DNA from: Candidatus Enterousia sp.
Lineage (GTDB): Bacteria; Pseudomonadota; Alphaproteobacteria; Rs-D84
Length of the DNA: 64,000 bases
Direction of reading: 5' to 3'
NCBI GenBank assembly: GCA_045645065.1
Contig: JAZRIB010000013.1
Location: 230 to 64,229 of the forward strand
Part shown: positions 1 to 64,000 of the stretch, piece by piece
Position numbering within the stretch: position 1 is the first letter of the stretch
How the letters are laid out: each line of letters starts with the position of its first letter
Made by a program: the position numbers and the translations under genes
The notes under the pieces: model-generated
Told to the model about the DNA's origin: nothing
Seen by the model: the letters and a program-made list of their open reading frames with translations, nothing else
The model's database searches: none

Positions 1-1160
1 GCAAACCATGTTCCGTCAGGCATTTTTACGCATGGGATTACATGGCCAGATTTACCGTTTAACAGGTGGTCAAACTTTGTGCTGTTCAAAATACTGATGT
101 CTTCTTCGGGTATTGCTGACAGGGTTTTATTTACTGCCAAAAACGCATCCGCGGCATTTGCACAAGATGTAAAAAAGCGATATTTTATAATGTCATCACC
201 AGTCAGCTCAAAACGCATATTATCAAGATTTCTCAGGTCGGGTTCTTGTGTTTTTTTGTATTGTTTGAATTGCTCTTCATCTAGTGATAGCATTGTTTTA
301 AGTTCGTTCAAAACAGATTGTTCAAATTCTTGTTGGTTGTATTCTTTTTTACCAGATTTAAAATCTTTAATATTTTTCAATATAAAGACGGTTAGAATAT
401 CGTTATAATCTTCGTTGGATTTATATTTTTCGTTTTCTTCTTTTGATAACTTTTTTTTGACATTGTTTAGCAGCCCCCTGAAACCATTTTTATTATTGTG
501 TAATATTTTCAGTATTTCTTGAATCTTGGCTTGTTTTTCTCGTGCCTCTGGATTTATTTGTGGATTTTTATATACCTGGGCTAATTTTTCCTGACTGTCA
601 ATCTGGGCATGTTCAATAGGTGTTAAGATTGCTGTGATTTCATAATCCGTACGACCATCCCTGCGATTATAAGAAATCTTTTCGCCAACGTTGCATTTGC
701 CGTTTATAACTGCTTTTTCGTATGTTTCACGACCGCGCCCTGGGTCAATCAGTTGTTGGTGGCCATCTGGGAATTTTACAGCAATAATTTGATGGCCGTT
801 TGGCTTATCTTTGTCTTTTTCGGCAATATCAACCATTGCCACAATATTGACATATAAGCCCATTTCGCTGGCATATTTGGCAAACACATCTGCACGACCA
901 GAGCAACCAACAACCTGTGATGGGATTTTAAGTTTTATGATTTCTTCGGCATCAGAAGAAAACATGTTTATATGTTTGTTGCCAGTTTGTTGACGGTACA
1001 TATCCAACAACCAGTTGCGCAAACCATGACGGTCTTGTTTATACTTTTCTGGGGCATTCTCGTCAAACTTATCCTGCCAGAATCTATCAGCATCTTCAAA
1101 ATGCTTATGCACTTTGGCCAGCACACCGTTAATTTTTGCGATTATTTCTTCGTTGGTCAT
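1..1160 (-). CDS. hypothetical protein with two putative transglutaminase-like/papain-like cysteine peptidase cores (C-terminus lies outside the window)
   Basis: Absent from the ORF track because it has no stop inside the window. Manual minus-strand translation from ATG at 1160 (MTNEEIIAKINGVLAKVHKHFEDADRFW...) stays open for 386 codons to base 1. Two Cys...His...Asp patterns: VVGCSGRADVFAKYA...GHQIIAVKFPDGHQQLIDP and FTSCANAADAFLAV...GHVIPCVKMPDGTWF. Confidence 0.6.
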   Translation of the reverse strand, partial: MTNEEIIAKINGVLAKVHKHFEDADRFWQDKFDENAPEKYKQDRHGLRNWLLDMYRQQTGNKHINMFSSDAEEIIKLKIPSQVVGCSGRADVFAKYASEMGLYVNIVAMVDIAEKDKDKPNGHQIIAVKFPDGHQQLIDPGRGRETYEKAVINGKCNVGEKISYNRRDGRTDYEITAILTPIEHAQIDSQEKLAQVYKNPQINPEAREKQAKIQEILKILHNNKNGFRGLLNNVKKKLSKEENEKYKSNEDYNDILTVFILKNIKDFKSGKKEYNQQEFEQSVLNELKTMLSLDEEQFKQYKKTQEPDLRNLDNMRFELTGDDIIKYRFFTSCANAADAFLAVNKTLSAIPEEDISILNSTKFDHLLNGKSGHVIPCVKMPDGTWF

Positions 1161-1178
1161 AATCTTTCCTTTGCATTG

Positions 1179-1187
1179 ATTATACCA
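1179..1187 (-). promoter_or_regulatory. extended -10 element (TGgTATAAT) for the 1..1160 gene
   Basis: Minus strand reads tggtataat about 20 nt upstream of the ATG at 1160, followed by aaaggaaag as a possible RBS. Confidence 0.4.
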
Positions 1188-1190
1188 TAC

Positions 1191-1214
1191 TGCATCACAG
1201 TTTGCATCACAGTT
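1191..1214. repeat. perfect tandem 12-mer (tgcatcacagtt x2) over the -35 region of the 1..1160 gene
   Basis: tgcatcacagtt at 1191-1202 is repeated exactly at 1203-1214. Confidence 0.8.
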
Positions 1215-1340
1215 TTTGGCGTTTTGGGGTCGTGGGGCAGGTTTGGGTTGGAATTGCATACCCCGAATAAAATAAAAACAGCCCGCCCCGCACAGGTGGC
1301 ACACCAAACATAAAAATCAAAAAAGCAGGAAAATCCAAAG

Positions 1341-1366
1341 AAAAAACGCACCGTTTGGTGCGTTTT
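1341..1366. terminator. intrinsic terminator-like hairpin
   Basis: Stem cgcacc/ggtgcg (1347-1362), loop gttt, A6 upstream and T4 downstream. Confidence 0.55.
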
Positions 1367-1427
1367 AAACGGGTAGCCATTGTCGGACCAACACCTGTTG
1401 GTTCTTGCGTCCACCACCGCAATCCAT

Positions 1428-1459
1428 AAAAAAAACACCGGCATTTACCGGTGTTTTTT
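1428..1459. terminator. bidirectional intrinsic terminator downstream of tRNA-Val
   Basis: Stem caccgg/ccggtg (1436-1453), A8 upstream and T6 downstream. Confidence 0.75.
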
Positions 1460-1467
1460 ATTATTTC

Positions 1468-1544
1468 TGGTGGGTGGTATTGGACTCGAACCAACGACCT
1501 TTACGATGTCAACGTAACGCTCTAACCAACTGAGCTAACCACCC
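1468..1544 (-). tRNA. tRNA-Val (anticodon GAC), CCA encoded
   Basis: The reverse complement folds as a 77-nt cloverleaf: acceptor GGGTGGT/ACCACCC, D stem GCTC/GAGC, anticodon stem TTACG/CGTAA with loop TTGACAT, T arm GTTGG-TTCGAGT-CCAAT, then ACCA. Confidence 0.93.
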
Positions 1545-1616
1545 TTTTAGCCACCTGATTATATCAGACATTTTTCTAATTGCAAATAATAAATGTTTGG
1601 ATATTTATTAGTACAA

Positions 1617-2966
1617 CTATTCTTCTTTTTTCAAGAATTTTTCCAACCATTTATTATCAAAGTTTAATTGTTTTACGTCTTTGTTCGCCAATAATTTTTG
1701 TTGTAATGGGATTGTTGTTTTTACCCCTTCGATAACAAATTCATCCAACGCACGTGTTGCACGCATAATGCATGCTGGACGATTTGGCGCATGAACAATT
1801 AACTTTGCAATCATAGAATCATATGTTGCTGGGATTGTATATCCAGTGTATGCCGCACTATCCACGCGAACCCCCATACCACCCGATGGTGCATAAAGTT
1901 TTATTGTACCTGGGTTTGGGATAAATGTTTCTGGGTCTTCGGCATTGATACGGAATTCGATTGCGTGTCCATTTGGAATAACGTTTGATTGAGTGTATCC
2001 TAATTTTTCACCGCTGGCGATACGAATTTGTTCACGCACCAAATCAACCCCATAAACCATTTCAGTCACCGGATGTTCAACCTGCAGGCGTGTGTTCATT
2101 TCCAGGAAATAGAACTTTCCATCTTCGAACATAAATTCAAAAGTACCCGCATTTGTGTATCCCATTTTCTTAGCCGCCGATTTGCATATTTCTATCATAT
2201 CATCGCGTTGTTTTTGTGTTAAAACTGCGGCGGGACATTCTTCCATAACCTTTTGATTTCTGCGTTGCAATGAACAATCACGTTCGCCAAATATGACAAC
2301 GTTTCCGTGCTTGTCCCCCAGGACTTGGAATTCAATATGTCTTGGGTGTGTTAATAATTTTTCCATATAAAGTGTATCGTCACCAAACGCAGACAGTGAT
2401 TCATTTTTTGTTAACTGATACGCTTCGGCCAATTCAGATTCATCCAAAACTGCGCGCATGCCACGTCCACCACCACCGGCCGCAGCCTTTAACATAACAG
2501 GATAACCGATTTTTTGCGCACATTCGATTGCGTGTTCCAGACTTGTAATTGCACCATCTGATCCAGGCACAACAGGCAAACCACATTCCACAGCGGTACG
2601 TTTAGCATTAACCTTGTCGCCCATTTTTTCAATCATGTCTGGTGACGGGCCAATCCAAATCATTTTATGTTGTTCAACCTTGCGTGCAAAGTCAGCACGT
2701 TCAGACAAAAATCCATACCCTGGATGAATTGCATCAGAATTAGTTAACAATGCAGCAGTTAAAATAGCAGATTCGTTCAAATAAGAATCACGAACGGCTG
2801 CGGGTCCGATACATACGGATTCATCCGCCAACTGTACATGCATTGCGTCTTTGTCTGCGGTTGAATATACCGCAACGGTACGTATTCCCATATCGCGACA
2901 TGCGCGAATAATGCGCAATGCTATTTCTCCGCGATTGGCGATTAAAACTTTTTTTATTTGTGGCAT
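1617..2966 (-). CDS. accC: acetyl-CoA carboxylase biotin carboxylase subunit
   Basis: MPQIKKVLIANRGEIALRIIRACRDMGI..., ATP-grasp GGGGRGM motif. The track start at 2975 is TTG; the ATG at 2966 aligns with typical AccC N-termini and sits 1 nt after the accB stop. Confidence 0.95.
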   Translation of the reverse strand: MPQIKKVLIANRGEIALRIIRACRDMGIRTVAVYSTADKDAMHVQLADESVCIGPAAVRDSYLNESAILTAALLTNSDAIHPGYGFLSERADFARKVEQHKMIWIGPSPDMIEKMGDKVNAKRTAVECGLPVVPGSDGAITSLEHAIECAQKIGYPVMLKAAAGGGGRGMRAVLDESELAEAYQLTKNESLSAFGDDTLYMEKLLTHPRHIEFQVLGDKHGNVVIFGERDCSLQRRNQKVMEECPAAVLTQKQRDDMIEICKSAAKKMGYTNAGTFEFMFEDGKFYFLEMNTRLQVEHPVTEMVYGVDLVREQIRIASGEKLGYTQSNVIPNGHAIEFRINAEDPETFIPNPGTIKLYAPSGGMGVRVDSAAYTGYTIPATYDSMIAKLIVHAPNRPACIMRATRALDEFVIEGVKTTIPLQQKLLANKDVKQLNFDNKWLEKFLKKEE

Positions 2967-2967
2967 T

Positions 2968-3405
2968 TTATTCAATAACTACTAATGGTTGGTCAAATTC
3001 AACCGCTGCGCCGTCAGTTACCAAAATTTCTTTGACGACACCATCTTTGTCAGATTTAATTGGGTTAAATGTTTTCATGGCTTCGACCAAGGCAACTGTA
3101 TCGCCGGCTTTAACAGATGCGCCAACAGAAACAAAAGTTTTTGCGCCTGGTTCTGGGGCTAAATAAACAACCCCTACCATTGGTGATTTTAATGCATATC
3201 CGTTAATTTTTGCATCGGCTGTATTTTGTGTGTTTGTTTCTTGAATATTTGGTGCAGACACAGCAACGGTCGCAGCCTGTTGTTTTGATAAATGAATATG
3301 TTTACGATATAAACCGAACAAGAACTGACGTTCCAGGTTTAATTCTGTAATCCCCATGTCATCCATGATTTTTGACATAGATTCCACGGTTGCACGAAAT
3401 GACAT
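2968..3405 (-). CDS. accB: acetyl-CoA carboxylase biotin carboxyl carrier protein
   Basis: C-terminal lipoyl-like domain with biotinylation motif VEAMKTFN. Start trimmed to ATG 3405 (MSFRATVES), which removes the overlap with yidD. Confidence 0.9.
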   Translation of the reverse strand: MSFRATVESMSKIMDDMGITELNLERQFLFGLYRKHIHLSKQQAATVAVSAPNIQETNTQNTADAKINGYALKSPMVGVVYLAPEPGAKTFVSVGASVKAGDTVALVEAMKTFNPIKSDKDGVVKEILVTDGAAVEFDQPLVVIE

Positions 3406-3478
3406 TTTATAAATCCTTTTAATATTTTTCTTATCGCATTTATAAATTTTATCACAATGTACTGCATTGTCAAGTATA

Positions 3479-3724
3479 TCAGGGTACCGGGTCATATCCA
3501 AACCCACCACCTGGGCGACATCGCGAAATACGTTTTATTCCCATCCATGTACCACGAATTGTGCCATATTTTTCAATTGCTTGCCGTGTATATTCACTGC
3601 ATGTTGGTGTAAAACGACACGCAGCGCGTCCGCCAATAAACGGCGAAATGCACGTTTGGTACATTTTAACCAATCGAATTGCAATTCGTTTTATTAAATC
3701 GTGATTATTTTTCGGATTTTCCAT
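3479..3724 (-). CDS. yidD: membrane protein insertion efficiency factor YidD
   Basis: CRFTPTCSEYTRQAIEKYG...RCRPGGGFGYDPVP is the YidD signature. It lies downstream of rnpA, as is usual. Confidence 0.9.
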   Translation of the reverse strand: MENPKNNHDLIKRIAIRLVKMYQTCISPFIGGRAACRFTPTCSEYTRQAIEKYGTIRGTWMGIKRISRCRPGGGFGYDPVP

Positions 3725-4058
3725 TTTTATATGTTTTTTGAATCCAGTGTAATGCCTTACGCATGGCTGTGCGCCCTTCTTCGCGTGATGCTTTTAGTAT
3801 TGGTGCGCGCGCAACAAAAACATAGTCCATATCAGGCAGCATCATATCAGCATGAAAACGAATCCAGTCGCGCAATAAACGTTTTGCACGATTTCTGTCT
3901 ACGGCGTGTCTAAAAGTGCGCTTGGTCGCGACCAGTCCATATCGTGCATCGTTTGGAAAAAGTGTATGTTTTGCGCGCACGATAAAAAATGATGACAACC
4001 CCGACAAATCATCGGGTGTAATAGCGAAATCTGCATGATTTTTAATAGTCTTGCGCAT
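3705..4058 (-). CDS. rnpA: ribonuclease P protein component
   Basis: YGLVATKRTFRHAVDRNRAKRLLRDW matches the RnpA basic motif. It is paired with yidD. Confidence 0.88.
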   Translation of the reverse strand: MRKTIKNHADFAITPDDLSGLSSFFIVRAKHTLFPNDARYGLVATKRTFRHAVDRNRAKRLLRDWIRFHADMMLPDMDYVFVARAPILKASREEGRTAMRKALHWIQKTYKNGKSEK

Positions 4059-4173
4059 ACTCCTTATAATATCATATAAAAAAAATAGTCAAACTTTTTT
4101 TGTGTCCGCGCCTTGATTTTTAGCAATCCCCGTTTTATAGTGGTGTGAACGTATTTATTAATCATGATTTTAG

Positions 4174-5232
<1,059 letters not shown>

Positions 5233-5237
5233 AAAAT

Positions 5238-5262
5238 TCCGCCATGTGGCGGATTTTTTTTT
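5238..5262 (+). terminator. intrinsic terminator of mreB
   Basis: Stem tccgcca/tggcgga followed by T9. Confidence 0.8.
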
Positions 5263-5264
5263 AT

Positions 5265-5296
5265 AAAAAAACACCGGCAATTGCCGGCATTTTTTT
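5265..5296. terminator. bidirectional terminator (serves rpsO)
   Basis: A7, stem ccggc/gccgg with aatt loop, then T7. Confidence 0.75.
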
Positions 5297-5297
5297 A

Positions 5298-5570
5298 TTA
5301 TTTACGCAGACCTAATTTCTTAATCAGTTCTTCGTATTCAGCAACATCGTTTTTCTTGATGTATGCCAATAATTTTTTACGACGGTTAACCATCAGCAAC
5401 AAACCACGTTTTGAATGGTTATCTTTGTGATTAGCCTTCATGTGTTCTGTCAAATTGCGAATGCGCAATGTCAAACCTGCAACCTGGGCCGCAGCAGAAC
5501 CACCATTGTCTTTTTCAGTCGTTTTGAAATTTGCCACTACTTCGGCAATTTGTTCTTTTGTTACGGACAT
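5298..5570 (-). CDS. rpsO: 30S ribosomal protein S15
   Basis: LTLRIRNLTEHMKANHKDNHSKRGLLLMVNRRKKLLAYI is a typical S15 sequence. Confidence 0.95.
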   Translation of the reverse strand: MSVTKEQIAEVVANFKTTEKDNGGSAAAQVAGLTLRIRNLTEHMKANHKDNHSKRGLLLMVNRRKKLLAYIKKNDVAEYEELIKKLGLRK

Positions 5571-5591
5571 TTGTTTTTCCTTTTGTTTTTT

Positions 5592-6464
5592 TTATATTGT
5601 TCGTTTTGGGTGCAATTTTCCGTCCACGACCGTACCAATTCCAATGAACACGTCATCTGAATATACGCGGCGCAGACCGTCCGCACCCCCTGTCGCGACA
5701 AAGCCGCCATTTTTATACAAAGTGGCCGCCGTGCCGTCAAGATTCACAACCGGAATGTCCCCCAGTCCTGAATCAATTGGTTCCAAGTATTTCTTGAAAT
5801 CGCCACCATTATTAACCAGATTTTCTAAAAAATCAAGTTTTACTGCATTTTTTATTGTAAAACCATTGGTTTGGGTGCGCCTTATCATATCAACCGTTGC
5901 AACGCATCCACACATTTTTGCAATATCGCGGGCAATACTGCGCACGTATGTGCCGCGACTGCACCGCACGCGAAAATGCCAAGATTCATTGCGTACAGAT
6001 AAAAATTCCAGTTCAAAAATTTCAACCTCTCGTGCTGGTATTTCAATTTCACGTCCCCGACGCGCCGCATCATATGCACGCACACCATCAACATGAACAG
6101 CCGAATAAATTGGTGGCGTTTGCATAATTTTACCAATCATTTTTGGTATAACAGACAAAACCATATCTGTTGTCGGCACAATATTATCACGTGCAATTTC
6201 GTGGCCAGTTATATCCAGTGTGTCTGTTTCAAATCCAAATTGGCACGAAAAAAGATATTCTTTGATATTTGAATTTACGGCCTCGATAAACGGTATCATT
6301 TTGGTGGCGTTACCAATTGCAATTGGCAACACCCCAGATGCCATTGGGTCCAGTGTGCCAATATGTCCGAATTTTTTTGTATCAAACATACGCGCAATAC
6401 GTCCCCCTGCTGTTCGTGAAAACAGTCCAGAATCTTTGTCCAAGATAATAAATCCATCCGCCAT
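5592..6464 (-). CDS. truB: tRNA pseudouridine(55) synthase
   Basis: FGHIGTLDPMASGVLPIAIG catalytic Asp motif. It lies upstream of rpsO. Confidence 0.93.
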   Translation of the reverse strand: MADGFIILDKDSGLFSRTAGGRIARMFDTKKFGHIGTLDPMASGVLPIAIGNATKMIPFIEAVNSNIKEYLFSCQFGFETDTLDITGHEIARDNIVPTTDMVLSVIPKMIGKIMQTPPIYSAVHVDGVRAYDAARRGREIEIPAREVEIFELEFLSVRNESWHFRVRCSRGTYVRSIARDIAKMCGCVATVDMIRRTQTNGFTIKNAVKLDFLENLVNNGGDFKKYLEPIDSGLGDIPVVNLDGTAATLYKNGGFVATGGADGLRRVYSDDVFIGIGTVVDGKLHPKRTI

Positions 6465-6970
6465 TATTTTTCTTTTTGTATTGAAAATTTAAAACCCTTT
6501 GACTTGGTCAACAATTTGTAAAAATCCGAATCCTGTTTATTGCATTGCGGATATATTTGTTTCATTTTTTTTGTATCAAAGAACAATTTTTTTGTATCTT
6601 TGTCACCAACATATATTCCATGAAAATCAGATAAATTATTTGGTGTTGGCAAACGTGGTACGCTTGCAATTAACTCATCGTTTTCTTGATTATAAACAAC
6701 ATGTTTGGCAACCGTATACAATGGTGTTGATTCAGAATACAATTCAGTTTTTTTACCCGAAATAACACATTCACAATAAAAACCGATTTTAAACCATTGG
6801 TCATTTATACATGCTGTATATTTTTTTCCGTTATCATCAGTAGATACCCTGAAATCAAAATTTTTTATAAAATTCAACAGTGCAGATTGCGATTGAAATT
6901 CATATTTATTTGAATCAAGTCCTGATCTAAAAAAATACCTAGGTTTTATAATTTGTTTTTTATTGTTCAT
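6464..6970 (-). CDS. hypothetical protein (168 aa, Lys/Asn-rich, no recognisable domain)
   Basis: Intact ORF with an aaggaaa RBS, 9 nt after the mutS stop. Its stop overlaps the truB start (TAATG). Confidence 0.6.
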   Translation of the reverse strand: MNNKKQIIKPRYFFRSGLDSNKYEFQSQSALLNFIKNFDFRVSTDDNGKKYTACINDQWFKIGFYCECVISGKKTELYSESTPLYTVAKHVVYNQENDELIASVPRLPTPNNLSDFHGIYVGDKDTKKLFFDTKKMKQIYPQCNKQDSDFYKLLTKSKGFKFSIQKEK

Positions 6971-6979
6971 TTTGTTTCC

Positions 6980-9517
6980 TTAGTCAAATAAATTCAATTG
7001 TGGTCGCGCCCCAGATTCGATTTGAATCGTATTTGTATTTATTTTTTTCACGATTGATTTTTTTTCTGTTTGTAAAGAATTTGTTTCGCATATTTGTGTG
7101 TGCGATTCCAGGGCCGCCAACACACTTTCTGCGCGTGCAATTACCGATGTTGGCATACCTGCCATTCGTGCAACATGAATCCCGTATGAACGATTTGCAA
7201 CACCTGATATAATTTTATGCATAAACACAATTTCATTGTTATGTTCACGAACATCAATCGTCAGACATGATACATTTCCTAAACATCCATTTGATACCAA
7301 ATGTGTTAATTCATGATAATGTGTTGCAAACAATGTTCGTGGTTGCATCGTGTTCAAAAATTCCAGCACAGCCTGGGCGATTGCCATTCCGTCATATGTG
7401 GCTGTTCCACGTCCAATTTCATCAAATATAATAAATGATTTATCTGTTGTACGGTTCAATATGTTGGCGGTTTCACTCATTTCAACCATAAACGTAGATT
7501 GCCCCGCCGCCAGATTATCAGATGCGCCCACACGACTAAATAATTGATCGCAAACACCAATTATTGCACGCGTGGCCGGCACAAAAGACCCCAGATGTGC
7601 CAACACAACTATGATTGCATTCTGGCGCAGATATGTTGATTTACCTGCCATGTTTGGTCCAGTTAACAATGCAATTGCCTTTGCATTCAGATTACAATCA
7701 TTTTTAACAAAATTATCACCGCGTGCCCGCAAAACAGATTCTATAACTGGATGTCGGCCCCCAACAATATCAAACGCGCGGTCATTTGTAATACTTGGAC
7801 ATGTCCAGTTATATAAATCCGCAACATATGACAAAGAACACCAAACATCCGCATCTGCTAATAAATCAGCAGTTGCCAGTAAATCATCGGCGTTTTTACG
7901 GATGTCTTCTATCAGCGATGATATAATTTGTGCCTCTATTCCGGCGGATTTTTCTGCGGCACTTCGTACATCATTGTCTAAATCAATCAAACGCGCGGTT
8001 GTAAAACGCATATTGCCCGCCATTGTTTGACGATGGATAAATCCAGATTCTGGGTTCAACATAACTTCTGCCCGTGCAGATGGAATCTCGATAAAATAGC
8101 CCAGTATATTGTTGTATTTTATTTTAAGTGTATTGATACCGGTTTTTGCCACGTATTCAGATTGTAATGATGCAATTGTTTCTTTTGCGCCATTTGCTAA
8201 ACGACGCATGTTATCCAGACTGGCATCAAAACCATCACGAATTACATTTCCATCGCGGAAAAAAGTTGGCAATTCATCAGATAACGCATTACGCAATTTA
8301 AGTGATAATTCATCATGTGTGTTAATTGACGCAAACCGTGTGCCAAGTCCCAAATCCAGTTGTGACGACAATAATTGCGCCCCCGGCAAAGAAGCAATAA
8401 AATCAGAAATATTACGCATATCACGTGGTGTGCCACGACCAGATAACAAACGTGACAAACAGCGTCCTACATCTGGCACAGATGCCAATAATTTTTGCAA
8501 AGACAACAAAACGTTTTGGTTTGTAATCAGATGTGCAATGTGCGCTTGACGTGAACGTATTTCATCTGCGTCTGCTGACAAAGCACGTAAATATGCACGC
8601 AATTTTCGCGCCCCTGCGGCTGTTTTTGTGTTGTCCAAAACATCAATCAGACATGTTCCACCGTCATTAATCGGGGCGTCAATTTCTAAACTTTTCCATG
8701 TTGCAGAATCAATCAATAATTGTGCCCCAGACTTAAATTGATGTGGTGCACGAAATGTAATTGTTGCGTCACGTTGTGTGTTGAATAAATATCCTGCCAA
8801 CAAGCAAATTGCGTTATCGATATTTGTTGAAATCGTATCCATACGGACTACGCCACCGAAAACACGAGAAACAATTTGATCTATGTCTGTACGATGATAA
8901 AGTTTTTCAAACACAGCAGTTGTTTTGAATATATCACGAATCTGCATAATCTTGTCGTTTTCAGCCGCAGAAGATGGATATATAACTTCGGCGGGGTTTA
9001 ATCGGACTAAATCATCAATAATATCTGTTGTTTTTCCAACAAAGAATTCGCCGGTTGAAATGTCACATCCAGCAATATCAAATTCGCCATTATTAATTGG
9101 CATGACAGACACCAAGAAATTAGAATTTTTTGGTGTTAATAAATTTTCATCTGTTAACGTTCCAGGGGTTAATACACGGACAACCTTACGTTCTATATAT
9201 TTGTGTCCACGTGCTTTTGCTTCGGCTGGTGTTTCCATTTGTTCGACCAGTGCCACAGAAAAACCAGCACGCACCAATCGTCCAAAATAGTTGTCTGCTG
9301 CATGCCATGGGATTCCACACATTGGTATACTTTCGCCATCACCGTCTGTACCACGTGCGGTCAAAACCAATCCCAGATTTGAACTTATTGTTTTTGCATC
9401 TTCAAAAAAAGATTCATAAAAATCCCCCAAACGAAACATTAATAAAGCGTCTGGGTTTTCCGCCTTCATATCAACATACTGTTGCATCACAGGGGTTAAT
9501 TTATTTTTTTCTGCCAC
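6980..9517 (-). CDS. mutS: DNA mismatch repair protein MutS
   Basis: TPVMQQYVDMKAENPDALLMFRLGDFYE N-terminus, Walker A GPNMAGKST, and DEIGRGT. The start codon is GTG. Confidence 0.95.
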   Translation of the reverse strand: MAEKNKLTPVMQQYVDMKAENPDALLMFRLGDFYESFFEDAKTISSNLGLVLTARGTDGDGESIPMCGIPWHAADNYFGRLVRAGFSVALVEQMETPAEAKARGHKYIERKVVRVLTPGTLTDENLLTPKNSNFLVSVMPINNGEFDIAGCDISTGEFFVGKTTDIIDDLVRLNPAEVIYPSSAAENDKIMQIRDIFKTTAVFEKLYHRTDIDQIVSRVFGGVVRMDTISTNIDNAICLLAGYLFNTQRDATITFRAPHQFKSGAQLLIDSATWKSLEIDAPINDGGTCLIDVLDNTKTAAGARKLRAYLRALSADADEIRSRQAHIAHLITNQNVLLSLQKLLASVPDVGRCLSRLLSGRGTPRDMRNISDFIASLPGAQLLSSQLDLGLGTRFASINTHDELSLKLRNALSDELPTFFRDGNVIRDGFDASLDNMRRLANGAKETIASLQSEYVAKTGINTLKIKYNNILGYFIEIPSARAEVMLNPESGFIHRQTMAGNMRFTTARLIDLDNDVRSAAEKSAGIEAQIISSLIEDIRKNADDLLATADLLADADVWCSLSYVADLYNWTCPSITNDRAFDIVGGRHPVIESVLRARGDNFVKNDCNLNAKAIALLTGPNMAGKSTYLRQNAIIVVLAHLGSFVPATRAIIGVCDQLFSRVGASDNLAAGQSTFMVEMSETANILNRTTDKSFIIFDEIGRGTATYDGMAIAQAVLEFLNTMQPRTLFATHYHELTHLVSNGCLGNVSCLTIDVREHNNEIVFMHKIISGVANRSYGIHVARMAGMPTSVIARAESVLAALESHTQICETNSLQTEKKSIVKKINTNTIQIESGARPQLNLFD

Positions 9518-9541
9518 AACAAAATCCGTTTACTAAGATAA

Positions 9542-9739
9542 TTATTGATTTGTAACTTTTAGTGTTTCTATTTTTAATTCTGCTTCTTTTAACATTTGTT
9601 CACAATATGCTTTTAATTTTACACCTTGTTCATACGCAGCCACAGAATCAGCCAATGGTAATTCCCCTGATTCCATTTTTTTTACCAATTCCATCAGTTG
9701 TTTATATGCTTCTTCGAATGTAGGTTTATTTTCATCCAT
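9542..9739 (-). CDS. xseB: exodeoxyribonuclease VII small subunit
   Basis: FEEAYKQLMELVKKMESGELPLADSVAAYEQGVKL matches XseB. The ATG at 9739 has a G5 RBS, whereas the track start at 9775 is TTG. Confidence 0.85.
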   Translation of the reverse strand: MDENKPTFEEAYKQLMELVKKMESGELPLADSVAAYEQGVKLKAYCEQMLKEAELKIETLKVTNQ

Positions 9740-9797
9740 AATATGCCCCCATAATTTTACAGGCAAATGGTACAAAAAGATAATTGAATTTGCAAAT

Positions 9798-9823
9798 AAA
9801 AATCCGGCATTTGCCGGATTTTT
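9798..9823. terminator. bidirectional intrinsic terminator
   Basis: A5, stem tccggca/tgccgga, T5. Confidence 0.7.
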
Positions 9824-9838
9824 ATTGTTGTTTTACAT

Positions 9839-10858
9839 TTATTCAGTTATATCTGCATTTGGTTCGTTTTGTGTTTCGACATTATTCATGTCTGCTAATA
9901 ATTGATTCAAACGTTCAACTGTTTCTTCGTCACCCAACGCAGAACCAATTGTGCGTGCAGATTCCAAATCAGAACGCGCCGCATCCATATTCCCCAGGTT
10001 AACATTCAACGCGGCTGATTTTTCAAAATATTCCATTGCACGTGTTGATTGATTTTCACGTTCTTCACGTGTTGTTGCCCCTTGGATTTGTTCTGATATT
10101 ACACGAACCGCAGAAGAATAATCATCAATCGCGTTTGCGTAATCGCCCAATGCGGTGTATGCTTCGGCACGTTCTGCGTACACAGATGGGTTAACGATAC
10201 CTTCTGGGCGTGCTAATGAATTTGTATAGTCTGCAATTGCCCCTTCCCAGTTTTTCAACCATAAATTTAATTGACCGCGTTTTGCATACAAATCACGCAG
10301 TGATAAAATTGGTGTTGGGTTGGTTGTATTTGCAGCCATTGCATTGTTGATATCATTTAATGCCGCGTTGTAATCTTCCAGACGCATGTTCAATAAAGCG
10401 CGGTCATAGTATGCGACAGCATTCTGGGTGTCTTTTTCCAATGCTGTATCAAAATCAGCCATCGCGTTGCGATAATCACCTGATTGCATATATGCTTCAC
10501 CACGCAGGATATATGTATCGATTGATGCTGCGCCACTGTCAATTGCAGTTGTTAAATCAGCCAACGCTTCGTCCATGTTTCCAGCCAACAATTTTGTTTT
10601 GCCGTTTTCATAGTAATCGTTTGCCTGTAATAATGCTTCTTCGCTAATTGTCGTTGGTGTGTAAATCACATCATGACTGCGTCCTAAAATATAAAACGTT
10701 GCTGCGATAAAGAACAAAATTATAAACCAATAAACATAAATTGACAACGACCATGGGTTGTTACAATTCTTTTTTGCAACTGGTTTGATTGCAGTGTTTG
10801 CCTTAATATTCTGGGCTTTTTTTGCTGGTTTTGATTTTTTTGTTGATGTTTTTTTCAT
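9839..10858 (-). CDS. membrane-anchored tetratricopeptide repeat protein
   Basis: Lys-rich N-terminus, one TM helix (WFIILFFIAATFYIL), then repeated TPR-like A..Y..RG/A..Y.....Y..A units. Confidence 0.75.
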   Translation of the reverse strand: MKKTSTKKSKPAKKAQNIKANTAIKPVAKKNCNNPWSLSIYVYWFIILFFIAATFYILGRSHDVIYTPTTISEEALLQANDYYENGKTKLLAGNMDEALADLTTAIDSGAASIDTYILRGEAYMQSGDYRNAMADFDTALEKDTQNAVAYYDRALLNMRLEDYNAALNDINNAMAANTTNPTPILSLRDLYAKRGQLNLWLKNWEGAIADYTNSLARPEGIVNPSVYAERAEAYTALGDYANAIDDYSSAVRVISEQIQGATTREERENQSTRAMEYFEKSAALNVNLGNMDAARSDLESARTIGSALGDEETVERLNQLLADMNNVETQNEPNADITE

Positions 10859-10886
10859 AAAAATCTCCCTTCCGTTTAATGGAATA

Positions 10887-11582
10887 TTAGAGAGTTTTTA
10901 TCATTTCGTCAATTGTTTTCTGTGAAATCTGTTTAATTTGTCCCGGGGTTAATTTTCCCAAATCTATTTGTCCATATGACGTACGATGCAGTTTTATAAC
11001 CGGACATCCGCATGCGCGCATAACAATACGGATTTCGTTTTTTTTACCTTCGCATATTTCTATACGTAAAACATTTGGTTCTGTTTCGTCGATTTTCATC
11101 GGGGCGTATTGAATATTGTCAACTGTTATACCACGACGTGCGCGGTCAATGTTTTTTGTGTTGCCTGATACATGTGCAATATAAACACGTGGTATTTTCG
11201 AAGATGGCAATGTTAAACGACGCGCGAAATCACCATCGTTTGTTAATAACAATAATCCAGTTGTTTTATAGTCCAAACGACCAACATATTTCAGGTGTTG
11301 GTATTTTTTTGGCAACACGTCATATATAGTTTTGCGATTCAACGGGTCAGACGATGTTGTCATTGTATTAATCGGCTTATAAAAGGCATATAATTCGGTT
11401 TCTGATTTATTATTAACTGTTTTGCCATTGACTGTGACAACATCCCCATCATTAACAAAATTAACAGGCGTGTCTATTATTTTTCCATTAATCGCAACCG
11501 CGCCAATGGAAATTAATTTTTCCGCCCCGCGCCGTGATGCCACGCCGTTGTCTGATAAAAACTTTGCAATTCGTACAGTCAT
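10887..11582 (-). CDS. RsuA/RluB-family rRNA pseudouridine synthase
   Basis: S4-like N-terminus (RIAKFLSDNGVASRRGAEKLI) and catalytic VGRLDYKTTGLLLLTNDG. Confidence 0.88.
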   Translation of the reverse strand: MTVRIAKFLSDNGVASRRGAEKLISIGAVAINGKIIDTPVNFVNDGDVVTVNGKTVNNKSETELYAFYKPINTMTTSSDPLNRKTIYDVLPKKYQHLKYVGRLDYKTTGLLLLTNDGDFARRLTLPSSKIPRVYIAHVSGNTKNIDRARRGITVDNIQYAPMKIDETEPNVLRIEICEGKKNEIRIVMRACGCPVIKLHRTSYGQIDLGKLTPGQIKQISQKTIDEMIKTL

Positions 11583-11585
11583 TTT

Positions 11586-12239
11586 TTATTTTATTATCTT
11601 AGCCAATGCAACAATTGCCGCTGTTTCAGCGCGCAGTATCGTTTTACCCAACCCTATGCCACGTGCACCCGCCGCGTCCAGTGCAGAAAATTCTTCATCT
11701 GAAAAACCACCTTCGGGACCAATCAAGATTTTATCAGTATTAAAATCATCAGATGTACTTTCGCCGTATGCGGCACGTTCATCTGCAAATACGACGTTGG
11801 ATAAATCCAGTTCACTAAATTTAACTGCCGGCATAATTTCAGGAACAGAATTTCGATTTGATTGTTCTGCGCTTTCTGCTGCTATTTTACGCATACGGTC
11901 CCAGTTTATATGATGTGCAACCGTGCGTGCTGTTATAACCGGCAATAACCGCGCAACCCCCATCTGGGTCGCCATATTGATTAAAGTATCGGTGTGTTTA
12001 ATCGGTGCAAACATTAATGTAATATTATTCGATGGGTCAATGTGTGATGTTTTGTCGCCGATAATCAGATTTTTATCATCATCTGAAATGTGCGCAGCGT
12101 ATTCATTACCGTTGCCAAACACCAAACAACCACGTGTACGCATAACGCGTGTTAAATAATGCATTGTTTCACGTGGTAACGGTATTTGGATACCTGATTT
12201 TATTTTGTTATCAACAAAAATTCTTGGAATATTTTTCAT
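11586..12239 (-). CDS. rsmE: 16S rRNA (uracil1498-N3)-methyltransferase
   Basis: RsmE-like length and the C-terminal IGPEGGFSDEEF motif. Confidence 0.85.
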   Translation of the reverse strand: MKNIPRIFVDNKIKSGIQIPLPRETMHYLTRVMRTRGCLVFGNGNEYAAHISDDDKNLIIGDKTSHIDPSNNITLMFAPIKHTDTLINMATQMGVARLLPVITARTVAHHINWDRMRKIAAESAEQSNRNSVPEIMPAVKFSELDLSNVVFADERAAYGESTSDDFNTDKILIGPEGGFSDEEFSALDAAGARGIGLGKTILRAETAAIVALAKIIK

Positions 12240-12294
12240 AAAATTGTATTTCCTGATTTATCCGATTGTTTTTTTCTGATATAATCATAACACA

Positions 12295-14547
12295 ATGGCC
12301 AAGAAGTTCAACTTTTTATCAGCGTCCGGCAAAGGCAAAGGCCTGGGGATTTTCAAATCTACATCTTACAAAGAGCATGAAAAGACCCCAATGGCGCAAA
12401 TATTCTGGCGAATCCGCTGGGGGTGTGGCATATGGATTGTGTGTGCGCTGGCGTTTGCAACTACTTTTGCGATTGAACATGTCTGGCGTTATGGCTGGTC
12501 CCCGGCCAGTTCGGTTTGGGTAAAAACATATTTTATGAATCTGGTGCACAGTGGCGGATTGTCCGCATTGGCTGAATTGCCATCTTGGGTATGGCGTTGT
12601 GTATATCGGACCGACATGGCATGTATGGTACCGCTGTTACCGATAATCGCATACTATTTCTTGGCAGACGGAACGTTTACAGATGAATTTAACCCACACG
12701 GCAAAGATAAATTTGATGAAAAATCTTCAAACAAAGCAACTGCCGCTGATATAAAACAAATGAACCAGGACTTCCGAAACAAAGATGGTTTATTCAAAGG
12801 GTTTATGATGGTTTTGGGATACTTTAAAAACAAAGGTAAAAGTGTTCCATTAATGTTTGACGAATGTTTATCCGCATTGTGTGTTGCGCCCCCCGGAACC
12901 GGTAAAACAAAGGGGTTTGTTGAACCGACGATTTTAGAATGTGATACTGTATCAATGATTATTAATGACCCAAAACCCGAATTAAAGCAGGAAACCAGCG
13001 GTTATCGTGCAACGGTTGGGCCGGTGTTTATTATGAACTGGGCGGGTCAAGATGACCCTGCACGTGGTATATATTACCCGTCATGGAATCCGTTATCTCC
13101 GGAACACGTACCGTTTAATACCGAACAACGTGATTTGTATATTGATTCAATTTGTAACACATTAATCCCAGACCGTTCGGGATCATCCGCCGACCCACAC
13201 TGGACAATCACGGGTCGTGCGGCATTGACCGGATTTGTTCAATATATAGTGTCCAAGGTTGAACGTGCCAAGGCAGACGATTACTTCTATGCACGCATGG
13301 CAAACGGCACATTTAATGCCGAAGATGCAGCGGTACTTTCTGATTACTATTTGTCTATGATGACCGATCCAAACGCATATGCCGCACACGCAATGTTGCA
13401 ACGTGGGGAATTAAACGCAATGAACTATGTCCATGTTGGAACATGGGCGCATATCCCAGACGTTTGGCGTGGCAAAGAAGCATCTTTTCCAATGATTCTG
13501 GACTGGTTAACCACCAGCCAGATTGATATCGCACGTCAAATGGACGAACGTCGTCGCGCGGGCGATCAAATGGTTATGATGGCCGACCCGCTAAAAGATA
13601 TGTTACAAGAAGCGGTTGCAGAAGCGCAACAATACGCATATTCACATCGTGCAGTCCAAGAATTAACCCAGCTTGCCAACACCCCAGACAAAGAACGTGG
13701 TTCTATTATGTCGACAGCGTTGTCGGGTCTGACTATTTTCCGTAATGCGGCGGTACGCAATCGTACATCACATTCTGATTTTCATTTTTCAGATTTGCGC
13801 GGAATGCGCGATCCACGCGATGGCAAGGTCAAGCCCGTTACGGTCTATTTATCCATAAATATGGTTGATGCCCAGGCATTAAATCCAATTACCGCGATAT
13901 TTATTGAATTAATGTCGAACTTCTTGTTGGCAAATAAACCAGGCGACACGCATAATGGCGAAGAATTGGGGCCGTATCCGGTACTGTTTGTATTGGACGA
14001 AATGCCCAAAATGCAAAAAATGCAGGCCGTTATCCAGGGGCCAGATTTGGGACGTGGACAAAAAATATCATACCTGTTAATTGGCCAGGATTTAAACCAG
14101 ATTGCCGAAAAATATGGGCGTGAAGCCGCTGATACAATCATTTCAACAACTGCTGCAAAAATTGTAATGCGTCAAAACGACCCGAAAAGTGCGGAACGGT
14201 TTTCCGAAATGATGGGTAAAAAAATGAAAAAAGAAAAAGGTGCCGATGGCAAGGAAGTCACCAACGAATCATTGCTTTATACCCCAATGGATATTATGAA
14301 ATTACCAGAAGCGAAACAGTTGGTTATTATTCAGGGACATTATAATCGTCCAATCGAAGCAGACCAAGAAAGATGGTTCTTGAACAAAACACCTGTTCAA
14401 AAAGAATTGTATAAAAAAGTCCAAATGGGCGAAGCACCACCATTACCAGAATTCTTGGTGCCGTCGCATCATCGTGCGCTGGGGTTTGCAGGGACGCCGA
14501 AAATTTATTATCCCGCGACCAAGGAAATCAAGGTTTTATCCGAATAA
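12295..14547 (+). CDS. virD4: type IV secretion system coupling protein (VirD4/TraG family)
   Basis: Two N-terminal TM helices, Walker A APPGTGKTKG, Walker B-like VLFVLDEMPKM, and the conserved LIGQDLNQIAEKYG block. Confidence 0.85.
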   Translation: MAKKFNFLSASGKGKGLGIFKSTSYKEHEKTPMAQIFWRIRWGCGIWIVCALAFATTFAIEHVWRYGWSPASSVWVKTYFMNLVHSGGLSALAELPSWVWRCVYRTDMACMVPLLPIIAYYFLADGTFTDEFNPHGKDKFDEKSSNKATAADIKQMNQDFRNKDGLFKGFMMVLGYFKNKGKSVPLMFDECLSALCVAPPGTGKTKGFVEPTILECDTVSMIINDPKPELKQETSGYRATVGPVFIMNWAGQDDPARGIYYPSWNPLSPEHVPFNTEQRDLYIDSICNTLIPDRSGSSADPHWTITGRAALTGFVQYIVSKVERAKADDYFYARMANGTFNAEDAAVLSDYYLSMMTDPNAYAAHAMLQRGELNAMNYVHVGTWAHIPDVWRGKEASFPMILDWLTTSQIDIARQMDERRRAGDQMVMMADPLKDMLQEAVAEAQQYAYSHRAVQELTQLANTPDKERGSIMSTALSGLTIFRNAAVRNRTSHSDFHFSDLRGMRDPRDGKVKPVTVYLSINMVDAQALNPITAIFIELMSNFLLANKPGDTHNGEELGPYPVLFVLDEMPKMQKMQAVIQGPDLGRGQKISYLLIGQDLNQIAEKYGREAADTIISTTAAKIVMRQNDPKSAERFSEMMGKKMKKEKGADGKEVTNESLLYTPMDIMKLPEAKQLVIIQGHYNRPIEADQERWFLNKTPVQKELYKKVQMGEAPPLPEFLVPSHHRALGFAGTPKIYYPATKEIKVLSE

Positions 14548-14570
14548 AAATCCCGCAAATTGCGGGGTTT
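14546..14570 (+). terminator. intrinsic terminator of virD4
   Basis: Stem cccgca/tgcggg followed by a T-rich tract. Confidence 0.7.
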
Positions 14571-14647
14571 TATTTTTGTATAAATAAACAATAATATCGC
14601 GAAATATATGTTGTATATAAACAACTGTATTCTGACGCAAAATATAG

Positions 14648-14676
14648 AAAAAACACCGGCAAATGCCGGCGTTTTT
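14648..14676. terminator. bidirectional terminator (serves the ABC permease gene)
   Basis: A-run, stem ccggc/gccgg with aaat loop, T5. Confidence 0.7.
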
Positions 14677-14685
14677 ATTCGTGTT

Positions 14686-15903
14686 TTATTCATATCTTAA
14701 ACTGTCAATCGGGTTTAATTTTGCAGCCTTCATTGCCGGCATAACCCCCGACGCCAGACCCACCACAACCGCAACCGATACCGATAACACAACCGGCCAA
14801 ATACTAAATGGTACATTATACCCCAGTATCCCGCGCCCTACCCCCTGGGCCAGACCAACGCCGATTATCAATCCAATCATCGACCCCAGGAAAGAAATCA
14901 TAATAGATTCAGCCAAGAATTGAATAATAATGTGAATTTCGCGTGCGCCGATTGCCTTGCGAATACCGATTTCACGGGTGCGTTCTGCCACAGATACCAG
15001 CATCATATTCATAATCCCAATCGCACCAACCAACAACGACACTGCTGCAATCGCAATCAGCAATAATTTCATATATCCAGTCACAGTGTTCATTGTTTCC
15101 ATAATCTGTTTCATATCCATGATTTGGAAATCGTCTGCAACATCGTCTTTTAATCTGTGGCGTTGCCGCAACAGGGTTGTAATTTGTTCAATCGCCAATG
15201 CATTATCAGATTCGGGATACAGTTTAAGTGCAATCATATTGACCGAATTTGGAAAGCGTGACCCCTGCAGACGTTTTTTTAGGGTTGTAATTGGAACCAG
15301 AATCATATCGTCTTGGCTGCCCATGGCGGAATCGCCCTTAGCTTTTGTAACACCAATAATTGTCATTGGTGTATTCTGAATACGAATAACTTCGCCAACT
15401 GGATTTTCTGGCAATTCTAATTCTTCGGCTGTTTCTGGTCCAATAACTGCGTATGTCGAAGAATTGCGTACCGCCGACATATCAAAGAAAGTTCCATATT
15501 CCATTTCGATATTTTGTACGGTTGTATAATCTGGATACACACCTATCATCGATGTTCCCCAGTTTTTGTTGCCGTAAATCACCTGGGCAGAACCGTTTTG
15601 TACCGGCGAAACCGCCATAACATCCGGTAATTTTGCGATAAATTGTGCGTCATCAATGGTCAATGTCTGGCGGTTGCCGGTACGCACCCCAGCGGTCTGG
15701 GCGGCGCCCGCACGTATCATAATTGTGTTTGTCCCCAGTGATGAAAACTGGTCTGTGATTTGATGCTGAACGGTTTCACCAACCGCCACCATAATCACCA
15801 CCGCCATAACACCGATAATAATCCCTAATACCGTCAAAAAAGACCGAATTTTATTTCCGCTGATTGAAAGCCAAGATTCTTTTAGTATGTCATTTATGCT
15901 CAT
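14686..15903 (-). CDS. MacB/FtsX-family ABC transporter permease
   Basis: N-terminal TM (RSFLTVLGIIIGVMAVVIMV), a large periplasmic domain, and a C-terminal FtsX-like 3-TM bundle with RTREIGIRKAIGA. Confidence 0.88.
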   Translation of the reverse strand: MSINDILKESWLSISGNKIRSFLTVLGIIIGVMAVVIMVAVGETVQHQITDQFSSLGTNTIMIRAGAAQTAGVRTGNRQTLTIDDAQFIAKLPDVMAVSPVQNGSAQVIYGNKNWGTSMIGVYPDYTTVQNIEMEYGTFFDMSAVRNSSTYAVIGPETAEELELPENPVGEVIRIQNTPMTIIGVTKAKGDSAMGSQDDMILVPITTLKKRLQGSRFPNSVNMIALKLYPESDNALAIEQITTLLRQRHRLKDDVADDFQIMDMKQIMETMNTVTGYMKLLLIAIAAVSLLVGAIGIMNMMLVSVAERTREIGIRKAIGAREIHIIIQFLAESIMISFLGSMIGLIIGVGLAQGVGRGILGYNVPFSIWPVVLSVSVAVVVGLASGVMPAMKAAKLNPIDSLRYE

Positions 15904-15923
15904 GTTTATGCCCTGCCCCGATA

Positions 15924-16646
15924 TTATAAATTATTGTCGTTCTTTGGTATTTTTCCGTCATAGTTTATTTTACCATCACGAATATGGATAAGCCTATCTG
16001 CGTACTTTGCAATATCAAATTCGTGTGTAATCATAACGATTGTGATGCCTAAATCGCGATTAAGTTCTTTGAAAAATTTCAATATTTCGTTACCCATTTT
16101 ACTGTCCAGCGCGCCCGTTGGTTCGTCTGCTAGAATTAATTTAGGTTCGCCTGCCAACGCGCGTGCGATTGCAACACGTTGCTTCATACCGCCCGACAAT
16201 TGTGTTGGTAAATAAGATGCAAAATTTTCCAATCCCACACGGCGTAACATTTCCATTGCGCGTCTTTCGCGTTCTTCGTGTGTCATCCCGCGATACATCA
16301 ACGGCAACATTACATTGTCAAGTACACTGCGCTTTGGTAATAAATTGAATTGTTGAAAAACAAAACCGATGTATTCGTTTCGTACCAACGCTAATTCGTC
16401 TGTTGTCATACCGGTAATATCACGGCCGTATAATTCATAAACACCGCTGGTTGGTGTATCCAACGCCCCGATAATATTCATGCACGTTGATTTTCCCGAA
16501 CCCGATGGCCCCATAATTGCAACAAATTCACCGGCTTTGACCGTGAAATTAATATCGAATAAAACCTGTTGTTCGCCCCCCAGTTCCATCGGGAAGCTTT
16601 TATTTATCTCTTTTAGTGAAATAATTATCTCGGATGATTTTTTCAT
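15924..16646 (-). CDS. ABC transporter ATP-binding protein (MacB/LolD-type)
   Basis: Walker A GPSGSGKST, signature LSGGMKQRVAIARAL, Walker B ILADEPTGALD. Start set to ATG 16646 (MKKSSEII). Confidence 0.9.
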   Translation of the reverse strand: MKKSSEIIISLKEINKSFPMELGGEQQVLFDINFTVKAGEFVAIMGPSGSGKSTCMNIIGALDTPTSGVYELYGRDITGMTTDELALVRNEYIGFVFQQFNLLPKRSVLDNVMLPLMYRGMTHEERERRAMEMLRRVGLENFASYLPTQLSGGMKQRVAIARALAGEPKLILADEPTGALDSKMGNEILKFFKELNRDLGITIVMITHEFDIAKYADRLIHIRDGKINYDGKIPKNDNNL

Positions 16647-16873
16647 AACTCTCTGTCCCTGTAATTCCCGCATATTATATCATAAAAAAACCAAGCAAAT
16701 AAATTGATTTATATTCTATGTGTTGACATGTGTGCAATATATAGAAAAACTTCTTATAATCGTAAATTGCCATATAAATTATCTTTGTTACTGGATAAAT
16801 ATTATTCAAATGTGCTTAATATAAAGAATTGCGAAGTTGTGTTCTTGGTTTTAAGATGTTTTTTTTGTTAAAT

Positions 16874-16900
16874 AAAAAGCCGGCATTTGCCGGCCTTTTT
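16874..16900. terminator. bidirectional terminator directly after parB
   Basis: A5, stem gccggc/gccggc, T5. Confidence 0.7.
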
Positions 16901-17777
16901 ATGATATTTTTGAAATTAATTCTTCTAATTGAATGCGGGTTGCAAATGATATGACTATCTGCCCTGCTCCGCCCCGTCTTTCAATGATTTTTACCGGTGC
17001 GCCCAGTTTTTTTGATGCGCCCGATTCCATTTCGTGAACAATTTTTGGGTCAATTGTTTTGCTAAATTTTTCCCGGCCTTTACCGGTCTTTTTTTTATGA
17101 TTTACCATACGCTGGGTGTCGGCAACCGACATTTTTTCGCCGATGATTTTGTGGGCTAATTCTTCTGGATTGTCAGCGACCGCAATTGTGCGTGCGTGTG
17201 ATGCAGAAATTTCCCCCGATTCCACCAATGCTTTAACAGATTCTGGCAGTGTTGTAATACGCATAATGTTACGAATATAACTTTCAGATTTGCCAATCAG
17301 ACGTACAACGTCCGCTATTTCGTATCCACATTCTGTCATTAAATTCTGATATGCATTTGCTTCTTCGACCGGGTTCAGGTTTTCGCGCTGAACATTTTCA
17401 ATCAGTGCGATTTCCATCGCATTTTCATTACTAAGCGTTTTAACTAAGGCTGGTATTTCGTTCAATCCGGCCAATTTACTGGCGCGATAACGACGTTCAC
17501 CTGCAACAATTTCATACGTATATGGTCGACCTGTAACAGTGCGCAATAATATTGGCTGTAAAACACCTTTTTCACGAATAGATTGTGCCAAATCGTTTAA
17601 TTCAGCTTCGTTAAATGTTTTTCGTGGCTGGTCTGGGTTTGTGCCAATTTGTGCCAATGGGATTTGTTTTACGATAACGCGTTCAGTGCCGGCCAATACA
17701 GAAATATCTGGTATAGTTCCTTTGGCTAATTGCAGGTCGGCCAAACCGCGCCCCAGTCCAAATTTATTCGCTGACAT
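16899..17777 (-). CDS. parB: chromosome partitioning protein ParB
   Basis: GLGRGLADL N-terminus and the ParB box IVAGERRYRASKLAG. ATG 17777 has an AGGA RBS; the track start at 17783 is TTG. Confidence 0.93.
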   Translation of the reverse strand: MSANKFGLGRGLADLQLAKGTIPDISVLAGTERVIVKQIPLAQIGTNPDQPRKTFNEAELNDLAQSIREKGVLQPILLRTVTGRPYTYEIVAGERRYRASKLAGLNEIPALVKTLSNENAMEIALIENVQRENLNPVEEANAYQNLMTECGYEIADVVRLIGKSESYIRNIMRITTLPESVKALVESGEISASHARTIAVADNPEELAHKIIGEKMSVADTQRMVNHKKKTGKGREKFSKTIDPKIVHEMESGASKKLGAPVKIIERRGGAGQIVISFATRIQLEELISKIS

Positions 17778-18549
17778 TTTCAATTCCTTCGGTTTTTTGG
17801 ATTACTTCGGTTGCAACGCGCAGATATGCCTGGGCGCCAGGTGATTTGAAATCATAGAATAGGGCAGGTTTGCCGTGACTTGGGGCCTCAGACACACGTA
17901 CATTTCGTGGTACAACTGTTTTGAACACAGTTGTGCCAAATGCGTTTCGTACATCGTCTTCGACTGCACGGGTTAAGCCGTATTGTTTCGCATACATTGT
18001 TAACAATACGCCCAAGATTTCCAGATTAGGATTCCATTTCTCGCGCACAGCTGCAATTGTGTCGGTTAATTGGGTCAATCCTTCCAGTGCATAGAATTCG
18101 CATTGCAGGGGGATTATAACGCTGTTCGCGGCGGTTAATGCGTTGACGGTTAGATACCCCAGTGCCGGTGGACAGTCCAACAAGATATAATCATAATGTT
18201 CGGCAATTGTATTCAGTGCATCGCGCAGGCGAAATTCCGGATTTTCCATTCCTAATAAATCAATTTCCAATCCGGCCAAAGCCTGGGAAGAGGGCAGTAA
18301 ATGCAATCCTGGTACCGCGGTTGATAAGATGTTGTCTGCGATGTTGGCTGTGCCCATAATAACGCCGTATGCGCTTTGGCGATGGTCTGCGCGCACAAAC
18401 CCCAGTCCCGTGCCGGCGTTTCCCTGGGGGTCTAAATCAATTAATAAAACCCGTCGTTTAATAGCGGCCAATGAAGCGCCGATGTTTATTGCGGTGGTTG
18501 TTTTGCCGACACCGCCTTTTTGATTTGCGAATGCGATAATTTGTACCAT
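17764..18549 (-). CDS. parA: chromosome partitioning ATPase ParA/Soj
   Basis: Deviant Walker A NQKGGVGKTTTAINIG. It sits upstream of parB. Confidence 0.93.
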   Translation of the reverse strand: MVQIIAFANQKGGVGKTTTAINIGASLAAIKRRVLLIDLDPQGNAGTGLGFVRADHRQSAYGVIMGTANIADNILSTAVPGLHLLPSSQALAGLEIDLLGMENPEFRLRDALNTIAEHYDYILLDCPPALGYLTVNALTAANSVIIPLQCEFYALEGLTQLTDTIAAVREKWNPNLEILGVLLTMYAKQYGLTRAVEDDVRNAFGTTVFKTVVPRNVRVSEAPSHGKPALFYDFKSPGAQAYLRVATEVIQKTEGIENVSE

Positions 18550-18664
18550 AATTCCTTTCCTAAGAATCTAGTTTAACTTGTTTTAAGGTTATAAAAAAAC
18601 GCCGATTCAGTCAAGGTTATAAATATGTGTGTAAAAAAACAGTAAAATCATATTGTTGTTTTTG

Positions 18665-18678
18665 ATTTCATGTGAAAT
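18665..18678. promoter_or_regulatory. parS-like near-palindrome ATTTCATGTGAAAT
   Basis: The 16-mer centred here matches 11 of 16 positions of TGTTTCACGTGAAACA by manual alignment. It lies in the parA upstream intergenic region. Confidence 0.35.
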
Positions 18679-18772
18679 GTGTGGTTTTTGTGTATGTGTG
18701 AAAAAAGTATAAAAATACCGGCATTTACCGGCAAAAAATGTAAAAACAACTAAAAACAATAAATTGTTAATA

Positions 18773-18786
18773 ATTTCATATGAAAT
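18773..18786. promoter_or_regulatory. parS-like perfect palindrome ATTTCATATGAAAT
   Basis: Perfect 14-bp palindrome sharing the TTTCA-N4-TGAAA core with the site at 18665. It abuts the rsmG stop codon. Confidence 0.3.
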
Positions 18787-19346
18787 TACCGGTTAAAACG
18801 CACAGAAATGATAAAACCGTCGCCTGTTTTTGATGGTGTCAGGTCGTAATTAAATTTGTATTTGCGTTTTGCGTCGTTGATTTCAGATTCGATTTCCCGG
18901 CCTTTTAGTAAAAAAAGCCGGTATTTTGTGTGTGCGACATAGTCCATAATCTTTGTTAATGATGCAAATGCGCGTGCAGTGAATACAAAATTATTCGAAT
19001 TTGCCGGTAAATGCCGGACAAAATCTTCGACACGACCATGGTAAATTTCCAGGTTGTTTAGCCCTAAGTCTTCTTTGACGGCGCGCAGGAATGAAACTTT
19101 TTTGCCAATCGATTCGATGCATGTTACGTTCCAGCCTAAAATAGCCAGTACGACGCCTGGAAATCCTGCGCCACTGCCTAAATCAATAATATTTACGTCA
19201 CTTGGTAAAATGTCGGCCAATTGTGCCGAATCGGCGATATGGCGTGTTTGAATGTCGTTTAGCGTGCTGGGCGCAACCAGATTCATACGCGTTGACCAAT
19301 CGCGCAACATTTTTTCGTATTGTTCAAATTTGACTTTATTGCTCAT
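18786..19346 (-). CDS. rsmG: 16S rRNA (guanine527-N7)-methyltransferase
   Basis: MNLVAPSTLNDIQTRHIADS and the SAM motif IIDLGSGAGFPG. Start trimmed to ATG 19346 (MSNKVKFEQ), since the upstream 59 codons look non-coding. Confidence 0.88.
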   Translation of the reverse strand: MSNKVKFEQYEKMLRDWSTRMNLVAPSTLNDIQTRHIADSAQLADILPSDVNIIDLGSGAGFPGVVLAILGWNVTCIESIGKKVSFLRAVKEDLGLNNLEIYHGRVEDFVRHLPANSNNFVFTARAFASLTKIMDYVAHTKYRLFLLKGREIESEINDAKRKYKFNYDLTPSKTGDGFIISVRFNR

Positions 19347-19367
19347 AAGCGTTATTCTAACACAATT

Positions 19368-20984
19368 ATGAGGAAAGTCGAAAAAATATTTACAGGTGTT
19401 GCACTGGTTGCCGTTGTTGCGGTTGTTGCTGGCGCGATGTTTTTGCATATAAACACAACTGAACAATCGGGGGGTGGGGCGTTTCCAACAACCCAATATG
19501 GCGCGTTCTTGGCAGCACAGCATGCGATTTATGTGAATGATTTTGAAAATGCTGCTAGATTTTCAGATGTGCTTAAAAACACAGAATACACAACGGTTCA
19601 AAACACTAAATTTTTATCAGAATTTTTAAGTGGTAAAATGCCTGTGGATGCCAAATTATTAAAGTCTGAAAAGACTCCTGCGGCTAAGATTATTTATGAT
19701 GCGTATTTGGTAACCCAGGATGAATGGAAGGCGTTTCATAATCGTCATAAAACAGATGAATCTGCATTGTCTGCACCGTTTCGTGTATGGTCTGCGATTC
19801 CGAACGATTGGCGTACAAACACGTTCAAGTTTATAGACAGATTACCAACCAATGATTCATGGAAATCGTTTGTTCGTGGGCAAATTTACACGGAACTGGG
19901 CGACATAGATAAAGCAAACATAGAATTTGCTAAGGTGCACCCAGACTTTATGAATATAAACGATTATATGTATTTGATGTCGTTTTATAATCATCATGGT
20001 TTGCTTGAAGATGCGCGTGTTTTGCATGATGATTTTGTTGCGCGCCCGGGTGGTATGTTCTTGGTTGATTTTGATGATTATCCAGCGTGGGAAACGTTCA
20101 GTGGATATAAAAATCAACTGGCGTTCAGTTTGGTTCAATCTGTATCGCATACACAGATTATGATGTATTCAGATTTAGCGATGTTGTTCTTGCGTTTTGC
20201 GCAAATAACTGCGCCTGAATTTGCAGAAAATAATGATGCTGTAAACTATTATCTGGGCCAGTATTTTTACACAAACAAAGGCAATTATAAGGCGTATTTT
20301 GATAAAATTTCTTCGTCTTCGCCATTTAAGTTGTTTGCAACGCATCGCATAGCCGAACGTACAGGCGATACTAAATTATTAATGTCTGTGTTGGAACAAA
20401 ACCCATTGTTTGTACCTGCGATAAACACAGTTGTTTCAAAATCGATAAAACAAGGTGACAAACGTACTGCATTGCGTGTGGTTAATCGTGCATTAAAAAG
20501 TGAAAATATAAGCGAAATAGGGCGGTCTTTTTTATACAAAACACGCGCCCAGATATATTATGTTTTTGGCAATCTTGGTGATGCGCAATCTGATTTACAC
20601 ACGGCATCCAGTGTATTGGGTATGGATGCGGATATTTTATCGTTACAGGCAAAAATTTGGGCGGCCCAGAATCGTGAAATTGAAAATGCATACGAATATG
20701 CGATGGGGTTGGTTCGCCAAAATCCCTCTGATGTGTTTGCGTGGGACACATTGGGGCGTGTTGTTGCCACGCGTGAAGGAACAGAATCTGCGCTTGAATT
20801 AATATCCAGGGTAGGTGATGTTTCGAACACCTGTTCTTCGTTGTTTGAATTTATGGGTGATTTATATGAACGGGCCGGGGACTGTGATCGTGCGCGTCAA
20901 TCATATATGCGTGCAATTGATTTATCTGATGATGGTATGGTCATTGTTCCTAATATCGAAAGAAAACTAAGGGAATTAAAATGA
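19368..20984 (+). CDS. membrane-anchored TPR-like repeat protein
   Basis: N-terminal TM (VALVAVVAVVAGAMFL) and C-terminal TPR-like helices (GDLYERAGDCDRARQSYMRAIDL). Its stop overlaps the gpsA start (ATGA). Confidence 0.65.
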   Translation: MRKVEKIFTGVALVAVVAVVAGAMFLHINTTEQSGGGAFPTTQYGAFLAAQHAIYVNDFENAARFSDVLKNTEYTTVQNTKFLSEFLSGKMPVDAKLLKSEKTPAAKIIYDAYLVTQDEWKAFHNRHKTDESALSAPFRVWSAIPNDWRTNTFKFIDRLPTNDSWKSFVRGQIYTELGDIDKANIEFAKVHPDFMNINDYMYLMSFYNHHGLLEDARVLHDDFVARPGGMFLVDFDDYPAWETFSGYKNQLAFSLVQSVSHTQIMMYSDLAMLFLRFAQITAPEFAENNDAVNYYLGQYFYTNKGNYKAYFDKISSSSPFKLFATHRIAERTGDTKLLMSVLEQNPLFVPAINTVVSKSIKQGDKRTALRVVNRALKSENISEIGRSFLYKTRAQIYYVFGNLGDAQSDLHTASSVLGMDADILSLQAKIWAAQNREIENAYEYAMGLVRQNPSDVFAWDTLGRVVATREGTESALELISRVGDVSNTCSSLFEFMGDLYERAGDCDRARQSYMRAIDLSDDGMVIVPNIERKLRELK

Positions 20985-21844
20985 AAGTATCTGTGATTGG
21001 GGCTGGTGCCTGGGGCACCGCATTGGCTATTATTACATCACGTGGTGGTTCAGATGTTGTATTGTGGTCATACGATAACGAATACAAACATTTTGACAAT
21101 GTTGAAATACCAAACAATATCAAACTGGTAACAGATATGTCGAATGTCCAAGATAGTGACATTTGGTTAATCGCAACACCTGCGGCATTTTTTCGTGAAA
21201 CATTGCGTTCCGCACATTCGTTTTATAAGGGGCAACCTATAATCATTTGCACCAAGGGCGCAGAAAGTTCGACAGGTGCATTTACATATGAAATGTTGCG
21301 TGATGAATTGCCAGAATGTAAATCGTATGCAGTATTATCTGGTCCGCAATTTGCAGTCGAAGTTGCCCAAGGTGTTCCCACAGGTTCAACACTTGCGGGT
21401 ACAGTGGATGCGATTTCAATTGGCAAACAGGTATTAAACAAACTTTACATCGAAGAATCTGATGATGTTATTGGTGCTGAATTATGCGGAATGGGCAAGA
21501 ATGCAGTTGCGTTAATATGTGGTTATAATTCTGTTGCGTGTCGTGGCGAAAATGATCGTGCAATGTTGTTTACGCGTGCCTGGAACGAGATAGTAGAACT
21601 TGGTCTTGCATCTGGTGCGAAAACGCGCACATTTTTAGGTTTGTGTGGCATAGGGGATTTGTTTTTATCTGCGACATCACCGACCAGTCGAAATTATTCA
21701 GGCGGTGTATCGATTGCACGTGGGTGTGCACCGGTTGGCACGGTTGAAGGATTGTTTGCGTTGGGTGGGTTAATTGCGCGTGCGCGTGCATTGAATGTAC
21801 CAACACCTGTGCTGTGTGAAATGCGCGACAAGATGGGACTATAA
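20981..21844 (+). CDS. gpsA: NAD(P)H-dependent glycerol-3-phosphate dehydrogenase (short form)
   Basis: MKVSVIGAGAWGTALA Rossmann motif and the LSGPQFAVEVAQGVPT and GKNAVAL blocks. Confidence 0.88.
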   Translation: MKVSVIGAGAWGTALAIITSRGGSDVVLWSYDNEYKHFDNVEIPNNIKLVTDMSNVQDSDIWLIATPAAFFRETLRSAHSFYKGQPIIICTKGAESSTGAFTYEMLRDELPECKSYAVLSGPQFAVEVAQGVPTGSTLAGTVDAISIGKQVLNKLYIEESDDVIGAELCGMGKNAVALICGYNSVACRGENDRAMLFTRAWNEIVELGLASGAKTRTFLGLCGIGDLFLSATSPTSRNYSGGVSIARGCAPVGTVEGLFALGGLIARARALNVPTPVLCEMRDKMGL

Positions 21845-21871
21845 AAAATCCCGCCATTTGGCGGGATTTTT
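21843..21871. terminator. bidirectional terminator between convergent gpsA and der
   Basis: A6, stem tcccgcca/tggcggga, T5. Confidence 0.8.
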
Positions 21872-21878
21872 ATCTATG

Positions 21879-23216
21879 TCAGTCAAATGGATTATCAGAC
21901 TTTTCGTATTCAATTACAATAGGCAGGTGTTCCCACTTTAACGCTGTCGCAATTCCGCGCCGCAGATATCGTGTATATGATTCTGGAATATCGGATGCCC
22001 CACCAACATTAATTGTTATACGCATTGGATGTCGTCCCGTTTGGCGTGCGAATTTAATTTTCATCGGGCGTTTCAGGCGCGACATTGGTGGTTGACGTTC
22101 TGCAACTAATTTTTCGACAATTCTGTTCACCAAACTGGTTGGTGCCTGGGCAGATGAAATATCCCACTGTTCATATACGCGTTTGAAAAGATTTTGAACG
22201 CCTGTTCCTTTTTCTGCCGAAATAGCCAGAATCAAAGGTTTGATAATCTGGTGAAAAGAATTTGAGAACTGATGTTTTAGTTTTAATAATTTTTCATCAC
22301 GTTCGGCTGGGTCGATTAAATCCCATTTATTCAGTGCAACGCATAAAATTTTACCAGCGTCATATACGCGCCCCGCAATCCCCAGTGCCTGATTTTCAAT
22401 ATTCTTTGTTGCATCCACAACCAATATAATCACATCGGCTTTGCCAATAGCGTCCAGTGATTTTAACGCAGACAATGTTTCTACATCGTCTTTGACCCCG
22501 GCCTTACGGCGCAATCCAGCAGTGTCCATCAAAACAATATCACGACCATAGAATTTTGTTGGAATTTTAACAGTGTCGCGTGTAATACCTGGTGCGTCCA
22601 TAACAATCTGGCGTTGTTGTCCCAACACCCGATTAACCAGTGTTGATTTACCAACATTTGGTTGACCCATAATTGCAATTTTAACGCGTGTATCGGGGGC
22701 TTTTTCTGTGACGGGCACATCTGTTGTGTCATCGCCGGCTATTTTATCCAGAAATTCAAAAATCGCATCAAATCCACGTTTGTGTTCCGCAGAAATCATT
22801 TGTGGTTCGCCAAAGCCCAGTTTGTAAAAGTCGTGTACATCGGCCATACGTTTGCCAGATTCAGATTTGTTAACCAACAACAGTACAGGCGCTTTTGTTT
22901 TTCTGCGAACCAAACGCGCCCAATCCAGATCTTCGTTTGTTAAACCGACGCGACCATCAACAACGAACAGAACGGCATCTGCTGCAACAATTGCGTCAAT
23001 CGCCATATTTGTAGAATCCAGTGCAATGCCACTTTTTGCGTTTTCTAAACCTGCTGTATCCATTACTGTGTATGGACGATTACAGAACGTGCCATCGATA
23101 CAATCACGCGTGACACCTGGGCGATCATGTACCAATGCGTCGCGTGTGCCTGTTAATGCGTTAAATAATGTGGACTTGCCGGTATTTGGGCGTCCAGCTA
23201 TGGTTACTTTTATCAT
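21879..23216 (-). CDS. der: ribosome biogenesis GTPase Der (EngA)
   Basis: Two GTPase domains (GRPNTGKSTLFNAL and GQPNVGKSTLVNRV) plus a KH-like C-terminus. Confidence 0.95.
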   Translation of the reverse strand: MIKVTIAGRPNTGKSTLFNALTGTRDALVHDRPGVTRDCIDGTFCNRPYTVMDTAGLENAKSGIALDSTNMAIDAIVAADAVLFVVDGRVGLTNEDLDWARLVRRKTKAPVLLLVNKSESGKRMADVHDFYKLGFGEPQMISAEHKRGFDAIFEFLDKIAGDDTTDVPVTEKAPDTRVKIAIMGQPNVGKSTLVNRVLGQQRQIVMDAPGITRDTVKIPTKFYGRDIVLMDTAGLRRKAGVKDDVETLSALKSLDAIGKADVIILVVDATKNIENQALGIAGRVYDAGKILCVALNKWDLIDPAERDEKLLKLKHQFSNSFHQIIKPLILAISAEKGTGVQNLFKRVYEQWDISSAQAPTSLVNRIVEKLVAERQPPMSRLKRPMKIKFARQTGRHPMRITINVGGASDIPESYTRYLRRGIATALKWEHLPIVIEYEKSDNPFD

Positions 23217-23282
23217 ATTTTTTCCATTGATTTTTTATAATTATAAAGCAAAAATATAAATAATCAAATCTGGGGGTAAAAA

Positions 23283-23876
23283 ATGATAAAAAAATTTAAG
23301 CGCGCTTTTAAGCATGTACGCGATATTGTCGTTAACCCACGTCATTATTTTACAAAAATAGTAGCAGATGGTAATATGGAAGAAGCCATGTTTAAGGCGT
23401 TCTTGTGGGGATTACTGGGTGGTGTATTGGTTTTTGCAATAAATATGCTGACTGGGGCATCGTTTACAATTGGCTCTTTATTTAATGCATTGATAATCAC
23501 CCCTGTCATAGCGGTTGGTATATTGTTTGTCATGGGTGGTTTATTGATGCTTGTGTCTGAAATCACAGGTGGTGAACGTGATTGGGAAATTGCAATTAAA
23601 GCATTAGCGTCTGTATTTTTTATGTATCCAGTAATATTGGGTGTAAATGCATTGGCTTTTAATTGTACGTCTATATGGATAATCAGTATATTGGTCGATA
23701 TATACATATTGTTTTTGTTTTATAATATTGCGCTGTACGCAATGCGTGGCAATCGCAGCAATGTTATTATGGTGTTTGCGATAATTGCGTTGTTTTTGCT
23801 TACTGTATATGCCACAGATTATAGAATGGGTTGGTTTGTATTAAAAAATAACAGTGCTGCATTTGCATGCTTATAA
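23283..23876 (+). CDS. Yip1-like multi-pass membrane protein
   Basis: About five predicted TM helices after a short N-terminal cytoplasmic segment. The family assignment is by topology and length only. Confidence 0.55.
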   Translation: MIKKFKRAFKHVRDIVVNPRHYFTKIVADGNMEEAMFKAFLWGLLGGVLVFAINMLTGASFTIGSLFNALIITPVIAVGILFVMGGLLMLVSEITGGERDWEIAIKALASVFFMYPVILGVNALAFNCTSIWIISILVDIYILFLFYNIALYAMRGNRSNVIMVFAIIALFLLTVYATDYRMGWFVLKNNSAAFACL

Positions 23877-23878
23877 AT

Positions 23879-23904
23879 CCCCCGCCACATGGCGGGATTT
23901 TTTT
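23879..23904 (+). terminator. intrinsic terminator
   Basis: Stem cccgcc/ggcggg with acat loop, followed by T7. Confidence 0.8.
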
Positions 23905-24004
23905 ATGGTTATATTAGAAAGTAAGATAACTTTCCCTTTTCATTTATAAAATTTATTGCTATAGTGCAATTGCTAAAACAATAAAAACAAAAAAGGATGG
24001 AAAA

Positions 24005-24670
24005 ATGGCAACAAAATCAAACGTAAATCCAGTTGCAAAAAATTATGCAAAAATTGGAATTATTGCCGCAATTGTTATCGCAGTTGCAGCATGTGGCACA
24101 TGGCTGGTGGCCAGTTTGAATAGTAATTCTGGTGCATCTGTCGAAGAATCGATGGAAATGGTATCTGGCGATGCTGCAAATGCGTCAAATCTGCGTATTG
24201 CTGTAATTCGTATGGATGCGATTCAAACAGACGCTGCGGCATTAAAAGATTTGCGTAAACAGAAAGAAAACTATGAATCTAAATTGCGTGATGAATTAAC
24301 AAAACGCCAGAAAGAACTTGAAAAAGAAAAGACAGAAATCGAAAAATCCCAAGACGTTTTGTCACGCGAAGCATTGCAACGTCGTGTCGTTGATTACCAA
24401 GGACGTGTTAATGATTTGCAACGTGATTTAACAGAACGTGCACAAAGTATTGAAAAATCATACCAGAAAGCATTAAGCGAAGTTCAAACAAAACATTTGG
24501 ACCCAATCATCGAAGGTACAATTGCAAAAAAGAAATTGTCATTGGTTGTTGATGGTCGTTTTGCACGTGTTGGTGCCGATGCAGAAAATCTGGATATAAC
24601 AGAAGAAATCGTAAAAGCTTTGGACAAGAAAGTATCAAAAGTTAAAATGGATACACCAAAGGGTTTCTAA
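24005..24670 (+). CDS. OmpH/Skp-like periplasmic chaperone
   Basis: N-terminal anchor or signal, then a long coiled coil (KQKENYESKLRDELTKRQKELEKEK...) and a terminal LSLVVD block typical of the OmpH family. Confidence 0.7.
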   Translation: MATKSNVNPVAKNYAKIGIIAAIVIAVAACGTWLVASLNSNSGASVEESMEMVSGDAANASNLRIAVIRMDAIQTDAAALKDLRKQKENYESKLRDELTKRQKELEKEKTEIEKSQDVLSREALQRRVVDYQGRVNDLQRDLTERAQSIEKSYQKALSEVQTKHLDPIIEGTIAKKKLSLVVDGRFARVGADAENLDITEEIVKALDKKVSKVKMDTPKGF

Positions 24671-24682
24671 AAAAACAAAAAC

Positions 24683-24712
24683 AAAAGATTCCCGCCAAAT
24701 GGCGGGTTTTTT
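24683..24712. terminator. bidirectional terminator between the skp-like and OmpA-like genes
   Basis: Stem cccgcc/ggcggg with aaat loop, followed by T6. Confidence 0.75.
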
Positions 24713-25388
24713 ATCGCACAGGCGCAATACGTAATTCAACGCGTCGATTGGTTAAACGTCCGATATCGTCTTGGGCTGCAATAGGGCGGGTTGCGCCACG
24801 TCCTATGATAAACAAACGTGTTGTATTTATGTCATGCTGACTAAAATAAACACCGACCCGTTGTGCCATATCCGCCGACAGCGCATTTGACGCAACTGTA
24901 TTTTGCATTGCGTCTGTATATCCAGCGATTTCAATAAACGTGGCATCGTACTGTTTTAATATTTTACTGATTGTGTTAAGTGTATCGTCGCCTGTTGCAG
25001 ATATTTGCGCGGCATTTAATTCCATAATTGCATCACGCACCAGTACGACAACAACGTCTGTCCCTGCGCGTTGTACGGAAATTCCTGGTTTTCGCAAACT
25101 GTCATAAAGTGCAAATTCCAATTCAGACATATATTTTATAATTCGTGCGTTATCATTTGCTAATTTGTCCCCATATTCTGATACAGGTTTTGTTACATTT
25201 TCATCCAGAATAACACGTCCGCCCGCCCCCAGATATACAGGTCGCTTAGCAATGCGTGCAGTATCAGTCATGTCTGAAAAACTTGCCCCGTTCAAATAAT
25301 GCGTCCATGTTGTGCGTTCCGGACTGGCGTACGGTGCACAAGCACTTAAAACGATTGAAAAAAAACAAAGTGCTAAATTTTTATGCAT
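24711..25388 (-). CDS. lipoprotein with C-terminal OmpA/MotB-like peptidoglycan-binding domain
   Basis: Lipobox VLSAC. C-terminal IEIAGYTDAMQNTVASNALSADMAQRVGVYF...GRLTNRRVELRIAP matches the OmpA_C pattern. Its start is 1 nt after the pilin-like gene stop. Confidence 0.8.
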   Translation of the reverse strand: MHKNLALCFFSIVLSACAPYASPERTTWTHYLNGASFSDMTDTARIAKRPVYLGAGGRVILDENVTKPVSEYGDKLANDNARIIKYMSELEFALYDSLRKPGISVQRAGTDVVVVLVRDAIMELNAAQISATGDDTLNTISKILKQYDATFIEIAGYTDAMQNTVASNALSADMAQRVGVYFSQHDINTTRLFIIGRGATRPIAAQDDIGRLTNRRVELRIAPVR

Positions 25389-25850
25389 TTACTCTATGAT
25401 AAACGATATTTGATTTGTCGGTGTTGAAAAACAGTTGTCTGACCCTGGACGCAATTCGTATCCATTAACAACGATACTGTTTGTCCAATCTGGAATTGCT
25501 GTTGAAAAATAAGCGCATTCACCCTGTGTTAAATCGGTCAAGTTGATTGAAAAATATTGTCCGTCTGCGCTGGGGGTCACAGACCATTGTTCGCCACCCA
25601 GTGGTGACTTGTCAGATTTTAATGCGCCCGCCTTAATCAAATAGTCAACAGAAAGCCCATAATAATCGCCACGCATTTCCATCAATAGTTTTACATCGTT
25701 TGCAATCTGTTTCAATTGTGATGATGCGATTGAACGTGCGTTGTTGTCGCGCATCATGCCGTACATACCGATTGCAGCCGCAACCATAACAGTCCCCACA
25801 GCGATAACGCCAACAATTTCAATCAAAGAACGCCCTGATTCTGCTTTCAT
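25389..25850 (-). CDS. type IV pilin-like protein (PilS-like by recollection)
   Basis: Short basic leader MKAESG, then RSLIEIVGVIAVGTVMVAAAIG (Glu at +5). C-terminal Cys pair (LTQGECAYF ... DNCFS) like a pilin D-region. AGGAG RBS. Its ATG overlaps the dnaX stop (TAATG). Confidence 0.7.
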   Translation of the reverse strand: MKAESGRSLIEIVGVIAVGTVMVAAAIGMYGMMRDNNARSIASSQLKQIANDVKLLMEMRGDYYGLSVDYLIKAGALKSDKSPLGGEQWSVTPSADGQYFSINLTDLTQGECAYFSTAIPDWTNSIVVNGYELRPGSDNCFSTPTNQISFIIE

Positions 25851-27418
25851 TATTTTACTCCTACGATTTCTGCGTTTTCAAACAAACTCATTGCACTGGC
25901 AATCATTGGGTCTGCGGCTAATTCTTCTTGTTTTTGTTCTGTGATTGTATGTGTATGCACAGATTCAACCATTCGTTCCATTTGCCATTGTTTGCCCGTT
26001 TTATCCATTAACCAAGCGGCAAGACGTGGTGCAAAATCTGCATCACCTTTGCGATCAAAGTATTTGATTTTATTATCTGCGATTTCTGCAACTTCTATAT
26101 TGCTGGAATAATACGAATATAACAGTATTTCTTTTGATTCCTGTAACAATTTTGCCAATTCAATTGCCGATGTGATTTGTGGGTATGCCGGTGTGGCGGG
26201 TTGTGTTACCTCTTGTACAGGGGCGCGATTGTTAAGTGCATCACGTACCGCATTTGCATTTGGGCGCGCGTTTGTATCGTTTTGCTTCATTAATTCAGCC
26301 ACCGTTGGCATATCTGCGATATGCATCATACGAATAATTAACATATCAAAGCATTGTTTTTGATTTCCGCTGGCTTGCATTTCTGGGACGGCTGCTACCA
26401 TAACCTGCCAGATACGGGACAGTGTGTTCAGTGTCGCAGTCTTGTTAATTTCACGAATTTGATTTCGTTGGTCGGCGGTATATGGTGAATTTGTAACTTC
26501 GCCTGCGTGCAGACTTGGGTGCATACGCGTTGCCCAATGTGTCCATTCCATCATATCCAGCAACAACATTGATAAATCTGCGCCATTGTTGTAAATCGCG
26601 TCAACTTTTTCCAATGCGGCGGCGGTGTTTCCAGATAACACTGTTTTCATAAAATCTACAACAACCCCGCGGTCGGCGCGCTTTAACATGTCCAGTACAG
26701 ACGCTTCGTCAACGTGACCGCCAGTTTGTGCGATTGCCTGGTCTAGCAAAGATAACCCATCACGCACAGAACCGTCCGCGGCACGTGCTAATAATTCATT
26801 TGCCCCATCAGACAGTTCGATTTGTTCTTGTTCTGCAATCCATGCAAAATGTTTTTTTAATGTATCAACCGGTACACGCATCAAATCAAAACGCTGACAA
26901 CGTGATAAAATAGTTACAGGCACTTTTCTAATTTCTGTCGTAGCCAGAATAAAAATAACATGTGCAGGTGGTTCTTCTAATGTTTTCAACAGCGCATTAA
27001 ATGCACTGGTTGACAGCATATGTACTTCGTCGATGATATAAACTTTATAGCGACCATTTGTCGGGCGGTATTGTGCCGCATCCAGAATATCGCGCATATT
27101 ATCAACACCGGTGTGTGATGCGGCGTCAATTTCCATAACGTCGATATGTTGACCGGCTGCAATTGTGCGACAATTTTCACACGTGCCACATGGTGTTGCG
27201 GTCGCGGTGTCCGATGACAGACAATTTAATGCCTTGGCTAAAATACGTGCTGTACTGGTTTTTCCAGTTCCGCGAATTCCAGTAAAAATATATGCGTGTG
27301 CAATACGTCCTGTATTAATTGCGGTGGTTAATGTTTTAACCAAAACGTCTTGCCCGATAAGTGTTTGAAAATCTTGACTGCGATATTTTCGTGCTAAAAC
27401 TGTATAGTTGCTATCCAT
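25850..27418 (-). CDS. dnaX: DNA polymerase III subunit gamma/tau
   Basis: GIRGTGKTSTARILAKALNC Walker A, zinc module CGTCENC, and IIDEVHMLS. Start set to ATG 27418 (MDSNYTVLARKYR), which has an AAGGAAG RBS. Confidence 0.93.
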   Translation of the reverse strand: MDSNYTVLARKYRSQDFQTLIGQDVLVKTLTTAINTGRIAHAYIFTGIRGTGKTSTARILAKALNCLSSDTATATPCGTCENCRTIAAGQHIDVMEIDAASHTGVDNMRDILDAAQYRPTNGRYKVYIIDEVHMLSTSAFNALLKTLEEPPAHVIFILATTEIRKVPVTILSRCQRFDLMRVPVDTLKKHFAWIAEQEQIELSDGANELLARAADGSVRDGLSLLDQAIAQTGGHVDEASVLDMLKRADRGVVVDFMKTVLSGNTAAALEKVDAIYNNGADLSMLLLDMMEWTHWATRMHPSLHAGEVTNSPYTADQRNQIREINKTATLNTLSRIWQVMVAAVPEMQASGNQKQCFDMLIIRMMHIADMPTVAELMKQNDTNARPNANAVRDALNNRAPVQEVTQPATPAYPQITSAIELAKLLQESKEILLYSYYSSNIEVAEIADNKIKYFDRKGDADFAPRLAAWLMDKTGKQWQMERMVESVHTHTITEQKQEELAADPMIASAMSLFENAEIVGVK

Positions 27419-27497
27419 GCTAAAACTTCCTTTTGACATACAATAGCAAACCAACACTAAATTTCAACAAATAAAGTGTATAAAAGTACGATTTTTA

Positions 27498-27812
27498 TCA
27501 GTTCAAGTTTGTAATAAAATCAGGAAATGGACTTTCTTCGTCTTCTTCTTTGTCGGTTGTATTATTGGCTTCGGCCTCTGCGATTGCTTTTTCGGCGGCG
27601 GGTTTTTCTTTGCTGTCACGGCTGGAATCAATCTTGCCTTGTTCTGCGTTTACAATACGCCCATAGTGTTCAGCGGCCTGTAACAAACGTTCACGTTCGA
27701 TTTCATCTGCGGTTTGGCGCGCTAAGTCTATATATTGTTTTCTTTTCTGACGCCATTTATGACAACGTTGAATCATTTGTCCGACATTGGATTGATTTTT
27801 TTTGTTTTGCAT
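27498..27812 (-). CDS. DUF4167-like alphaproteobacterial protein
   Basis: YIDLARQTADEIERERLLQAAEHYGRIV resembles the conserved Y..LAR.....GD....EN..QHAEHY.R core of DUF4167 (from memory). The rest is basic and low-complexity. Confidence 0.6.
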   Translation of the reverse strand: MQNKKNQSNVGQMIQRCHKWRQKRKQYIDLARQTADEIERERLLQAAEHYGRIVNAEQGKIDSSRDSKEKPAAEKAIAEAEANNTTDKEEDEESPFPDFITNLN

Positions 27813-27964
27813 ATTATTTCTTTTGTTGTATGGAAAGTTTTTCTCTATTAATTTCACATAAATACTGAAATCAACGAAACAGATGTTAATCTATCTGAAA
27901 ACTGATTGCAATATTTTTTTTCTGTTGCTATTCTTGGAATTAAGTAGGGGGGGATATCAAACAA

Positions 27965-29320
27965 TTGCGTAAACAATCTGGTAATTTTCTTGTCCAGGCA
28001 TTATTAGCATTAACGCTGATATTTGCATTTATACCATTTGTTGCGACGCAACTTGCTGCGCGCAATGTTGATGCGCAAATGTATTCTGCCACGCGCCAGA
28101 TAAACAATGCATCGGCTGCGGCGCGTATATTTATCCGTGAAAACGTCCGTCATATTTCTTATGGGCAAACAATTGTAGCGGGCGATGATTTTGCAGATGT
28201 TCTGGAACCTTATGGGCTGCCATTGGGGTTTGTGCCGCGTACCGCCCTTGGCCAGGATATTGTTCTGGTTATGAATAAAACCCCGATGGGGATTTCTGCG
28301 CATCTTGATATAACAGGTGGTGGGTTATCTGAATTAGAATTGGCTGAATTAATACGACGTGTTGGTTTTTATGCATCATCTATTGAAAATGGTATTCGTG
28401 TTGGTGTTGTGTTAACTGATGATTATTCAGACGTTGTTCGTCGTAATGAACTTGATTTAGATAACAGTGGATTTTTAACCAATATTGATTTGGGGAACAA
28501 TTCTTTCTTGAATGCAGGTAACGTGTTTGCTTTGCGTGGCGATTTTGTATCGGGCCAGTTTACAACGTTGTCTATTGTTGGTACAGAATCAGGTCGCAAG
28601 GCGCAAAATGATATAAAAAATATTACAGCCAATAAATCAGTATTTCAAAGTCGTACCGGCGAAGCAGCATTGGCCTTGTTGCGTGGCACATTAAAACTGG
28701 GGACGATGGACGCGCGCACTGTGTCCAAGTTTGGCGAAGGTTCAAACTTTACTGCAAATTCAGCCGCGGTTTCTGATTTTTCAATGACTGCTGGTCGTAC
28801 AGCGTTTACAGGCCCTGCAAAATGGAATGTTCATGGCAATGTTGCAACCAGTAACATCAGTCTTAGTACAGAACGTCTGGATATAGATTCGTATCTAAAT
28901 GTTGCGCGCGGTCAAGATGTGTTTGTTGATGCGGACACGTTGGAATACAGTACAAAAAGTGGAATCGAAGCAGGGACAGTATACGCATCAAATATAACAG
29001 TTCGTGATCAAACGTCCCAGGGTTTAATTGGTGGGGCAGGTGGGGCGACAATCCTTGAAATTCGTCCTGCTGGTGCGTCATTGTTGCCAGATGTTTTAGT
29101 TGATTCTATAAACAATGATAAATTTGCTATTTTGAAAAACCCATCTGCTGATAATGGCGACGTTATCACGTGCAAGGATATTATTATTGATTTTGGTGGT
29201 GTGTATAATTCCAAATCATTGGCGCAAAATTTAATATGCCAATACGTTTTCTGGCAGCGTCTGGAACACAGAATACAAATCAAACAATGTTTAATGGCGG
29301 GTGGCAATGATTGTATTTAA
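27965..29320 (+). CDS. giant pseudopilin-like protein, paralogue 1 (PilV-like by recollection)
   Basis: TTG start behind a G7 RBS. Leader MRKQSG, then NFLVQALLALTLIFAFIPF (Gln at +5). Shares an N-terminal helix, a mid-protein motif (NIDLGNNSFLNAGNV) and length with the next two genes. Four Cys lie in the last 50 residues. Confidence 0.7.
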   Translation: MRKQSGNFLVQALLALTLIFAFIPFVATQLAARNVDAQMYSATRQINNASAAARIFIRENVRHISYGQTIVAGDDFADVLEPYGLPLGFVPRTALGQDIVLVMNKTPMGISAHLDITGGGLSELELAELIRRVGFYASSIENGIRVGVVLTDDYSDVVRRNELDLDNSGFLTNIDLGNNSFLNAGNVFALRGDFVSGQFTTLSIVGTESGRKAQNDIKNITANKSVFQSRTGEAALALLRGTLKLGTMDARTVSKFGEGSNFTANSAAVSDFSMTAGRTAFTGPAKWNVHGNVATSNISLSTERLDIDSYLNVARGQDVFVDADTLEYSTKSGIEAGTVYASNITVRDQTSQGLIGGAGGATILEIRPAGASLLPDVLVDSINNDKFAILKNPSADNGDVITCKDIIIDFGGVYNSKSLAQNLICQYVFWQRLEHRIQIKQCLMAGGNDCI

Positions 29321-30512
29321 TACAAAAATCTTTGCGAACGAAATGCGTGGTGCCAGTGTTATGGAAGTACTATTGGCGCTTGGTATTGTTGCGTTGGCAA
29401 CCCCGTTTGTATACAGTCAAATTTCGCGCAGCACCCAAACAGTACGTGATATGGCGTATGCGCACCAGATTATAGATGTTCGTGACAGTGTTTTGAATTT
29501 TGTTCGCATGAACCAAGATAAATGGCCAGATGTTGCACAAATTCGTCTTGATTCAGAAGAATTGCGTGCGATATCAGATATGCCTGTGGCGGGTCTGATT
29601 GATAAATATTCTGTACGTGGTGCAACGATAACAGATGTGTATTTAGCGTATGAAATAGGCGATGATTTAATGGCAACTGCACGAATTGCGTCACATATTG
29701 GTTCTGATGCGGCGGTTGTGTCTGATGATGGGGTGGCGTATGGCCCGTCATGGGCGGCATCTGCCCCAGATTTTAAGCCTGGGGATTTAGTGTATCGTAT
29801 AACACGTGATGTATCCGGTTCAGATACATCGCAATATTTGCATCGTGCAACATCGGGCGAAGACGAATTAAATGTAATGTTTCGTGATTTGAATATGGGC
29901 GGATACAATGTTTATAATGTTGCGTCTGTTGATGCTGATTCCGTACGTGCCAAAGAAGCAACGGCGTTTTTTGTAAATGCAAATGATATAACGGCTGAAA
30001 ACGTATATTTTTCATCTGGCGCAAACATGGAAGGGGGCGATGTTTTTATTGGAAGTATGCGTGTATCTGGCGATATAACAGGTTTCAGGGATATTTATGC
30101 AGATAAAATGAATGGCACGACATATACAACATCGGGTCGTATTATTGCAGACAAAGCAACTGTAACCAAATCGATAAACATTTCACGGGATTTGGTGTTA
30201 AAATCGGATACATCAAAAACAATCAGTGGTTTTGCAGGTTTGTCGACTGGGACTGTTGTTGCGCCTTTTTTATCAACCGAAGAAATTGTTTTTTATGAAG
30301 ATTTTGGTTTAACTGTATCTGGTGAATTATTGGTATCGACTGTTGCGCCGATTCAGATTGGTCGCTGGGTTTTTCCATCGACAACGCCACCGCGCTTTTC
30401 TAAATTTACAATATCGCGTACTACAAATCCATCAATGCCAGACAAACAAGAATTTGATGCCATAATGAAATCTGGCTGGATGCAGTCCGATGTGATAAAA
30501 CCAACGGAATAA
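29307..30512 (+). CDS. giant pseudopilin-like protein, paralogue 2
   Basis: Leader ...FNTKIFANEMRG, then ASVMEVLLALGIVALATPF (Glu at +5). Motif YLHRATSGEDELNVMFRDLNMGGYNVYNV. The start is uncertain: GTG 29301, ATG 29307 or ATG 29343. Confidence 0.7.
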   Translation: MIVFNTKIFANEMRGASVMEVLLALGIVALATPFVYSQISRSTQTVRDMAYAHQIIDVRDSVLNFVRMNQDKWPDVAQIRLDSEELRAISDMPVAGLIDKYSVRGATITDVYLAYEIGDDLMATARIASHIGSDAAVVSDDGVAYGPSWAASAPDFKPGDLVYRITRDVSGSDTSQYLHRATSGEDELNVMFRDLNMGGYNVYNVASVDADSVRAKEATAFFVNANDITAENVYFSSGANMEGGDVFIGSMRVSGDITGFRDIYADKMNGTTYTTSGRIIADKATVTKSINISRDLVLKSDTSKTISGFAGLSTGTVVAPFLSTEEIVFYEDFGLTVSGELLVSTVAPIQIGRWVFPSTTPPRFSKFTISRTTNPSMPDKQEFDAIMKSGWMQSDVIKPTE

Positions 30513-30513
30513 C

Positions 30514-31845
30514 ATGAAGCAACAAAACAGATTTTTTTCTGACATTATAAACAATTCTGTACGCGGCAGTATGCTGGTTGAATTGCTTTTAAGTGTGGCG
30601 TTGGCGGCATTGGTCATACCGTTTATATTTCAGTATCATCAAAATGCGGCCGTGCGCGCCCAGAATATTGCAATTACACAAAATATGAACGCTGTTCAAA
30701 AAGTTCTGGAACGTTATATTGTTGAAAACCGTTCTGATTTGTTGCGCACAGTTGGTAAAAATATAACACGTGTAAATCCCGAAGAATTATCAGAATACGG
30801 TCTGTCCCCTGTGATATTAGAAAACGCAGACAAATATCAATTGCGGATTCTAAAATCCACAGACGCCACCGGCAGTGCGACCTTGCAAGGGGTTGTTGTT
30901 TATACATCGCCTGATATAACGCCAATTCGTACACGTGAAATTGTAAATATTGGTGGTACGAATATGGGGTTTGTAGATGGCACACGTGCGTATGGTGCGT
31001 ACGGTGCGTGGCGTAATGATATGGCTGATATTGGAATTAATGCCACAGATGGTATTGTTGGCACAACGTCTGTTAAGCGTGATGCTGCGCTGTATTTGGT
31101 ACGATTACCATCAGATAACTTAGATGATGCAACAATGATGTCGCCGCTTAATCTGGGGGGGCATGATATAGTCAATGCAAAATTCTTTGATGCGACATCG
31201 GTCCAGTTTAATGAAGATTTGAATTTGAAAACAGGTGTTGCGCGCGACCTTATCTTTCAAAATCGTACCGCCATAGATACCACTTATACATCCCAGACCG
31301 CAACGGTTGCCGGTGGTTTGTCTGCGGATGGTCGCACGATGGATGTTTCTGGTAAATTCTTGTTGGCAGACATTGGGAAATTTGCATCGTTTACTGTTGG
31401 TGATTTATGGACTACGACAATGACATTGTCTGGGCTGTCGATTGATGCCTATGATGACAGTTATCGTGAACAGCCTGCGATATTAAAGGTTGCAGGTGCG
31501 CTGGATATGATTTCTGGTCGTATAGAAGCGATTTATACGACGGTTGGTTTTGCGGGTTCAATTACACCGCGTTTGGTTGTGTATGACAGAATCGAAGATT
31601 CTCGTAATAAAAACTATTATTGGGATGTTGCGTCGTCTACTGCAAACTTTGCAGATGTAACGCTGGCGGAACTTAATCGTTTGGCGACACTTGCATCACG
31701 TTTTGAACGTGTATCCGGCACAGACAGTACGCAATTGTTTGGTGGTGTTGTCGCAAACAAGAATGCGACAGCAGGCGATTTTATGAATGCGCTTCGTGAA
31801 ATTCAGGTGCGTGTTCGTGCGAAATATAGCCTGTTGAAATTATAA
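30514..31845 (+). CDS. giant pseudopilin-like protein, paralogue 3
   Basis: Leader MKQQNRFFSDIINNSVRG, then SMLVELLLSVALAALVIPF (Glu at +5). Motif LYLVRLPSDNLDDATMMSPLNLGGHDIVNA. It starts 1 nt after the paralogue 2 stop. Confidence 0.72.
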   Translation: MKQQNRFFSDIINNSVRGSMLVELLLSVALAALVIPFIFQYHQNAAVRAQNIAITQNMNAVQKVLERYIVENRSDLLRTVGKNITRVNPEELSEYGLSPVILENADKYQLRILKSTDATGSATLQGVVVYTSPDITPIRTREIVNIGGTNMGFVDGTRAYGAYGAWRNDMADIGINATDGIVGTTSVKRDAALYLVRLPSDNLDDATMMSPLNLGGHDIVNAKFFDATSVQFNEDLNLKTGVARDLIFQNRTAIDTTYTSQTATVAGGLSADGRTMDVSGKFLLADIGKFASFTVGDLWTTTMTLSGLSIDAYDDSYREQPAILKVAGALDMISGRIEAIYTTVGFAGSITPRLVVYDRIEDSRNKNYYWDVASSTANFADVTLAELNRLATLASRFERVSGTDSTQLFGGVVANKNATAGDFMNALREIQVRVRAKYSLLKL

Positions 31846-31870
31846 TAATTTGTGGTATAAGTGGGTTGAT

Positions 31871-32395
31871 ATGAAAATAACATGTGATTTTTGCAAGACA
31901 GAATATAACGTTCAGTCACGTCCAGGTTCGTCTGTTCGTTGTGCGATTTGTGGCAACACTTGGACTGTGCCGGCCCCAGCGCGTAAAAATGCATTTTTAA
32001 TGTTTTTTGCATCGTTGTGCGCACTGTTGTCGGTAATTGTATTTGCGGTTGCGATTGTTGTTACACATAAACCAGACCCAGACCGTGATGCACCATTGAT
32101 TGCACGTGTATCTGGGCATGAAATCATAACAAATGACGATGGTGTTCGTCATTTGGTTGTTTCGGGTACTGTTACCAACAAAACGTCTGATATTTACGGT
32201 ATGCCAGACGTTATGATTGTGTTGCGTGATGCAGATGGTCGTGTCATATCGCACCAGAAATTTATGCCGTCTGCGACATTGATTGATGCGGGTGCGACAT
32301 CGGATTTTAAGTACACTTTGTCTGCACCTGTATCATCAAATATAAAAAGTATAGATGCGCGTTTGATTGTAGATGGGGGGAAAAATGATAAATAA
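31871..32395 (+). CDS. ZitP-like protein: MJ0042-type zinc ribbon + TM helix + DUF3426-like domain
   Basis: MKITCDFCKTEYNVQSRPGSSVRCAICGNTW (CxxC...CxxC), TM FLMFFASLCALLSVIVFAVAIVV, then a beta-rich C-terminal domain (LVVSGTVTNKTSDIYGMPDVMIVLRDADGRVI). Confidence 0.72.
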   Translation: MKITCDFCKTEYNVQSRPGSSVRCAICGNTWTVPAPARKNAFLMFFASLCALLSVIVFAVAIVVTHKPDPDRDAPLIARVSGHEIITNDDGVRHLVVSGTVTNKTSDIYGMPDVMIVLRDADGRVISHQKFMPSATLIDAGATSDFKYTLSAPVSSNIKSIDARLIVDGGKNDK

Positions 32396-32855
32396 AATAC
32401 TAGCGTGTTTGTTTGGTTGTTTTTTTGCTGTATCTGCGTTTGGTGCGTCGTCTGAAAGTCTTGCGCCACGCGTATCGATTTTTTCAACCAGTACTGATTG
32501 GGAAGCGGTCACAGGTCGTATGTTAAATGAATATCATGGTACGTTTCGTGGTAAATCATCATTGATTGGCCGTGGTTTGATGGTGTATTATCTGGACGGT
32601 TTTCCGTGTTATGGTCTGGGCGACAGTGTTCAAGCATGGATAAGCCCCAATGGTGAATCATCACATCGTCTACGCTTGGCGTGTATTGCTGCGCCCCAGA
32701 CAATAAATTTTGCATGGATTCATGCGTCACGTGATGCGGACGACCAGACAACAACAGGTATCATGACGTGCAAGATTCATAGTGACGGTGGACGTGATTT
32801 TGAAATAGATTTGGCTGATTGCACGCGTGGGCCCGATTGGGATGATTATGAATAA
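32385..32855 (+). CDS. small secreted cysteine-containing hypothetical protein
   Basis: Signal peptide MINKILACLFGCFFAVSAFGA and a G6 RBS 4 nt upstream. It overlaps the zitP-like stop by 11 nt. Confidence 0.6.
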   Translation: MINKILACLFGCFFAVSAFGASSESLAPRVSIFSTSTDWEAVTGRMLNEYHGTFRGKSSLIGRGLMVYYLDGFPCYGLGDSVQAWISPNGESSHRLRLACIAAPQTINFAWIHASRDADDQTTTGIMTCKIHSDGGRDFEIDLADCTRGPDWDDYE

Positions 32856-32869
32856 AGGAATTTTTTTAT

Positions 32870-33829
32870 ATGTCAGATGTTCGTGAATTTGTTGTAGATA
32901 GCGAAAATGTTGGTGTTCGTATTGATAAGTTTTTGTCCAACCAAATGCCTGAATTTTCACGCAGTGAAATCCAAAAATTCAACGTAACGCGTTCTGGGAC
33001 ACCGATTAAGTTTTCTGAAAAAACGCGTGTTGGCGATGTGTTTTCTGTGGTTATGCCGACACCTGTGACAGATGTGGCAACTGAAAACATTTCGTCTGAT
33101 TTTGATTTGGAAATCTTGTTCGAAGACGATGATATTATCGTGATTAACAAACCGCGTGGTGTGGTTATGTATCCGTCTGCGGGGAACAAGACTGGGACAT
33201 TGGTTCAAAATATTTTAGCGCATACCCATTTGTCGATGTTGGGTGGTGATGCACGTCCCGGGGTTGTTCATCGTCTGGACAAAGATACCAGTGGCGTCAT
33301 GGTGTTTGCTAAATCAGATGTGGCGTATCGCGCGCTTGTCAAAATGTTTTCAGAACACGATTTAACCCGTAAATATGTATGTTTTGTATGGGGAATTCCA
33401 AATTGGGAAAGTGCGACAATCACTGGCAACATTGCCCGTTCATCGCGCAATCGTCAAAAAATGACAATGGTTAAAACTGGGGGCAAACCTGCGCATACAG
33501 ATGTTGCTGTGATAAATGTGTTTCCGCGTTCAGGTATCAGCCAGTTTCGTTGTACTTTAATGACGGGGCGCACACATCAAATACGTGTTCATTTGTCGTC
33601 GCACGGATTTCCAGTTGTTTGTGATCCAATTTATGGTCGTGGTTCTGCGCGTTTAGGTTCGGTTCGTGATGCAGATTTATTGGAATTCATACGCACACAT
33701 GACGGACAAATGTTGCATGCCGAATTATTGGAATTTGTGCATCCGACGACTGGCGAACTTATGCGTTTCAAAACGCACATACCAGACGATATGTCTGAAT
33801 TAAAATATCTGGTCGAAGAAATCGGATAA
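32870..33829 (+). CDS. rluD: RluA/RluD-family 23S rRNA pseudouridine synthase
   Basis: S4-like N-terminus, catalytic HRLDKDTSGVMVFAKS, and the GRTHQIRVHL motif. Confidence 0.9.
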   Translation: MSDVREFVVDSENVGVRIDKFLSNQMPEFSRSEIQKFNVTRSGTPIKFSEKTRVGDVFSVVMPTPVTDVATENISSDFDLEILFEDDDIIVINKPRGVVMYPSAGNKTGTLVQNILAHTHLSMLGGDARPGVVHRLDKDTSGVMVFAKSDVAYRALVKMFSEHDLTRKYVCFVWGIPNWESATITGNIARSSRNRQKMTMVKTGGKPAHTDVAVINVFPRSGISQFRCTLMTGRTHQIRVHLSSHGFPVVCDPIYGRGSARLGSVRDADLLEFIRTHDGQMLHAELLEFVHPTTGELMRFKTHIPDDMSELKYLVEEIG

Positions 33830-33926
33830 ATGTATTTGTTTTATCCCTAATTACCAACCAAAGCGCCAATTTTTTACTTTCCAAATTGTTGGTTTTATGT
33901 TAAAATAAAACAAAAGTATATGGAGT

Positions 33927-36900
33927 ATGGGAATGTCATTCTTTAAAAAATCGGTAAGTGTTTTGGCTGTTTTTGCTGTAATTCCTGCGGCTTTTGCGGT
34001 AACTGCGCGCCCCAGTGTAACGGCGGTTGCAAACACGGCGTCGCGTCGTTTGCCAACGCTGACGGCATATGTAAATTCAGGTACATCCACAACGGTTGGT
34101 ACAACATCGTCTGGGATATCTGATTCTGAATGTGTCGAAGCATACACCGAATGTATGAAATCAGACGAAGTTTGTGGTTCTGATTTTCAGGAATGCACAA
34201 CCCGTAAATTGTTCCACGGTCAAATGCCAAAGTGTTTGAACGTTTTGTCCCAGTGTTCATCATCTGGAATATCTAATTTGTTTGGGACATCTGCGGTTGC
34301 GTCTTTGGGCGCAATCAAGACCCAAGATTCCAAGACTGGTGAAATTCTAGATTATACATACCCAACCGATGGCAGTGTAATGGGTCAATGGGTATCTGCG
34401 GCGGCGATTAATAACCAGTATGATACATCAACATGCGTAAAACGTTATACATCATGTTTGCAAAAAGACAGTGTTTGCGGTGCAGATTTTGAATTGTGCA
34501 CCACAACCAAAGATTTCAAAAAGCAGGCATTGTTCTGTGATTCAACATTGGCGCGTTGTCAAAGTGCCGGGGTCAAAGAATTGTTTGGTGTGTATCCATG
34601 GACACCGTCCAGTGCAACAATTAATGGTCGTGTATCATCTATGATAGAAGATGGTGCAAAACTGGCGGCGTTAAATGCTGTTTCTACATGTTACAAGGTT
34701 GTAGAACAGTGTTTCTTGGGTGCATGTGCAGCCAACCCATTCCGTTGTATCGAAGGGTCAACATTGGATATGGTTGTTGCTGCGAATTTGGCATCTGAAA
34801 CCCCAGAAAACACTACATACATAGAAGAGGGCGCTACATCCACAGGAACTGTTTCAAAAACAGATGTAAATCGTTTCTTGAAAACGTCTTGTTTGGATAC
34901 AATTGGTTCAAACAAGTATTGTCATATGACATTCCGTGAAAAAACACCGACTAAGGGTGAATTAGCCGATATCGACACCCAAGAAGAAGTTTTTGATGCG
35001 GCAATCGACCAGCGTAAAAAATACGTAGATTCCAAGATTCAAGATATTATGCAGAAATTTGACACCCGTGCTAAGGATAAATGTGCCGACACAATCCGTA
35101 CATGCGCAATGCGTACCTGTGGCGAAGGAATTGGTTCGGTCTGTTATACATCTGTGTTTGATGGTAAAAACGAATCTATTAACAAAGAATCTGTACGTGA
35201 ACAAATTAAACGTGGATGTGAATCAATTGTGAATACAGACACGAATTGTCAATATGCGTATTCTGCGGTTAAAAATGAAGCGTATTCATATTCATACTTA
35301 AACGATGGTGTATTTGATACATTGTTCCCAGAATATGACGAAACAAATAAACAAGACCCAATCGGTGTTGTTGCGTCATTGAATTCAACATTGGCGAATA
35401 ATTACAGTATGTCTGCTATTGCAGAAATGAAGAAACAATGCCAATCCGTCGCAAAAAGTTGTGTCAAGACAATGTGTGGCATCGATTACGTAAATTGCTA
35501 TCGCAATCGTACAGATATTTTATCTGATTTGACTAAATCTGGTGATGATGCGTTTGACAAATCAATGAACAAGGTTGGCGGTGTACTGGATTACACAATC
35601 GTATTAGGGCTATGTATGGAAACCGTCAAAGGGGCTGATGTTTGTGATGAACACCTGAAAATAGAACAGGCGCGTCTGGCCCAGGGTGCAAATTTAACAA
35701 ACAATTGGGGCGCATCATCGTCTGTTCGTGATGGCTGGATTGATGCGGGTGGTTCTAAATCTGTAACAGTTGATACAGAAACCGTACAAAAGGTTGATGC
35801 CAACGGTAATCAAATTTGTGCTAATTCCAAAGGGGACGAAGGAATCTGTTATCAAATGGACGCTGATGCGGACGTATATGATGAACCTGTATATCAATCA
35901 TATAAAACATATCTGACGACCCAGGCGGCGACATCTTTGTTCCGTGAACTGATTTCGGACATTGAATACGAAGCCCAGGCAAAATATAATGCGAAACTGA
36001 CGAAACAGCAAAATATGTGTATGTCGGCAAATTCTGGCGGAATCATGGGTCAGAATGATTTGGCATCAACATTTATGTGGGCAAAACTGAAAAATAACAA
36101 AGTTCCAACCAATTATGCATCGGCTGGGTTGAAACCGAACCAGTTTGTGGCCAGCAATGATTTGTATGGTTCGTTCTGTCGTGTACGTGTAAATGTTCAG
36201 TCTGATAACAAAGATATCCAGGATGCTATTAACAAAGGTGCAGATTGGGCAACGGCATACTTTGCCGCCGGCGACAGTTTCACCTGTGGCAGTTGGATAA
36301 GCAGTTCAGATCTTGAAAAAATTGCAAAAATCGTTGGCGAAGATGCACGTAATAATGCGGAATTGTCCCAGAAAGAAAATCTGAAATGGTGGTTGGCGCC
36401 ATTGGGTGCGGTTGCATCTGGTGTTGGCGGTGCTTATCTGGGGGCGGGTATTGCAAACGGTGACGTATTTGGCAAATTATCCGGCCTGAACCCGAACAGA
36501 AAAGCAGGCAACACAGAAAGGGCGATTAATCTTTGTAAGAATCATGTGGCAGATGTGCAGAAATATACAGGAACGGATTTAGTTTCGTCTGCTTATAATG
36601 CAATTAAAGTTGCAAGAGAATTAGATGTGGTTTCAACAGTCATTCAAAAAGCAGTAGAAGAAACAGACGACTATGAATCCAAATATAAAGAATATGAAGA
36701 TTGTATCGAAAAAAATAAAAAGGAATCGGGTAGTTGTACAAAATCAAATCCGTCTGTACAAGTTGTTAGAGATAGATTGCTTTCATTAGGTGAGGCATGC
36801 GAAGCTGTTAAAGGTGAAGAAAAAGATAAAGCAGATACAATAAAAGGTACCAAAATTGCGGCGGGTGTAACCGGTGGCGTGTCTGCGGTTGCAGGTGGCG

Positions 36901-37067
36901 TGTTGACGTACTTTGCTACAAAATCAATCCAGCAAGAAAATCTGGATAAAACACAACAGGCTGCATATCAAAAGTTTATGGATGAAATTGGCAACCATAT
37001 CTATTGCTATATCGGTGGCGAAGAAGCCGGTCAATACGGTGACGTCATCACCACCAGTATGGAATAA
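33927..37067 (+). CDS. large secreted cysteine-rich repeat protein with two Gly-rich C-terminal hydrophobic helices (no recognisable family)
   Basis: Signal peptide ...VFAVIPAAFA|VT, GGAG RBS, and about 40 Cys by manual count arranged in repeated fixed-spacing modules. C-terminal WWLAPLGAVASGVGGAYLGAGIA and IAAGVTGGVSAVAGGVLTYFA. Confidence 0.8.
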   Translation: MGMSFFKKSVSVLAVFAVIPAAFAVTARPSVTAVANTASRRLPTLTAYVNSGTSTTVGTTSSGISDSECVEAYTECMKSDEVCGSDFQECTTRKLFHGQMPKCLNVLSQCSSSGISNLFGTSAVASLGAIKTQDSKTGEILDYTYPTDGSVMGQWVSAAAINNQYDTSTCVKRYTSCLQKDSVCGADFELCTTTKDFKKQALFCDSTLARCQSAGVKELFGVYPWTPSSATINGRVSSMIEDGAKLAALNAVSTCYKVVEQCFLGACAANPFRCIEGSTLDMVVAANLASETPENTTYIEEGATSTGTVSKTDVNRFLKTSCLDTIGSNKYCHMTFREKTPTKGELADIDTQEEVFDAAIDQRKKYVDSKIQDIMQKFDTRAKDKCADTIRTCAMRTCGEGIGSVCYTSVFDGKNESINKESVREQIKRGCESIVNTDTNCQYAYSAVKNEAYSYSYLNDGVFDTLFPEYDETNKQDPIGVVASLNSTLANNYSMSAIAEMKKQCQSVAKSCVKTMCGIDYVNCYRNRTDILSDLTKSGDDAFDKSMNKVGGVLDYTIVLGLCMETVKGADVCDEHLKIEQARLAQGANLTNNWGASSSVRDGWIDAGGSKSVTVDTETVQKVDANGNQICANSKGDEGICYQMDADADVYDEPVYQSYKTYLTTQAATSLFRELISDIEYEAQAKYNAKLTKQQNMCMSANSGGIMGQNDLASTFMWAKLKNNKVPTNYASAGLKPNQFVASNDLYGSFCRVRVNVQSDNKDIQDAINKGADWATAYFAAGDSFTCGSWISSSDLEKIAKIVGEDARNNAELSQKENLKWWLAPLGAVASGVGGAYLGAGIANGDVFGKLSGLNPNRKAGNTERAINLCKNHVADVQKYTGTDLVSSAYNAIKVARELDVVSTVIQKAVEETDDYESKYKEYEDCIEKNKKESGSCTKSNPSVQVVRDRLLSLGEACEAVKGEEKDKADTIKGTKIAAGVTGGVSAVAGGVLTYFATKSIQQENLDKTQQAAYQKFMDEIGNHIYCYIGGEEAGQYGDVITTSME
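34128..34286 (+). repeat. six-Cys module copy 1 (protein-level repeat, residues 68-120)
   Basis: ECVEAYTECMKSDEVCGSDFQECTTRKLFHGQMPKCLNVLSQCSSSGISNLFG; spacing C-x6-C-x6-C-x6-C-x12-C-x6-C. Confidence 0.85.
34431..34589 (+). repeat. six-Cys module copy 2 (residues 169-221)
   Basis: TCVKRYTSCLQKDSVCGADFELCTTTKDFKKQALFCDSTLARCQSAGVKELFG has Cys spacing identical to copy 1, although the DNA has diverged. Confidence 0.85.
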
Positions 37068-37079
37068 ATAAATTAAAAT

Positions 37080-37112
37080 AAAAAATCCCCCGCATGGGGG
37101 ATTTTATTTTTT
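37080..37112. terminator. bidirectional terminator between the Cys-rich gene and rlmN
   Basis: A-run, stem atccccc/gggggat with gcat loop, then a T-rich run. Confidence 0.8.
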
Positions 37113-38210
37113 CTTGGCATTATTTAATCGCAATTGTCCACACGCAGAACCAATATCTGTACCACGTTCACGACGAATACGTGTGTGAATTCCGTTTTTT
37201 ATCAGAATGTCTTGGAATCTGTGTACTGCATTACCAGATGGTGATGCAAAATCACGCTCATCAACTGCGTTCCATGGTATCAAATTGACCATACAATTTT
37301 TACCCTTTAATAATTCAGACAGTTTTTCTGCGTATTCTGGCGTTGCGTTATAAAGTTCGATTTCGCCATTATCTGTGCGCCGTCCCAACAGTATATATTC
37401 AATCATTAATTGGCGGTTGTGTGTGTCTGTGAAACGCCACGCTGCGTCTAAAACATCGCTTAATTTATATTTATTATTTATCGGCATTATTTGCGAGCGT
37501 AATTCATCTGATGGTGCATGCAATGATATTGCCAGATTGATTGGCCGCCCCCATTCGATTAACCGTTCAATACCAGGTACAATCCCGCACGTAGATACTG
37601 TTATCCGGCGCCAGCCAATTCCCATATCGTGATTTGCACGTTCTATAAAATCAATTACGTTTTCTGTGTTTTGCAGTGGTTCACCCGTTCCCATAATAAC
37701 AATATGAGAAACATCGTTATTATTTGCGTCACCGTTTGGTCGAATTGGTTTGTCGCTGAATTTATCATTTCGCAATTCCCACTGTGCAACCAATATTTGT
37801 GCAAATATTTCGTTTGCGGTTAAATTACGTTTAAGACCTAATAAAGTACTGGCACAGAAACGACATCCCATTGCACATCCGGCCTGGGAACTGACACAAA
37901 CGCTGTTGCCGTATGTTGTGCGCATTAACACACATTCAATCGTTTCGCCATCATGTAATTCCAGCAAAAATTTTGTTGTTTCACCGTCTGCTGATTCTAA
38001 TTTTTTAATAATTTTAACAGGTAATGTTTGTGCCACCGCATCTAAATCATTTCTTAATGTTTCTGGTATGTTTTTCATAGACGCCGCATCTGGCGCGCCA
38101 CGTAACAACCATTCGCGAATTTGTTTAGCACGGAATTTTGGTTGCCCCAATGATTCTACAAACTGGGTTAATTCTGAATCTGATAAATTAAATAATATTT
38201 TCTTGGTCAT
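37104..38210 (-). CDS. rlmN: 23S rRNA/tRNA (adenine-C2)-methyltransferase, radical SAM
   Basis: FRAKQIREWL N-terminus, radical SAM cluster CAMGCRFCAS, and C-terminal GSACGQL. Confidence 0.93.
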   Translation of the reverse strand: MTKKILFNLSDSELTQFVESLGQPKFRAKQIREWLLRGAPDAASMKNIPETLRNDLDAVAQTLPVKIIKKLESADGETTKFLLELHDGETIECVLMRTTYGNSVCVSSQAGCAMGCRFCASTLLGLKRNLTANEIFAQILVAQWELRNDKFSDKPIRPNGDANNNDVSHIVIMGTGEPLQNTENVIDFIERANHDMGIGWRRITVSTCGIVPGIERLIEWGRPINLAISLHAPSDELRSQIMPINNKYKLSDVLDAAWRFTDTHNRQLMIEYILLGRRTDNGEIELYNATPEYAEKLSELLKGKNCMVNLIPWNAVDERDFASPSGNAVHRFQDILIKNGIHTRIRRERGTDIGSACGQLRLNNAKKK

Positions 38211-38213
38211 AAT

Positions 38214-39032
38214 TTATAACTTGTATCTGTCGTCGTTAATAACAATTACCGCCTTGCGACGTAATTGTTTAAGTTGCTGGTCTGCCTGAAACATTGCAGC
38301 CTTAAACACAGCGTTTTGTTTTATCACATTATCTAAATCGCCGTATTCTTTGGTTTTTTTCGCACTGCATACAAGCAATATATTTCCATCAACACGTGAA
38401 GACCATGTTAATTTTTTCAATCCTGCTATGCGTTCACGAACATCCGCCGCCAGTTCATATTGCATTGCTGTAAATTTTTGTGGTGCACCACCTAAATCTT
38501 GTGCCATCTTAATCGCATCGTCGCATGATTTTGGTGTTGTTAATTTTTTTGCAACAGAATCTGGAATATCAACCAAACGAACAATCGTCATTTCTATGGG
38601 CAAACCGTGTTCAGATGACAAAGATATTTTTTCTGCATTTATTTCGTCATCTGTTACATCAATATTTGGCACGATTGTACGCGCAACCATAACCTGCCAG
38701 GCGATTTCAGATTTTAATGCACTGCGCGCCATATCACGTTCAGCCGCTGTTAAGTCACCCAGTTTCATTTTTTTCAGTTCTTTATCAACATCCGCATCAC
38801 TGGGTACAACACCATAATTTGATGCGTGTGCCAATTTTACAGCATCATCAATAATTGCGTTCAATGCAACGCGACGATTATCAGATGATGTTTTTCCCTG
38901 TTTTGCCATCAATGTTGTGCGCGATGTTATATCTGTATCTGTGATTGGGGTACCGTTTACGGTTGCAACCACAGACGCAGCATATGTTGGCATTGATATA
39001 ATCATTGATAAAAATACCAATATTTTTTTCAT
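38214..39032 (-). CDS. SurA-like periplasmic chaperone (short, degenerate parvulin region)
   Basis: Signal peptide and a SurA_N-like start (VATVNGTPITDTDITSRT). It lies immediately downstream of lptD, as in many proteobacteria. Confidence 0.65.
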   Translation of the reverse strand: MKKILVFLSMIISMPTYAASVVATVNGTPITDTDITSRTTLMAKQGKTSSDNRRVALNAIIDDAVKLAHASNYGVVPSDADVDKELKKMKLGDLTAAERDMARSALKSEIAWQVMVARTIVPNIDVTDDEINAEKISLSSEHGLPIEMTIVRLVDIPDSVAKKLTTPKSCDDAIKMAQDLGGAPQKFTAMQYELAADVRERIAGLKKLTWSSRVDGNILLVCSAKKTKEYGDLDNVIKQNAVFKAAMFQADQQLKQLRRKAVIVINDDRYKL

Positions 39033-39052
39033 TGTGTCCTGTCCTTTGCTTT

Positions 39053-41092
39053 TTAATATCTTTGACCATCAATACTCATTCCAAAACGGAATTGGAAAGT
39101 AGTCGTTCCTTCATAGTCTTCTTTGACGGCGTTATCACGACGATATTGTAAAGATAAATAATAACACGGATGCTCATAGAATACACCGCCGGTGTGTCGT
39201 TGAAAATCACCAAATGTCATATTATATATGCCGTTCCAGCGCAACGCCCAACGATTAGACAACTGAATTCCGGCCCCAACAACCATTTCGTTTATATTAT
39301 CTTCGCTTACCATCACGCCTTCGAATTGCTGTGACCAGATGTGACCAATATTCAAAAAGTTTTTACTTCCACCAACGTGCAAAGATGTTTCCATATGACG
39401 CAAAGATAAATCTGCCTTGTCGATACGGAAACGCGACGCAATATCAAGCCATTTATTGTTGTTATAACCAACACGCCCAACATAGTCCGATGCACCATGA
39501 TGGTATCCGCTGTTTATGTCTAATGTATCTGCACGGTCTGTGAAATCATATGCTTGGCCAAAAAACAGTTCTGCATTTGTTCCATCAATGTTGTTAAATG
39601 CAGCATATCGTACCCCATAGTCCGCAAATGTGCCATTTTCCCATAAATCATATCCAGAAAAACGATTGTCTGAAAACAATGTTGAATCTGACAAAAATGT
39701 TCCAGCAGAATCATTGTTCAAACCGAACAATTCTTCATCTGTACGGCGCATAACTGTAAGTCTGGCACGTGGTTCAATAACCTGGGTCCATGTTTGCGAT
39801 GGTCGAAACAAAGGCAATCCCCATTCAACATATCCGCTGGGCAAGAATCGGTTTTTATATCCTGAAAAAATTTGATTATCATCCATTTCTGTTTTGTCAA
39901 AATGATAAAAATCATATCGTGCATCAAGGCTTAACGTTACACGATTGCCCCCCCACAGTGTCCATGGCGATGTTAGGCGAACATCACCCGTTAAACGCTG
40001 TGACGACATTTTATCCCCCGACACCCCCAGCACGTCTGTGATAAATGTCATATATGTTTCTTGGAACAAGGGTTGCGTTTGATAAACACCGCGAATGTTT
40101 GGTAAAATATTACCACTGGTAATAGTTGTATTGTTATTTTCATTTAATGTGTCTTCGCTACGTAATTCTTGGAATATGTGCATATCAGCAACAGCATACG
40201 CAGACTGACTAAACAATTCTAACTTGGCCCCAGAATCCAAATATGGCTGGTCATTGTAAAATCCATATTTCTGCAAATATGTTTTATCAGATGCACGTTC
40301 CAAAAATATTGTCGCACGTGCATTGTCCCCTAATTCAATAACATCATCATTAAATATATGCCAACGACTTTCACCAGCCTTGTTATATGTGTACGACGCC
40401 TGGGTTTCGTATTCAGAATACATCGCATTCAATCGATGTTCTATCTGAAACAATGGGTTTTCACGTGTCAAATACGACAATATGAACGTCATATCATGTG
40501 TATCTGAAAAATTAACGTATAATGGGATGTTTATTTGGGTACCCATTTTATTCGTAGATTCAAAATCAGGGGTTAGAAATCCAGTCTTGTATTTAACGGC
40601 CGGGTCTGGCATTTCAAAGTACGGCAACCATAATACAGGAATATTATATGCCCACATCACAGGGTTATAAAACTGCAACATACGGTCGTTCATTTCATAG
40701 ACAATTTTGTATGTTGATATTTTCCATGCGTCACCGAACCTATCACAGTTATCACACGCAGTAAACAACGCATCGCGCGCCACAGTTACATCACCAGAAC
40801 GTTCAATATTAGCAGATTCAATATAAACATGATCACCCAACCAGAATTTAATATCATCGCCAGTTAAACTTTCACCGTTTTGAGAAATATATGAATCAAC
40901 CAACGTCATCCGTTGCCCAGATTGATTTACAATCTCAGTCTGGCCAGATGTTTTCAATGTCGCATTTTTTAAGTCGTATTCTATTTTATCAGCCGTTATG
41001 GTTTTTGCATCGTTTGCATCAACAGACAACCCTGCAACCGCAGACAGCGCAGACAAGCAATACAACGAAAAAAACGCAGTTAATGTTCTCAT
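39053..41092 (-). CDS. lptD: LPS-assembly outer membrane protein LptD
   Basis: Signal peptide, OstA-like N-domain (ITADKIEYDLKNATLKTSG), the CDNC motif, a large beta-barrel, and PYFEMPDPAVKYKTGFLTP. Confidence 0.9.
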   Translation of the reverse strand: MRTLTAFFSLYCLSALSAVAGLSVDANDAKTITADKIEYDLKNATLKTSGQTEIVNQSGQRMTLVDSYISQNGESLTGDDIKFWLGDHVYIESANIERSGDVTVARDALFTACDNCDRFGDAWKISTYKIVYEMNDRMLQFYNPVMWAYNIPVLWLPYFEMPDPAVKYKTGFLTPDFESTNKMGTQINIPLYVNFSDTHDMTFILSYLTRENPLFQIEHRLNAMYSEYETQASYTYNKAGESRWHIFNDDVIELGDNARATIFLERASDKTYLQKYGFYNDQPYLDSGAKLELFSQSAYAVADMHIFQELRSEDTLNENNNTTITSGNILPNIRGVYQTQPLFQETYMTFITDVLGVSGDKMSSQRLTGDVRLTSPWTLWGGNRVTLSLDARYDFYHFDKTEMDDNQIFSGYKNRFLPSGYVEWGLPLFRPSQTWTQVIEPRARLTVMRRTDEELFGLNNDSAGTFLSDSTLFSDNRFSGYDLWENGTFADYGVRYAAFNNIDGTNAELFFGQAYDFTDRADTLDINSGYHHGASDYVGRVGYNNNKWLDIASRFRIDKADLSLRHMETSLHVGGSKNFLNIGHIWSQQFEGVMVSEDNINEMVVGAGIQLSNRWALRWNGIYNMTFGDFQRHTGGVFYEHPCYYLSLQYRRDNAVKEDYEGTTTFQFRFGMSIDGQRY

Positions 41093-42147
41093 TTTTTTGC
41101 CAATATAAATAGTAAAACACCCAATAATGCAAATTCAAGCCCCGCCAACACGAACAAACCACTTATACTTGCAATCATATTTGTACCTGTCATAAACAAC
41201 GCCATAACAACCGCCATCAAACCAACCGCAACAGCAGGTGCCATACTTGCGCGACGACGCAATAGTGACGAACGCAACAATACACACACACATAGCGCAG
41301 CCAATATTAGATTCATAAACGGCATCAAAATACGATTTGCTAATTCTGTTAACACCGTCTTGTGTCTTTTGACACTGGGGGAATCAATAACAGATTGAAT
41401 TAATGTCAATGTCGGCACGCGACGAACGCGGAATGCGGTATTGCCACCTTTGTCTACAACGTTCAAATCCATATCAAATGTATCAAACGTCCCTGTTACC
41501 ATGGCGTTTCCAGTTGCTTGTAATGCGCCATTGGTCATAACAATAGACAAACCGCGCGCAGTTGAAACCAATTTTCCTTTTTCTGCAAATATTGTTTGCC
41601 ATGCGTTTGCATCACGACGATCAGACAACATAACGTGCGCTAAATCATGACCTGAAACCTTGTCAACGTAAACAACCAAACCGTTGTTTAATTCTGTAAA
41701 CGCCCCTTCTTGTAATTTCATGTGCGCCATACCGTATCGCAAATTCCATTGTGTATCATAGAATTTAGATTGACTGATTGGAACCAACCAAACACTTAAA
41801 ATCAAATGCAACACAGTTAACACACCCGCAATCCACAAGGCTGGTTTCGCAATTTGTTTTGGTGAAAACCCAGAAGCCGCCATAACGGTCACTTCGTTAT
41901 CTGCAATCATTTTATTATAGATAAAAATAACCGCAATAAAGGTCACAAATGGAATGATAATAGACATTATAAACGGTATCATCAATGCTGTTAATCCTAA
42001 GAAACTGCTAAGATTAACACCATAATTCAACAAGAATTTCATCATAGACATAATCTGAACCATCCATGACAATCCTGTTAACACCATAAGCAACATAACA
42101 AATATTGCAATCAGTTGTCGCAAAAAATACTTATTAATAATCTTCAT
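41089..42147 (-). CDS. LptF/LptG-family LPS export permease
   Basis: YjgP/YjgQ-type topology starting MKIINKYFLRQLIAIF. Its stop overlaps the lptD start (ATGA). The track start at 42183 is TTG. Confidence 0.82.
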   Translation of the reverse strand: MKIINKYFLRQLIAIFVMLLMVLTGLSWMVQIMSMMKFLLNYGVNLSSFLGLTALMIPFIMSIIIPFVTFIAVIFIYNKMIADNEVTVMAASGFSPKQIAKPALWIAGVLTVLHLILSVWLVPISQSKFYDTQWNLRYGMAHMKLQEGAFTELNNGLVVYVDKVSGHDLAHVMLSDRRDANAWQTIFAEKGKLVSTARGLSIVMTNGALQATGNAMVTGTFDTFDMDLNVVDKGGNTAFRVRRVPTLTLIQSVIDSPSVKRHKTVLTELANRILMPFMNLILAALCVCVLLRSSLLRRRASMAPAVAVGLMAVVMALFMTGTNMIASISGLFVLAGLEFALLGVLLFILAKK

Positions 42148-42257
42148 GCCCACTAGTATAAAACCCAAAAGCCCAACCGTCAAATAATATTCTACTTTTT
42201 CCTTGCATTTGTTCGATTCGGTGTTAAAATACAGGTGTTCTTAAAACAGTTTTTAAG

Positions 42258-42284
42258 GGCGGGGTTGCAAGAACCCCGCCTTTT
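42258..42284 (+). terminator. terminator-like hairpin in the nusA leader (possible attenuator)
   Basis: ggcgggg-ttgcaagaa-ccccgcc followed by tttt, about 40 nt upstream of the nusA ATG. No plus-strand gene lies upstream of it. Confidence 0.4.
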
Positions 42285-42322
42285 AATAAAAACAGATAAA
42301 CAAACAGCAAGGAGTAAAACAA

Positions 42323-43861
42323 ATGTCTTTTGTTTCAATGCCGCGCCAGGATTTACTGCTAGCCATCGATTCTCTGGCCCAGGAAAAAATGATTGAACGT
42401 GAAATTGTTATTGAATCGTTAGAGGCGGCAATCGCAAAAATCGCAAAACATAAATATGGCGAAGAATTTGATATTGTTGCAAATATTGATCGTAAAAATG
42501 GTGCAATTTATGTTAAACGCTTGTTTACTGTTATAGAATCCCCAGAAAGCGCGGGCGAAGATTACAATCCAAACACAATGTTGACGGTTGCCCAGGCAAA
42601 AAAATATGCAAAATCACCCGTTGTTGGCGACGTTGTCGAAGACCAATTGCCAGAACCTGAATTCGGACGTATGGCATTCCAGACAGCAAAACAGATTATG
42701 ACTGCACGTGTTCGTGATGCTGAAAAAGGACGCCAATTCGAAGAATTCAAAGACAATATTGGCGATATCGTTAACGGTGTTGTTAAACGTATCGAATTCG
42801 GTAACATATTTGTTGATATTAACGGCAAAGCAGAAGGCTATATTAAAAGTTCTGAATTAATCCCAGGCGAACGTTTAACAGTTGGTGATCGTGTTCGTGC
42901 ATTAATTATGGATGTTTCACGTTCTAATTCAGGTCCACAAATCTTCTTAACCCGTACACATCCTATGTTTATGGAAAAACTGTTTGTTCAAGAAGTGCCT
43001 GAAATCTATGAAGGGATTATTAAAATCAAATCTGTGGCACGTGCACCTGGTTCACACGCAAAAATCGCTGTTGAAACGGCTGATCCATCAATTGATGCAG
43101 TTGGTATGACGGTTGGTATTAAGGGTACACGTATTCAGCCGGTTATTAACGAATGTCATGGTGAAAAAATTGACGTTATTTTATATTCCGAAGACCCAGC
43201 GGTGTTTATCGTTAATGCAATGCAGCCTGCAAAAGTTGCAAAAATCATCGTTGACGAAGATACACGTACCGCCGCCGTTGTCGTTACCGAAGATCAACAA
43301 TCGTTGGCAATCGGTCGCCGCGGTCAAAATGTTCGCTTGGCTTCACAATTGACAGGCTGGAATATCGATGTTATGAACGAAACCGAAGAACAAGAACGTC
43401 GCGCCAAAGAATTCAAAGAAAAAACCGAATTGTTTATCAGTGGTCTGGACGTTGATGAAATGATTGCACATCTGTTGATTACAGAAGGTTTCCGTACAAT
43501 CGAAGAAATCGCATTCGTAGACAGTGCTGAATTGGAATCAATCGAAGGATTTAATTCTGAATTGGCGGCTGAATTACAGAAACGCGCAAAAGATTATCTG
43601 GACAAAATCGAACAAGATTATCTGGTTGCGGGTCATAAATTGGGTATGTCTGATGATTTGTTAACATTTACGTTTATCAAACGCCCAACAATTATGCAAT
43701 TAGGTGCAGCAGGTATCAAATCACTGGACGATTTGGCGGATTTAGCATCTGATGAATTGGTTGAAATCTTGGGCGAAGACAATATGTCTAACCGTTTGGC
43801 AGGTCGCATCATTATGAAGGCACGCGAAGTTGCATACGGCATAACCCAGGACGAAGAATAA
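42323..43861 (+). CDS. nusA: transcription termination/antitermination factor NusA
   Basis: NusA N-domain, S1 (GDIVNGVVKRIEFGNIFVDI), KH domains (AIGRRGQNVRLASQLTGW) and C-terminal HhH repeats. AGGAG RBS. Confidence 0.95.
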   Translation: MSFVSMPRQDLLLAIDSLAQEKMIEREIVIESLEAAIAKIAKHKYGEEFDIVANIDRKNGAIYVKRLFTVIESPESAGEDYNPNTMLTVAQAKKYAKSPVVGDVVEDQLPEPEFGRMAFQTAKQIMTARVRDAEKGRQFEEFKDNIGDIVNGVVKRIEFGNIFVDINGKAEGYIKSSELIPGERLTVGDRVRALIMDVSRSNSGPQIFLTRTHPMFMEKLFVQEVPEIYEGIIKIKSVARAPGSHAKIAVETADPSIDAVGMTVGIKGTRIQPVINECHGEKIDVILYSEDPAVFIVNAMQPAKVAKIIVDEDTRTAAVVVTEDQQSLAIGRRGQNVRLASQLTGWNIDVMNETEEQERRAKEFKEKTELFISGLDVDEMIAHLLITEGFRTIEEIAFVDSAELESIEGFNSELAAELQKRAKDYLDKIEQDYLVAGHKLGMSDDLLTFTFIKRPTIMQLGAAGIKSLDDLADLASDELVEILGEDNMSNRLAGRIIMKAREVAYGITQDEE

Positions 43862-43885
43862 TCTTTTATTTAGTGGAGTAGTTTA

Positions 43886-46288
43886 ATGGCAACACTGACA
43901 CTTGGAAAATCTGTTACAATTGACGCAGTACACAGCAAAAAGGGCGACGCGGTGTTCGTAGAACGCCGTCGTCGTGTCGTTGCACCAAATAATAACGAAT
44001 TGCGCGACGAACCTAAAACACCATCTGCTACACCTAAAAATGCAGCAGATGAAAAACTGCGTGCTGTACTGGCTGCGGCTAAGGCTCGCGAAGAAGAACG
44101 CAAGGCACGCGAAGCAGCAGAACGTGAGGCCGCAGCAAAACGCGCCGCCGAAATCGAACGCGAAGAACGCGAATATGAACATGTACGCGAACAGTTGGCT
44201 GCACGTGAAAATACATCAACTGTGCCAGATGCCGAAGAAGATGTCAAAACACGTGAAAAACAAACGCATTCCGCACAAAAAACATTTACAAATAATGCGG
44301 TGGCTGGTGCAAATCGTCGTGTACGAAACAATTCTGATGACGAAGACACACGTCCAAATAAACACTCTAAGAAAGATTTCAAAAAATCTGGAAAAATTTC
44401 TATTCACGATATTGTTATGGGCGGGGACGAAGATGATGACGAAATCGGTCTGCGCGGTGCAAATCGTCGCCGGTCTGAGGCATCGTTGAAACGTTTTCGT
44501 GAAAAAGCACGTGCGGTGTTTTCTGCCCCACAAAAGGTTGAACATGTTGTATCATTAGGCGACACAATTACTGTCAAAGATTTAGCAAACGCGATGGCGG
44601 AAAAAGTTGGAAATGTTATCAAAAAACTGATGGAAATGGGTATGATGGTATCTATGAATCAGTCTATTGATGCAGATACGGCTGAATTAATTGCGTCTGA
44701 ATTTGGCGCAACGGTCAAACGTGTTGTTGTTAAACCATATGCCGACCAACTAGAACGCGAACCAAACCCAGAAAAAATGACACCACGTGCCCCGGTTGTC
44801 ACTGTTGTAGGACACGTTGACCATGGTAAAACATCGTTGCTGGACGCGTTCCGTAACGCAAACGTTGTTGCCGGCGAAGCGGGTGGTATTACACAACATA
44901 TTTCTTCGTATGAAGTTAAGACTAAATCCGGTCAAATGATTACATTCTTGGACACACCGGGACACGAAACATTTACAGCAATGCGTGCGCGTGGCGCACA
45001 AATGGCAGACATCGTTGTATTGGTGGTTGCTGCAAATGATTCAATCATGCCACAAACAATCGAAGCGATTAATCATATTCGTGCCGCAGGCGTGCCATTT
45101 ATCGTTGCAATTAATAAAATCGATTTACCACAAGCGAACGCACAACGTGTTAAGATGGATCTGTTGCAACAGGAAGTTCAGGTCGAAGAAATGGGTGGCG
45201 ATGTTCAATGTGTTGAAATTTCTGCAACCAAGAAAATTGGTTTGGATAAATTAGAAGAAGCGATTCTATTACAGGCTGAAATGATGGAATTAAAGGCCGA
45301 TGCAGAAATGCCAGCGGTCGCATATGTGGTCGAAGCAAAAATGGAAAAAGGATTGGGTGCAGTTGCAACAATCTTGATGCGCCAAGGCACATTAAAAATC
45401 GGCGACGTATTTGTTGTTGGTGAAACATTTGGTCGTGTACGCGGATTAATCGGTTCTGATGGCGCGCGTGTTAAATCGGTTAAACCAGGCCAGCCTGCTG
45501 TTGTATTGGGATTGGATTCTGTGCCAAATGCGGGTGACGAATTGCGCGTTATGGAAACAGATGCCCAGACACGCGAAGTGGCTGCGTATCGCGCACAACA
45601 AGCCAAAGACAAAGCAAACGCTGTTAAACGTTCAAGTCTGGAAGAATTGTTTGCAAAACGTGATGAATCCAAAAAATTGATATTACCAATCATTTTGCGT
45701 GCAGACGTTCAAGGTTCAGTCGAAGCAATCGTTGATATGTTAAAAGATATTAATACAGACAAGGTTGGTGTTGATATCTTGTCATCTGGTGTTGGTCAGA
45801 TTACAGAAGGTGATATCCGTCTGGCGACAGCATCGGGCGCAGTTGTAATTGCGTTTAACGTTCGTGCTGATTCAGTCGTTCGTGATATGGCACGTAACAA
45901 TAACGTTGATATTCGTTATCACAGCGTCGTGTATCGTATCACAGATGAAATCAAAGAAATCTTGTCTGGTAAATTGGCACCAGAACGCAAAGAAAACTTT
46001 ATCGGATATGCAGACGTTATTGCATTGTTCACAGTCGGCAAAGGTATCCGTGTTGCGGGTTGCCGTATGAGTGAAGGTACAATTAAAAAAGATGCATTTG
46101 TACGATTACTACGCAACAATGTTGTTATCTATGATGGCAAGATTGGCGAACTGCGTCGTGAAAAGAACGAAGTCAAAGAAGTATCTGGTGGTGTTGAATT
46201 CGGTATGTCGTTTGATAAGTATAATGACTTAAAAGAAGGCGACCGCGTTGAATGCTATGAAGTCGAAGAAGTTCGTGCAAAAATCTAG
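43886..46288 (+). CDS. infB: translation initiation factor IF-2
   Basis: Charged low-complexity N-terminus, then a G domain ([24 protein letters not shown]) and C-terminal IF-2 domains. Confidence 0.95.
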
Positions 46289-46296
46289 AACAATAG

Positions 46297-46317
46297 CCCG
46301 CCAAATGGCGGGTTTTT
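46297..46317 (+). terminator. intrinsic terminator of infB
   Basis: Stem cccgcc/ggcggg with aaat loop, followed by T5. Confidence 0.8.
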
Positions 46318-46396
46318 ATTATGAAAATAATTCACATACATAATTGGGGTGTTTTGTGATATAATATTACTAATAACACAGCAAGAGAGAGAATTT

Positions 46397-47329
46397 ATGA
46401 AAATTGCAATTATTGGAATCGGTTCTGTTGGTGCCGCTGTGGCAACGGCGGTCAAGAACACAGGTTTGGTTCATGAAATCGTATTATATGATCGTGATAA
46501 TGTGCGTTCCTATGCAGCGGCTGAGGATTTAGGACACGCGTCTGCGTTTTCATACGATGTAAAAATTACAGCAGTAAATAATTATCGTGGAATTCGTGGT
46601 TCTGATATTGTTATTATTGCGGCTGGTGCGAATCAAAAGCCTGGGGAAACGCGTACAGATTTATTAAAAGCAAATGCCACTGTAATATCGGATATTGTTC
46701 CGCGCGTTATGGCAAATGTTGATTCAAAACATGTAACATTAATTATTGTCACAAACCCCTTAGATGTTATGGTTATGTTGGCACAGAAATTATCAAAATT
46801 GCCAGCTTCACGTGTGATTGGAACGGGGACAATGTTGGATTCTGCGCGGTTGCGTGCGATATTATCTCGTCATTTGTCTGTGTCGACGCAATCAATTAAC
46901 GCGTATGTGTTGGGTGAACATGGTGACAGCAGTATGATTAATTGGTCGTCTGCATCAATTGGGGCGGTTGATTTGAATACGTTCTGTCGTCAAGCAAAGG
47001 TAAGTTTGCCGGCAACAACACGTGCAACGATTGAACATCGTGTTCAAAATGCTGCGTATGAAATTATTCGTGGTCGTGGTGCGACGTGGGATGGGATTGC
47101 TGCGGCTGTGGCAGATTTGTTGCGTTGTATTATAAATGATGAACGGCGAATTTTGACGGTCAGTATTGTGAACGGCGTTGGTACCAGTGCGTTAGCAATT
47201 TCGTTGCCAAGAATTGTAGGACATGGTGGTGTAATAACTACGTTGATGCCACGTATGACATCGACGGAAAGTGCTGCACTGAGGCGCAGTGGTAAAATTA
47301 TTCGGAAAAATTTTGATGCGTTAAAATAA
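46397..47329 (+). CDS. ldh: L-lactate dehydrogenase (LDH/MDH superfamily)
   Basis: MKIAIIGIGSVGAAVA Rossmann motif, AGANQKPGETRTDLL with Gln at the specificity position (LDH-type), LDSARLR, and GEHGDS. Confidence 0.85.
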   Translation: MKIAIIGIGSVGAAVATAVKNTGLVHEIVLYDRDNVRSYAAAEDLGHASAFSYDVKITAVNNYRGIRGSDIVIIAAGANQKPGETRTDLLKANATVISDIVPRVMANVDSKHVTLIIVTNPLDVMVMLAQKLSKLPASRVIGTGTMLDSARLRAILSRHLSVSTQSINAYVLGEHGDSSMINWSSASIGAVDLNTFCRQAKVSLPATTRATIEHRVQNAAYEIIRGRGATWDGIAAAVADLLRCIINDERRILTVSIVNGVGTSALAISLPRIVGHGGVITTLMPRMTSTESAALRRSGKIIRKNFDALK

Positions 47330-47340
47330 CTGTTTTTTTT

Positions 47341-47361
47341 GGGGGATTTCCCCCATTTTTT
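47341..47361 (+). terminator. intrinsic terminator of ldh
   Basis: Stem ggggg/ccccc with attt loop, followed by aT6. Confidence 0.7.
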
Positions 47362-47427
47362 ATTGAATACAATCATAGTGCATATATGTACCCAGCATGG
47401 TACACTTGGTAAGTATGGGGGGCATTT

Positions 47428-47727
47428 ATGTTAAACGATATTCAATATTTGCCGTCAGAGGATGGTACAGGCATTGATGCGATATTGCGTGGTCAAATTA
47501 TAGGCCAGGTAACGTATGTTCGTATCGGTATGGACAAGTTGATTATTGATTATACAGGGGTTGCTGTACCGTATCGTGGAAAAAGTATAGGGTTGAATTT
47601 GATTCGGCACGTAGCAGAACTGGCGCGGTTGCAACATCGTCGTATCATAACAATATGTCCATTTGCGCGCGCCATGTTTAACAGGTATCCTGAATTTGAT
47701 GATATCAGATTGATGAATGCGCATTAA
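47428..47727 (+). CDS. small GNAT-like N-acetyltransferase (YjdJ-type)
   Basis: GKSIGLNLIRHVAELARLQHRRIITICPFARAMFNRYPEFDDI resembles the Acetyltransf_CG pattern (from memory). G6 RBS. Confidence 0.6.
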   Translation: MLNDIQYLPSEDGTGIDAILRGQIIGQVTYVRIGMDKLIIDYTGVAVPYRGKSIGLNLIRHVAELARLQHRRIITICPFARAMFNRYPEFDDIRLMNAH

Positions 47728-47789
47728 TTATTGCTAAAAATTGCGTTTTTTTGTATCATGTAGTCTTGAAGCAAGGGACGGAGATTACA

Positions 47790-49169
47790 ATGAACAAGAA
47801 ATCACGAAATTGGTTAATTGCCTTGATTTTTTTTAATGGTTTTATCAGTTTGTCTTTGGAATTGGTTGTGTTGCGTCAATTGTCGTTCTGGGTCGGGTCC
47901 AGTCCAGTGATAACAAGTATTATTATGGGGGCGTTTCTGGGGTTTATGTCGTTGGGATATTGGCTTGGTAATTCGCAACGTGTACGTATCAAATATATTC
48001 CAAAATTTTTAAGTGCCAGTTTCTTGTTTATATCTGCGTTGGCATTATTTGCAGCCAGTTTTCCGTTTGTAACAACCTATTTTGCGCTGATGTATAATGC
48101 GGGCATAACGTCCAGTGTTTTCCAGACATTTATTTATTCTTTTGTGTTTTTGTCGGTTGGTCCGTTTTTGTTTGGTTTTAATACAACGTTGTTGTCGCGT
48201 CTGTTACAGGTTCGAAACACAAACAACACAGGTAACATTATGGCGGTTGACACAATCGGTTCTGTGGTGGCGTCAATGCTGACAACGTTGGTGATGATGC
48301 CTTTTTTAGGGGTGAATTATACGGTTGGTCTGGTTATATTGTTGGGATGTGTTTGTGCGTTGTTGTCATATCGGCGTGTTTGGGTATGGTTGATTTCTGG
48401 GGGATTGCTGTTGTTTGGCGGTTATATAAACAGTGATTATGTTCAGTATTCAAAATATGGAATATTGGTTAATAATTCAAATTCGACAATATCTGTTGGG
48501 GAATATGGTAATGTACGTGTTTTGGATATGAATCGGTTGGCGATGTCTGTGTATAATGCTGGGGATGACAGTGGTGCGCCATATATTAATTTTATCAATG
48601 ATAATTTTATTTACACGTTACCAAATGACAGACCGCGTAAAATACTGGTTCTGGGGGCGGGTGGTTTTACAGCAGGCCTGCGCGATACGTTTCATGAATA
48701 TACTTTTGTAGATATAGAACCAACGTTAAAAGATGTGTCTGAAAAACACTTCTTGGGCAAGAAATTAAGTGCCAATAAAACATTCGTTGTTCAAGATGCG
48801 TCCCAGTTCTTGAAGAATACGCCCGAACAGTATGATATTATTTTGCTGGATGTTTATTCTAATTCGTTTCAAATCCCAGAAGGGTTAATAACGTCTGAAT
48901 TTATGTCGCGTATTAAATCACGTGTTGCGCCAAATGGTATCGTGTTGATGAATACAATACTAAGTCCTTCGTTTAGAGATGCGTATACGCGTGTGTTTGA
49001 TAATACGTTTCATTCTGTGTTTACGCATAATACATCACGGCAAATTATAGATGATGTAAATATATGGGATTCAGATAATATTACAAATGTGATATATATC
49101 TTTTTCAACACTGAAAATGATGGGCGTGTTTATACAATAAACAAAACCCCGGTGATTTATGACAGATAA
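47790..49169 (+). CDS. membrane-fused spermidine synthase-like (SAM methyltransferase fold) protein
   Basis: About 7 N-terminal TM helices, then ILVLGAGGFTAGL and DIILLDVYSN...PEGLITSEFMSRIKSRVAPNGIVLMN. Confidence 0.72.
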   Translation: MNKKSRNWLIALIFFNGFISLSLELVVLRQLSFWVGSSPVITSIIMGAFLGFMSLGYWLGNSQRVRIKYIPKFLSASFLFISALALFAASFPFVTTYFALMYNAGITSSVFQTFIYSFVFLSVGPFLFGFNTTLLSRLLQVRNTNNTGNIMAVDTIGSVVASMLTTLVMMPFLGVNYTVGLVILLGCVCALLSYRRVWVWLISGGLLLFGGYINSDYVQYSKYGILVNNSNSTISVGEYGNVRVLDMNRLAMSVYNAGDDSGAPYINFINDNFIYTLPNDRPRKILVLGAGGFTAGLRDTFHEYTFVDIEPTLKDVSEKHFLGKKLSANKTFVVQDASQFLKNTPEQYDIILLDVYSNSFQIPEGLITSEFMSRIKSRVAPNGIVLMNTILSPSFRDAYTRVFDNTFHSVFTHNTSRQIIDDVNIWDSDNITNVIYIFFNTENDGRVYTINKTPVIYDR

Positions 49170-49195
49170 AAAAATCCCAGAATTGGGATTTTTTT
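49168..49195. terminator. bidirectional terminator
   Basis: A7, stem atccca/tgggat with gaat loop, T6. Confidence 0.75.
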
Positions 49196-49385
49196 ATTCA
49201 CTTTTTTTAGGAATATTTACAATAATTTTTCCGCCCTGACCAGTCTTTATCCATTCCAGCGCGGCAATCCGCCCCTCAATATGTTTTTTATCTTGTTCGT
49301 TATCTGTTTTTAATTCTTTCATCAGTCGAATTGTATTGTCGATTGAATCTATAATTTCCGGGGTCAGAACTTTGTTTTTTAACAT
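49194..49385 (-). CDS. small hypothetical protein (63 aa)
   Basis: Strong AAGGAGG RBS 5 nt upstream of the ATG and a terminator right after the stop. No recognisable domain. Confidence 0.6.
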   Translation of the reverse strand: MLKNKVLTPEIIDSIDNTIRLMKELKTDNEQDKKHIEGRIAALEWIKTGQGGKIIVNIPKKSE

Positions 49386-49646
49386 GAATTCCTCCTTTTT
49401 TTTATAAAACTAATGAACGCGAGCAAAATGTTGATTGGACAAAAACATAGAATAGGAATGCATACTATGTCGAAAACGATTACTTTGTTTTTGTGTGTTT
49501 TTATGGAATTTGGATCCAGGTTCTGGCACATAAGGTCTGTGTTTATCTTTTGTCTCCTTCTTTTTGTGTTATAATAAAGCAGACATATTGTAATTATAGA
49601 ATAATAAGTTTTTGATTCAACAAAAAATAATGCAGAACAAGTGGTT

Positions 49647-50243
49647 TTACTGCTTCAAATTTTCTGCGACGGTATCCCAATCAACCAAATGGTTCAGATA
49701 TGTATCAACAAAATCGCCGCGACGATTTTGATAATCGACATAGTACGCATGTTCCCATACATCTAAATTTAATATAGGTTTCATATTGTGTGCGATTGGT
49801 GTATCTGCGTTGGGTAAGTTTATAATCTTTAATTCATTGCCATCGCGCACCAGCCATGTGTAACCACTGCCAAACAAACTGGTCGCCGCAGATTTGAATT
49901 GTTTTCGAAAATTTTCATCCCCACCAAACGCATTTGAAATCTCGGTCGGAATTTCGCCACCACAATCCCGACACATTCCGCTGAAAAAGAAATCGTGATT
50001 GAACACCTGGGCGGCATTGTTAAATATTTTTTGTGCGTTTGGATTATTGTTGTCGCGTGTTGATGTGTTTATGATTTCATATAAAGACACCGATTCGTAT
50101 GGTGTATCTTGAATTAACTCGTTCAGGTTTTTTATATATGTTGCCACGTGTTTGCCGTGATGCAGTTCCAGTGTTTCTTGGGACATATATGGTGCTAATG
50201 CGTCGTATGTATATGGTAATGGGAATTGCGCCAGTGTGAACAT
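49647..50243 (-). CDS. sodB: Fe/Mn superoxide dismutase (Fe-type signature)
   Basis: LPYTYDALAPYMSQETLELHHGKHV and DVWEHAYYVDYQNRR. AAGGAG RBS. Confidence 0.93.
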   Translation of the reverse strand: MFTLAQFPLPYTYDALAPYMSQETLELHHGKHVATYIKNLNELIQDTPYESVSLYEIINTSTRDNNNPNAQKIFNNAAQVFNHDFFFSGMCRDCGGEIPTEISNAFGGDENFRKQFKSAATSLFGSGYTWLVRDGNELKIINLPNADTPIAHNMKPILNLDVWEHAYYVDYQNRRGDFVDTYLNHLVDWDTVAENLKQ

Positions 50244-50389
50244 ATTTTATCTCCTTTGATTTTTTTATGTTGGGTGGTGCGTCATAAAAAAGCAACAGGA
50301 ATGAATTAACAAAAAAATATAAAAATTACTTGCGTTAATAAAATAAACTTTTCTATAATCAAAACATCTAAATATCAAAAGGAGAAAAA

Positions 50390-50968
50390 ATGAAAAAATT
50401 ATCAGCATTGTTTGCATTGTGTGGATTGGCATTTGTTGGCGCTGCATCTGCGGCCGATATTACAGTATATTATTCCCCAACATGCCCACATTGTCATCAC
50501 GCACGTGAATTTATTTCCCAGAACTTGGTTTATGAATATCCAATGATTTCTGTTACAGAAGTTAACGTTATGGACCAAGCCAACATGGAAAAGTTCCAAG
50601 CAACATTAACAAAATGTGAATATGAATCTGGTGGTGTGCCTGTATTAACTGTTGGTGATAAATGCTTCCAGGGTTATGCTGATTTTATGCAGACTGAATT
50701 ACGCGAAGCAGTCGAAGCGGATTTAAGCGATGCCGACAAAGCAAGTGCGGCTGAAAATAAAAAAGCAATGGAAGAAGATGCAGAAAAATTCAAATCCGAA
50801 AACGCAGACAAGAAAGCAACGGTGTCAGAATATACAGCTCCTGTTGAAACAGCTTCAGTAGAAGCTCAAAAAAAAAATCCTGGCTCGTCTAGCATAATGT
50901 TCTGGGGCTTATTAATTGTATTGGTTGCGGGTCTGGGATTTGTTTTGGTTCGTAAAGACAAGAAATAA
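50390..50968 (+). CDS. exported thioredoxin/glutaredoxin-fold protein with CPHC active site and C-terminal TM anchor
   Basis: Signal peptide ending GAASA|AD, YYSPTCPHCHHAREF, a GVPVLTVGDKCFQGY glutaredoxin-like turn, an acidic/Lys-rich linker, and the terminal IMFWGLLIVLVAGLGFVLV helix. Confidence 0.75.
   Translation: MKKLSALFALCGLAFVGAASAADITVYYSPTCPHCHHAREFISQNLVYEYPMISVTEVNVMDQANMEKFQATLTKCEYESGGVPVLTVGDKCFQGYADFMQTELREAVEADLSDADKASAAENKKAMEEDAEKFKSENADKKATVSEYTAPVETASVEAQKKNPGSSSIMFWGLLIVLVAGLGFVLVRKDKK
50868..50877 (+). repeat. A10 homopolymer inside the CPHC-protein coding sequence
   Basis: caa aaa aaa aat (QKKN), just upstream of the C-terminal anchor-coding part. Confidence 0.9.
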
Positions 50969-50997
50969 TAAGCCATCAATCGAATCAGGAAAAGTAT

Positions 50998-51738
50998 ATG
51001 TTTGATTTAACTTCGCTTGATTATGTCTATGTGGGTGTCGTTCTGGCATCCACAATTTGGGCATTTGTTCGTGGTGGTGTTTTTGAAACGATTGCAACGT
51101 TGTCGTGGGTTGTTGCTGCGATTGCTGCGCGCTTCGCATCACCATGGTTGGATAAATTGCTGCAATCGTGGTTTGATTTATCGTCGTCAACTGTTGGCAC
51201 ATTGATTGCGTCGTATTTTATTGTATTTTTTATTATTTTGATATTGGTTGGTTTCCTGAACCAAAAATTGCGCGACAGAATTCATGACAGTGTGATGAAG
51301 ATAACAGATCGCACACTGGGGATAATATTTGGTATAATCCGTGGAATTGTTGTAATGGGTGGTGTGTATTGGGTACTGTTGTGGTATTATTCGGATTCTA
51401 TGCATTTACCACGGTGGCTTGAATATTCACGTACGCGTCCTGTTATGCAGTATACGGCTGCAAAACTTGATGAATGGTTTGTTCCTGGTGCACCAAATAA
51501 ATTGTTGGCACGTGATCGTGCGGCCTCAATTGAAAGTATCAAGATTTTTCAAAATCTGATTAATCCAGCGGTCAGCAGTGATTCAGAAAAAAAATCAAAT
51601 GATTCTGGTGCAACTGAAACAGGTTATAAATCATCTGAACGCACAGCGCTAGAAAATCAGTTGTTACAAATAGAGACGGCTGCGCGTGCCGATGCTGTAC
51701 GTGATTCAGCATCCACAGAACCGATAATAGCAGAATAA
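50998..51738 (+). CDS. cvpA: CvpA-family membrane protein
   Basis: The N-terminus LDYVYVGVVLASTIWAFVRGGVFETIATLSWVVAAIAA and a 4-TM layout are typical of CvpA. Confidence 0.8.
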   Translation: MFDLTSLDYVYVGVVLASTIWAFVRGGVFETIATLSWVVAAIAARFASPWLDKLLQSWFDLSSSTVGTLIASYFIVFFIILILVGFLNQKLRDRIHDSVMKITDRTLGIIFGIIRGIVVMGGVYWVLLWYYSDSMHLPRWLEYSRTRPVMQYTAAKLDEWFVPGAPNKLLARDRAASIESIKIFQNLINPAVSSDSEKKSNDSGATETGYKSSERTALENQLLQIETAARADAVRDSASTEPIIAE

Positions 51739-51762
51739 AAAACCGGCGTTGCCGGTTTTTTT
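51737..51762 (+). terminator. intrinsic terminator of cvpA
   Basis: Stem aaccggc/gccggtt followed by T7. Confidence 0.8.
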
Positions 51763-51824
51763 ATTATTTGCGTGTTAATAAAATCATTGGTATAGTTTGA
51801 TTCAATAAATGTTAAGGGAAAAAT

Positions 51825-52427
51825 ATGTTACGAAAAACAGATATAGTTGTTTTTGATTTTGACGGTACGTTGTCTGCGCGTGATTCGAATATTGAATTTG
51901 CCAAATATTGTTTCAAGCATTCTTGTCGACCTTGGTTTTATTTACCGTTGATGGGCGTGTGTGCTGTTGCGCGTTGGGTAAAACCAGATGGTGTTTGGTG
52001 GCGTGAAAATATTCGTCGGTTTTTGACACGTGATATGGTGAAAAAATTTGCTCCTGAATTTATCAAGTTGCACAAACGTGAACGATTTGGCTGGGCCAAA
52101 GAACGTGTTCAATCTGAACGTGATGCGGGTCGTACGGTTGTCTTGATTTCAGCCAGTACGGATTATCTGGTGCCGTATCTTGTTCGTGATATGAAATTTG
52201 ATGTTGTTTTGACATCTCGTATGGAAAAGAATCGACCATGGAAATATGAATATTTGTGCTGGGGCCTGAACAAGGTTTATGCGCTTGACGAATGGGCGCG
52301 TCAAAACAAAATTATACCGCATGTTGTTCGTTCTTATTCAGACAGTAAATCTGATTTGCCAATGATGGATATCGCAGACGAACAGGTCTGGATTGATCGC
52401 AAAACAGGTATGCGAAAAGATGCCTAG
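51825..52427 (+). CDS. HAD-superfamily (IB-like) hydrolase
   Basis: Motif I VVFDFDGTLS, motif II ISAST, and a late YSDSKSDLPMM acidic motif. Confidence 0.75.
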   Translation: MLRKTDIVVFDFDGTLSARDSNIEFAKYCFKHSCRPWFYLPLMGVCAVARWVKPDGVWWRENIRRFLTRDMVKKFAPEFIKLHKRERFGWAKERVQSERDAGRTVVLISASTDYLVPYLVRDMKFDVVLTSRMEKNRPWKYEYLCWGLNKVYALDEWARQNKIIPHVVRSYSDSKSDLPMMDIADEQVWIDRKTGMRKDA

Positions 52428-52462
52428 TGCAACATTGATGCAAAAAATGTTAAAGTGTATCT

Positions 52463-52750
52463 ATGGCTGTTATAGATACACTTTTTGATGTTTTAAGCGC
52501 GTCTGTTGGTGCAACGTTTGGTGTGTTGGTCGGTTTTGTATTGAATCGTAAAAGTCGCCAGAAAATGGCAAATCAAGTTGTGCTTAGTCGTGCAGAATTG
52601 GAAAAGATTAAACTTGAAAATTCTGAACTGTTAAAAAGAGTCCAAGACAAAGAAAATACAATTCTTCAAATGCAAATGCAGATTTTGGGTGATGATGTTA
52701 CAGATAAGGGTACATCACAAAAAAAGAAGCCAAGGCGAACCAAGAAATAA
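52463..52750 (+). CDS. small membrane-anchored coiled-coil hypothetical protein
   Basis: N-terminal hydrophobic helix, a coiled-coil stretch (LSRAELEKIKLENSELLKRVQDKENTILQMQMQI) and a Lys-rich tail. Confidence 0.5.
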   Translation: MAVIDTLFDVLSASVGATFGVLVGFVLNRKSRQKMANQVVLSRAELEKIKLENSELLKRVQDKENTILQMQMQILGDDVTDKGTSQKKKPRRTKK

Positions 52751-52775
52751 AAAATCCCCAAAAGGGGATTTTTTT
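52749..52775. terminator. bidirectional terminator
   Basis: A6, stem atcccc/ggggat with aaaa loop, T6. Confidence 0.8.
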
Positions 52776-52778
52776 GAT

Positions 52779-52985
52779 TTAGAATCCGAAAACCATACGC
52801 TGTTTTGATTGACGTTTCTTTTCGTTGCGAACGGCTTCTTCTTTTAAACGTTTGCGTTTTGTTGTTGGTTTTTCATAACGCTGACGTTCTTTCATTTCGC
52901 GGTACAGACCTTCTTTCTGTGATTTACGTTTTGCAACACGCAGTGCCTGTTCAACGTTGTTGTCGCGAACCAGAACTTTTACCAT
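52779..52985 (-). CDS. rpsU: 30S ribosomal protein S21
   Basis: [41 protein letters not shown] is a typical S21 sequence. Confidence 0.93.
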
Positions 52986-53028
52986 ATGTATTCACCCCCT
53001 TTAACGCAATTTATTCTTTGTTTTACTT

Positions 53029-53050
53029 AAAAAGGGGATTTGCATCCCCT
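53029..53050 (-). terminator. intrinsic terminator downstream of tRNA-Ala
   Basis: On the minus strand, stem agggga/tcccct is followed by ttttt. Confidence 0.65.
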
Positions 53051-53063
53051 TCCATTTTTGTTT

Positions 53064-53139
53064 TGGTGGAGCCAATCAGACTCGAACTGACGACCCCCTG
53101 CTTGCAAAGCAGGTGCTCTACCAACTGAGCTATGACCCC
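53064..53139 (-). tRNA. tRNA-Ala (anticodon UGC), CCA encoded
   Basis: The reverse complement GGGGTCATAGCTCAGTTGGTAGAGCACCTGCTTTGCAAGCAGGGGGTCGTCAGTTCGAGTCTGATTGGCTCCACCA has the G3:U70 identity pair and anticodon loop TTTGCAA. It is not part of an rRNA operon in this window. Confidence 0.93.
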
Positions 53140-53260
53140 AAAACTTTGCACTTTCATTTCTGAAAGCGAACGAATTTTATACGTTTTAAAAACAAATGTC
53201 AACAGAAAATTGCATTTTATTTGTTGACAAATATTTTTTGTCCCTTAAAATCTGAACATT

Positions 53261-54214
53261 ATGAATTCTAGATACCAAATTCCGGCAAACTTCTATGAAC
53301 TTTTGCCTGAATTAAAAGAAAAAACTTTTAAATGGCGATTGGAATACAGCTCGCGTTCGGAAAACGCGACTATTGGCTATATTACCCATTACAGCCCCAT
53401 TTTGGACAATGGCAAAAAGCCAAATGGCAATATTATATTAGCGCCAGGTCTGGCCAGCAATGCAGATATAGAACCATTAATGAAGGTAATTACATACTGG
53501 GCCCTGACCAAGAAGTTTAATGTTTATTCAATCACAACATTTCTGGGGGACTTTAAACCAGAAGTTACCCCAGCATTGGCCGCCCGCAACACATTCCCAG
53601 AATTTATCAAATTAATGGATATGGGCATCGATTTAATCGAAGAGCAATGTCGCGACCAATGGACGTGCCTTATTGGACATTCTGCGGGCGCAACCGGTGC
53701 AATCGAGATATTTAACAAGCGAATAAAAGAAAACAAAACACCGCGTGTGTCGGCGGCGATTTTATTTGCCCCCTGGTGTACAACACAATGGCACGATTTT
53801 ATTAAATCCGTATACAAGGTTCGCCATTGTTCCCCCAATATTACTGATGAAGAATTTGCAAAAACGCCAATGGGATTGATAAGTCCACACAACATCGCCC
53901 AAAATAACTGTATGCGATATGTGACGATATTGCCCGAATTTTATGATTATATGGAAACGTCTAATTTTCGCCCCGACCTAATGTCACAATACAACATTCC
54001 CGTCACAATTGTTGGTGGTGGCCGCGACAGAAAGTCCCCAGTTGAAATGCTAAAAAGTGTACACAAAATATTAGCCAGCGGTCCAAACGGACACATGTTC
54101 AGATTTGTTGAATTCCCCAACAGCAAACACTCTTTTATCGACCAACACAAAGATTATCTGTCTATTATCAGATTGATTCAAAGCCAACATATAAAGAAAA
54201 GATGTTCCAAATAA
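53261..54214 (+). CDS. alpha/beta-fold hydrolase
   Basis: Nucleophile elbow LIGHSAGATGA (GxSxG), a late Asp (GGGRDRKSP) and His (NSKHSF) consistent with a Ser-Asp-His triad. Confidence 0.75.
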   Translation: MNSRYQIPANFYELLPELKEKTFKWRLEYSSRSENATIGYITHYSPILDNGKKPNGNIILAPGLASNADIEPLMKVITYWALTKKFNVYSITTFLGDFKPEVTPALAARNTFPEFIKLMDMGIDLIEEQCRDQWTCLIGHSAGATGAIEIFNKRIKENKTPRVSAAILFAPWCTTQWHDFIKSVYKVRHCSPNITDEEFAKTPMGLISPHNIAQNNCMRYVTILPEFYDYMETSNFRPDLMSQYNIPVTIVGGGRDRKSPVEMLKSVHKILASGPNGHMFRFVEFPNSKHSFIDQHKDYLSIIRLIQSQHIKKRCSK

Positions 54215-54255
54215 CACTGGACAGAATTTTACACACAACCTATAATAGAATCACT

Positions 54256-56073
54256 ATGGCAAAGAAAAAAACATTTATTGAAAAAATAAAATCCTTTATT
54301 AAGGGTGACAAATCCAACGGTCGTATTAAGTGGTCCTTGTATGGTCGCGTCTGGCAAGAAGTGGGACGTCCATATGTAAAATGGCTGATTGCTGGTATTA
54401 TATTTACTGTTTTGGCCGCCGGGGCTGAGGCATATACCATAACCCTGGTTCAACAGGTTGTAGACCAGGCATTTATTGAAAAAAGCATGGCGGCGATATA
54501 TTTTCTTGGCGGCCAGGTTATAATTGCATTCGGTGCCAAGGGTGCGTTCACATATGCAAAATCCCTTATTATGTCTAAGGGGGGATTACTGGCGCATGCA
54601 AATTTGCAAAAAAAGATTTATAATCATATGACGCATATGAACTTGGCGCGATTCTATGGTGACGGGATTGGGAAAAATTTGAACTATTTCACGGTGCAAT
54701 CGGGCGCGGTATTAAGTCTGGTTACAAATACTGTTATCAAACTGGTTCAAAATGTTGCAACACTGGCGATGACGTTGGGACTTATGTTTTATTATGCGCC
54801 ACAAATGTGTGCGGTGTTGTTGTTCTTAACGCCGGCCATTATGGTTCCGATGGTTGTTATTATGCGCAGACGTCGCAAGTTATCACGTCAATCATTTGGT
54901 ATTGCCAACGATGTTTCGCAACAATTAAACCAGACGTTGCACGGTATTAAAACAATTCAGTCTTTTGCAAATGAAAATCGCGAAGCAAAAAATTTTGAAC
55001 GTGTGTTAAACAATTCTGTTGTTAATTCGTACAAAAGTACCCAGGCAAACGCCTTGCGTTCGCCATTAATGGAATTTATGATATCGATTGGTTTGTGTAT
55101 TGCGATGATTATGGGTGGGCACTTTATTTCCAGCGGTGCAATAACAACCGGTGATTTTACAGCGTTCTTGCTGGCGCTGACTGCGGCGTATAAACCTGCA
55201 AAAAGTATAACTGGTACTGGCGATACATTACAGCACGGATTATTAGCGGCAGAAATTTTGTTTGATTTCCTGGATAGCAAGCCTGATATTGTCGATGCAC
55301 CAGATGCGGTTGAATTAAAATCTAAGAATATGTCTGTTGCATTTGATAATGTTTCGTTTGAATACAATGCTGGCGAACCGGTGTTACAAAATATTAATCT
55401 GAATGTGCCTGCTGGTAAAGTGTGTGCCTTGGTTGGGCCATCGGGTGGTGGCAAGACGACAATGTTCAATTTGCTGGAACGTTTCTATGAACCTCAGATG
55501 GGAAAAATCACAATCAATCGTCGTGACATACGTAAATATACGCTAAAATCACTGCGCAAGAATATAGCAGAAGTTTCCCAAGATGTATTCTTGTTCAACG
55601 GTACGATTGCAGATAATATTAAGTACGGCAACGAAAAAGCGACGGACGAAATGGTAATTGCTGCAGCACGTGCTGCTAATGCCCACGATTTCATTATGGA
55701 ATTCCCAGACGGATACAATACATGCGTTGGTGAACGTGGTGGATTGTTGTCGGGTGGGCAAAAACAGCGTATCGCAATTGCCCGCGCAATATTAAAAGAC
55801 GCACCAATCGTGTTATTGGACGAAGCGACATCTGCGCTGGATACGCAAAGCGAAAAATTGATTCAAAGCGCATTAAAAGACCTGATGCAGGGTCGCACAA
55901 CATTCGTGATTGCGCACCGTCTGTCTACTATTTTGGATGCTGATATCATCTGTGTAATCAAAGATGGTCGAATTGTTGAAATGGGTACGGACGAACAATT
56001 GTGCGCACTTAATGGTGAATACAAGCGTTTGCGCGACATTCAATTCAAGACAAAAACAAAAAACAAAAAATAA
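54256..56073 (+). CDS. msbA: MsbA-like ABC transporter (fused permease/ATPase)
   Basis: Six-TM exporter domain, then GPSGGGKTT, LSGGQKQRIAIARAIL and VLLDEATSALD. ATG 54202 is an alternative start. Confidence 0.85.
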   Translation: MAKKKTFIEKIKSFIKGDKSNGRIKWSLYGRVWQEVGRPYVKWLIAGIIFTVLAAGAEAYTITLVQQVVDQAFIEKSMAAIYFLGGQVIIAFGAKGAFTYAKSLIMSKGGLLAHANLQKKIYNHMTHMNLARFYGDGIGKNLNYFTVQSGAVLSLVTNTVIKLVQNVATLAMTLGLMFYYAPQMCAVLLFLTPAIMVPMVVIMRRRRKLSRQSFGIANDVSQQLNQTLHGIKTIQSFANENREAKNFERVLNNSVVNSYKSTQANALRSPLMEFMISIGLCIAMIMGGHFISSGAITTGDFTAFLLALTAAYKPAKSITGTGDTLQHGLLAAEILFDFLDSKPDIVDAPDAVELKSKNMSVAFDNVSFEYNAGEPVLQNINLNVPAGKVCALVGPSGGGKTTMFNLLERFYEPQMGKITINRRDIRKYTLKSLRKNIAEVSQDVFLFNGTIADNIKYGNEKATDEMVIAAARAANAHDFIMEFPDGYNTCVGERGGLLSGGQKQRIAIARAILKDAPIVLLDEATSALDTQSEKLIQSALKDLMQGRTTFVIAHRLSTILDADIICVIKDGRIVEMGTDEQLCALNGEYKRLRDIQFKTKTKNKK

Positions 56074-56076
56074 AAA

Positions 56077-56105
56077 TCCACCCGCGAATTGCGGGGATTT
56101 TTTTT
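56077..56105 (+). terminator. intrinsic terminator of the msbA-like gene
   Basis: Stem cccgc/gcggg (extended) followed by T8. Confidence 0.8.
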
Positions 56106-56110
56106 GATGC

Positions 56111-56139
56111 TTGCAAAACAGATGTCTTTGTCTTACAAT
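56111..56139 (+). promoter_or_regulatory. sigma-70-like promoter TTGCAA-N17-TACAAT upstream of mrcA
   Basis: ttgcaa (56111-56116), a 17-nt spacer, tacaat (56134-56139). The ATG at 56149 is only about 9 nt downstream, so the mRNA may be nearly leaderless. Confidence 0.4.
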
Positions 56140-56148
56140 TTACATACT

Positions 56149-58194
56149 ATGAAATTCAAAAAGATTCTGCGTATATTTTTTAATATCATATTTTGGTGTT
56201 TTACTGCAGCGATTGCAGTTGTTGCAGCGTTGGTTTTAATATACGGCAATGATTTACCAGATTATAAAAATTTGGCGACATATGCGCCACCTGTGGCAAC
56301 ACGCTTATATGCATCAGACGGTTCTTTGTTAATTGAATACGCCGAAGAACGTCGTGTGTTTATTGATTATGACGATATGCCTGCCCAGTTGGTTAATGCT
56401 TTTATTGCCGCCGAAGATCAAAATTTTTGGACACATCCTGGTATTGATGTCCAGGGTATAATTCGTGCTGCAACAAACAATGCTATGCGCATGATTGGCT
56501 ATGATGCAAGTTTTTCTGGTGCGTCAACCATTACACAACAGGTGGCAAAAAACTTTTTCTTGTCTTCTGAACGTACCATTTCGCGCAAGATAAAAGAAGC
56601 AATATTAGCCTTACGTTTGGAACGAACGTTTTCTAAACAACACATATTGACTTTGTACCTGAATCAAATATTTCTTGGGGCGCGTGCATATGGTGTTGGT
56701 TCTGCGACGCTGATGTATTTTAACAAGCCTGTATCTGAATTGTCATTGGCGCAATGTGCATTTTTAGCCTCTTTACCAAAGGCACCAAACAATCGTGAAA
56801 ATGCGATAGAACGCCGTAATTATGTTTTGCGCCGTATGGTCCAAGAAGGTTATATAACCCAGGCCCAGGCGGATGTGGCTGCGGTTGAAGAATTAGATAT
56901 TAACAGTGGATTTACCGCTCAAATGGAACCTGATTTTCAATATTTTGCCGAAGATGTACGTCGTCAATTATTGCGCACCCTCGGGCGAGAGGTTTTATAC
57001 AACCAAGGTTTATATATAAAAACGACGATTAACCCAGAATTGCAACGCGCAGCAACCGCCGCGCTGGCCAAAGAATTGGATGTCTATAACAAGAATCATA
57101 AGGGTTCAGAACCACTTCAAGGTGCATTAATTGCAATGAATCCGCACACCGGTCGAATTGTTGCGATGGTTGGTGGACGTTCTTTCCAGGAAAGTTCTTT
57201 TAATCGCGCAACCCAGGCATATCGTCAGGTTGGTTCTACGATAAAACCGTTTGTTTATCTGGCGGCTTTGGAACGTGGTTACAGTCCGCAAAGTTTATTG
57301 TTGGACGCACCGATTGTCGGAATTCGTGCAGATCTAAGTGAATGGAAACCCGAAAATTATGATAAAAAATTCTTGGGTGATGTGCCACTGCGCTTGTCGC
57401 TGGAAACATCGCGTAATGTTCCGACTGTGCGTTTGGTACAAAGTATTGGTGAACAGAATGCAATAGAAGCCGCCCAGCGTTTCGGTGTTTATCCATCAGA
57501 TATGAATAATATAAATTTATCTATGGCGTTGGGGTCTGGGGAAACAACGTTGGAAAAATTAGTATTGGGTTATTCTGCGTTTGTAAATGGTGGACACGCG
57601 ATTCAGCCACGTATGGTCGATTATATTGCGGACAGATATGGTCGTGTTATTGGTGGCGCACCATCAGAATTAATAGAATGGTCTGCGGATTTGATGCCAC
57701 CAACAATGTCTGAAAATTCAGAACCATTGTCTGATGCGCAAAGTCTTTATCAAATGGTTTCGATTTTACAGGGTGCGGTTGAACGTGGTACTGGAAAACA
57801 GGCGCGTGTATCTGGTCATACGATTGCCGGAAAAACAGGAACAACAAACGATGTCAAAGACGTTTGGTTTATTGGTTTTTCCAAGAATTTAATTGCTGGG
57901 GTATATTTGGGATTTGATAATCCAAAAACCTTGGGTAAGGGGGCTGGTTCTCATATGGCGGCGCGTGTGTTTGCGGACTTTATGAAAACTGCGCTGGCGA
58001 ACGAAAAAAATCAACCTTTTTCCGTACCAGATGGTATGACGTTTGTGCGTGTTAATCGCAACACTGGGATTGCGGCATCTGCCGATCCGAACGGCGTTAT
58101 TATAAGTGAAGCCTTTAAGCCTGGTCAAAAACCAAATCCAGCCCCAGAAACCAAGCAATCTGCGTCCGGTGCATTCGTTGGTGGAATCTTTTAG
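56149..58194 (+). CDS. mrcA: penicillin-binding protein 1A (bifunctional transglycosylase/transpeptidase)
   Basis: TM anchor, GT51 motifs (AAEDQNFWTHPGID, RKIKEA) and transpeptidase motifs STIKPF and KTGTT. The track start at 56089 is a TTG inside the preceding terminator. Confidence 0.92.
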   Translation: MKFKKILRIFFNIIFWCFTAAIAVVAALVLIYGNDLPDYKNLATYAPPVATRLYASDGSLLIEYAEERRVFIDYDDMPAQLVNAFIAAEDQNFWTHPGIDVQGIIRAATNNAMRMIGYDASFSGASTITQQVAKNFFLSSERTISRKIKEAILALRLERTFSKQHILTLYLNQIFLGARAYGVGSATLMYFNKPVSELSLAQCAFLASLPKAPNNRENAIERRNYVLRRMVQEGYITQAQADVAAVEELDINSGFTAQMEPDFQYFAEDVRRQLLRTLGREVLYNQGLYIKTTINPELQRAATAALAKELDVYNKNHKGSEPLQGALIAMNPHTGRIVAMVGGRSFQESSFNRATQAYRQVGSTIKPFVYLAALERGYSPQSLLLDAPIVGIRADLSEWKPENYDKKFLGDVPLRLSLETSRNVPTVRLVQSIGEQNAIEAAQRFGVYPSDMNNINLSMALGSGETTLEKLVLGYSAFVNGGHAIQPRMVDYIADRYGRVIGGAPSELIEWSADLMPPTMSENSEPLSDAQSLYQMVSILQGAVERGTGKQARVSGHTIAGKTGTTNDVKDVWFIGFSKNLIAGVYLGFDNPKTLGKGAGSHMAARVFADFMKTALANEKNQPFSVPDGMTFVRVNRNTGIAASADPNGVIISEAFKPGQKPNPAPETKQSASGAFVGGIF

Positions 58195-58272
58195 AAAACA
58201 TTATTAAATAACGTTTATTTTCATATTTTATTGTGATAGAATGGTCTGTGTAATAAGGCAAGGAGTTGTATT

Positions 58273-59364
58273 ATGCTGACCGATTATTTTTTATCCCACG
58301 GATTAATGTTTTTTGCAAGTGGCTGGATGCAGTTTGGTGCCGCCTTTGGTACGGCATTTATGATAATGCTGTTGTTTGGTCGCCCATTTATTCGTGCGAT
58401 GCGCACATGGCAAAAGCGGGGTCAGCCAATCAGTGAAAATGTACCCGTGGCACATCGTAAAAAGGCTGGAACGCCGACAATGGGTGGTGTTTTGGTTGTG
58501 TTTGCGATATTGGTTGGCGCAATATTGTTTATGCCAATGCATAATAATTTGCCGGGTTGGATTGCACTGATGTCTTTGGTAATGTTTGGTGTGCTGGGGT
58601 TTGCAGATGATTATAAAAAAGTTACATCGCAATCTAAGAAAGCGTCAAACGGTCTGTCACCAAAAATGCGTCTGATTATAGAAGGCGTGTTTGTTATAAT
58701 ATTGGCGTATTTAATTAACAAAACAATGCCACCATATATTCCAGAATATTCTTTGGCGATTGGTTCTGGGATTATTTTACCGCTGGGGTTATTGTATTAT
58801 GTATTTGCGTATTTTGTGATTTGTGGTGGCGCAAACGCGACAAATATCACAGACGGTCTGGACGGAATGTTGGCGAAATTATATATGCCGGTACTGGTTG
58901 TGTTGGTTGTTGCATTGTATGGTGCAACACGTATTGGATTTATGGATACTGTTATGTTTTTACCATCGGCCAGTGGTTTATACCCTGTGTTGGGTGCATC
59001 GTTTGGGGCGGTTCTTGGATTTTTGTGGTTTAATGCCAAACCTGCATCAATATTTATGGGGGACGCAGGTTCGTTGGCGTTGGGCGGTTTTATGGGTACG
59101 GTTGCAATGTTGTTAAAATCAGAAATTCTTATGGGGATTGCTGCGGGTATGATGGTTTTAATTTTGTTGTCATCATTTATCCAGACAATGTACTTTAAGT
59201 TGACGCGTCGTATGACAGGCACTGGCAAGCGTGTGTTTTTGCGTGCGCCATTGCATCATCATTTCGAAGAATTGGGCTGGGACGAAACTAAAATAGTAGA
59301 CAGATTTTTTATCATGTCGGTCTTGTTTTCTGGTCTTGCGCTTGCATTATTAAAATTCGCATAA
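58273..59364 (+). CDS. mraY: phospho-N-acetylmuramoyl-pentapeptide transferase
   Basis: HRKKAGTPTMGG, NATNITDGLDGM, and GDAGSLALGG are typical MraY motifs. Confidence 0.95.
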   Translation: MLTDYFLSHGLMFFASGWMQFGAAFGTAFMIMLLFGRPFIRAMRTWQKRGQPISENVPVAHRKKAGTPTMGGVLVVFAILVGAILFMPMHNNLPGWIALMSLVMFGVLGFADDYKKVTSQSKKASNGLSPKMRLIIEGVFVIILAYLINKTMPPYIPEYSLAIGSGIILPLGLLYYVFAYFVICGGANATNITDGLDGMLAKLYMPVLVVLVVALYGATRIGFMDTVMFLPSASGLYPVLGASFGAVLGFLWFNAKPASIFMGDAGSLALGGFMGTVAMLLKSEILMGIAAGMMVLILLSSFIQTMYFKLTRRMTGTGKRVFLRAPLHHHFEELGWDETKIVDRFFIMSVLFSGLALALLKFA

Positions 59365-59379
59365 AAGGAACGATAATCC

Positions 59380-60528
59380 ATGTTTGATATTCCATCGCGC
59401 ACCGAAGACAGTAAATTTACCAGTTGGTACTATGGCACAGACCGTAAATTGCTGGGGTATGTTTTGGGGCTGATATTTATTGGTATGTTGTGTGTTGTAT
59501 CTGCTGGTTCTGTCCAGGCACTGCGCAAAGGGTGGGAATGGTATTTCTTTTTACAAAAAATGTTACCTTTCTATATTGTTGGTATTGGCACTTTGTTTGT
59601 TGCCAGTATGTTGAACAAGAAATGGGTTTTAGGCATATCTGCATTAAATGTTGCAGTATGTTTTTTACTGTTGTTATGGACTGTTATAAACCCTGTGGCC
59701 AGTCACGGTTCCGAACGTTGGGCGGTTATTGGTGGTTTGCAATTAATGCCGTCTGATATTATGAAGCCAGGCTTGGTCATAATAACTGCGTGGTTTTTGG
59801 CCCAGATGAAAGAAAAATTTGGCGATAATATATTTTTGAACCCGTTACCATGGCGGTTTGCGAAATTATCGTGGTGGACATATTTAATTCCATTCGGTCT
59901 GGTATTGTTAATCTTGTTCCGCCAGCCTGATATTGGAACAACATTGTTGTTTATGGTTGTGGTTGGAACAATGTTGTTTATTGCAGGATTACCGCGCAAG
60001 ATTTGGTTGCCATTGTTTGGTGTTTTTGGTGGTGTTGGTTTTCTGGCGTTTTTATTTGCGCCACACGTACATCGTCGTGTTTTGGAATTTTTTAAGCCTC
60101 TTGATCCCACGACCCAGGTTGGTTATTCTGTTAATGCAATTCGCCAAGGTGGCTTGTTTGGTATGGGGGACGAAGCCTTTGCCAAAGAATCATTGCCTGA
60201 TGCGCACACAGACTTTATTTTTGCAGCACTGGCCGAAGATTGGGGTGCGATATTAGCGTGTGGGTTATTGGTATTGTTGTTGATTGTTATTCGTCGCCTT
60301 ACGGTTACAGCGATGTCTGCACGTGATACGTTTGTGTTTTATGCTGTTGGTGGCACCACGGCGTTATTTGCGGCCCAGATTTGTATAAATTTGGCAACGA
60401 CATTGGGTTTAATGCCACCAAAAGGAATGACATTGCCGTTTATTTCATCCGGGGGCAGTTCTTTTCTGGGATATTGCCTGTTGTTTGGTATGATATTGGC
60501 GATTGTCCGCGAAGATAAATGGAAATAG
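59380..60528 (+). CDS. ftsW: SEDS-family peptidoglycan polymerase FtsW
   Basis: MPSDIMKPGLVI, RQPDIGTTLL, DFIFAALAEDWG and PFISSGGSS are SEDS motifs. It lies between mraY and murG. Confidence 0.9.
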   Translation: MFDIPSRTEDSKFTSWYYGTDRKLLGYVLGLIFIGMLCVVSAGSVQALRKGWEWYFFLQKMLPFYIVGIGTLFVASMLNKKWVLGISALNVAVCFLLLLWTVINPVASHGSERWAVIGGLQLMPSDIMKPGLVIITAWFLAQMKEKFGDNIFLNPLPWRFAKLSWWTYLIPFGLVLLILFRQPDIGTTLLFMVVVGTMLFIAGLPRKIWLPLFGVFGGVGFLAFLFAPHVHRRVLEFFKPLDPTTQVGYSVNAIRQGGLFGMGDEAFAKESLPDAHTDFIFAALAEDWGAILACGLLVLLLIVIRRLTVTAMSARDTFVFYAVGGTTALFAAQICINLATTLGLMPPKGMTLPFISSGGSSFLGYCLLFGMILAIVREDKWK

Positions 60529-60544
60529 TTAAGGGGTGTATACA

Positions 60545-61591
60545 ATGAAAGTATGGATTGCAACAGGTGGTACCGGTGGGCATGTTTTTCCGGCCATGGC
60601 TGTGGCATCAGAACTTGTTGCGCGTGGCTGTTGTGTAACAATTTCATGCGATGGTCGTGTACGTGAAATGGTTCGTAAATCACGACCACATGGTGCGAAA
60701 ATGGCACATGTATGGGCGTCTGGCGTTGGTGCAAAAAGCAAGATTAAACAGTTCTATGCATTGTTCAAAATCGGTGTATCCGCGGTTGTGTTAACGTTGC
60801 GTTTTATGGTGTTTCGTCCAGATCGTGTTGTTGCGTTTGGTGGTTACGCGTCTGTGCCGGCGGTTTTTGCAGCACACGTATGGCACGTGCCGACCTTTTT
60901 ACACGAACAAAATGCAGCCATTGGTCGTGCGAATAAATTTACAATGCGCTGGGTAAAAACATTGATGACCAGTTTTCCAGATGTTACCGGAATACCATCT
61001 GGTTCATCTGCGCGTGTAATTTATACAGGATTGCCAGTGCGTCGTGAAATATTGGCGGCGTCTGGTGCGCCATTACCTGGGGCGGAACGATTGTTGGTAA
61101 CTGGTGGTTCGTTGGGGGCAACGATTCTGGATGATATTGTGCCACCTGCAATTGTTGCGATGAAAAACAAAAAGATTTTTGTTACCCACCAAACACGTCC
61201 AGAAAATGTTGCGCGTTTGCAAAAGTTTTATGCAGATAATAAAATCCACGCCAATGTATTATCTTTTATAAACGATATGGCGGGTGCGATTGCCGGCGCT
61301 GATTTAGTTATCGGGCGCAGTGGCGCATCAACAGTTATCGAACTGGAAACAATTGGTCGTCCTGCGATATTGGTGCCATTAAATATCAATCCAGACCAGG
61401 CTGCTAATGCGGCATCTTATGCGCGTCTTGGGGGTGGGTTTGCCATAGAACAGTCTAAATTTACACAAAAGTGGTTAACAGCCACATTGGTTGAATTGTT
61501 TGATAATCCATCGCGATTAAATAAAATGGCCCAGAAATCACATGTAAAAAATAATGCGGTTACACTAATATGTGATGCAATTATGTCGTAA
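60545..61591 (+). CDS. murG: UDP-N-acetylglucosamine--N-acetylmuramyl-(pentapeptide) pyrophosphoryl-undecaprenol GlcNAc transferase
   Basis: MKVWIATGGTGGHVFPA, HEQNA, and GRSGASTVIELETIGRPAILVP. ATG 60545 sits 8 nt behind an AAGGGG RBS. Confidence 0.93.
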   Translation: MKVWIATGGTGGHVFPAMAVASELVARGCCVTISCDGRVREMVRKSRPHGAKMAHVWASGVGAKSKIKQFYALFKIGVSAVVLTLRFMVFRPDRVVAFGGYASVPAVFAAHVWHVPTFLHEQNAAIGRANKFTMRWVKTLMTSFPDVTGIPSGSSARVIYTGLPVRREILAASGAPLPGAERLLVTGGSLGATILDDIVPPAIVAMKNKKIFVTHQTRPENVARLQKFYADNKIHANVLSFINDMAGAIAGADLVIGRSGASTVIELETIGRPAILVPLNINPDQAANAASYARLGGGFAIEQSKFTQKWLTATLVELFDNPSRLNKMAQKSHVKNNAVTLICDAIMS

Positions 61592-61592
61592 C

Positions 61593-61621
61593 AAAAACAC
61601 CTGTACCCATCAGGTGTTTTT
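61593..61621 (+). terminator. intrinsic terminator of murG
   Basis: Stem acacctg/caggtgt followed by T5. Confidence 0.75.
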
Positions 61622-61691
61622 GTTTATAAATTTTTCCGCTTGCACCGAATTCGCAATTTGTTCTATGATAAAAAACGGAAGGAAAGGGATT

Positions 61692-63011
61692 ATGCGTCAT
61701 ATAACTGTTTCAATCTTTTCGTTTTTGCTGGTTTTGCCTGCGTTTGCAGACGCACGGTTACCTGTTGTGAACCTGGCTTCGGCGGGTGTTTCTGCGCGTG
61801 CTGCGTTTGGTGAAACAATATCAACACCAAATGTTGAAAAAAAGCAATTGCCGAAAAAGAATGTTGTTGCACGTCCATCTGTTAAACGCACATCAAAGCC
61901 GTCACGTGTTGCGATGGATGTTGGCGAAACAAATTATGCATCAAATGATATATTGTTACCTAGTCGCCCCAGCAATGATTTGTGGGCGCATAATTCGTCA
62001 AATTTCGGTACTGCATCCGCAGATGCACCATTGCGTATGCCAAAGCCATCTGAATTCGCGGTATATCGCAGTGATGATGTTTTACCAGAAGAAAATTTGG
62101 ATTCATCATCAATGCCTGTGACATATGCGTATAACGATACCCCCAGTGTGAAATCACGTAACTCTGGTGCCAAGAAGTCTGAACTGGATGAACAAATTGA
62201 TCGCTTGGTTGAATTACAGCGTCGCGCGGATGAAAGTGTTTCTGTTGCGTCTGTAAATGTTGCACCACGTGTAATCGCGCGCCCCATCACAGAAGAAAAA
62301 GCAACGCCGGTTATTGAATCACGTGTGGCGTTGGCGGATGTTAAGCCTGTTGAAACTGTAAATGTTCGTCGTATGGTTGTCCCAATGGAATCACGTGATG
62401 TTGTTGTGCGCAGTGTTGAAAAAAATGAATCACCACGTATTGCTGCGGTACGTGAAGATATGACAAAATTAAGTCCGTCTGAATTACGTCGTGCATTTCG
62501 TAAAACGTTTTTATCTGAAAATAAACACTTGTCAACATATACGATGGATGATGTTTTTGACGTGGTCAGTGATATGGGCTCGTCTTCTGGGTCGTTTACA
62601 TCTGCGCGTGATTTAAGCGAAGATGCTGGAATTCGTCCGTTGGAAATCAAGATTAATTTCCGCAATGATGATTCATCTTTGTCGCGTGATAATTATAATT
62701 TGTTAAGTGAATATGCTGCAATTGTTGTTCATAATCCAACGCGTGCTATTCAGATTGCGATTCCTTCGCATGCAACCACAGATTCTGATACACGTAAATT
62801 AACTGCGCGGCGTTTGGCGATTGTTGAACAGGTGTTGCGTGATACCGGCGTTTCCCAGCAGCGTATTGTGCCTGTGTTGTCACAACGTGACGAATCTGGT
62901 TTTGTTTTACGTGTAATCTCGAATGAACAATTTGAAACGTTGTCACAACAGAAAAAAAATATTTTTGGTGATACGGTTTCTAATAAAAAATACAAAAGTA
63001 TGACGTGGTAA
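61692..63011 (+). CDS. secreted protein with degenerate C-terminal OmpA-like domain
   Basis: Signal peptide MRHITVSIFSFLLVLPAFADA, a long low-complexity region, and C-terminal FRNDDSSLSRDNYNLLSEYA...TRKLTARRLAIVEQVLRDTGVSQQRIV. GGAAGG RBS. Confidence 0.65.
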   Translation: MRHITVSIFSFLLVLPAFADARLPVVNLASAGVSARAAFGETISTPNVEKKQLPKKNVVARPSVKRTSKPSRVAMDVGETNYASNDILLPSRPSNDLWAHNSSNFGTASADAPLRMPKPSEFAVYRSDDVLPEENLDSSSMPVTYAYNDTPSVKSRNSGAKKSELDEQIDRLVELQRRADESVSVASVNVAPRVIARPITEEKATPVIESRVALADVKPVETVNVRRMVVPMESRDVVVRSVEKNESPRIAAVREDMTKLSPSELRRAFRKTFLSENKHLSTYTMDDVFDVVSDMGSSSGSFTSARDLSEDAGIRPLEIKINFRNDDSSLSRDNYNLLSEYAAIVVHNPTRAIQIAIPSHATTDSDTRKLTARRLAIVEQVLRDTGVSQQRIVPVLSQRDESGFVLRVISNEQFETLSQQKKNIFGDTVSNKKYKSMTW

Positions 63012-63724
63012 AGATTTTTATAAAATCTGTTATTGATTTTTTATTTCCGCCGGCGTGCCCATTATGTGGTGCGCCGGTATCAATTCATGGCGAATTATGT
63101 GCAGATTGTTGGACGTCGTTTAATTGGATTGATGGTGCCAAATGTGTACGTTGTGGATATCCGTTTGCGATAGATATGGATAATGCAATGTGTCCGGTAT
63201 GTGCTTCTGGTCAATGTGAATTGGATTGGATACGTTCGGCGTGTGTTTATGATGACGCGTCTAAAATGGCGATGTTGCCGTTTAAGCATTGTGGTCGTAT
63301 TTCGTATTCGAAATTTATGTCGCGTGCAATGATTTGGGCGCTGCACGATGTTGTTTTAACGGATATTGATTTGGTTATGCCTGTTCCATTGGCTCGTCGT
63401 CGCTTGTTTTATCGTGCCTATAACCAGGCTGCATTACTGGCGCGTCCGATTGCGCGCGTATTGGGGGTATGTATTGATTATAGTTCTGTGTCACGTAAAT
63501 ATCGTCGTGATATGGGACATATGAATTCGCGTGAACGTGCCCGAAATATACACGGCGTATTTAATGTAGTTTGTCCTGAAAACATACGTGGAAAAAATAT
63601 ATTGTTGGTTGATGATGTGATGACATCTGGCGCAACGTTTCGCGAACTAAGACGTGTGTTAATTGATTCTGGTGCGGCCAATGTTTATGGTGTCACATTT
63701 TGTCGTGTTGTCCGCGGTGCCTAG
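63005..63724 (+). CDS. comF: ComF-family protein (phosphoribosyltransferase domain)
   Basis: N-terminal zinc-finger-like CPLCG...CADCW and CVRCG...CPVC, plus the PRTase motif ILLVDDVMTSGAT. GTG start. Confidence 0.85.
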   Translation: MVKIFIKSVIDFLFPPACPLCGAPVSIHGELCADCWTSFNWIDGAKCVRCGYPFAIDMDNAMCPVCASGQCELDWIRSACVYDDASKMAMLPFKHCGRISYSKFMSRAMIWALHDVVLTDIDLVMPVPLARRRLFYRAYNQAALLARPIARVLGVCIDYSSVSRKYRRDMGHMNSRERARNIHGVFNVVCPENIRGKNILLVDDVMTSGATFRELRRVLIDSGAANVYGVTFCRVVRGA

Positions 63725-64000
63725 GCATCATATTCGCGATTTTTGTACTTGGTTATTACACCAAATTTGTTTCGTGTTTTGATATATTCGTTTAATAAGA
63801 TTTTCTGTCTGCACGCCTGTAAAATATCGATAATATCTTTTACCTTTGACGGGATGTTCTTAGTATTTGTGTTTATCATGACTTGTGTCAAGATATCGTT
63901 ATCAACTATTATTGTAAAACACATGATAACTTCATTTTGTGGCGTTCTGTATTCTTCTTGTTGAAACGACAAAGACATTTCTTCTTCTGTAACAATAGTG
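63721..64000 (-). CDS. hypothetical protein (N-terminus may lie beyond the window end)
   Basis: The minus-strand frame is open from base 64000 (TIVTEEEMSLSFQQEEY...). Its stop overlaps the comF stop region. No recognisable domain. Confidence 0.4.
   Translation of the reverse strand, partial: TIVTEEEMSLSFQQEEYRTPQNEVIMCFTIIVDNDILTQVMINTNTKNIPSKVKDIIDILQACRQKILLNEYIKTRNKFGVITKYKNREYDA

Follow-up and report, generated by a model that had tools for sequence, protein, structure and literature searches.

A conserved chromosomal locus of Candidatus Enterousia as the probable pilin module of a scattered type IVb pilus

The closest described counterparts of the locus analysed here are the thin pilus of the IncI plasmids R64 and TP114 and the pil2 cluster of PAPI-1, in which PilS serves as the major pilin, PilV as the tip adhesin (PMC9045228, PMC5297154), and PilN-O-P-Q-R as the machinery. 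In other type IVb systems, such as TCP of V. cholerae and CFA/III or Longus of ETEC, large minor pilins of about 400–500 aa, consisting of a pilin domain and extra C-terminal domains, are placed at the tip (PMC5207764, PMC6048534). The type II secretion system (T2SS) builds a related pseudopilus from a major subunit, GspG, and the minor subunits GspH, I, J and K. Finally, ZitP, a bitopic protein with an MJ0042-type motif, a transmembrane helix and a DUF3426-like region, has been linked to biogenesis of the Tad (type IVc) pilus of Caulobacter, together with CpaM (PMC5182063).

The window, by which the whole 64-kb stretch of analysed DNA is meant, comes from Candidatus Enterousia, a member of the gut alphaproteobacterial order Rs-D84, whose genomes measure about 0.75–1.0 Mb (PMC12306168). 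A preliminary description had noted a two-armed group of genes for four pilin-like proteins, with leader motifs, in 64 kb free of assembly machinery. That observation holds as a whole: every ORF lies where it had been placed (Table 1), the motifs had been quoted correctly, and the pilin likeness of the four proteins is borne out by conserved motifs, by the predicted fold of the 153-aa protein and by PilV profile matches.

Table 1. Features of the pilin locus and its immediate flanks, in window coordinates.
Feature	Position	Strand	Basis
Terminator-like GC hairpin, bidirectional	24691–24706	.	Consensus scan; predicted
OmpA-domain peptidoglycan-binding lipoprotein	24711–25388	-	Pfam OmpA, lipobox LSAC
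Major type IVb-like pilin (PilS-like), 153 aa	25389–25850	-	Invariant residues, AF2, Foldseek
dnaX (DNA polymerase III tau/gamma)	25850–27457	-	Pfam DNA_pol3_delta2/gamma3 on orthologues
DUF4167-like small basic protein	27498–27857	-	Pfam DUF4167 E=0.002, below threshold
Divergent intergenic region, 107 bp	27858–27964	.	Sequence inspection
PilV-like minor pilin 1, 451 aa	27965–29320	+	Leader motif, hhalign, Shufflon_N in relatives
PilV-like minor pilin 2, 403 aa	29301–30512	+	Leader motif, paralogy to 443-aa protein
PilV-like minor pilin 3, 443 aa	30514–31845	+	Leader motif, hhalign, Shufflon_N in relatives
ZitP-like Zn-ribbon/DUF3426 bitopic protein	31850–32395	+	TIGR02098, Pfam Zn_ribbon_4
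Secreted or periplasmic protein, 160 aa, four conserved Cys	32373–32855	+	Signal peptide; no known family
rluD (pseudouridine synthase)	32870–33829	+	Pfam PseudoU_synth_2 on orthologues

The minus arm is headed by a housekeeping gene, dnaX, whose stop shares 1 nt with the pilin start, and the ompA-like start abuts the pilin stop. This arm probably ends at the hairpin, which lies between the convergent ompA-like and skp/ompH genes. The DUF4167 gene, upstream of dnaX on the same strand, provides genomic context only. The divergent region separates the DUF4167/dnaX arm from the minor-pilin arm, whose first gene has a TTG start with a G-rich ribosome-binding site upstream. On the plus arm, the 160-aa gene is the last specific gene before rluD, the housekeeping gene at its end, and in all relatives with enough flanking sequence rluD is followed by a gene for a secreted, Cys-rich protein of 1046 aa.

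The 153-aa protein starts with the leader MKAESG followed by RSLIE, and its Gly(-1) and Glu(+5), G6 and E11, are invariant in 27 homologues, as are C112 and C140. Structure prediction had been proposed in the preliminary description, and the AF2 model (pLDDT 78.6) indeed displays the pilin lollipop fold, with a helix at residues 9–60 and a four-strand sheet. The best Foldseek match was TcpA (E=3e-5, TM 0.70), then the ETEC type IVb pilus, CofA and PilS, with a probability of 1.0 against TcpA, CofA and PilS. Among recognisable proteins, a profile search of the PDB matched pilin N-termini and TcpA only, and an E. coli plasmid type IVb pilin gave a weak phmmer match (E about 6e-4). Family profile searches, also proposed earlier, gave a more mixed picture: PilS (E=0.0085, 16.6 bits against a threshold of 22) and N_methyl (E=0.31, 11.1 bits against 21.2) were matched below the Pfam threshold, and no Shufflon_N match was reported for the window proteins. 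On the strength of the model, the protein, 147 aa when mature, is a major pilin of type IVb fold, that is, a filament subunit. Its short leader of six residues and its Arg(+1) are both atypical for type IVb pilins, and distinguish it from the R64, TP114 and PAPI-1 pilins.

The three large proteins of the plus arm had been called pseudopilin-like, and here the naming needs revision: sequence comparison shows them to be paralogous PilV-like minor pilins rather than Gsp-type subunits. The family profiles of the 451-aa and 443-aa proteins align with each other (hhalign probability 98.7%, E=4.5e-16), and each aligns with PilV of a Bordetella plasmid (85.9%, E=5e-6, and 87.7%, E=3.4e-6 over 215 columns, respectively). 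Pfam Shufflon_N is matched by 3/24 members of the 451-aa family (best E=7e-7) and 2/25 members of the 443-aa family (best E=5.8e-6), and PilV finds the 443-aa gene by tblastn (E=6e-4). The 403-aa and 443-aa proteins are paralogues of one another (blastp 2e-9 over 304 aa); the 403-aa protein also has an NCBIfam GspI match, confined to its N-terminus (E=0.025). By these comparisons, all three begin with a shared pilin (Shufflon_N-like) domain of about 200 residues, and their C-terminal domains are unrelated to one another; the 451-aa protein has four conserved Cys at its C-terminus. Their leaders are MRKQSG before NFLVQ in the 451-aa protein, about 17 residues ending in RG before ASVME in the 403-aa protein, and 18 residues ending in RG before SMLVE in the 443-aa protein. 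The 451-aa family is rare, with only 74 representative clusters among 1.84 billion proteins.

Synteny of both arms extends over some 70 species or more. Orthologues of the locus genes occur in 71–78 of 90 loci, with dnaX in 85 and the DUF4167 protein in 81, and the order dnaX-pilin-ompA is identical in every locus inspected gene by gene. For each large protein, about 70 species-level orthologues keep Gly(-1) and Glu/Gln(+5) at 95% conservation or more, and in 25-sequence subsets both residues are invariant (G6 and Q11, G17 and E22, and G18 and E23 in the 451-, 403- and 443-aa proteins). Clearly, leader motifs conserved to this degree do not reflect chance. Values of dN/dS against close relatives, about 0.04–0.2 for all seven locus genes, point to purifying selection on both arms.

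The partner genes are conserved as well. The OmpA lipoprotein (lipobox LSAC; Pfam OmpA E=6e-12; NCBIfam YiaD-like E=2.6e-27, below cutoff) is encoded directly after the pilin gene in 90/90 loci, at 64–100% identity and dN/dS of 0.04–0.11; analogy and gene order make it a probable envelope anchor of the pilus system. The ZitP-like protein combines a CxxC...CxxC zinc ribbon of MJ0042 type (TIGR02098 E=2.5e-5, above cutoff; Pfam Zn_ribbon_4 E=2e-6), one transmembrane helix and a DUF3426/FxLYD-like beta domain (DUF3426 E=4.5e-4, below cutoff). Its Cys residues, helix and C-domain are conserved in 69 orthologues, and the Met at 31871 is the likely conserved start. The 160-aa protein, with a signal peptide and four conserved Cys, is conserved in 71 loci, its motifs persisting across 68 distinct orthologues (dN/dS 0.07–0.17), and matches no Pfam or NCBIfam family.

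As the preliminary description had stated, the window holds no recognisable pilus ATPase, platform, secretin or prepilin peptidase. Pfam scans of about 50 of the 66 ORFs of at least 140 aa, those judged likely to be real genes as opposed to shadow ORFs, found no T2SSE ATPase, T2SSF platform, secretin or A24 peptidase, and tblastn and phmmer searches of the window with E. coli Gsp/Hof and plasmid type IVb references found no machinery either. Other Enterousia species, by comparison, do encode a module of PilO2, a PilP-like protein, a T2SSE ATPase and a T2SSF platform. A GspE tblastn search located it in three species (loci L024, L049 and L081) downstream of the pilin-OmpA-OmpH genes; measured from where the pilin gene ends, the PilO gene lies at about 1.5 kb and the ATPase start at about 3.5 kb (PAP_PilO 8e-8, T2SSE 1.6e-61, T2SSF 1.3e-28). 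In the other species examined (L093–L095), the same four genes follow lpxK-lpxC. The PilO protein matches the plasmid "type 4b pilus protein PilO2", and two reference operons (L096, L179) have the same order of PilO2, PilP, ATPase and platform. The Enterousia ATPase is 31% identical to E. coli GspE (tblastn); the best 120 of its 5,735 clusters at E<=1e-30 are 87–100% identical to the query, and PilO accompanies it in 61/80 metagenome loci and the platform in 66/80. A PilN/TcpQ secretin module was found only in a deeper Rs-D84 lineage, which shares 59% identity with the main clade in LpxC and 44% in PilO, with only 37 related clusters in 5.8 billion proteins; in the DNA reached from Enterousia proper, no secretin was found. 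In one locus of that module (L178), DprA is encoded about 3 kb downstream of the secretin.

Taken as a whole, the system belongs with the type IVb pili of the R64 PilS/PilV sort and is not a T2SS pseudopilus set. Like R64, TP114 and PAPI-1, it has a small PilS-like pilin of type IVb fold, minor pilins of about 400–450 aa with a Shufflon_N/PilV-like N-terminal domain, PilO2, a small protein, ATPase and platform in the same order in relatives, and, in the related Rs-D84 lineage, a TcpQ-domain protein with a PilN-family secretin. Unlike them, it is split over at least three loci, is inherited vertically on the chromosome of a reduced genome rather than on a plasmid or ICE, and has the OmpA lipoprotein and the ZitP-like protein among its conserved partners. 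Three fixed PilV paralogues take the place of a single shufflon-bearing PilV: the region yielded no sfx-like repeats and showed no recombinase gene. Neither a PilU peptidase nor a PilT transglycosylase nor a second ATPase was found. With TCP and CFA/III it shares the closest folds of the major pilin, the architecture of the minor pilins, a TcpQ-domain protein beside the secretin in the related lineage and, by position only, a small secreted protein in the minor-pilin operon. It differs from them in its much smaller major pilin, in three different paralogues versus a single homotrimeric minor pilin (PMC6048534, PMC9565799), and in large proteins that showed no TcpB/CofB similarity in PDB profile searches. 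With the T2SS it shares class III signal peptides, a minor subunit without Glu5, and a GspE/GspF-family ATPase and platform in relatives, whereas its accessory protein, PilO2, is type IVb-specific, in fold and profile it matches type IVb pilins and PilV, and its GspI match covers the N-terminal helix only. The ZitP-like protein resembles Caulobacter ZitP in architecture and in its genetic tie to a pilus; here, however, the pilus is type IVb rather than Tad, the gene sits inside the minor-pilin operon, and the DUF3426 score falls below the Pfam threshold.

The best explanation, with a probability of roughly 0.8, is that these genes form the pilin module of a type IVb pilus of this kind, encoded on the chromosome, scattered over at least three places of a genome of about 0.9 Mb and wired into the dnaX, rluD and lpxK-lpxC housekeeping operons. 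The earlier interpretation thus stands as regards pilin class and dispersal, and falls as regards its pseudopilin naming. Of its two alternatives, a dispersed pilus in housekeeping operons is supported because relatives carry the motor module elsewhere on the chromosome; an undescribed use of pilin-fold proteins is not needed, given that module, and is probably not the case.

A superficial likeness to pilins, with N-termini that are plain Sec signal peptides or transmembrane anchors, is very improbable, although the sub-threshold N_methyl and PilS scores might suggest it. The predicted type IVb fold and the PilV profile matches contradict this, as do the distance between G(-1) and E(+5), unchanged in four families, and the type IVb assembly genes of the genus, which in three species lie next to the pilin gene. 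Another improbable reading is that in the window's lineage the pilins are motorless orphans, for example membrane-anchored periplasmic or surface proteins. No ATPase/platform module was found in the window, in 4 kb past its right end or in the 10-kb flanks of nine genomes of its close subclade (L011–L018 and L020; pilin 73–84% identical), about 2.6 Mb of fetched Enterousia DNA, a redundant set, yielded no A24 prepilin peptidase, and a published survey of genomes from Rs-D84 mentions type IV pili for a different lineage only (PMC12306168). The DNA sampled, however, is less than 10% of a genome, and main-clade species with identical two-arm synteny have a distant ATPase operon, once about 85 kb from the pilin locus (L095 and L027 on contig JAZLCH010000005.1), so that its absence from a 64-kb window is to be expected. 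Moreover, two residues important for peptidase cleavage and filament packing, Gly(-1) and Glu(+5), are invariant, and dN/dS is low within the window's own subclade.

Two other readings concern function. Patescibacteria are thought to take up DNA by type IV pili. The lifestyle of the present bacteria has been compared with theirs (PMC12306168), and a DNA-uptake pilus feeding a nucleotide-poor, reduced-genome cell could be imagined from the ComFC gene at 63005–63724 and the DprA gene of L178. This is rather unlikely: many bacteria that are not competent carry ComF and DprA, the DNA examined showed neither ComEC nor ComEA, the competence pili known to date belong to the type IVa or Com class rather than to type IVb of the PilS/PilV type, and PilV-like adhesin domains suggest cell binding. 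Somewhat less unlikely, though still doubtful, is a filament acting mainly as a secretion piston, T2SS-like or TCP/CFA-III-like, that exports the 160-aa protein, the 1046-aa protein or both. Type IVb pili do export operon-encoded partners via the minor-pilin tip, as with TcpF/TcpB and CofJ/CofB (PMC9565799, PMC10120004, PMC6048534), and the two secreted proteins are suitably placed, one ending the minor-pilin operon and the other following rluD. Neither, however, has homology to TcpF, CofJ or any other family, no T2SS-specific GspC/L/M occurs in any fetched DNA, and the nearest relatives of the large proteins are PilV adhesins. Secretion and adhesion can also coexist and are not mutually exclusive.

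If the locus is indeed the pilin module of a dispersed type IVb pilus, a prepilin peptidase would cut after the conserved Gly, and the 153-aa pilin would be polymerised by the ATPase and platform. The three PilV-like proteins would prime assembly and sit at the tip as adhesin-like subunits, and three fixed tandem variants would replace the shufflon swapping of PilV C-termini. GspK lacks Glu5. The 451-aa protein, because it too is missing this residue, is a candidate for the tip-most subunit, with its Gln(+5) placing it top-most like such GspK-type caps. The OmpA lipoprotein would tie the apparatus to peptidoglycan, and the ZitP-like protein may aid placement or assembly of the pilus, as ZitP does in Caulobacter. 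Tip location, adhesion and the roles of the OmpA, ZitP-like and 160-aa proteins are all suggested by analogy and gene order. By the same analogy, the likely function of the pilus is adhesion to partner cells, whose surface structures it would bind much as PilV of R64, TP114 and PAPI-1 binds recipient LPS. Such binding, if true, would support the partner-dependent lifestyle that has been proposed for these metabolically stripped bacteria.

The open reading frames of the locus fall into the two divergent arms that the preliminary description had drawn (see table). In the minus arm, the dnaX stop and the start of the gene for the 153-aa pilin share one base. Next comes, without a gap, ompA, the gene for an OmpA-domain lipoprotein, which was found directly 3' of the pilin gene in all 90 of the 90 loci compared. 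A predicted bidirectional terminator-like hairpin closes this arm. In the main clade of Enterousia, skp/ompH comes after ompA in the same orientation, and in three species it runs directly into a PilO-ATPase-platform operon. The window's skp/ompH is inverted relative to this arrangement, so that in its subclade a rearrangement breakpoint adjoins the pilin arm. In the plus arm, the three large open reading frames are followed by genes for a zinc-ribbon membrane protein resembling ZitP and a 160-aa secreted protein, and then by rluD. A 1046-aa secreted Cys-rich protein without a Pfam match is encoded directly 3' of rluD, and the main-clade relatives L007-L010 carry a 1051-aa gene at the same position; the protein may be a surface or adhesin protein tied to the pilin locus. 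Just past the window's right end, a secreted Cys-rich protein of 400 aa is encoded along with a paralogous pair of beta-barrel-like outer-membrane proteins of 280 and 263 aa; no Pfam match was recorded for them, and all three are conserved in several Enterousia species.

Coordinates of the pilin locus and of other features discussed (L-numbers denote DNA loci of relatives compared with the window)
Sequence	Feature	Position	Arm or strand	Remark
Window	VirD4 coupling protein	12295-14547	+	alone in the window
Window	skp/ompH	24005-24670	+	
Window	terminator-like hairpin (predicted)	24691-24706		
Window	OmpA-domain lipoprotein gene	24711-25388	minus arm	
Window	153-aa pilin gene	25389-25850	minus arm	
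Window	pilin +1 codon	25830-25832	minus arm	residue 7
Window	dnaX	25850-27457	minus arm	
Window	DUF4167-like gene	27498-27857	minus arm	
Window	451-, 403- and 443-aa ORFs	27965-31845	plus arm	
Window	zinc-ribbon membrane protein (ZitP-like)	31850-32395	plus arm	
Window	160-aa secreted protein	32373-32855	plus arm	four conserved Cys
Window	rluD		plus arm	
Window	1046-aa secreted Cys-rich protein	33927-37067	+	
Window	479-aa ORF	61572-63011	+	
Window	ComFC	63005-63724	+	
L093	VirB4	1-1873		
L095	VirB4	1-1384		
L159	ART-PolyVal-domain protein	1697-2356	-	
L177	secretin frame	4014-5645		in-frame TAA
L178	DprA	3932-4954		
L180	secretin frame	3640-5269		frameshift
L182	400-, 280- and 263-aa proteins	2969-6046		just past window's right end

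The 153-aa protein is a type IVb-like major pilin. It carries a class III signal, with a short charged leader, Gly at -1, a hydrophobic helix of about 20 residues and Glu at +5, and Gly6 (-1), Glu11 (+5), C112 and C140 are invariant among 27 homologues. The pilin fold proposed in the preliminary description was borne out by an AlphaFold (AF2) model (pLDDT 78.6), which has a 52-residue N-terminal helix (9-60) and a four-strand sheet, in keeping with the lollipop of a long helix packed on an antiparallel sheet; C112 and C140 are candidates for its C-terminal disulfide. The best Foldseek matches of this model were the type IVb pilins TcpA (E=3e-5, TM 0.70), the ETEC type IVb pilus, CofA and Salmonella PilS. 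When the family profile was run against PDB sequences, it likewise returned only pilin N-terminal helices and TcpA, besides two chance-level matches at E>1. PilS gave the sole Pfam hint (E=0.0085, below threshold), N_methyl (PF07963) reached 11.1 bits against a cutoff of 21.2 (E=0.31), and the NCBIfam GspI model matched the N-terminus of the 403-aa protein with 15 bits against a cutoff of 44 (E=0.025). All such matches of the window's four proteins were sub-threshold, and these models alone could not settle the pilin question. Type IVb major pilins typically have leaders of about 13-30 residues and a length of about 180-200 aa, and type IV pilins normally begin with Phe, Met, Leu, Ser or a similar residue. 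The Enterousia pilin has a six-residue leader, a mature length of 147 aa and an unusual Arg at +1, which 90% or more of the family retain and which one cluster replaces by Ala; both the leader and the Arg(+1) are atypical for type IVb.

The 451-, 403- and 443-aa proteins are, by their sequence profiles, PilV-like paralogues of the minor pilin kind. At least 95% of the approximately 70 orthologues of each retain Gly(-1) and Glu(+5), with Gln for Glu in the case of the 451-aa protein, and both positions are invariant in 25-sequence subsets of each family. The leader motif of the preliminary description thus holds in all four protein families, and two minor pilins have leaders of 17-18 residues. 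Blastp shows a distant paralogy of the 403-aa and 443-aa proteins (2e-9). The 451-aa protein has just 74 representative relatives in 1.84 billion proteins, and a diverse profile of its family aligns with the 443-aa family (hhalign probability 98.7%, E=4.5e-16). The link to PilV comes from the tip adhesin of a Bordetella plasmid, to which the 443-aa family aligns with an hhalign probability of 87.7% (E=3.4e-6) over 215 columns that take in an "LNLGGHDI / LSLGGNAI" motif, and the 451-aa family with one of 85.9%. In addition, Pfam Shufflon_N (PF04917) matches 2 of 25 members of the 443-aa family (5.8e-6) and 3 of 24 members of the 451-aa family (7e-7). Since no Shufflon_N match was reported for the window's own copies, the PilV-type assignment applies at the level of the families. 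The similarity spans the first ~200 residues, and the C-terminal halves are unrelated. Pfam found no N_methyl (PF07963) match in the three large proteins, sequence-profile searches of the PDB found no homologue of their globular parts, and a single-sequence AF2 run on the 443-aa protein gave no usable model (pLDDT 37), so that the evidence for their pilin domain comes from profiles.

The closest likeness of the system is to plasmid-borne type IVb pili. The Enterousia PilO protein matches the "type 4b pilus protein PilO2" of plasmids, and the two reference plasmid operons show the order PilO2-PilP-ATPase-platform next to a PilS-type pilin, with an additional PilV in the Bordetella operon. The PilO2 match and this operon order place the system with the type IVb pili of the R64/PAPI-1 kind. 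A type II secretion pseudopilus was rejected, as the GspI match is confined to the N-terminus, tblastn found no GspC, GspL or GspM in any locus, and PilO2 is present instead. A shufflon of Rci and repeated sfx sites was also rejected; the 27400-33000 stretch holds only short chance-level repeats, there is no recombinase gene among the open reading frames listed for the region, and three separate full-length paralogues are found instead. Whereas R64 swaps the C-termini of PilV by shufflon, Enterousia has three fixed full-length paralogues. In short, Enterousia, a gut symbiont with a reduced genome, has a chromosomal type IVb pilus whose genes are scattered and which combines three PilV paralogues with the lack of a shufflon. 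The window also holds a VirD4 coupling protein. In relatives, the VirB4 gene lies 8-9 kb before that of the pilus ATPase, in one of them (L095) with a faint VirB3-like match. A VirB-type type IV secretion system with dispersed genes thus seems to coexist with the type IVb pilus, an arrangement also seen on IncI plasmids.

Some 50 likely genes of the window were scanned with Pfam, and none of them matched a pilus ATPase, a platform protein, a secretin or an A24 peptidase, which confirms what the preliminary description had noted from the sequence. Apart from the lone VirD4 and ComFC, the matches were to housekeeping functions (accBC, mreB, truB, mutS, parAB, gidB, gpsA, der, skp, rlmN, surA, lptD/FG, nusA, infB, mdh, sodB and mur/fts genes). 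A 479-aa open reading frame between murG and comFC, at the expected place of murC, had no Pfam match at E<=1e-3, and its subclade orthologues are just 70-74% identical. The motor operon does occur elsewhere in the genus. A tblastn search with E. coli GspE of the flanks of 80 genome loci matched three species (L024, L049, L081), in which ~3.5 kb separate the pilin gene's end from the start of the ATPase gene and the order is pilin, OmpA, OmpH, PilO (PF06864), a 233-aa protein, T2SSE ATPase (E=1.6e-61) and T2SSF platform. In other species examined gene by gene (L093-L095, L159), the four motor genes follow lpxK-lpxC and precede gyrB or aspS. The best 120 ATPase clusters in the protein database were 87-100% identical to the query, and a metagenome scan added 80 further ATPase loci, with PilO detected in 61 of the 80 and the platform in 66. 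The complete set of PilO2, PilP-like protein, ATPase and platform was found in L049, L024, L081, L093-L095 and most of L097-L176, and not in the window; no similarity to PilP could be detected in the small protein that takes its position.

The system is therefore split between at least a pilin/minor-pilin locus, represented by the window, and a motor locus. No motor operon was found in the flanks of nine subclade genomes or in the 4 kb past the window's right edge, and a search for genes shared between the subclade loci and the 80 ATPase loci placed none in the window's lineage. Its absence near the window's pilin locus is to be expected, because a main-clade operon with the same synteny can be distant: in the one case measured, the motor operon of L095 lies about 85 kb from the fully syntenic pilin locus L027 on the same contig (JAZLCH010000005.1). 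The preliminary description had left a choice between a dispersed pilus wired into housekeeping operons and pilin-fold proteins put to some undescribed use. The motor operon elsewhere on the relatives' chromosomes supports the former; the latter is unlikely.

An A24 peptidase was found neither in the window nor in ~2.6 Mb of fetched Enterousia DNA by Pfam, by phmmer with E. coli GspO and a plasmid A24 enzyme, or by a search for the GxGDxK motif. The search for a PilN-family lipoprotein secretin and its TcpQ/PilL-like partner turned up a PilN-family secretin with a TcpQ-domain protein in a deeper Rs-D84 lineage alone (L159, L177, L178, L180), whose LpxC and PilO are 59% and 44% identical to those of the main clade; in the reachable DNA of the main clade and the window's subclade there was no PilN secretin. 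Related clusters of the deeper-lineage secretin number 37 in a database of 5.8 billion proteins, and all are fragments of 125-393 aa. The frame is broken in two independent contigs, and in L180 some 45 nt are scrambled in addition to the frameshift. The broken frames could reflect decay, phase variation or an error of assembly. A short inversion, suggested by the secretin search in L180, proved on inspection not to be a clean one. In L159, the gene for an ADP-ribosyltransferase-domain protein (ART-PolyVal) separates the secretin gene from the lpxK-PilO-ATPase region. It is conceivable, if improbable in our estimate, that Enterousia proper, including the window's genome, retains a type IVb pilin set with the inner-membrane core only (PilO2, PilP-like protein, ATPase and platform) and has lost the PilN/TcpQ secretin and a dedicated A24 enzyme, which the deeper lineage keeps in part. 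The filament would then be periplasmic or pass through the outer membrane without a secretin, for instance with the conserved OmpA lipoprotein or other outer-membrane proteins, and the Arg(+1) pilin would be cut by a non-canonical enzyme.

The homologues of the pilin, all of 144-171 aa (nearly all 152-153) and 58-99% identical, belong to uncultured gut Alphaproteobacteria. A scan of species-representative genomes found the pilin gene in 214 stretches; the best 80 of these, one of them a closed chromosome of 958,618 bp, are mostly titled Candidatus Enterousia or "Alphaproteobacteria bacterium" and come from ruminant, human and other guts. The window's subclade comprises about ten species with pilins 73-84% identical, and the main clade differs more from the window (pilin about 58-64% identical, DnaX 76-81%). 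Within the subclade the pilin genes are under purifying selection, with dN/dS of 0.04-0.2 and dS near saturation. Work published in 2025 describes Enterousia and its order Rs-D84 as bacteria with genomes of ~0.75-1.0 Mb, without flagella, respiration or a TCA cycle and missing standard transporters and several enzymes of glycolysis, for which a dependence on partner cells is probable (PMC12306168). Type IV pilus genes were recorded there only for a different lineage, not for Enterousia (PMC12306168).

A model for the pilus can be proposed from these parts. A prepilin peptidase would cut after the Gly, and the ATPase and platform, together with PilO2, would polymerise the 153-aa pilin. The three PilV-like proteins would prime the filament and occupy its tip. 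It has been argued for GspK-type caps that no subunit above the first one calls for Glu5, and by that argument the Gln5 protein would be uppermost here. The three different C-terminal domains would stand in for the shufflon recombination of R64, and the OmpA lipoprotein would probably anchor the apparatus to peptidoglycan. The ZitP-like protein scored above the cutoff for TIGR02098 (23.9 bits against 20.9) and below it for DUF3426 (20.7 against 27.7) and FxLYD (21.9 against 23), and 69 orthologues share its architecture of an N-terminal MJ0042-type CxxC zinc ribbon, a single transmembrane helix and a DUF3426-like domain at the C-terminus. If it acts like the ZitP of Caulobacter, it may help to position the machine or to build it (PMC5182063).

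PilV adhesins encoded on plasmids attach to the LPS of recipients and keep pairs of cells stable in the gut (PMC9045228, PMC5297154), and on this precedent attachment to partner cells would be the most likely job of the Enterousia pilus. As a rival or additional role, the pilus could secrete the co-encoded Cys-rich proteins in the style of TcpF and CofJ, the secretion of which provides a precedent (PMC9565799, PMC6048534). DNA uptake could be another such role; ComFC in the window, and DprA ~3 kb 3' of the secretin gene in the related lineage, offer a possible connection.

Ca. Enterousia and Rs-D84 are widespread, uncultured gut bacteria with genomes of less than 1 Mb, and the locus illustrates how a pilus of a kind otherwise met on plasmids and genomic islands can persist in such a chromosome when its genes are dispersed over essential operons. 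With a secretin that may be either very divergent or absent, and no A24 peptidase found in the DNA searched, Enterousia is a useful case on the minimal needs of a type IV filament machine. Its type IVb pilus, which is conserved, under purifying selection and equipped with three PilV-like adhesins, provides a concrete and testable candidate for attachment to partner cells.

Follow-up and report, generated by a model that had tools for sequence, protein, structure and literature searches.

Results

Three tandem genes in a reduced genome

The window analysed here, a 64,000-nucleotide stretch from Candidatus Enterousia, carries three back-to-back open reading frames on the + strand, located where the initial annotation had placed them (27965-31845) and here called P1, P2 and P3 (PilV-like minor pilin paralogues 1 to 3). 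P1 (27965..29320) encodes 451 aa from a TTG start, P2 (29301..30512) 403 aa from a GTG start and P3 (30514..31845) 443 aa. The host is an uncultured gut alphaproteobacterium with a genome of less than 1 Mb.

The start position of P1 is kept across species as TTG, GTG or ATG, and 5' of it a block reading TTGCAAT(A/T)nTTTTTT..TTGCTAT(T/G)CT is kept in the ~40 species examined. Judging from this conservation, the block probably acts as a promoter; its sigma-70-like elements (TTGCAA, a 17-nt spacer and TATTCT; 27906..27934, + strand) score 8/12 against the consensus and were missed by a simple scan. A Shine-Dalgarno region with a run of seven G, GTAGGGGGGG, lies at 27944..27953 (+ strand), where other species show TAGGAGG(GGG); the G7 run is G6 in the near-identical contig L001. 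Tightly packed behind one conserved promoter, the three genes appear to be co-transcribed, and no switch is visible.

A shared N-terminal domain and distinct C-termini

Pairwise BLASTP relates P2 to P3 (E 3e-6, 26% identity over 304 aa) and is marginal for P1 (E 0.01 and 0.35). When family profiles built from ~70-80 orthologues per paralogue were compared by hhalign, P1 aligned with P2 over roughly residues 2-194 (E 3.9e-6), P1 with P3 over roughly residues 2-232 (E 2.2e-8) and P2 with P3 over roughly residues 6-283 (E 3.9e-14). The four features previously reported as shared, namely the N-terminal helix, 'A..I..EN', a Gly-rich block and an LD/LN-(L/M)-G...N motif, occupy the same columns in all of these alignments, and the significant profile-profile E values (4e-6 to 4e-14) indicate that the likeness is more than compositional. 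The last motif reads VVRRNELDLDNSGFLTNIDLGNNSFLNA in P1 (28433..28516, + strand), YLHRATSGEDELNVMFRDLNMGGYNVYNV in P2 (29835..29921, + strand) and LYLVRLPSDNLDDATMMSPLNLGGHDIVNA in P3 (31090..31179, + strand); the translations quoted for it earlier were correct, whereas two of the coordinates had to be amended, the first motif ending at 28516 and not at 28525, and the third starting at 31090, position 31093 being its Tyr. Common to P1, P2 and P3 are a pilin-type N-terminus and, in the N-terminal part, a domain of ~200-280 aa; identity between paralogues in the shared region is 17-21%, and their C-terminal parts do not align with one another, as the description of differing C-terminal halves had implied.

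Every complete locus of ~80 species contains one orthologue each of P1, P2 and P3 in the same order, at 54-88% identity, and a more distant lineage has the same arrangement. Mean pairwise identity is 0.56-0.61 for the C-terminal parts versus 0.62-0.64 for the N-domains. The survey of relatives that had been suggested for variation in copy number and C-terminal diversity thus returned a fixed 1:1:1 set, with C-termini about as conserved as the N-domains. In deeper lineages, P3-like proteins of 584-653 aa match the profile only to position ~335-389.

The pilin signature and its exception in P1

The leaders read MRKQSG/NFLVQ in P1, ...NEMRG/ASVME in P2 and ...NSVRG/SMLVE in P3, with Gln at +5 in the first and Glu at +5 in the other two. 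Residues G6, Q11 and P24 of P1 are invariant among 70 orthologues (Gln at +5 in 70/70), G17, E22 and P35 of P2 are kept in 77-78 of 78 (Glu(+5) in 77/78) and G18, E23 and P36 of P3 in 81 of 81; Gly(-1) and the Pro at +18 are invariant across the orthologues of all three. Searched against PDB sequences, the profile of the P3 family matches N-termini of type IV pilins in register (E 1e-6), among them Geobacter PilA-N (E 9.6e-7) and the N-termini of a fimbrial protein, GspG and TcpA; the same search with the P1 and P2 profiles returned no pilin. Pfam N_methyl matches 5 of the 25 orthologues tested, which were mostly picked from the top matches of our own PilV HMM, and the window's own P1-P3 match no pilin or Shufflon_N model of Pfam or NCBIfam at E values up to 1. 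The AF2 model of P3 has a pLDDT of ~90 over residues 18-190, predicting a 54-residue N-terminal helix and then a beta-sheet, and low confidence over residues 200-350; a structure search with this model gave no significant match (best E 0.43).

Relation to R64 PilV

The resemblance to R64 PilV that the initial annotation had pointed out is real at the profile level and distant, the window copies lying below the threshold of Pfam Shufflon_N. At the family level, 10 of the same 25 orthologues match Shufflon_N (best E 2.9e-6). The P3 profile finds seven proteins (P0222, P0225, P0234, P0236, P0255, P0261 and P0267) with library-wide E values of 1.3e-11 to 5.7e-8 over ~230-260 residues, all of which score as Pfam Shufflon_N at 38-250 bits (cut-off 27.5). 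In the reverse direction, an HMM of the PilV N-terminus (residues 1-300) run against 6,611 ORFs yields a top 116 composed only of P2, P3 and P1 orthologues, with best E values of 2.4e-8 (a P2 orthologue) and 1.1e-7. P2 aligns with the PilV family by hhalign at a probability of 92% (E 7.9e-7, P2 174-296 on PilV 191-338). The direct match of P1 is weak (hhalign E 1.8e-4; best HMM E 7e-4), and its tie to PilV runs mainly through its homology to P2 and P3. As for the shared motif, that of P1 is 48% identical to PilV over 23 columns, that of P2 aligns with PilV 190-234 and that of P3 is collinear with PilV 195-234.

PilV (Shufflon_N, PF04917), a minor pilin and the tip adhesin of the conjugative thin pilus of IncI1/IncI2 (R64, TP114), is similar in size to P1-P3 (430-474 versus 403-451 aa); proteins of 400-450 aa, which had been called unusually large, are ordinary for this class, R64 PilV itself having 474 aa. 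In both, a short prepilin leader (Gly(-1), Glu(+5)) precedes a collinear N-terminal domain of ~240-300 aa, in which the blocks Y-x-x-N, LQ-VV, DG-x-A-x-G-x-x-x-W and LY-R...-L-(D/N)-x-M...(L/I)-(D/N)-(L/M)-G-x-x-x-(L/I/V)-x-N-(A/V) occur. The partner genes also agree: there is one for a PilS-like pilin, and the pilO-P-Q-R-like genes keep their order. PilV is a single gene, whereas here there are three fixed paralogues, very divergent from it and one of them with Gln5. R64 switches its C-terminus; with P1-P3 neither a homologue of rci nor a set of sfx-like repeats was found, as had been noted from the start, and such switching is accordingly absent. Finally, the R64 genes lie in a plasmid transfer region, whereas those described here are chromosomal, scattered over at least two to three loci among housekeeping genes of an alphaproteobacterium with a genome below 1 Mb.

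Neighbouring genes

A gene for a 153-aa pilin, p153 (25389..25850, - strand), lies 2 kb upstream of P1-P3. Its leader reads MKAESG/RSLIE; all 62 orthologues compared have G(-1) and E(+5), and a pair of C-terminal Cys is invariant. Pfam PilS matches it weakly (E 0.0085), and its orthologues are named PilE or 'type II secretion system protein' in some sources. The top Foldseek matches of its AF2 model (pLDDT 80) are all type IVb major pilins, TcpA leading (E 3e-5, probability 1.0, TM 0.66-0.72), CofA coming next and S. Typhi PilS matching at E 0.08; its predicted fold is that of a type IVb major pilin of the TcpA/CofA type, and p153 is the candidate major pilin. Immediately downstream of p153 is the gene of an OmpA-family lipoprotein (24711..25388, - strand; Pfam OmpA E 6e-12, NCBIfam YiaD/OmpA-like models matching below their cut-offs). 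The two genes adjoin in 73 loci, and a link of the lipoprotein to the pilus is uncertain.

Always directly after P3 comes a gene (31850..32395, + strand; true start likely the Met at 31871) for a ZitP-like bitopic protein with a CxxC..CxxC zinc ribbon at the N-terminus, a TM segment and a DUF3426-like domain. It matches MJ0042_CXXC at 23.9 bits (cut-off 20.9), and within its family Zn_ribbon_4 is found in 21/21 members and DUF3426 in 9/21, both below Pfam gathering scores. The protein resembles ZitP of Caulobacter crescentus in its zinc ribbon, TM segment and periplasmic DUF3426-like domain, the last of which is required in Caulobacter for pilus biogenesis (PMC5182063). However, ZitP has 311 aa and acts on the Tad/Cpa (type IVc) pilus via CpaM, whereas the protein described here has ~175 aa and no CpaM-like deacetylase was seen here. 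The next gene (32373..32855, + strand) encodes a 160-aa secreted protein or lipoprotein of a family without a name, which has no Pfam or NCBIfam match; as it is found at this place in all loci, this co-location suggests that it may be part of the pilus system. Other neighbours are housekeeping or envelope genes (dnaX, skp, rluD, lptD, lptF/G).

Pilus machinery in the lineage

Genes for pilus machinery are present in the lineage; they are known from related loci, and none lies in the window. In another Enterousia contig (L060) a GspE-family ATPase gene stands beside skp-ompA-p153-dnaX-P1-P2-P3, together with genes for 434-aa and 233-aa proteins. Related metagenome loci match T2SSE (E 1e-61), T2SSF (E 1.5e-27), PAP_PilO (E 3.5e-6) and the PilP model TIGR03021 (46.5 bits, cut-off 34.65), and their pilO-pilP-pilQ-pilR-like genes follow the R64 order. 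A prepilin peptidase and a secretin were found neither in the window nor in any related locus retrieved, and no retraction ATPase was seen.

Discussion

These data show that P1-P3 are homologous to pilins and to PilV, that they form a fixed set of three genes with a Gln5/Glu5 pattern, that p153 has a predicted type IVb fold and that the lineage has machinery genes. The likeliest reading of the whole, which we regard with moderate confidence, is that P1-P3 belong to the PilV (Shufflon_N) class of large type IVb minor pilins, as paralogues that diverged long ago, and that they assemble together into a complex that initiates a single chromosomal type IVb pilus and forms its tip. Each protein would begin with a prepilin-type leader and a hydrophobic helix, continue with a pilin domain of ~200-280 aa like that of PilV and end in a C-terminal module of its own, beta-rich or helical, and the three would be transcribed together from the conserved promoter, followed by the ZitP-like membrane protein and the small secreted protein. 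A prepilin peptidase, of which none was found here, would cut them after the invariant Gly; their N-terminal helices would then join them into a complex that primes the pilus and ends at its tip, P1 (Gln5) capping and P2 and P3 (Glu5) lying beneath. The PilS/TcpA-like p153 would polymerise underneath, driven by a PilO-PilP-PilQ-PilR-like machine whose genes would lie at another place in the genome. In known tip complexes the capping subunit lacks Glu5 and the filament grows from tip to base (PMC10191384). We propose P1 as the cap because Gln always replaces Glu at its +5 position, which is the mark of a capping subunit.

Two groups of known proteins offer parallels for such a complex. In CofB (ETEC CFA/III) and TcpB (V. 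cholerae TCP), which are likewise large minor pilins, a type IVb pilin domain at the N-terminus is combined with beta-rich domains at the C-terminus; three subunits make up the initiator complex at the tip of the pilus (PMC6048534), and the TcpA/CofA-type fold of their major pilins is the one predicted for p153. However, both are single genes forming homotrimers, whereas three paralogues would need a heteromer, and our searches with the P3 profile and model found no sequence or structural match to either. GspH/I/J/K and PilH/I/J/K (FimU-PilVWX) of type II secretion and type IVa pili are different pilin-like proteins encoded in tandem, which co-assemble at the tip and prime growth, with one subunit that lacks Glu5 as the cap (PMC10191384), paralleled by Gln5 of P1; unlike P1-P3 they are small proteins (~120-330 aa) of other families, four to a set.

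The initial annotation had instead suggested that the three genes may be a hard-wired alternative to a shufflon; in such a model each pilus would carry one paralogue, or its homotrimer, from a fixed repertoire of three receptor specificities. PilV is described as an adhesin whose C-terminus determines recipient specificity, and P1-P3 do combine a common PilV-like N-domain with differing C-terminal parts and have no rci or sfx; the P3-like proteins of deeper lineages likewise keep the N-domain and carry longer C-terminal regions unmatched by the P3 profile. Nevertheless, we consider such alternative adhesins unlikely. Shufflon variants share one identical constant region, whereas the paralogues are only 17-21% identical in theirs; they are retained 1:1:1 in every species examined, with C-termini no more variable than the N-domains; and they are tightly packed and apparently co-transcribed, with no visible switch. 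The lack of Glu5 in P1 alone, and in all 70 of its orthologues, implies that P1 has a structural position of its own and is not equivalent to the other two (PMC10191384). Ancient divergence, 1:1 retention, C-terminal conservation and Gln5 are a better fit to different subunits of a single complex than to adhesin variants that can replace one another.

Less probable again is that P1-P3 form a priming complex and are not adhesins, serving a short periplasmic pseudopilus for protein export (type II secretion or TcpF/CofJ-type) or a DNA-uptake pilus that scavenges nucleotides. Type IVb pili are described as able to export proteins. In addition, GspE and GspF are the best-scoring models for the ATPase and the platform, although the scores are far below their cut-offs; weak, chance-level N-terminal matches to GspI (E 0.025) and GspK (E 0.038) were seen; neither a secretin nor a retraction ATPase was seen; a ComF-family gene lies in the window (63005-63724); and the organism, of the order Rs-D84, is without many biosynthetic and uptake pathways (PMC12306168). 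Against this, the predicted fold of p153 is that of type IVb major pilins and not of GspG, PAP_PilO and TIGR03021 PilP are markers of R64-type pili, no GspC, D, L, M, ComEC or ComEA was seen within the ~7% of the genome covered, and a purely internal piston would hardly explain why the C-terminal modules are large, conserved and specific to each paralogue. That P1-P3 are bitopic inner-membrane proteins, relics of a pilus system lost in the course of genome reduction, with another envelope function and a pilin-like helix that is a mere signal anchor, is very improbable: although no peptidase or secretin was found, type IV pili are not reported in a published survey of the order (PMC12306168) and the neighbours are housekeeping and envelope genes, a plain anchor would not need the processing and filament-packing signature Gly(-1), Glu(+5) and Pro(+18), invariant across ~80 species in the P2, P3 and p153 families (P1 having Gln at +5), and many relatives, although their genomes are below 1 Mb, have kept the genes of the assembly ATPase, the platform, PilO and PilP at 73-92% identity.

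In the co-assembled complex that we favour, the exposed surface of the tip would be made up of the C-terminal modules, which differ among the three proteins. Given the genome of less than 1 Mb and a probably partner-dependent lifestyle, this surface would most plausibly serve to attach the bacterium to other cells or to surfaces of the host. As the known type IVb tips are homotrimers of one protein, a heteromeric P1-P2-P3 tip would be unprecedented for that pilus class.

Arrangement and conservation of P1-P3

The three PilV-like paralogues P1, P2 and P3 follow one another closely: P1 (27965-29320, + strand) starts with TTG and encodes 451 aa, P2 (29301-30512, + strand) starts with GTG, overlaps P1 by 20 nt and encodes 403 aa, and P3 (30514-31845, + strand) encodes 443 aa. 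A promoter-like element (TTGCAA, 17 nt, TATTCT) is conserved ahead of the three genes, as is a ribosome-binding site, and their interior holds no convincing internal signals, the counts returned by promoter and terminator scans being at chance level. The homopolymer in the ribosome-binding region of P1 (27947-27953) is G7 in the window and G6 in the 99%-identical contig L001, where the gene caller extends P1 relative to that of the window, to 478 aa. The difference may stem from a sequencing error in the homopolymer or from a tract of variable length that affects translation.

Pairwise BLASTP shows homology between P2 and P3 (E 3e-6, with 304 aa aligned at 26% identity), and the similarity of P1 to either is marginal. 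Family profiles built from about 70-80 orthologues per protein, taken from the fetched loci and compared by hhalign, align over the first 200-280 residues with E values of 3.9e-6 for P1-P2, 2.2e-8 for P1-P3 and 3.9e-14 for P2-P3, the identity between paralogues being 17-21%. The four features that the initial annotation described as common to the three proteins, namely an N-terminal helix, the segment following it, a Gly-rich mid block and a conserved motif, occupy the same columns of these alignments. As the profile E values are significant and the features coincide in position, the similarity is real and reflects homology rather than composition. The motif had been translated correctly in all three proteins, whereas its coordinates needed amending in two, motif 1 ending at 28516 and not 28525, and motif 3 starting at 31090 and not 31093. 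No alignment extends past the shared region, in agreement with the description of the C-terminal parts as different.

In the IncI1 plasmid R64 the C-terminus of PilV, the thin-pilus tip adhesin, is swapped by a shufflon through the action of Rci at sfx sites, and it had been proposed that P1-P3 are alternative adhesins that replace such a switch by fixed paralogues. The lack of a shufflon on which this proposal drew was borne out: repeats occur at chance level only, with no repeated inverted site of the 19-bp type, and a homologue of Rci is absent from the window and from the relative loci L001-L087, R64 excluded (best E 0.28). The comparative data are nevertheless unlike a hard-wired device for variation, with respect to the 1:1:1 composition of the set, the conserved C-termini, the one promoter-like element and the Gln5 of P1. 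Every complete locus, across about 80 species, has P1, P2 and P3 in this order, with exactly one orthologue of each (54-88% identical), and the same arrangement is found in a more distant lineage with proteins of 504, 444 and 584 aa. The C-termini are not hypervariable, since the mean pairwise identity of orthologues is 0.56-0.61 in the C-terminal parts and 0.62-0.64 in the N-domains. In L001, a near-identical strain, the three genes together show 99% identity. Change C-terminal to the shared domain is confined to deep evolutionary distances; in some P3-like proteins of 520-650 aa the match to the P3 profile ends at position ~300-390.

Relationship to PilV and Shufflon_N

Pfam and NCBIfam searches with P1-P3 of the window gave nothing useful, and the Pfam model Shufflon_N (PF04917) matched none of the three at E up to 1. 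The same model matched 10 of 25 orthologues, roughly at its cut-off (best E 2.9e-6), these 25 having been picked mostly among the top matches of our own PilV HMM. The want of a Shufflon_N hit, which the initial annotation had held to count against a PilV connection, therefore applies to the window copies and is reversed at the level of the family.

For direct comparison we took R64 PilV from NC_005014 and assembled a PilV family set of 98 proteins. The family HMMs of P1, P2 and P3 all align to one stretch of R64 PilV, residues 190-240 (single-comparison E of 8e-7 for P2, 8e-7 for P3 and 2.7e-5 for P1), and it is here that the motif likeness to PilV, pointed out in the initial annotation, is located. 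Using hhalign against the PilV family, P2 reached a probability of 92% (E 7.9e-7), and P3 gave a weak match (E 2.4e-3) that is fully collinear over residues 13-233. Conversely, when all 6,611 ORFs from the window and 86 loci were searched with an HMM built on residues 1-300 of PilV, the top 116 matches were exclusively orthologues of P2, P3 and P1, with best E values of 2.4e-8, 1.1e-7 and 7e-4, respectively. In the most independent test, the P3-family profile was run exhaustively against 1.8 billion representative proteins and returned seven Shufflon_N proteins at library-wide E values of 1.3e-11 to 5.7e-8 over ~230-260 residues; in Pfam these seven score 38-250 bits with Shufflon_N, for which the cut-off is 27.5.

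The family delineated by the P3 profile is small, comprising 312 clusters when matches with E up to 1e-3 are counted. A Pfam scan of ten distant members revealed no known domain, C-terminal or otherwise, apart from matches of P0250 and P0251 to repeat proteins that we judged spurious, and the contigs of two further distant relatives, P0214 and P0220, are too short to show context. The family also includes giants of 900-1,140 aa. Four of these, P0236, P0259, P0260 and P0233, are unannotated and match the PilV N-terminal HMM over their first ~230-270 residues (E 1e-10 to 1e-13), P0236 being the only one to attain the Pfam Shufflon_N cut-off. The Shufflon_N proteins P0255 and P0225 have weak Bactofilin/FapA beta-solenoid matches past the PilV motif, and the low-confidence middle of the P3 structural model has weak beta-helix matches, so that the central part of PilV-type proteins may be a beta-solenoid. 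R64 PilV itself has no relative of solved structure among PDB sequences.

As profile matches at the family level are obtained in both directions, the N-terminal domain of the P1-P3 family is a distant branch of PilV/Shufflon_N; P1 is linked to PilV mainly via its homology to P2 and P3. We place the three proteins in the PilV/Shufflon_N superfamily, on a branch that has diverged, and not among the shufflon PilV proteins, because they fall below the Pfam threshold and are without a shufflon. The closest known protein is PilV of R64/TP114, with which P1-P3 have in common their size, leader type and collinear N-terminal domain, and their lineage has PilO-PilR-like partner genes in matching order. 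Differences from PilV lie in their being present in three copies, in lacking Rci and sfx, in the Gln5 of one copy, in their scattered chromosomal location and in their host.

Pilin-like features of P1-P3

All orthologues of P1, P2 and P3 have an invariant Gly(-1) before the presumed cleavage site and an invariant Pro 18 residues after that Gly. Position +5 is Glu in 77/78 P2 and 81/81 P3 orthologues, and Gln in all 70 of the P1 orthologues; known capping minor pilins lack Glu5 (PMC10191384). Against PDB sequences the P3-family profile matched the N-termini of type IV pilins in register, aligning RG/xMLxELLL with KG/FTLIELL (slash, cleavage site), the best matches being Geobacter PilA-N (E 9.6e-7 and 5.7e-6), followed by weaker ones, also in register, to a fimbrial protein (E 1e-3), GspG (E 0.04), PilA and TcpA. 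The P1 and P2 family profiles yielded no pilin match among PDB sequences, and the Pfam model N_methyl matched 5 of 25 orthologues below threshold (best E 0.002).

The AlphaFold (AF2) model of P3 has an N-terminal helix of 54 residues followed by a beta-sheet (pLDDT ~90 over residues 18-190), is poor at residues 200-350 and is good again in the helical C-terminal part. Foldseek with the full model found no significant PDB match (best E 0.43), the weak beta-helix, bactofilin and ComZ-like matches all having E >0.4. It is therefore homology and the signature at the N-terminus, and not a match of folds, that carry the pilin assignment of P1-P3. We regard P1-P3 as very probably PilV-like type IVb minor pilins.

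Type II pseudopilins, Tad pseudopilins and bactofilin-like polymers were considered for P1-P3 and rejected, as a family-level match is absent in each case. GspH/I/J/K matched through the N-terminal helix only (GspI 15 bits against a cut-off of 44, GspK 13.5 against 130), and for TadE/TadF/TadG no TadE match was listed either for P1-P3 at E up to 1 or for 25 orthologues.

A candidate major pilin and putative assembly genes

A 153-aa ORF, p153 (25389-25850, minus strand), lies 2 kb upstream of P1-P3 on the other strand, its start overlapping the stop of dnaX. Its leader reads MKAESG/RSLIE, in which Gly(-1) and Glu(+5) are invariant, as is a C-terminal Cys pair. The match to Pfam PilS is weak (E 0.0085), and some sources name the orthologues PilE or 'type II secretion system protein'. 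The top 14 PDB matches of its AlphaFold model (pLDDT 80) are all type IVb major pilins, namely TcpA (E 3e-5, probability 1.0, TM 0.66-0.72) and CofA, with PilS of S. Typhi following (E 0.08). The order dnaX-pilin-ompA (minus strand, with the dnaX overlap at 25850 and an OmpA-family lipoprotein) is kept in ~70 species, a setting unusual for a major pilin. From ~25907 rightwards, through dnaX and P1-P3 and beyond, the window and contig L001 are 99-100% identical; over 24709-25906, which holds p153 and the OmpA-like lipoprotein, identity drops abruptly to 61-79%, and skp (23923-24674) is inverted in L001 at 81% identity. Either the allele at the pilin locus has been replaced between strains that are nearly identical, or the metagenome contig is a chimera.

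The window contains no pilus assembly genes. On another Enterousia contig, L060, a GspE-family ATPase that is 33% identical to R64 PilQ (E 3e-38), with a 434-aa and a 233-aa protein ahead of it, adjoins skp-ompA-p153-dnaX-P1-P2-P3. With this ATPase as query, 69 metagenome loci carrying copies of 73-96% identity were fetched, and three machinery loci mapped in full have the common order lpxK, lpxC, small lipoprotein, PAP_PilO (E 3.5e-6), PilP (TIGR03021, 46.5 bits against a cut-off of 34.65), T2SSE ATPase (E 1e-61) and T2SSF platform protein (E 1.5e-27), which is the order of pilO-pilP-pilQ-pilR in R64. The small lipoprotein ahead of the PilO-like gene (L145 7479-7877; also L095 and L099) is conserved, ~120-137 aa long and without family match, and may be a pilotin or other outer-membrane component. 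R64 queries and the peptidase motif detected no secretin (PilN), peptidase (PilU), PilL, PilM or PilT in the window or fetched loci, and no A24 prepilin peptidase was found in the window or ~150 fetched loci.

The gene directly after P3 encodes a ~175-aa protein built like Caulobacter ZitP, in that a transmembrane segment is combined with a zinc ribbon and a DUF3426-like domain; in ZitP, pilus biogenesis depends on the DUF3426 domain (PMC5182063). The next gene encodes a 160-aa secreted protein of no known family. The neighbours of P1-P3 (dnaX, skp, rluD, rlmN, lptD, lptF/G) are housekeeping and envelope genes in stable synteny over ~80 species, and not the transfer genes of a conjugative plasmid or island. 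Elsewhere in the window, amid housekeeping genes, a 750-aa coupling protein of the VirD4/TraG type is encoded at 12295-14547 (+ strand; T4SS-DNA_transf E 7.5e-51), a possible sign that this reduced genome has a type IV secretion system on its chromosome. A 1,046-aa Cys-rich protein with a signal peptide, Gly-rich C-terminal hydrophobic segments and no family match (33927-37067, + strand) is conserved after rluD in most loci; its position in the distant lineage locus L085 is taken by a 1,120-aa gene of no known family.

Besides the alternative adhesins of the initial annotation, a less likely reading is that a filament containing P1-P3 might serve as a secretion piston or a DNA-uptake pilus. 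In favour of this rival, the ATPase and platform protein score best against GspE and GspF models, and the gene at 63005-63724 (+ strand) encodes a ComF-family protein, in which a phosphoribosyltransferase domain accompanies a double zinc ribbon and which may matter should the pilus be used to take up DNA. The weakest of the rivals sees P1-P3 as membrane-anchored relics that have lost filament formation.

Discussion

In this superfamily the growth of a filament proceeds from its tip towards its base, started by a minor-pilin complex that is capped by the subunit lacking Glu5 (PMC10191384). The initiator of type IVb pili, as in CofB, is a trimer of one large minor pilin composed of a pilin domain and beta-rich C-terminal domains (PMC6048534). 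Three co-conserved and apparently co-transcribed PilV-like paralogues, one of which has Gln5, would fit a heteromeric version of the type IVb initiator. Indirect support for a putative three-subunit initiator of the CofB/TcpB type comes from the co-conservation of the three paralogues and the missing Glu5 of one.

Beyond homology, the steps of the mechanism are ones that we infer. P1 would cap the complex, with P2 and P3 beneath it, and p153 would polymerise below, assembly being powered by the PilO/P/Q/R-like machine; the ZitP-like protein may help to place or build the pilus machine, and the exposed C-terminal modules of P1-P3 would form the surface of the tip. We give roughly even chances to a joint tip complex having P1 as its cap. 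Because PilV is an adhesin and the organism's lifestyle is presumed to be partner-dependent, attachment to partner cells or host surfaces would be the likeliest function. A wider proposal, which we offer tentatively and consider rather unlikely to hold in full, is that these sub-1-Mb gut alphaproteobacteria have kept a chromosomal R64-type thin pilus in which the single shufflon-switched PilV was replaced by three obligatorily co-expressed paralogues, whose heterotrimeric tip, a Gln5 cap over two Glu5 subunits, would dock partner-dependent cells onto others. If such a heterotrimeric tip is real, it would give the type IVb trimeric initiator its first heteromeric form.

The protein collection holds 769 homologues of P3; no functional name occurs among the 120 matches listed, the few named being 'hypothetical protein', and a look-up of the exact sequence of the window's P3 yielded no record. 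Relatives of P3 are present in at least 200 genomes in a scan of one genome per species, and the best 80 of 200 are gut metagenome-assembled genomes, from animals and humans, under the name Candidatus Enterousia or 'Alphaproteobacteria bacterium'. Enterousia is a member of the order Rs-D84 with genomes of 0.75-1.0 Mb, in which the TCA cycle, respiration and standard transporters are missing, and it is presumed to rely on partner organisms; the genomic survey that describes this names type IV pili for another lineage only, not for Rs-D84 (PMC12306168). Through our analysis, three conserved "hypothetical proteins" that occur in at least 200 species-level genomes of an uncultured lineage from animal guts can be named and assigned a role open to testing. 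As a type IVb pilus seems to have been kept despite extreme, sub-1-Mb genome reduction, the pilus is suggested to be central to the presumed partner-dependent lifestyle of the lineage. The PilV/Shufflon_N family reaches well beyond plasmids and enterobacteria, and its members described here suggest that a type IVb tip may be heteromeric. Such a natural example of a usually homotrimeric structure that may comprise three different subunits could help to reveal how tip complexes are ordered and capped.

Follow-up and report, generated by a model that had tools for sequence, protein, structure and literature searches.

A cysteine-rich protein with a signal peptide and an exchangeable hypervariable cassette in Candidatus Enterousia

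The locus and its features

The window analysed here is a 64,000-nucleotide stretch of DNA from Candidatus Enterousia sp. (Rs-D84). An open reading frame on its plus strand, spanning 33927 to 37067 with the stop codon, was confirmed to encode 1046 amino acids, and the gene is among the largest in the window. Its true start is likely to be the ATG at 33933, which would give 1044 amino acids: a GGAG lies at 33922-33925 with a 7-nt spacer, the consensus of the homologue family begins MSFLK, and gene callers assign 1044 amino acids. The gap of 97 nt from rluD contains this Shine–Dalgarno sequence and a promoter-like site; a terminator-like site was sought in the same gap and none was found, while a strong bidirectional terminator follows the gene. 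A Sec-type signal peptide, proposed in the earlier note, can be read directly as MGMSFFKKSVSVLAVFAVIPAAFA|VT. It ends ...PAAFA|VTARPS, so that position +1 is not cysteine and a lipobox is absent. The features of the locus, with residues numbered in the 1046-residue frame, are as follows.

33878..33925, plus strand: weak promoter-like site (TTTCCA-17-TAAAAT with TG, 33878-33906) and Shine–Dalgarno GGAG; consensus matches only
33927..37067, plus strand: whole open reading frame of the cysteine-rich protein
33927..33998, plus strand: Sec-type signal peptide, residues 1-24 (...PAAFA then VT), read from the sequence and kept in the family consensus
33999..34064, plus strand: mature N-terminal motif (V/A)TARPS(V/I)...RR(M/L)PT(L/M)T, residues 25-46; T26, R28, R41 and P43 invariant
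34125..34289, plus strand: six-Cys module A1, residues 67-121 (C69, 76, 83, 90, 103, 110; C-x6-C-x6-C-x6-C-x12-C-x6-C)
34428..34592, plus strand: six-Cys module A2, residues 168-222 (C170, 177, 184, 191, 204, 211), paralogous to A1
34659..34946, plus strand: helical unit B1, residues 245-340; C255-x6-C262-x4-C267-x6-C274 on a long helix and C322-x9-C332 across a helix-turn-helix
35052..35261, plus strand: helical unit B2, residues 376-445 (C386, 393, 398, 406 and C431-x9-C441)
35409..35666, plus strand: helical unit B3, residues 495-580 (C505, 512, 517, 524 and C563-x9-C573), with an invariant CYRNRTD motif
35769..35906, plus strand: beta-rich stretch, residues 615-660, with a C631-x9-C641 hairpin
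35907..36386, plus strand: most conserved alpha/beta core, residues 661-820 (EAQAKYNAKLTKQQNMC, NDLYGSFCRVRV, YFAAGDxFTCGSWI), with C698, C751 and C787
36387..36473, plus strand: glycine-zipper segment 1, residues 821-849, WWLAPLGAVASGVGGAYLGAGIANGDVFG, register G827-S831-G835-G839-A843
36474..36842, plus strand: hypervariable cassette, residues 850-972, a four-helix bundle in the AF2 model (pLDDT ~90)
36843..36917, plus strand: glycine-zipper segment 2, residues 973-997, KGTKIAAGVTGGVSAVAGGVLTYFA
36918..37064, plus strand: conserved C-terminal tail, residues 998-1046, an amphipathic helix and beta-hairpin ...IGNHIYCYIGGEEAGQYGDVITTSME, with invariant C1027
37082..37105: intrinsic terminator that works in both directions, a 10-bp stem flanked by T-runs, shared with convergent rlmN
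50390..50968, plus strand: exported protein of the thioredoxin/glutaredoxin fold, carrying a DsbA-type CPHC motif and anchored by a C-terminal transmembrane segment

Cysteine modules and family

The protein contains exactly 40 cysteines (3.8% of residues, against 0.78% for 20 neighbouring genes), in agreement with an earlier manual count of about 40, and every spacing described at that time is present. Gaps between successive cysteines run 6,6,6,12,6 / 59 / 6,6,6,12,6 / 43 / 6,4,6 / 47 / 9 / 53 / 6,4,7 / 24 / 9 / 63 / 6,4,6 / 38 / 9 / 57 / 9, with more beyond. The C-x6-C spacing occurs 13 times, compared with a mean of 1.2 and a maximum of 8 in 20,000 shuffles. Two six-Cys modules (C69-C110 and C170-C211) precede three four-Cys modules (C255-274, C386-406 and C505-524), each of the latter being followed by a C-x9-C pair; a fourth such pair is C631/C641. 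Modules A1 and A2 share 48% identity over 54 amino acids (BLASTP, E 5e-18), their DNA is about 50% identical and no DNA repeat was found, as expected from the previous description of repeats conserved in protein and not in DNA. Divergent lineages from termites and other guts have one six-Cys module and the Enterousia clade has two, with all cysteines kept throughout, which upholds the proposal of an old duplication maintained under selection.

Conservation of the pattern is extensive. Across 121 homologues, 38 of the 40 cysteines are invariant or nearly so, and the core skeleton is also kept in 76 divergent members, 27 of which are missing module A1. The earlier note held that homologues should conserve the spacing, and they do. 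The family is narrow (267 clusters among 1.84 billion proteins), confined to Rs-D84/Ca. Enterousia-type gut Alphaproteobacteria, and all its named members are annotated as hypothetical. It was found in 245 GTDB species genomes, with one locus per genome in all 80 of those retrieved.

The protein belongs to a previously undescribed family with no known homologues, as the failure to recognize a family by eye had suggested. No match reached the gathering cut-off in Pfam-A (best SLATT_fungal, 17 bits against 26.5), NCBIfam gave no matches, and none of the 120 closest homologues carries a precomputed Pfam domain. A HMMER profile search of the PDB returned a TATA-box-binding protein at best (E 0.019), which we take as spurious. 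AF2 models the protein as mostly helical (pLDDT 71), and Foldseek searches of PDB and BFVD gave nothing at E<=0.001, either with the full model or with residues 596-822, a low-confidence submodel (pLDDT 59).

Predicted disulfide bonds and a candidate oxidase

The number of cysteines in the mature protein is even in 130 of 136 family members, from which it follows that they are almost certainly all paired in disulfides. Together with the exported CPHC protein, a candidate oxidase for these bonds encoded elsewhere in the window, this strongly backs the idea of a disulfide-stapled protein. An export signal, an even number of conserved cysteines and a candidate thiol oxidase are the hallmarks of disulfide-bonded exported proteins as a general class, and all are present. 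The scaffold may be locked by about 18-19 predicted disulfides, arranged in five six-Cys units and one hairpin pair with three further cysteines (C698, C751 and C787) that have no obvious local partner; one of these is probably paired with C1027 in the tail. Respiratory chains are reportedly missing from the lineage (PMC12306168), a point that bears on the re-oxidation of a DsbA-like oxidase and counts against the interpretation that we favour below.

The same observations bear on the proposal that the cysteines ligate zinc, Fe-S or other metals instead. Their abundance and regular spacing would suit such a role, yet CxxC and CxxCH motifs are absent, conserved histidine partners are lacking (5 His in 1046 amino acids), and the i/i+7 spacing sets cysteines on one face of a helix, as in disulfide-stapled helical hairpins. 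Even counts in both the mature protein and the cassette, and a Sec rather than Tat signal peptide, which implies export unfolded and without cofactors, also argue against metal binding, and we consider it extremely improbable.

The hypervariable cassette

The feature that tells most about the protein, and that alters its likely topology, lies between the two glycine-rich helices. This segment had been described as a charged helical region. It is indeed helical and rich in K and E, but is actually a hypervariable cassette that is replaced by recombination. It is bracketed by conserved C870 and C958, whereas C926 and C937 are allele-specific. Cassette length ranges from 107 to 297 amino acids, and 84 genes/genomes fall into 68 allele clusters at 50% identity. 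Alignment columns have an entropy of about 3 bits in the cassette compared with 0.4-1.3 across most of the scaffold.

Pairs of genes with 97-99% identical scaffolds (dS 0.15-0.4) carry cassettes that cannot be aligned, with dN of about 0.9-1.4 and dS of about 2. In 90-nt windows, identity is mostly 90-100% along the gene, drops to ~10-55% within the cassette and recovers to 82-98% at the 3' end. Since unalignable cassettes with sharp boundaries sit within near-identical scaffolds, the cassette is exchanged wholesale between closely related strains by recombination. No clearer mark of diversifying exchange between strains was seen in this analysis. For pairs of genes with a common allele, omega is usually several times higher in the cassette than in the scaffold. 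Cassette cysteine counts are even in 127 of 130 cases, which argues that the cassette is not cytoplasmic, and CxxC spacing is nearly absent (3 gaps of two residues). Hypervariability alone is not proof of surface exposure.

A diversity-generating retroelement or shufflon target was rejected because the only inverted repeat is the terminator, alleles differ in length, and the window holds no second copy of cassette DNA or protein and no silent donor cassettes. A polymorphic toxin or CDI system was likewise rejected: the variable region lies inside the protein, with a conserved zipper and tail after it, and the downstream genes vary and are housekeeping genes. No Pfam toxin domains were found in 75 cassettes.

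Glycine zippers

Two glycine-rich hydrophobic helices were expected near the C-terminus and were located at approximately residues 821-849 and 973-997, with a GxxxG-type register readable in their sequence. Their hydrophobicity is weak (Kyte-Doolittle means of 0.75 and 1.26), and the two sides carry equal numbers of K+R (5.50 and 5.54); these properties support export of the whole mature chain. AF2 confidence in the zippers is very low (pLDDT 25-35). When the cassette was excised in silico from eight members, seven matched outer-membrane glycine-zipper families weakly, and one construct scored above the gathering threshold of PF05433 (26.0 against 24.2 bits); these models are of low complexity, so the matches may reflect composition only. 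The protein of the window gave no match to PF05433 or PF13488, either native or with its cassette excised.

Genomic neighbourhood

The gene lies directly 3' of a pilin-like/ZitP-like/rluD block, and its placement there in the earlier note, with no terminator between, was correct. Of 86 loci, 73 preserve the order g451, g403, g443, ZitP-like gene, g160, rluD and cysteine-rich gene, even where protein identity drops to about 46%. The pilin block is missing from at least nine loci that have sufficient upstream sequence, so the linkage is not obligatory; in other contexts the gene stands beside a PBP1a/MraY cluster or after lptFG. Its 3' neighbours vary among genomes, and in the window the neighbour is convergent rlmN. 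The window also encodes machinery of the outer membrane and peptidoglycan, including LptD, LptF/G, Skp, SurA, an OmpA-family protein and PBP1.

Rs-D84/Ca. Enterousia have genomes of about 1 Mb, with neither respiration nor standard transporters; the organisms are widespread in the guts of humans, livestock, birds, mice and termites, and partner dependence has been proposed, with cell contact by unknown membrane proteins (PMC12306168).

Possible architecture and alternative explanations

An envelope or host-contact role had been suggested for the protein. Tentatively, and at a little under an even chance, we read it as an exported, outer-membrane-anchored protein that would display a strain-specific variable domain. 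After Sec export and signal-peptide cleavage, some 760 residues would fold as a mostly helical scaffold locked by about 18 invariant predicted disulfides. The chain would leave the scaffold through one glycine-zipper helix, form a disulfide-closed, strain-specific helical bundle and return through the second zipper, with the conserved tail docking on the scaffold; homologous recombination in the conserved flanks would swap the cassette as a whole. The two weakly hydrophobic zippers may lie in the outer membrane as a hairpin, an arrangement reported for SlyB and YfgH; bioRxiv 10.64898/2025.12.22.696046 offers the precedent for outer-membrane-embedded glycine zippers with two transmembrane segments. 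The scaffold would then be periplasmic and the bundle on the cell surface, where it might either bring about strain-specific recognition by a partner cell, host, phage or antibody or evade it. A more specific proposal, which we regard as rather unlikely, is that this is a new architecture for surface variation, in which a zipper hairpin would cross the outer membrane and present, as a giant 'loop', a disulfide-closed helical bundle exchanged between strains, and in which an invariant periplasmic scaffold with 18 disulfides would keep the assembly in the envelope. We know of no precedent for an alpha-helical hairpin with an insert of 110-300 amino acids crossing the outer membrane, or of an insertion route for one.

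The default topology call, a signal peptide and two hydrophobic segments, would instead describe an inner-membrane protein with a periplasmic cysteine-rich N-domain, two ordinary transmembrane helices and a cytoplasmic coiled-coil spacer drifting under relaxed constraint. The K/E-rich, helical nature of the variable region and the return of C1027 to the side of the N-domain are consistent with two passes. This seems unlikely, as even cassette cysteine counts without CxxC-type metal motifs would have no reason in a reducing cytoplasm, the zippers are of low hydrophobicity for stop-transfer helices and show no positive-inside bias, the cassette is confidently folded in AF2, and its divergence takes the form of whole-cassette replacement with saturated dS rather than gradual drift. 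Similarly unlikely is an accessory or substrate of the pilin-like system, which would serve a type IV pilus/T2SS-like apparatus as its tip adhesin, its anchor or its secreted cargo; the apparatus would be made of the three giant pilin-like proteins and organised by the ZitP-like protein. Conserved gene order and the missing terminator after rluD fit this idea, as do the class-III-signal-like N-termini of the upstream proteins, with E at position 5. However, dnaX and other housekeeping genes are equally syntenic, so that inheritance and not function may account for the order; housekeeping rluD stands between the gene and the block, a promoter-like site precedes the gene, the loci without the block carry it in other surroundings, and the protein has no pilin features.

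Finally, the protein could be a secreted effector or alpha-pore-forming toxin, its disulfide-rich body serving as a stable module for delivery or receptor binding, its zippers inserting in a target membrane in the manner of VacA or ClyA/XaxA, and its variable domain setting specificity for a partner or host. Glycine zippers are a typical trait of oligomeric helices that insert into membranes, and the organism probably makes its living from a partner (PMC12306168). Genes for a VirD4 coupling protein and pilin-like proteins lie nearby, and profile searches gave weak matches to XaxA/YaxA (residues 868-1038, E 0.37-0.58) and to a SLATT 2TM pore domain (21.6 bits, with a cut-off of 26.5). All of these toxin-like matches are below significance and Foldseek returned none. 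A single locus per genome in the 80 genomes retrieved, mostly at one syntenic position, the variety of 3' genes with no conserved immunity-like gene among them, and a variable part that is internal rather than a C-terminal toxin domain further argue against this reading, which we consider quite improbable.

If the more specific proposal of a new architecture for surface variation is correct, the cassette could set partner or host specificity in an obligately partner-dependent, transporter-poor alphaproteobacterium, or could alternatively be the main target of phage and antibody pressure. Presence in 245 GTDB species genomes, the size of the gene and the exchange of cassettes make the family a concrete candidate for what determines cell-surface recognition in this lineage, and a handle on organisms that are unstudied. 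The constant scaffold with its variable cassette would make a good marker for typing strains of uncultured organisms in metagenomes. From a structural viewpoint, the six-Cys units with i/i+7 spacing suggest a new disulfide-rich helical module, and the zippers a possible new use of glycine-zipper helices.

Comparison with known systems

SlyB, YfgH and the Rickettsia 17-kDa antigen (PF05433, PF13488) are also exported, and they too have a pair of Gly/Ala-rich, weakly hydrophobic helices in a GxxxG-type register. The protein described here differs in having no lipobox or lipid anchor, and the lack of cysteine at +1 rules out an outer-membrane lipoprotein of this type. Its zippers are split by a variable domain of 107-297 amino acids rather than a tight turn, and are preceded by about 820 residues, of which about 760 form the disulfide-rich scaffold. 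ClyA/XaxA/YaxA and SLATT 2TM proteins likewise join a helical bundle to two hydrophobic helices, and residues 868-1038 and 976-1027 give weak matches to them. These matches have E values of 0.2-0.6 or scores below the Pfam cut-off, with no Foldseek support and no gene for a partner subunit conserved alongside, and membership of the ClyA family was rejected.

Regularly spaced cysteines on helices that can pin neighbouring helices, in repeated units, are also seen in mitochondrial CHCH twin-Cx9C proteins and Helicobacter Hcp/Sel1-like proteins. The present spacing is Cx6C, Cx4C and Cx9C in six-Cys units, in a far larger protein that probably sits in a bacterial envelope. Sel1 (PF08238) gave no match at E<=10 and CHCH families in Pfam none either; an Hcp/Sel1-like repeat protein was therefore ruled out.

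In the surface proteins flagellin (D2/D3), type IV pilins (D-region) and Anaplasma Msp2/P44, conserved flanks used for anchoring and as recombination homology likewise surround a replaceable centre that is hypervariable in both length and sequence, and in type IV pilins the variable region is similarly bracketed by a cysteine pair. There is no relation of sequence or fold to these proteins, and the cassette variation reported here was seen between genomes. Myxococcus TraA combines a variable recognition domain, Cys-rich repeats and a C-terminal sorting tag. A TraA-like receptor was rejected, as Pfam and NCBIfam gave no match to the Myxococcus Cys-rich repeat, PA14 or MYXO-CTERM; the parts stand in a different order, and the variable domain here is helical and internal. 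The likeness is a conceptual one, in that a cysteine-rich stalk, a polymorphic recognition domain and a conserved anchoring element at the C-terminus occur together.

The cysteine skeleton

The open reading frame at 33927..37067 (+) in the window translates to a protein of 1046 aa. The true start of the gene is probably the ATG at 33933, two codons downstream of the mechanical start at ATG 33927, because GGAG occurs at 33922-25 and leaves a 7-nt spacer, family members share MSFLK as their consensus start, and public gene calls give 1044 aa. A weak promoter-like site is present in the 97-nt gap between rluD and the Cys-rich gene. As the earlier note had observed, the gene and rluD are not separated by a terminator; a strong one occurs only after the gene:

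37082-37105: strong bidirectional terminator, 3' of the Cys-rich gene

The manual count of about 40 cysteines proved to be exact, at 40 residues (3.8%; the figure for 20 other genes in the window is 0.78%). The modules described in the earlier note were also recovered: two six-Cys modules with successive gaps C-x6-C-x6-C-x6-C-x12-C-x6-C (C69-C110 and C170-C211), three four-Cys modules C-x6-C-x4-C-x6/7-C (C255-274, C386-406 and C505-524) with a C-x9-C pair after each, and a fourth such pair, C631/C641. The spacing C-x6-C occurs 13 times, against a mean of 1.2 and a maximum of 8 in 20,000 shuffled sequences. Conservation of the repeats in protein rather than DNA likewise holds, with the six-Cys modules 48% identical over 54 aa (E 5e-18), their DNA ∼50% identical, and no repeat detected at the DNA level. 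An AF2 model that is mostly helical (pLDDT 71) places the Cx6C pairs on helices, at i/i+7 on one face, and the Cx9C pairs across helix-turn-helix corners. The four-Cys module with its Cx9C pair can thus be read as another type of six-Cys unit, which brings the total to five.

Failure of this spacing to be conserved, which would have spoken against the earlier reading, was not seen across two sets of homologues. Among 121 homologues of at least 50% identity, little or no variation is seen at 38 of the 40 Cys columns, and in 76 more divergent full-length members C698, C1027 and the cysteines in the stretch C170-C573 are essentially invariant. The main differences in the divergent set are the presence of one six-Cys module only (27 members) and lower constancy of C641 and C958. 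The members with a single module indicate, therefore, that the module duplication arose within the lineage and has been kept since.

The number of cysteines in the mature protein is even in 130 of 136 members, and the query lacks CxxC and CxxCH motifs and has just 5 histidines. The Cys skeleton, a signature of the family, looks like one of disulfides, and from these patterns we infer ∼19 conserved disulfides in the family and 20 in the query allele. Correlated loss of cysteines did not provide a route to their connectivity, as the residues are too invariant and the 76 divergent members lack only whole modules. The scaffold, the constant part before the first Gly-rich segment, has 35 conserved cysteines, and the conserved C-terminal tail has a single invariant one (C1027); this odd number and the lone partner suggest that the tail comes back to the scaffold and bonds with it. 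A DsbA-type motif is found in an exported protein encoded elsewhere in the window:

50390-50968 (+): exported thioredoxin/glutaredoxin-fold protein, with CPHC as its DsbA-type motif and a TM anchor at the C-terminus
49647-50243 (-): Fe/Mn superoxide dismutase adjoining the CPHC protein

A hypervariable cassette

The earlier proposal of a disulfide-stapled envelope or host-contact protein is supported in part. The even cysteine counts argue for the stapling, and the region between the two Gly-rich segments is more than the charged helices it was taken for: that description missed a hypervariable cassette swapped by recombination. In a 72-sequence alignment, most of the protein has a column entropy of 0.4-1.3 bits; the value rises to 2.8-3.3 bits at residues ∼860-980, a region that also explains the range of protein length (1021-1197 aa). 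Leaving out one truncated copy, the cassettes of 84 genes measure 107-297 aa, and clustering at 50% identity separates them into 68 groups. Column identity averages 11%, and a search of 75 cassettes detected no Pfam domains.

Decisive evidence comes from pairs of homologous loci in other genomes (L007/L012, L066/L068, L047/L063 and L031/L077), in which the scaffold proteins are 93.7-98.8% identical (dS 0.15-0.4, dN 0.007-0.04) and the cassettes are unalignable and sometimes ∼2.5-fold apart in length. Nucleotide identity, measured in 90-nt windows, is for the most part 90-100% along the gene, ∼10-55% in the cassette, and back to 82-98% at the 3' end. The apparent cassette dN in these pairs is 0.9-1.4, with a dS of ∼2. 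Such saturated synonymous divergence within a near-identical gene points to replacement of the cassette by recombination, and not to fast point mutation. Where scaffolds are 90-95% identical, half of the pairs have unrelated cassettes. Among genes that share an allele, cassette omega is usually several-fold above that of the scaffold (for example, 0.58 vs 0.03). No silent donor cassettes, DGR template repeats, or invertible repeats were found in the window.

The cassette is bracketed by the conserved residues C870 and C958, its own Cys count is even (0, 2, 4, 6, 8 or 10) in 127 of 130 members, and CxxC spacings are almost absent. For these reasons it most likely folds in an oxidising compartment, like the N-domain. 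We place high confidence in the core of this description: the protein is exported, specific to the lineage and fully disulfide-bonded, and two glycine zippers flank its recombining hypervariable cassette.

Glycine zippers and topology

Both Gly-rich segments show a GxxxG-type register (G827-S831-G835-G839-A843 and A979-G983-A987-G991) and are weakly hydrophobic, with mean Kyte-Doolittle values of 0.75 and 1.26. The positive-inside rule gave no orientation bias (K+R of 5.50 vs 5.54 on the two sides). With this low hydrophobicity and equal charge, the zippers would be poor Sec stop-transfer helices. Their properties are similar to those of SlyB and YfgH, outer-membrane "glycine zipper 2TM" lipoproteins that have been described as OM-transmembrane (bioRxiv 10.64898/2025.12.22.696046). 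After excision of the cassette in silico, 7 of 8 family members match PF05433, PF13488 or PF13441 weakly, one of the 8 constructs scores above the PF05433 gathering score, and the query construct is without a match; all of these HMMs are compositionally simple.

In the preferred model, the scaffold and tail would reside in the periplasm, the zippers would form a hairpin in the outer membrane, and the cassette would be displayed outside the cell. This topology is preferred because the cassette appears to be in an oxidising compartment, the tail appears to bond back, and the zippers resemble those of SlyB and YfgH. Alternatively, the zippers may be placed in the inner membrane, or may lie outside any membrane altogether. 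Confidence in display by an outer-membrane hairpin is moderate to low; if true, it would be an architecture new in kind.

When an alignment of 46 sequences covering the second zipper plus tail was used in a word-indexed database search, it matched only four fragments, all from the same family. Among the full set of ORFs in 87 loci, a local HMM search identified one other protein with a similar tail, at locus L051, which is itself part of the model. This 910-aa, repeat-rich secreted protein (L051 1232-3964, +) has a C-terminal Gly-rich hydrophobic segment followed by '...C.VGG....DYGD.F..GMQ', resembling the conserved tail 'CYIGGEEAGQYGDVITTSME' of the Cys-rich protein. There are hints here that the zipper-plus-tail could be a reusable module for general sorting or anchoring, and, as L051 was included in the search model, this is no more than a lead.

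Genomic context

The Cys-rich gene follows three pilin-like genes, a ZitP-like gene, a gene for a 160-aa secreted protein and rluD, in an order kept in 73 of 86 loci. These and other features of the window, with related loci elsewhere, are as follows:

27965-29320, 29301-30512 and 30514-31845 (+): three consecutive pilin-like proteins of 400-450 aa
31850-32395 (+): ZitP-like protein, N-terminal Zn-ribbon and DUF3426, both below Pfam cut-offs
32373-32855 (+): 160-aa secreted protein with 6 Cys, overlapping the ZitP-like gene
25389-25850 and 24711-25388 (-): ordinary-sized type IV pilin (G|RSLIE, C-terminal Cys pair) beside an OmpA-family (Pal-like) protein and dnaX
12295-14547 (+): VirD4/TraG-type type IV secretion coupling protein (PF02534, E 7.5e-51), among housekeeping genes
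61665-63011 (+): secreted 448-aa protein, 3' of the mraY/murG-like cluster
L033 18923-20182, L049 8142-9452 and L017 11614-12876: counterparts of the 448-aa protein in loci of other genomes

The N-termini of the three large proteins are like those of type IV pilins or pseudopilins (G|NFLVQ, G|ASVME and G|SMLVE, then a hydrophobic helix) on proteins three times the normal pilin size. Neither these nor the ordinary-sized pilin have a Pfam match. The block is conserved across the clade, and the genes for the ZitP-like and 160-aa proteins are syntenic with it. The dnaX gene and other housekeeping neighbours are equally conserved, the downstream genes are variable, and in at least nine loci with sufficient upstream sequence the Cys-rich gene is placed elsewhere, such as before a PBP1a-MraY cluster. 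A functional link is thus only weakly supported by synteny. The 448-aa protein carries 'ARLPVVN...ARPSV' right behind its signal peptide, resembling an invariant 'TARPSV...RRMPT' found N-terminally in the mature Cys-rich protein; the motif may have a lineage-specific role in sorting or docking.

Distribution

Relatives occur in 245 GTDB species genomes, and an exhaustive profile search returned only 267 members among 1.84 billion cluster representatives. Wherever a member carries a name, that name is "hypothetical protein". Almost all of the 80 listed genomes are labelled Candidatus Enterousia or "uncultured Alphaproteobacteria/Rickettsiales"; they come from the guts of humans, ruminants, birds, rabbits, and mice, and include one closed MAG of 958 kb. 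The most divergent members are in MAGs named "Rickettsiales/Alphaproteobacteria bacterium". Clear Enterousia-type synteny was also seen on contigs publicly labelled 'Bacteroides fragilis' and 'Muribaculaceae bacterium' (locus L027, CAVGNU010000002.1; protein P0079), probably through mis-binning or mislabelling. The order Rs-D84 has been described as genome-reduced, without a TCA cycle, respiration, or standard transporters, and is proposed to rely on a partner organism by way of unknown membrane proteins (PMC12306168). The window itself is housekeeping DNA of a diderm bacterium, with genes for MreB, MutS, ParAB, DnaX, NusA, IF-2, LptD, LptF/G, SurA, Skp, an OmpA-family protein, PBP1, and MraY.

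Comparison with known systems

The earlier note recognised no family, and Pfam, NCBIfam, and PDB profile searches gave nothing significant for the full protein. Foldseek with the full-length AF2 model found no match in PDB or BFVD at E<=0.001, and for the conserved core (residues 596-822), which was modelled poorly (pLDDT 59), it returned noise only. Membership tests against known systems failed to place the protein.

A second secreted Cys-rich family (709-848 aa, 31-39 Cys) is present in other Enterousia genomes, with no copy in the window:

L060 12567-15113 (-), L033 4708-7131 (+), L049 1945-4074 (+) and L038 13389-15677 (+): members of the second Cys-rich family

At L049 it lies immediately upstream of the homologue of the Cys-rich gene. 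The two families share a C-x6-C-x6-C-x6-C motif ('C..Y..C...D.VCG.D...C'); homology is not established, because hhalign gave a probability of only 14% (E 0.002).

We rate the Cys-rich protein as a polymorphic envelope or surface protein built of unrelated, undescribed parts. In function it is like surface proteins such as flagellin, pilins, and Msp2/P44, which have conserved anchoring ends and a replaceable central domain. Its structural logic, that of disulfide-stapled helical hairpins, is like that of CHCH proteins and Helicobacter Hcp.
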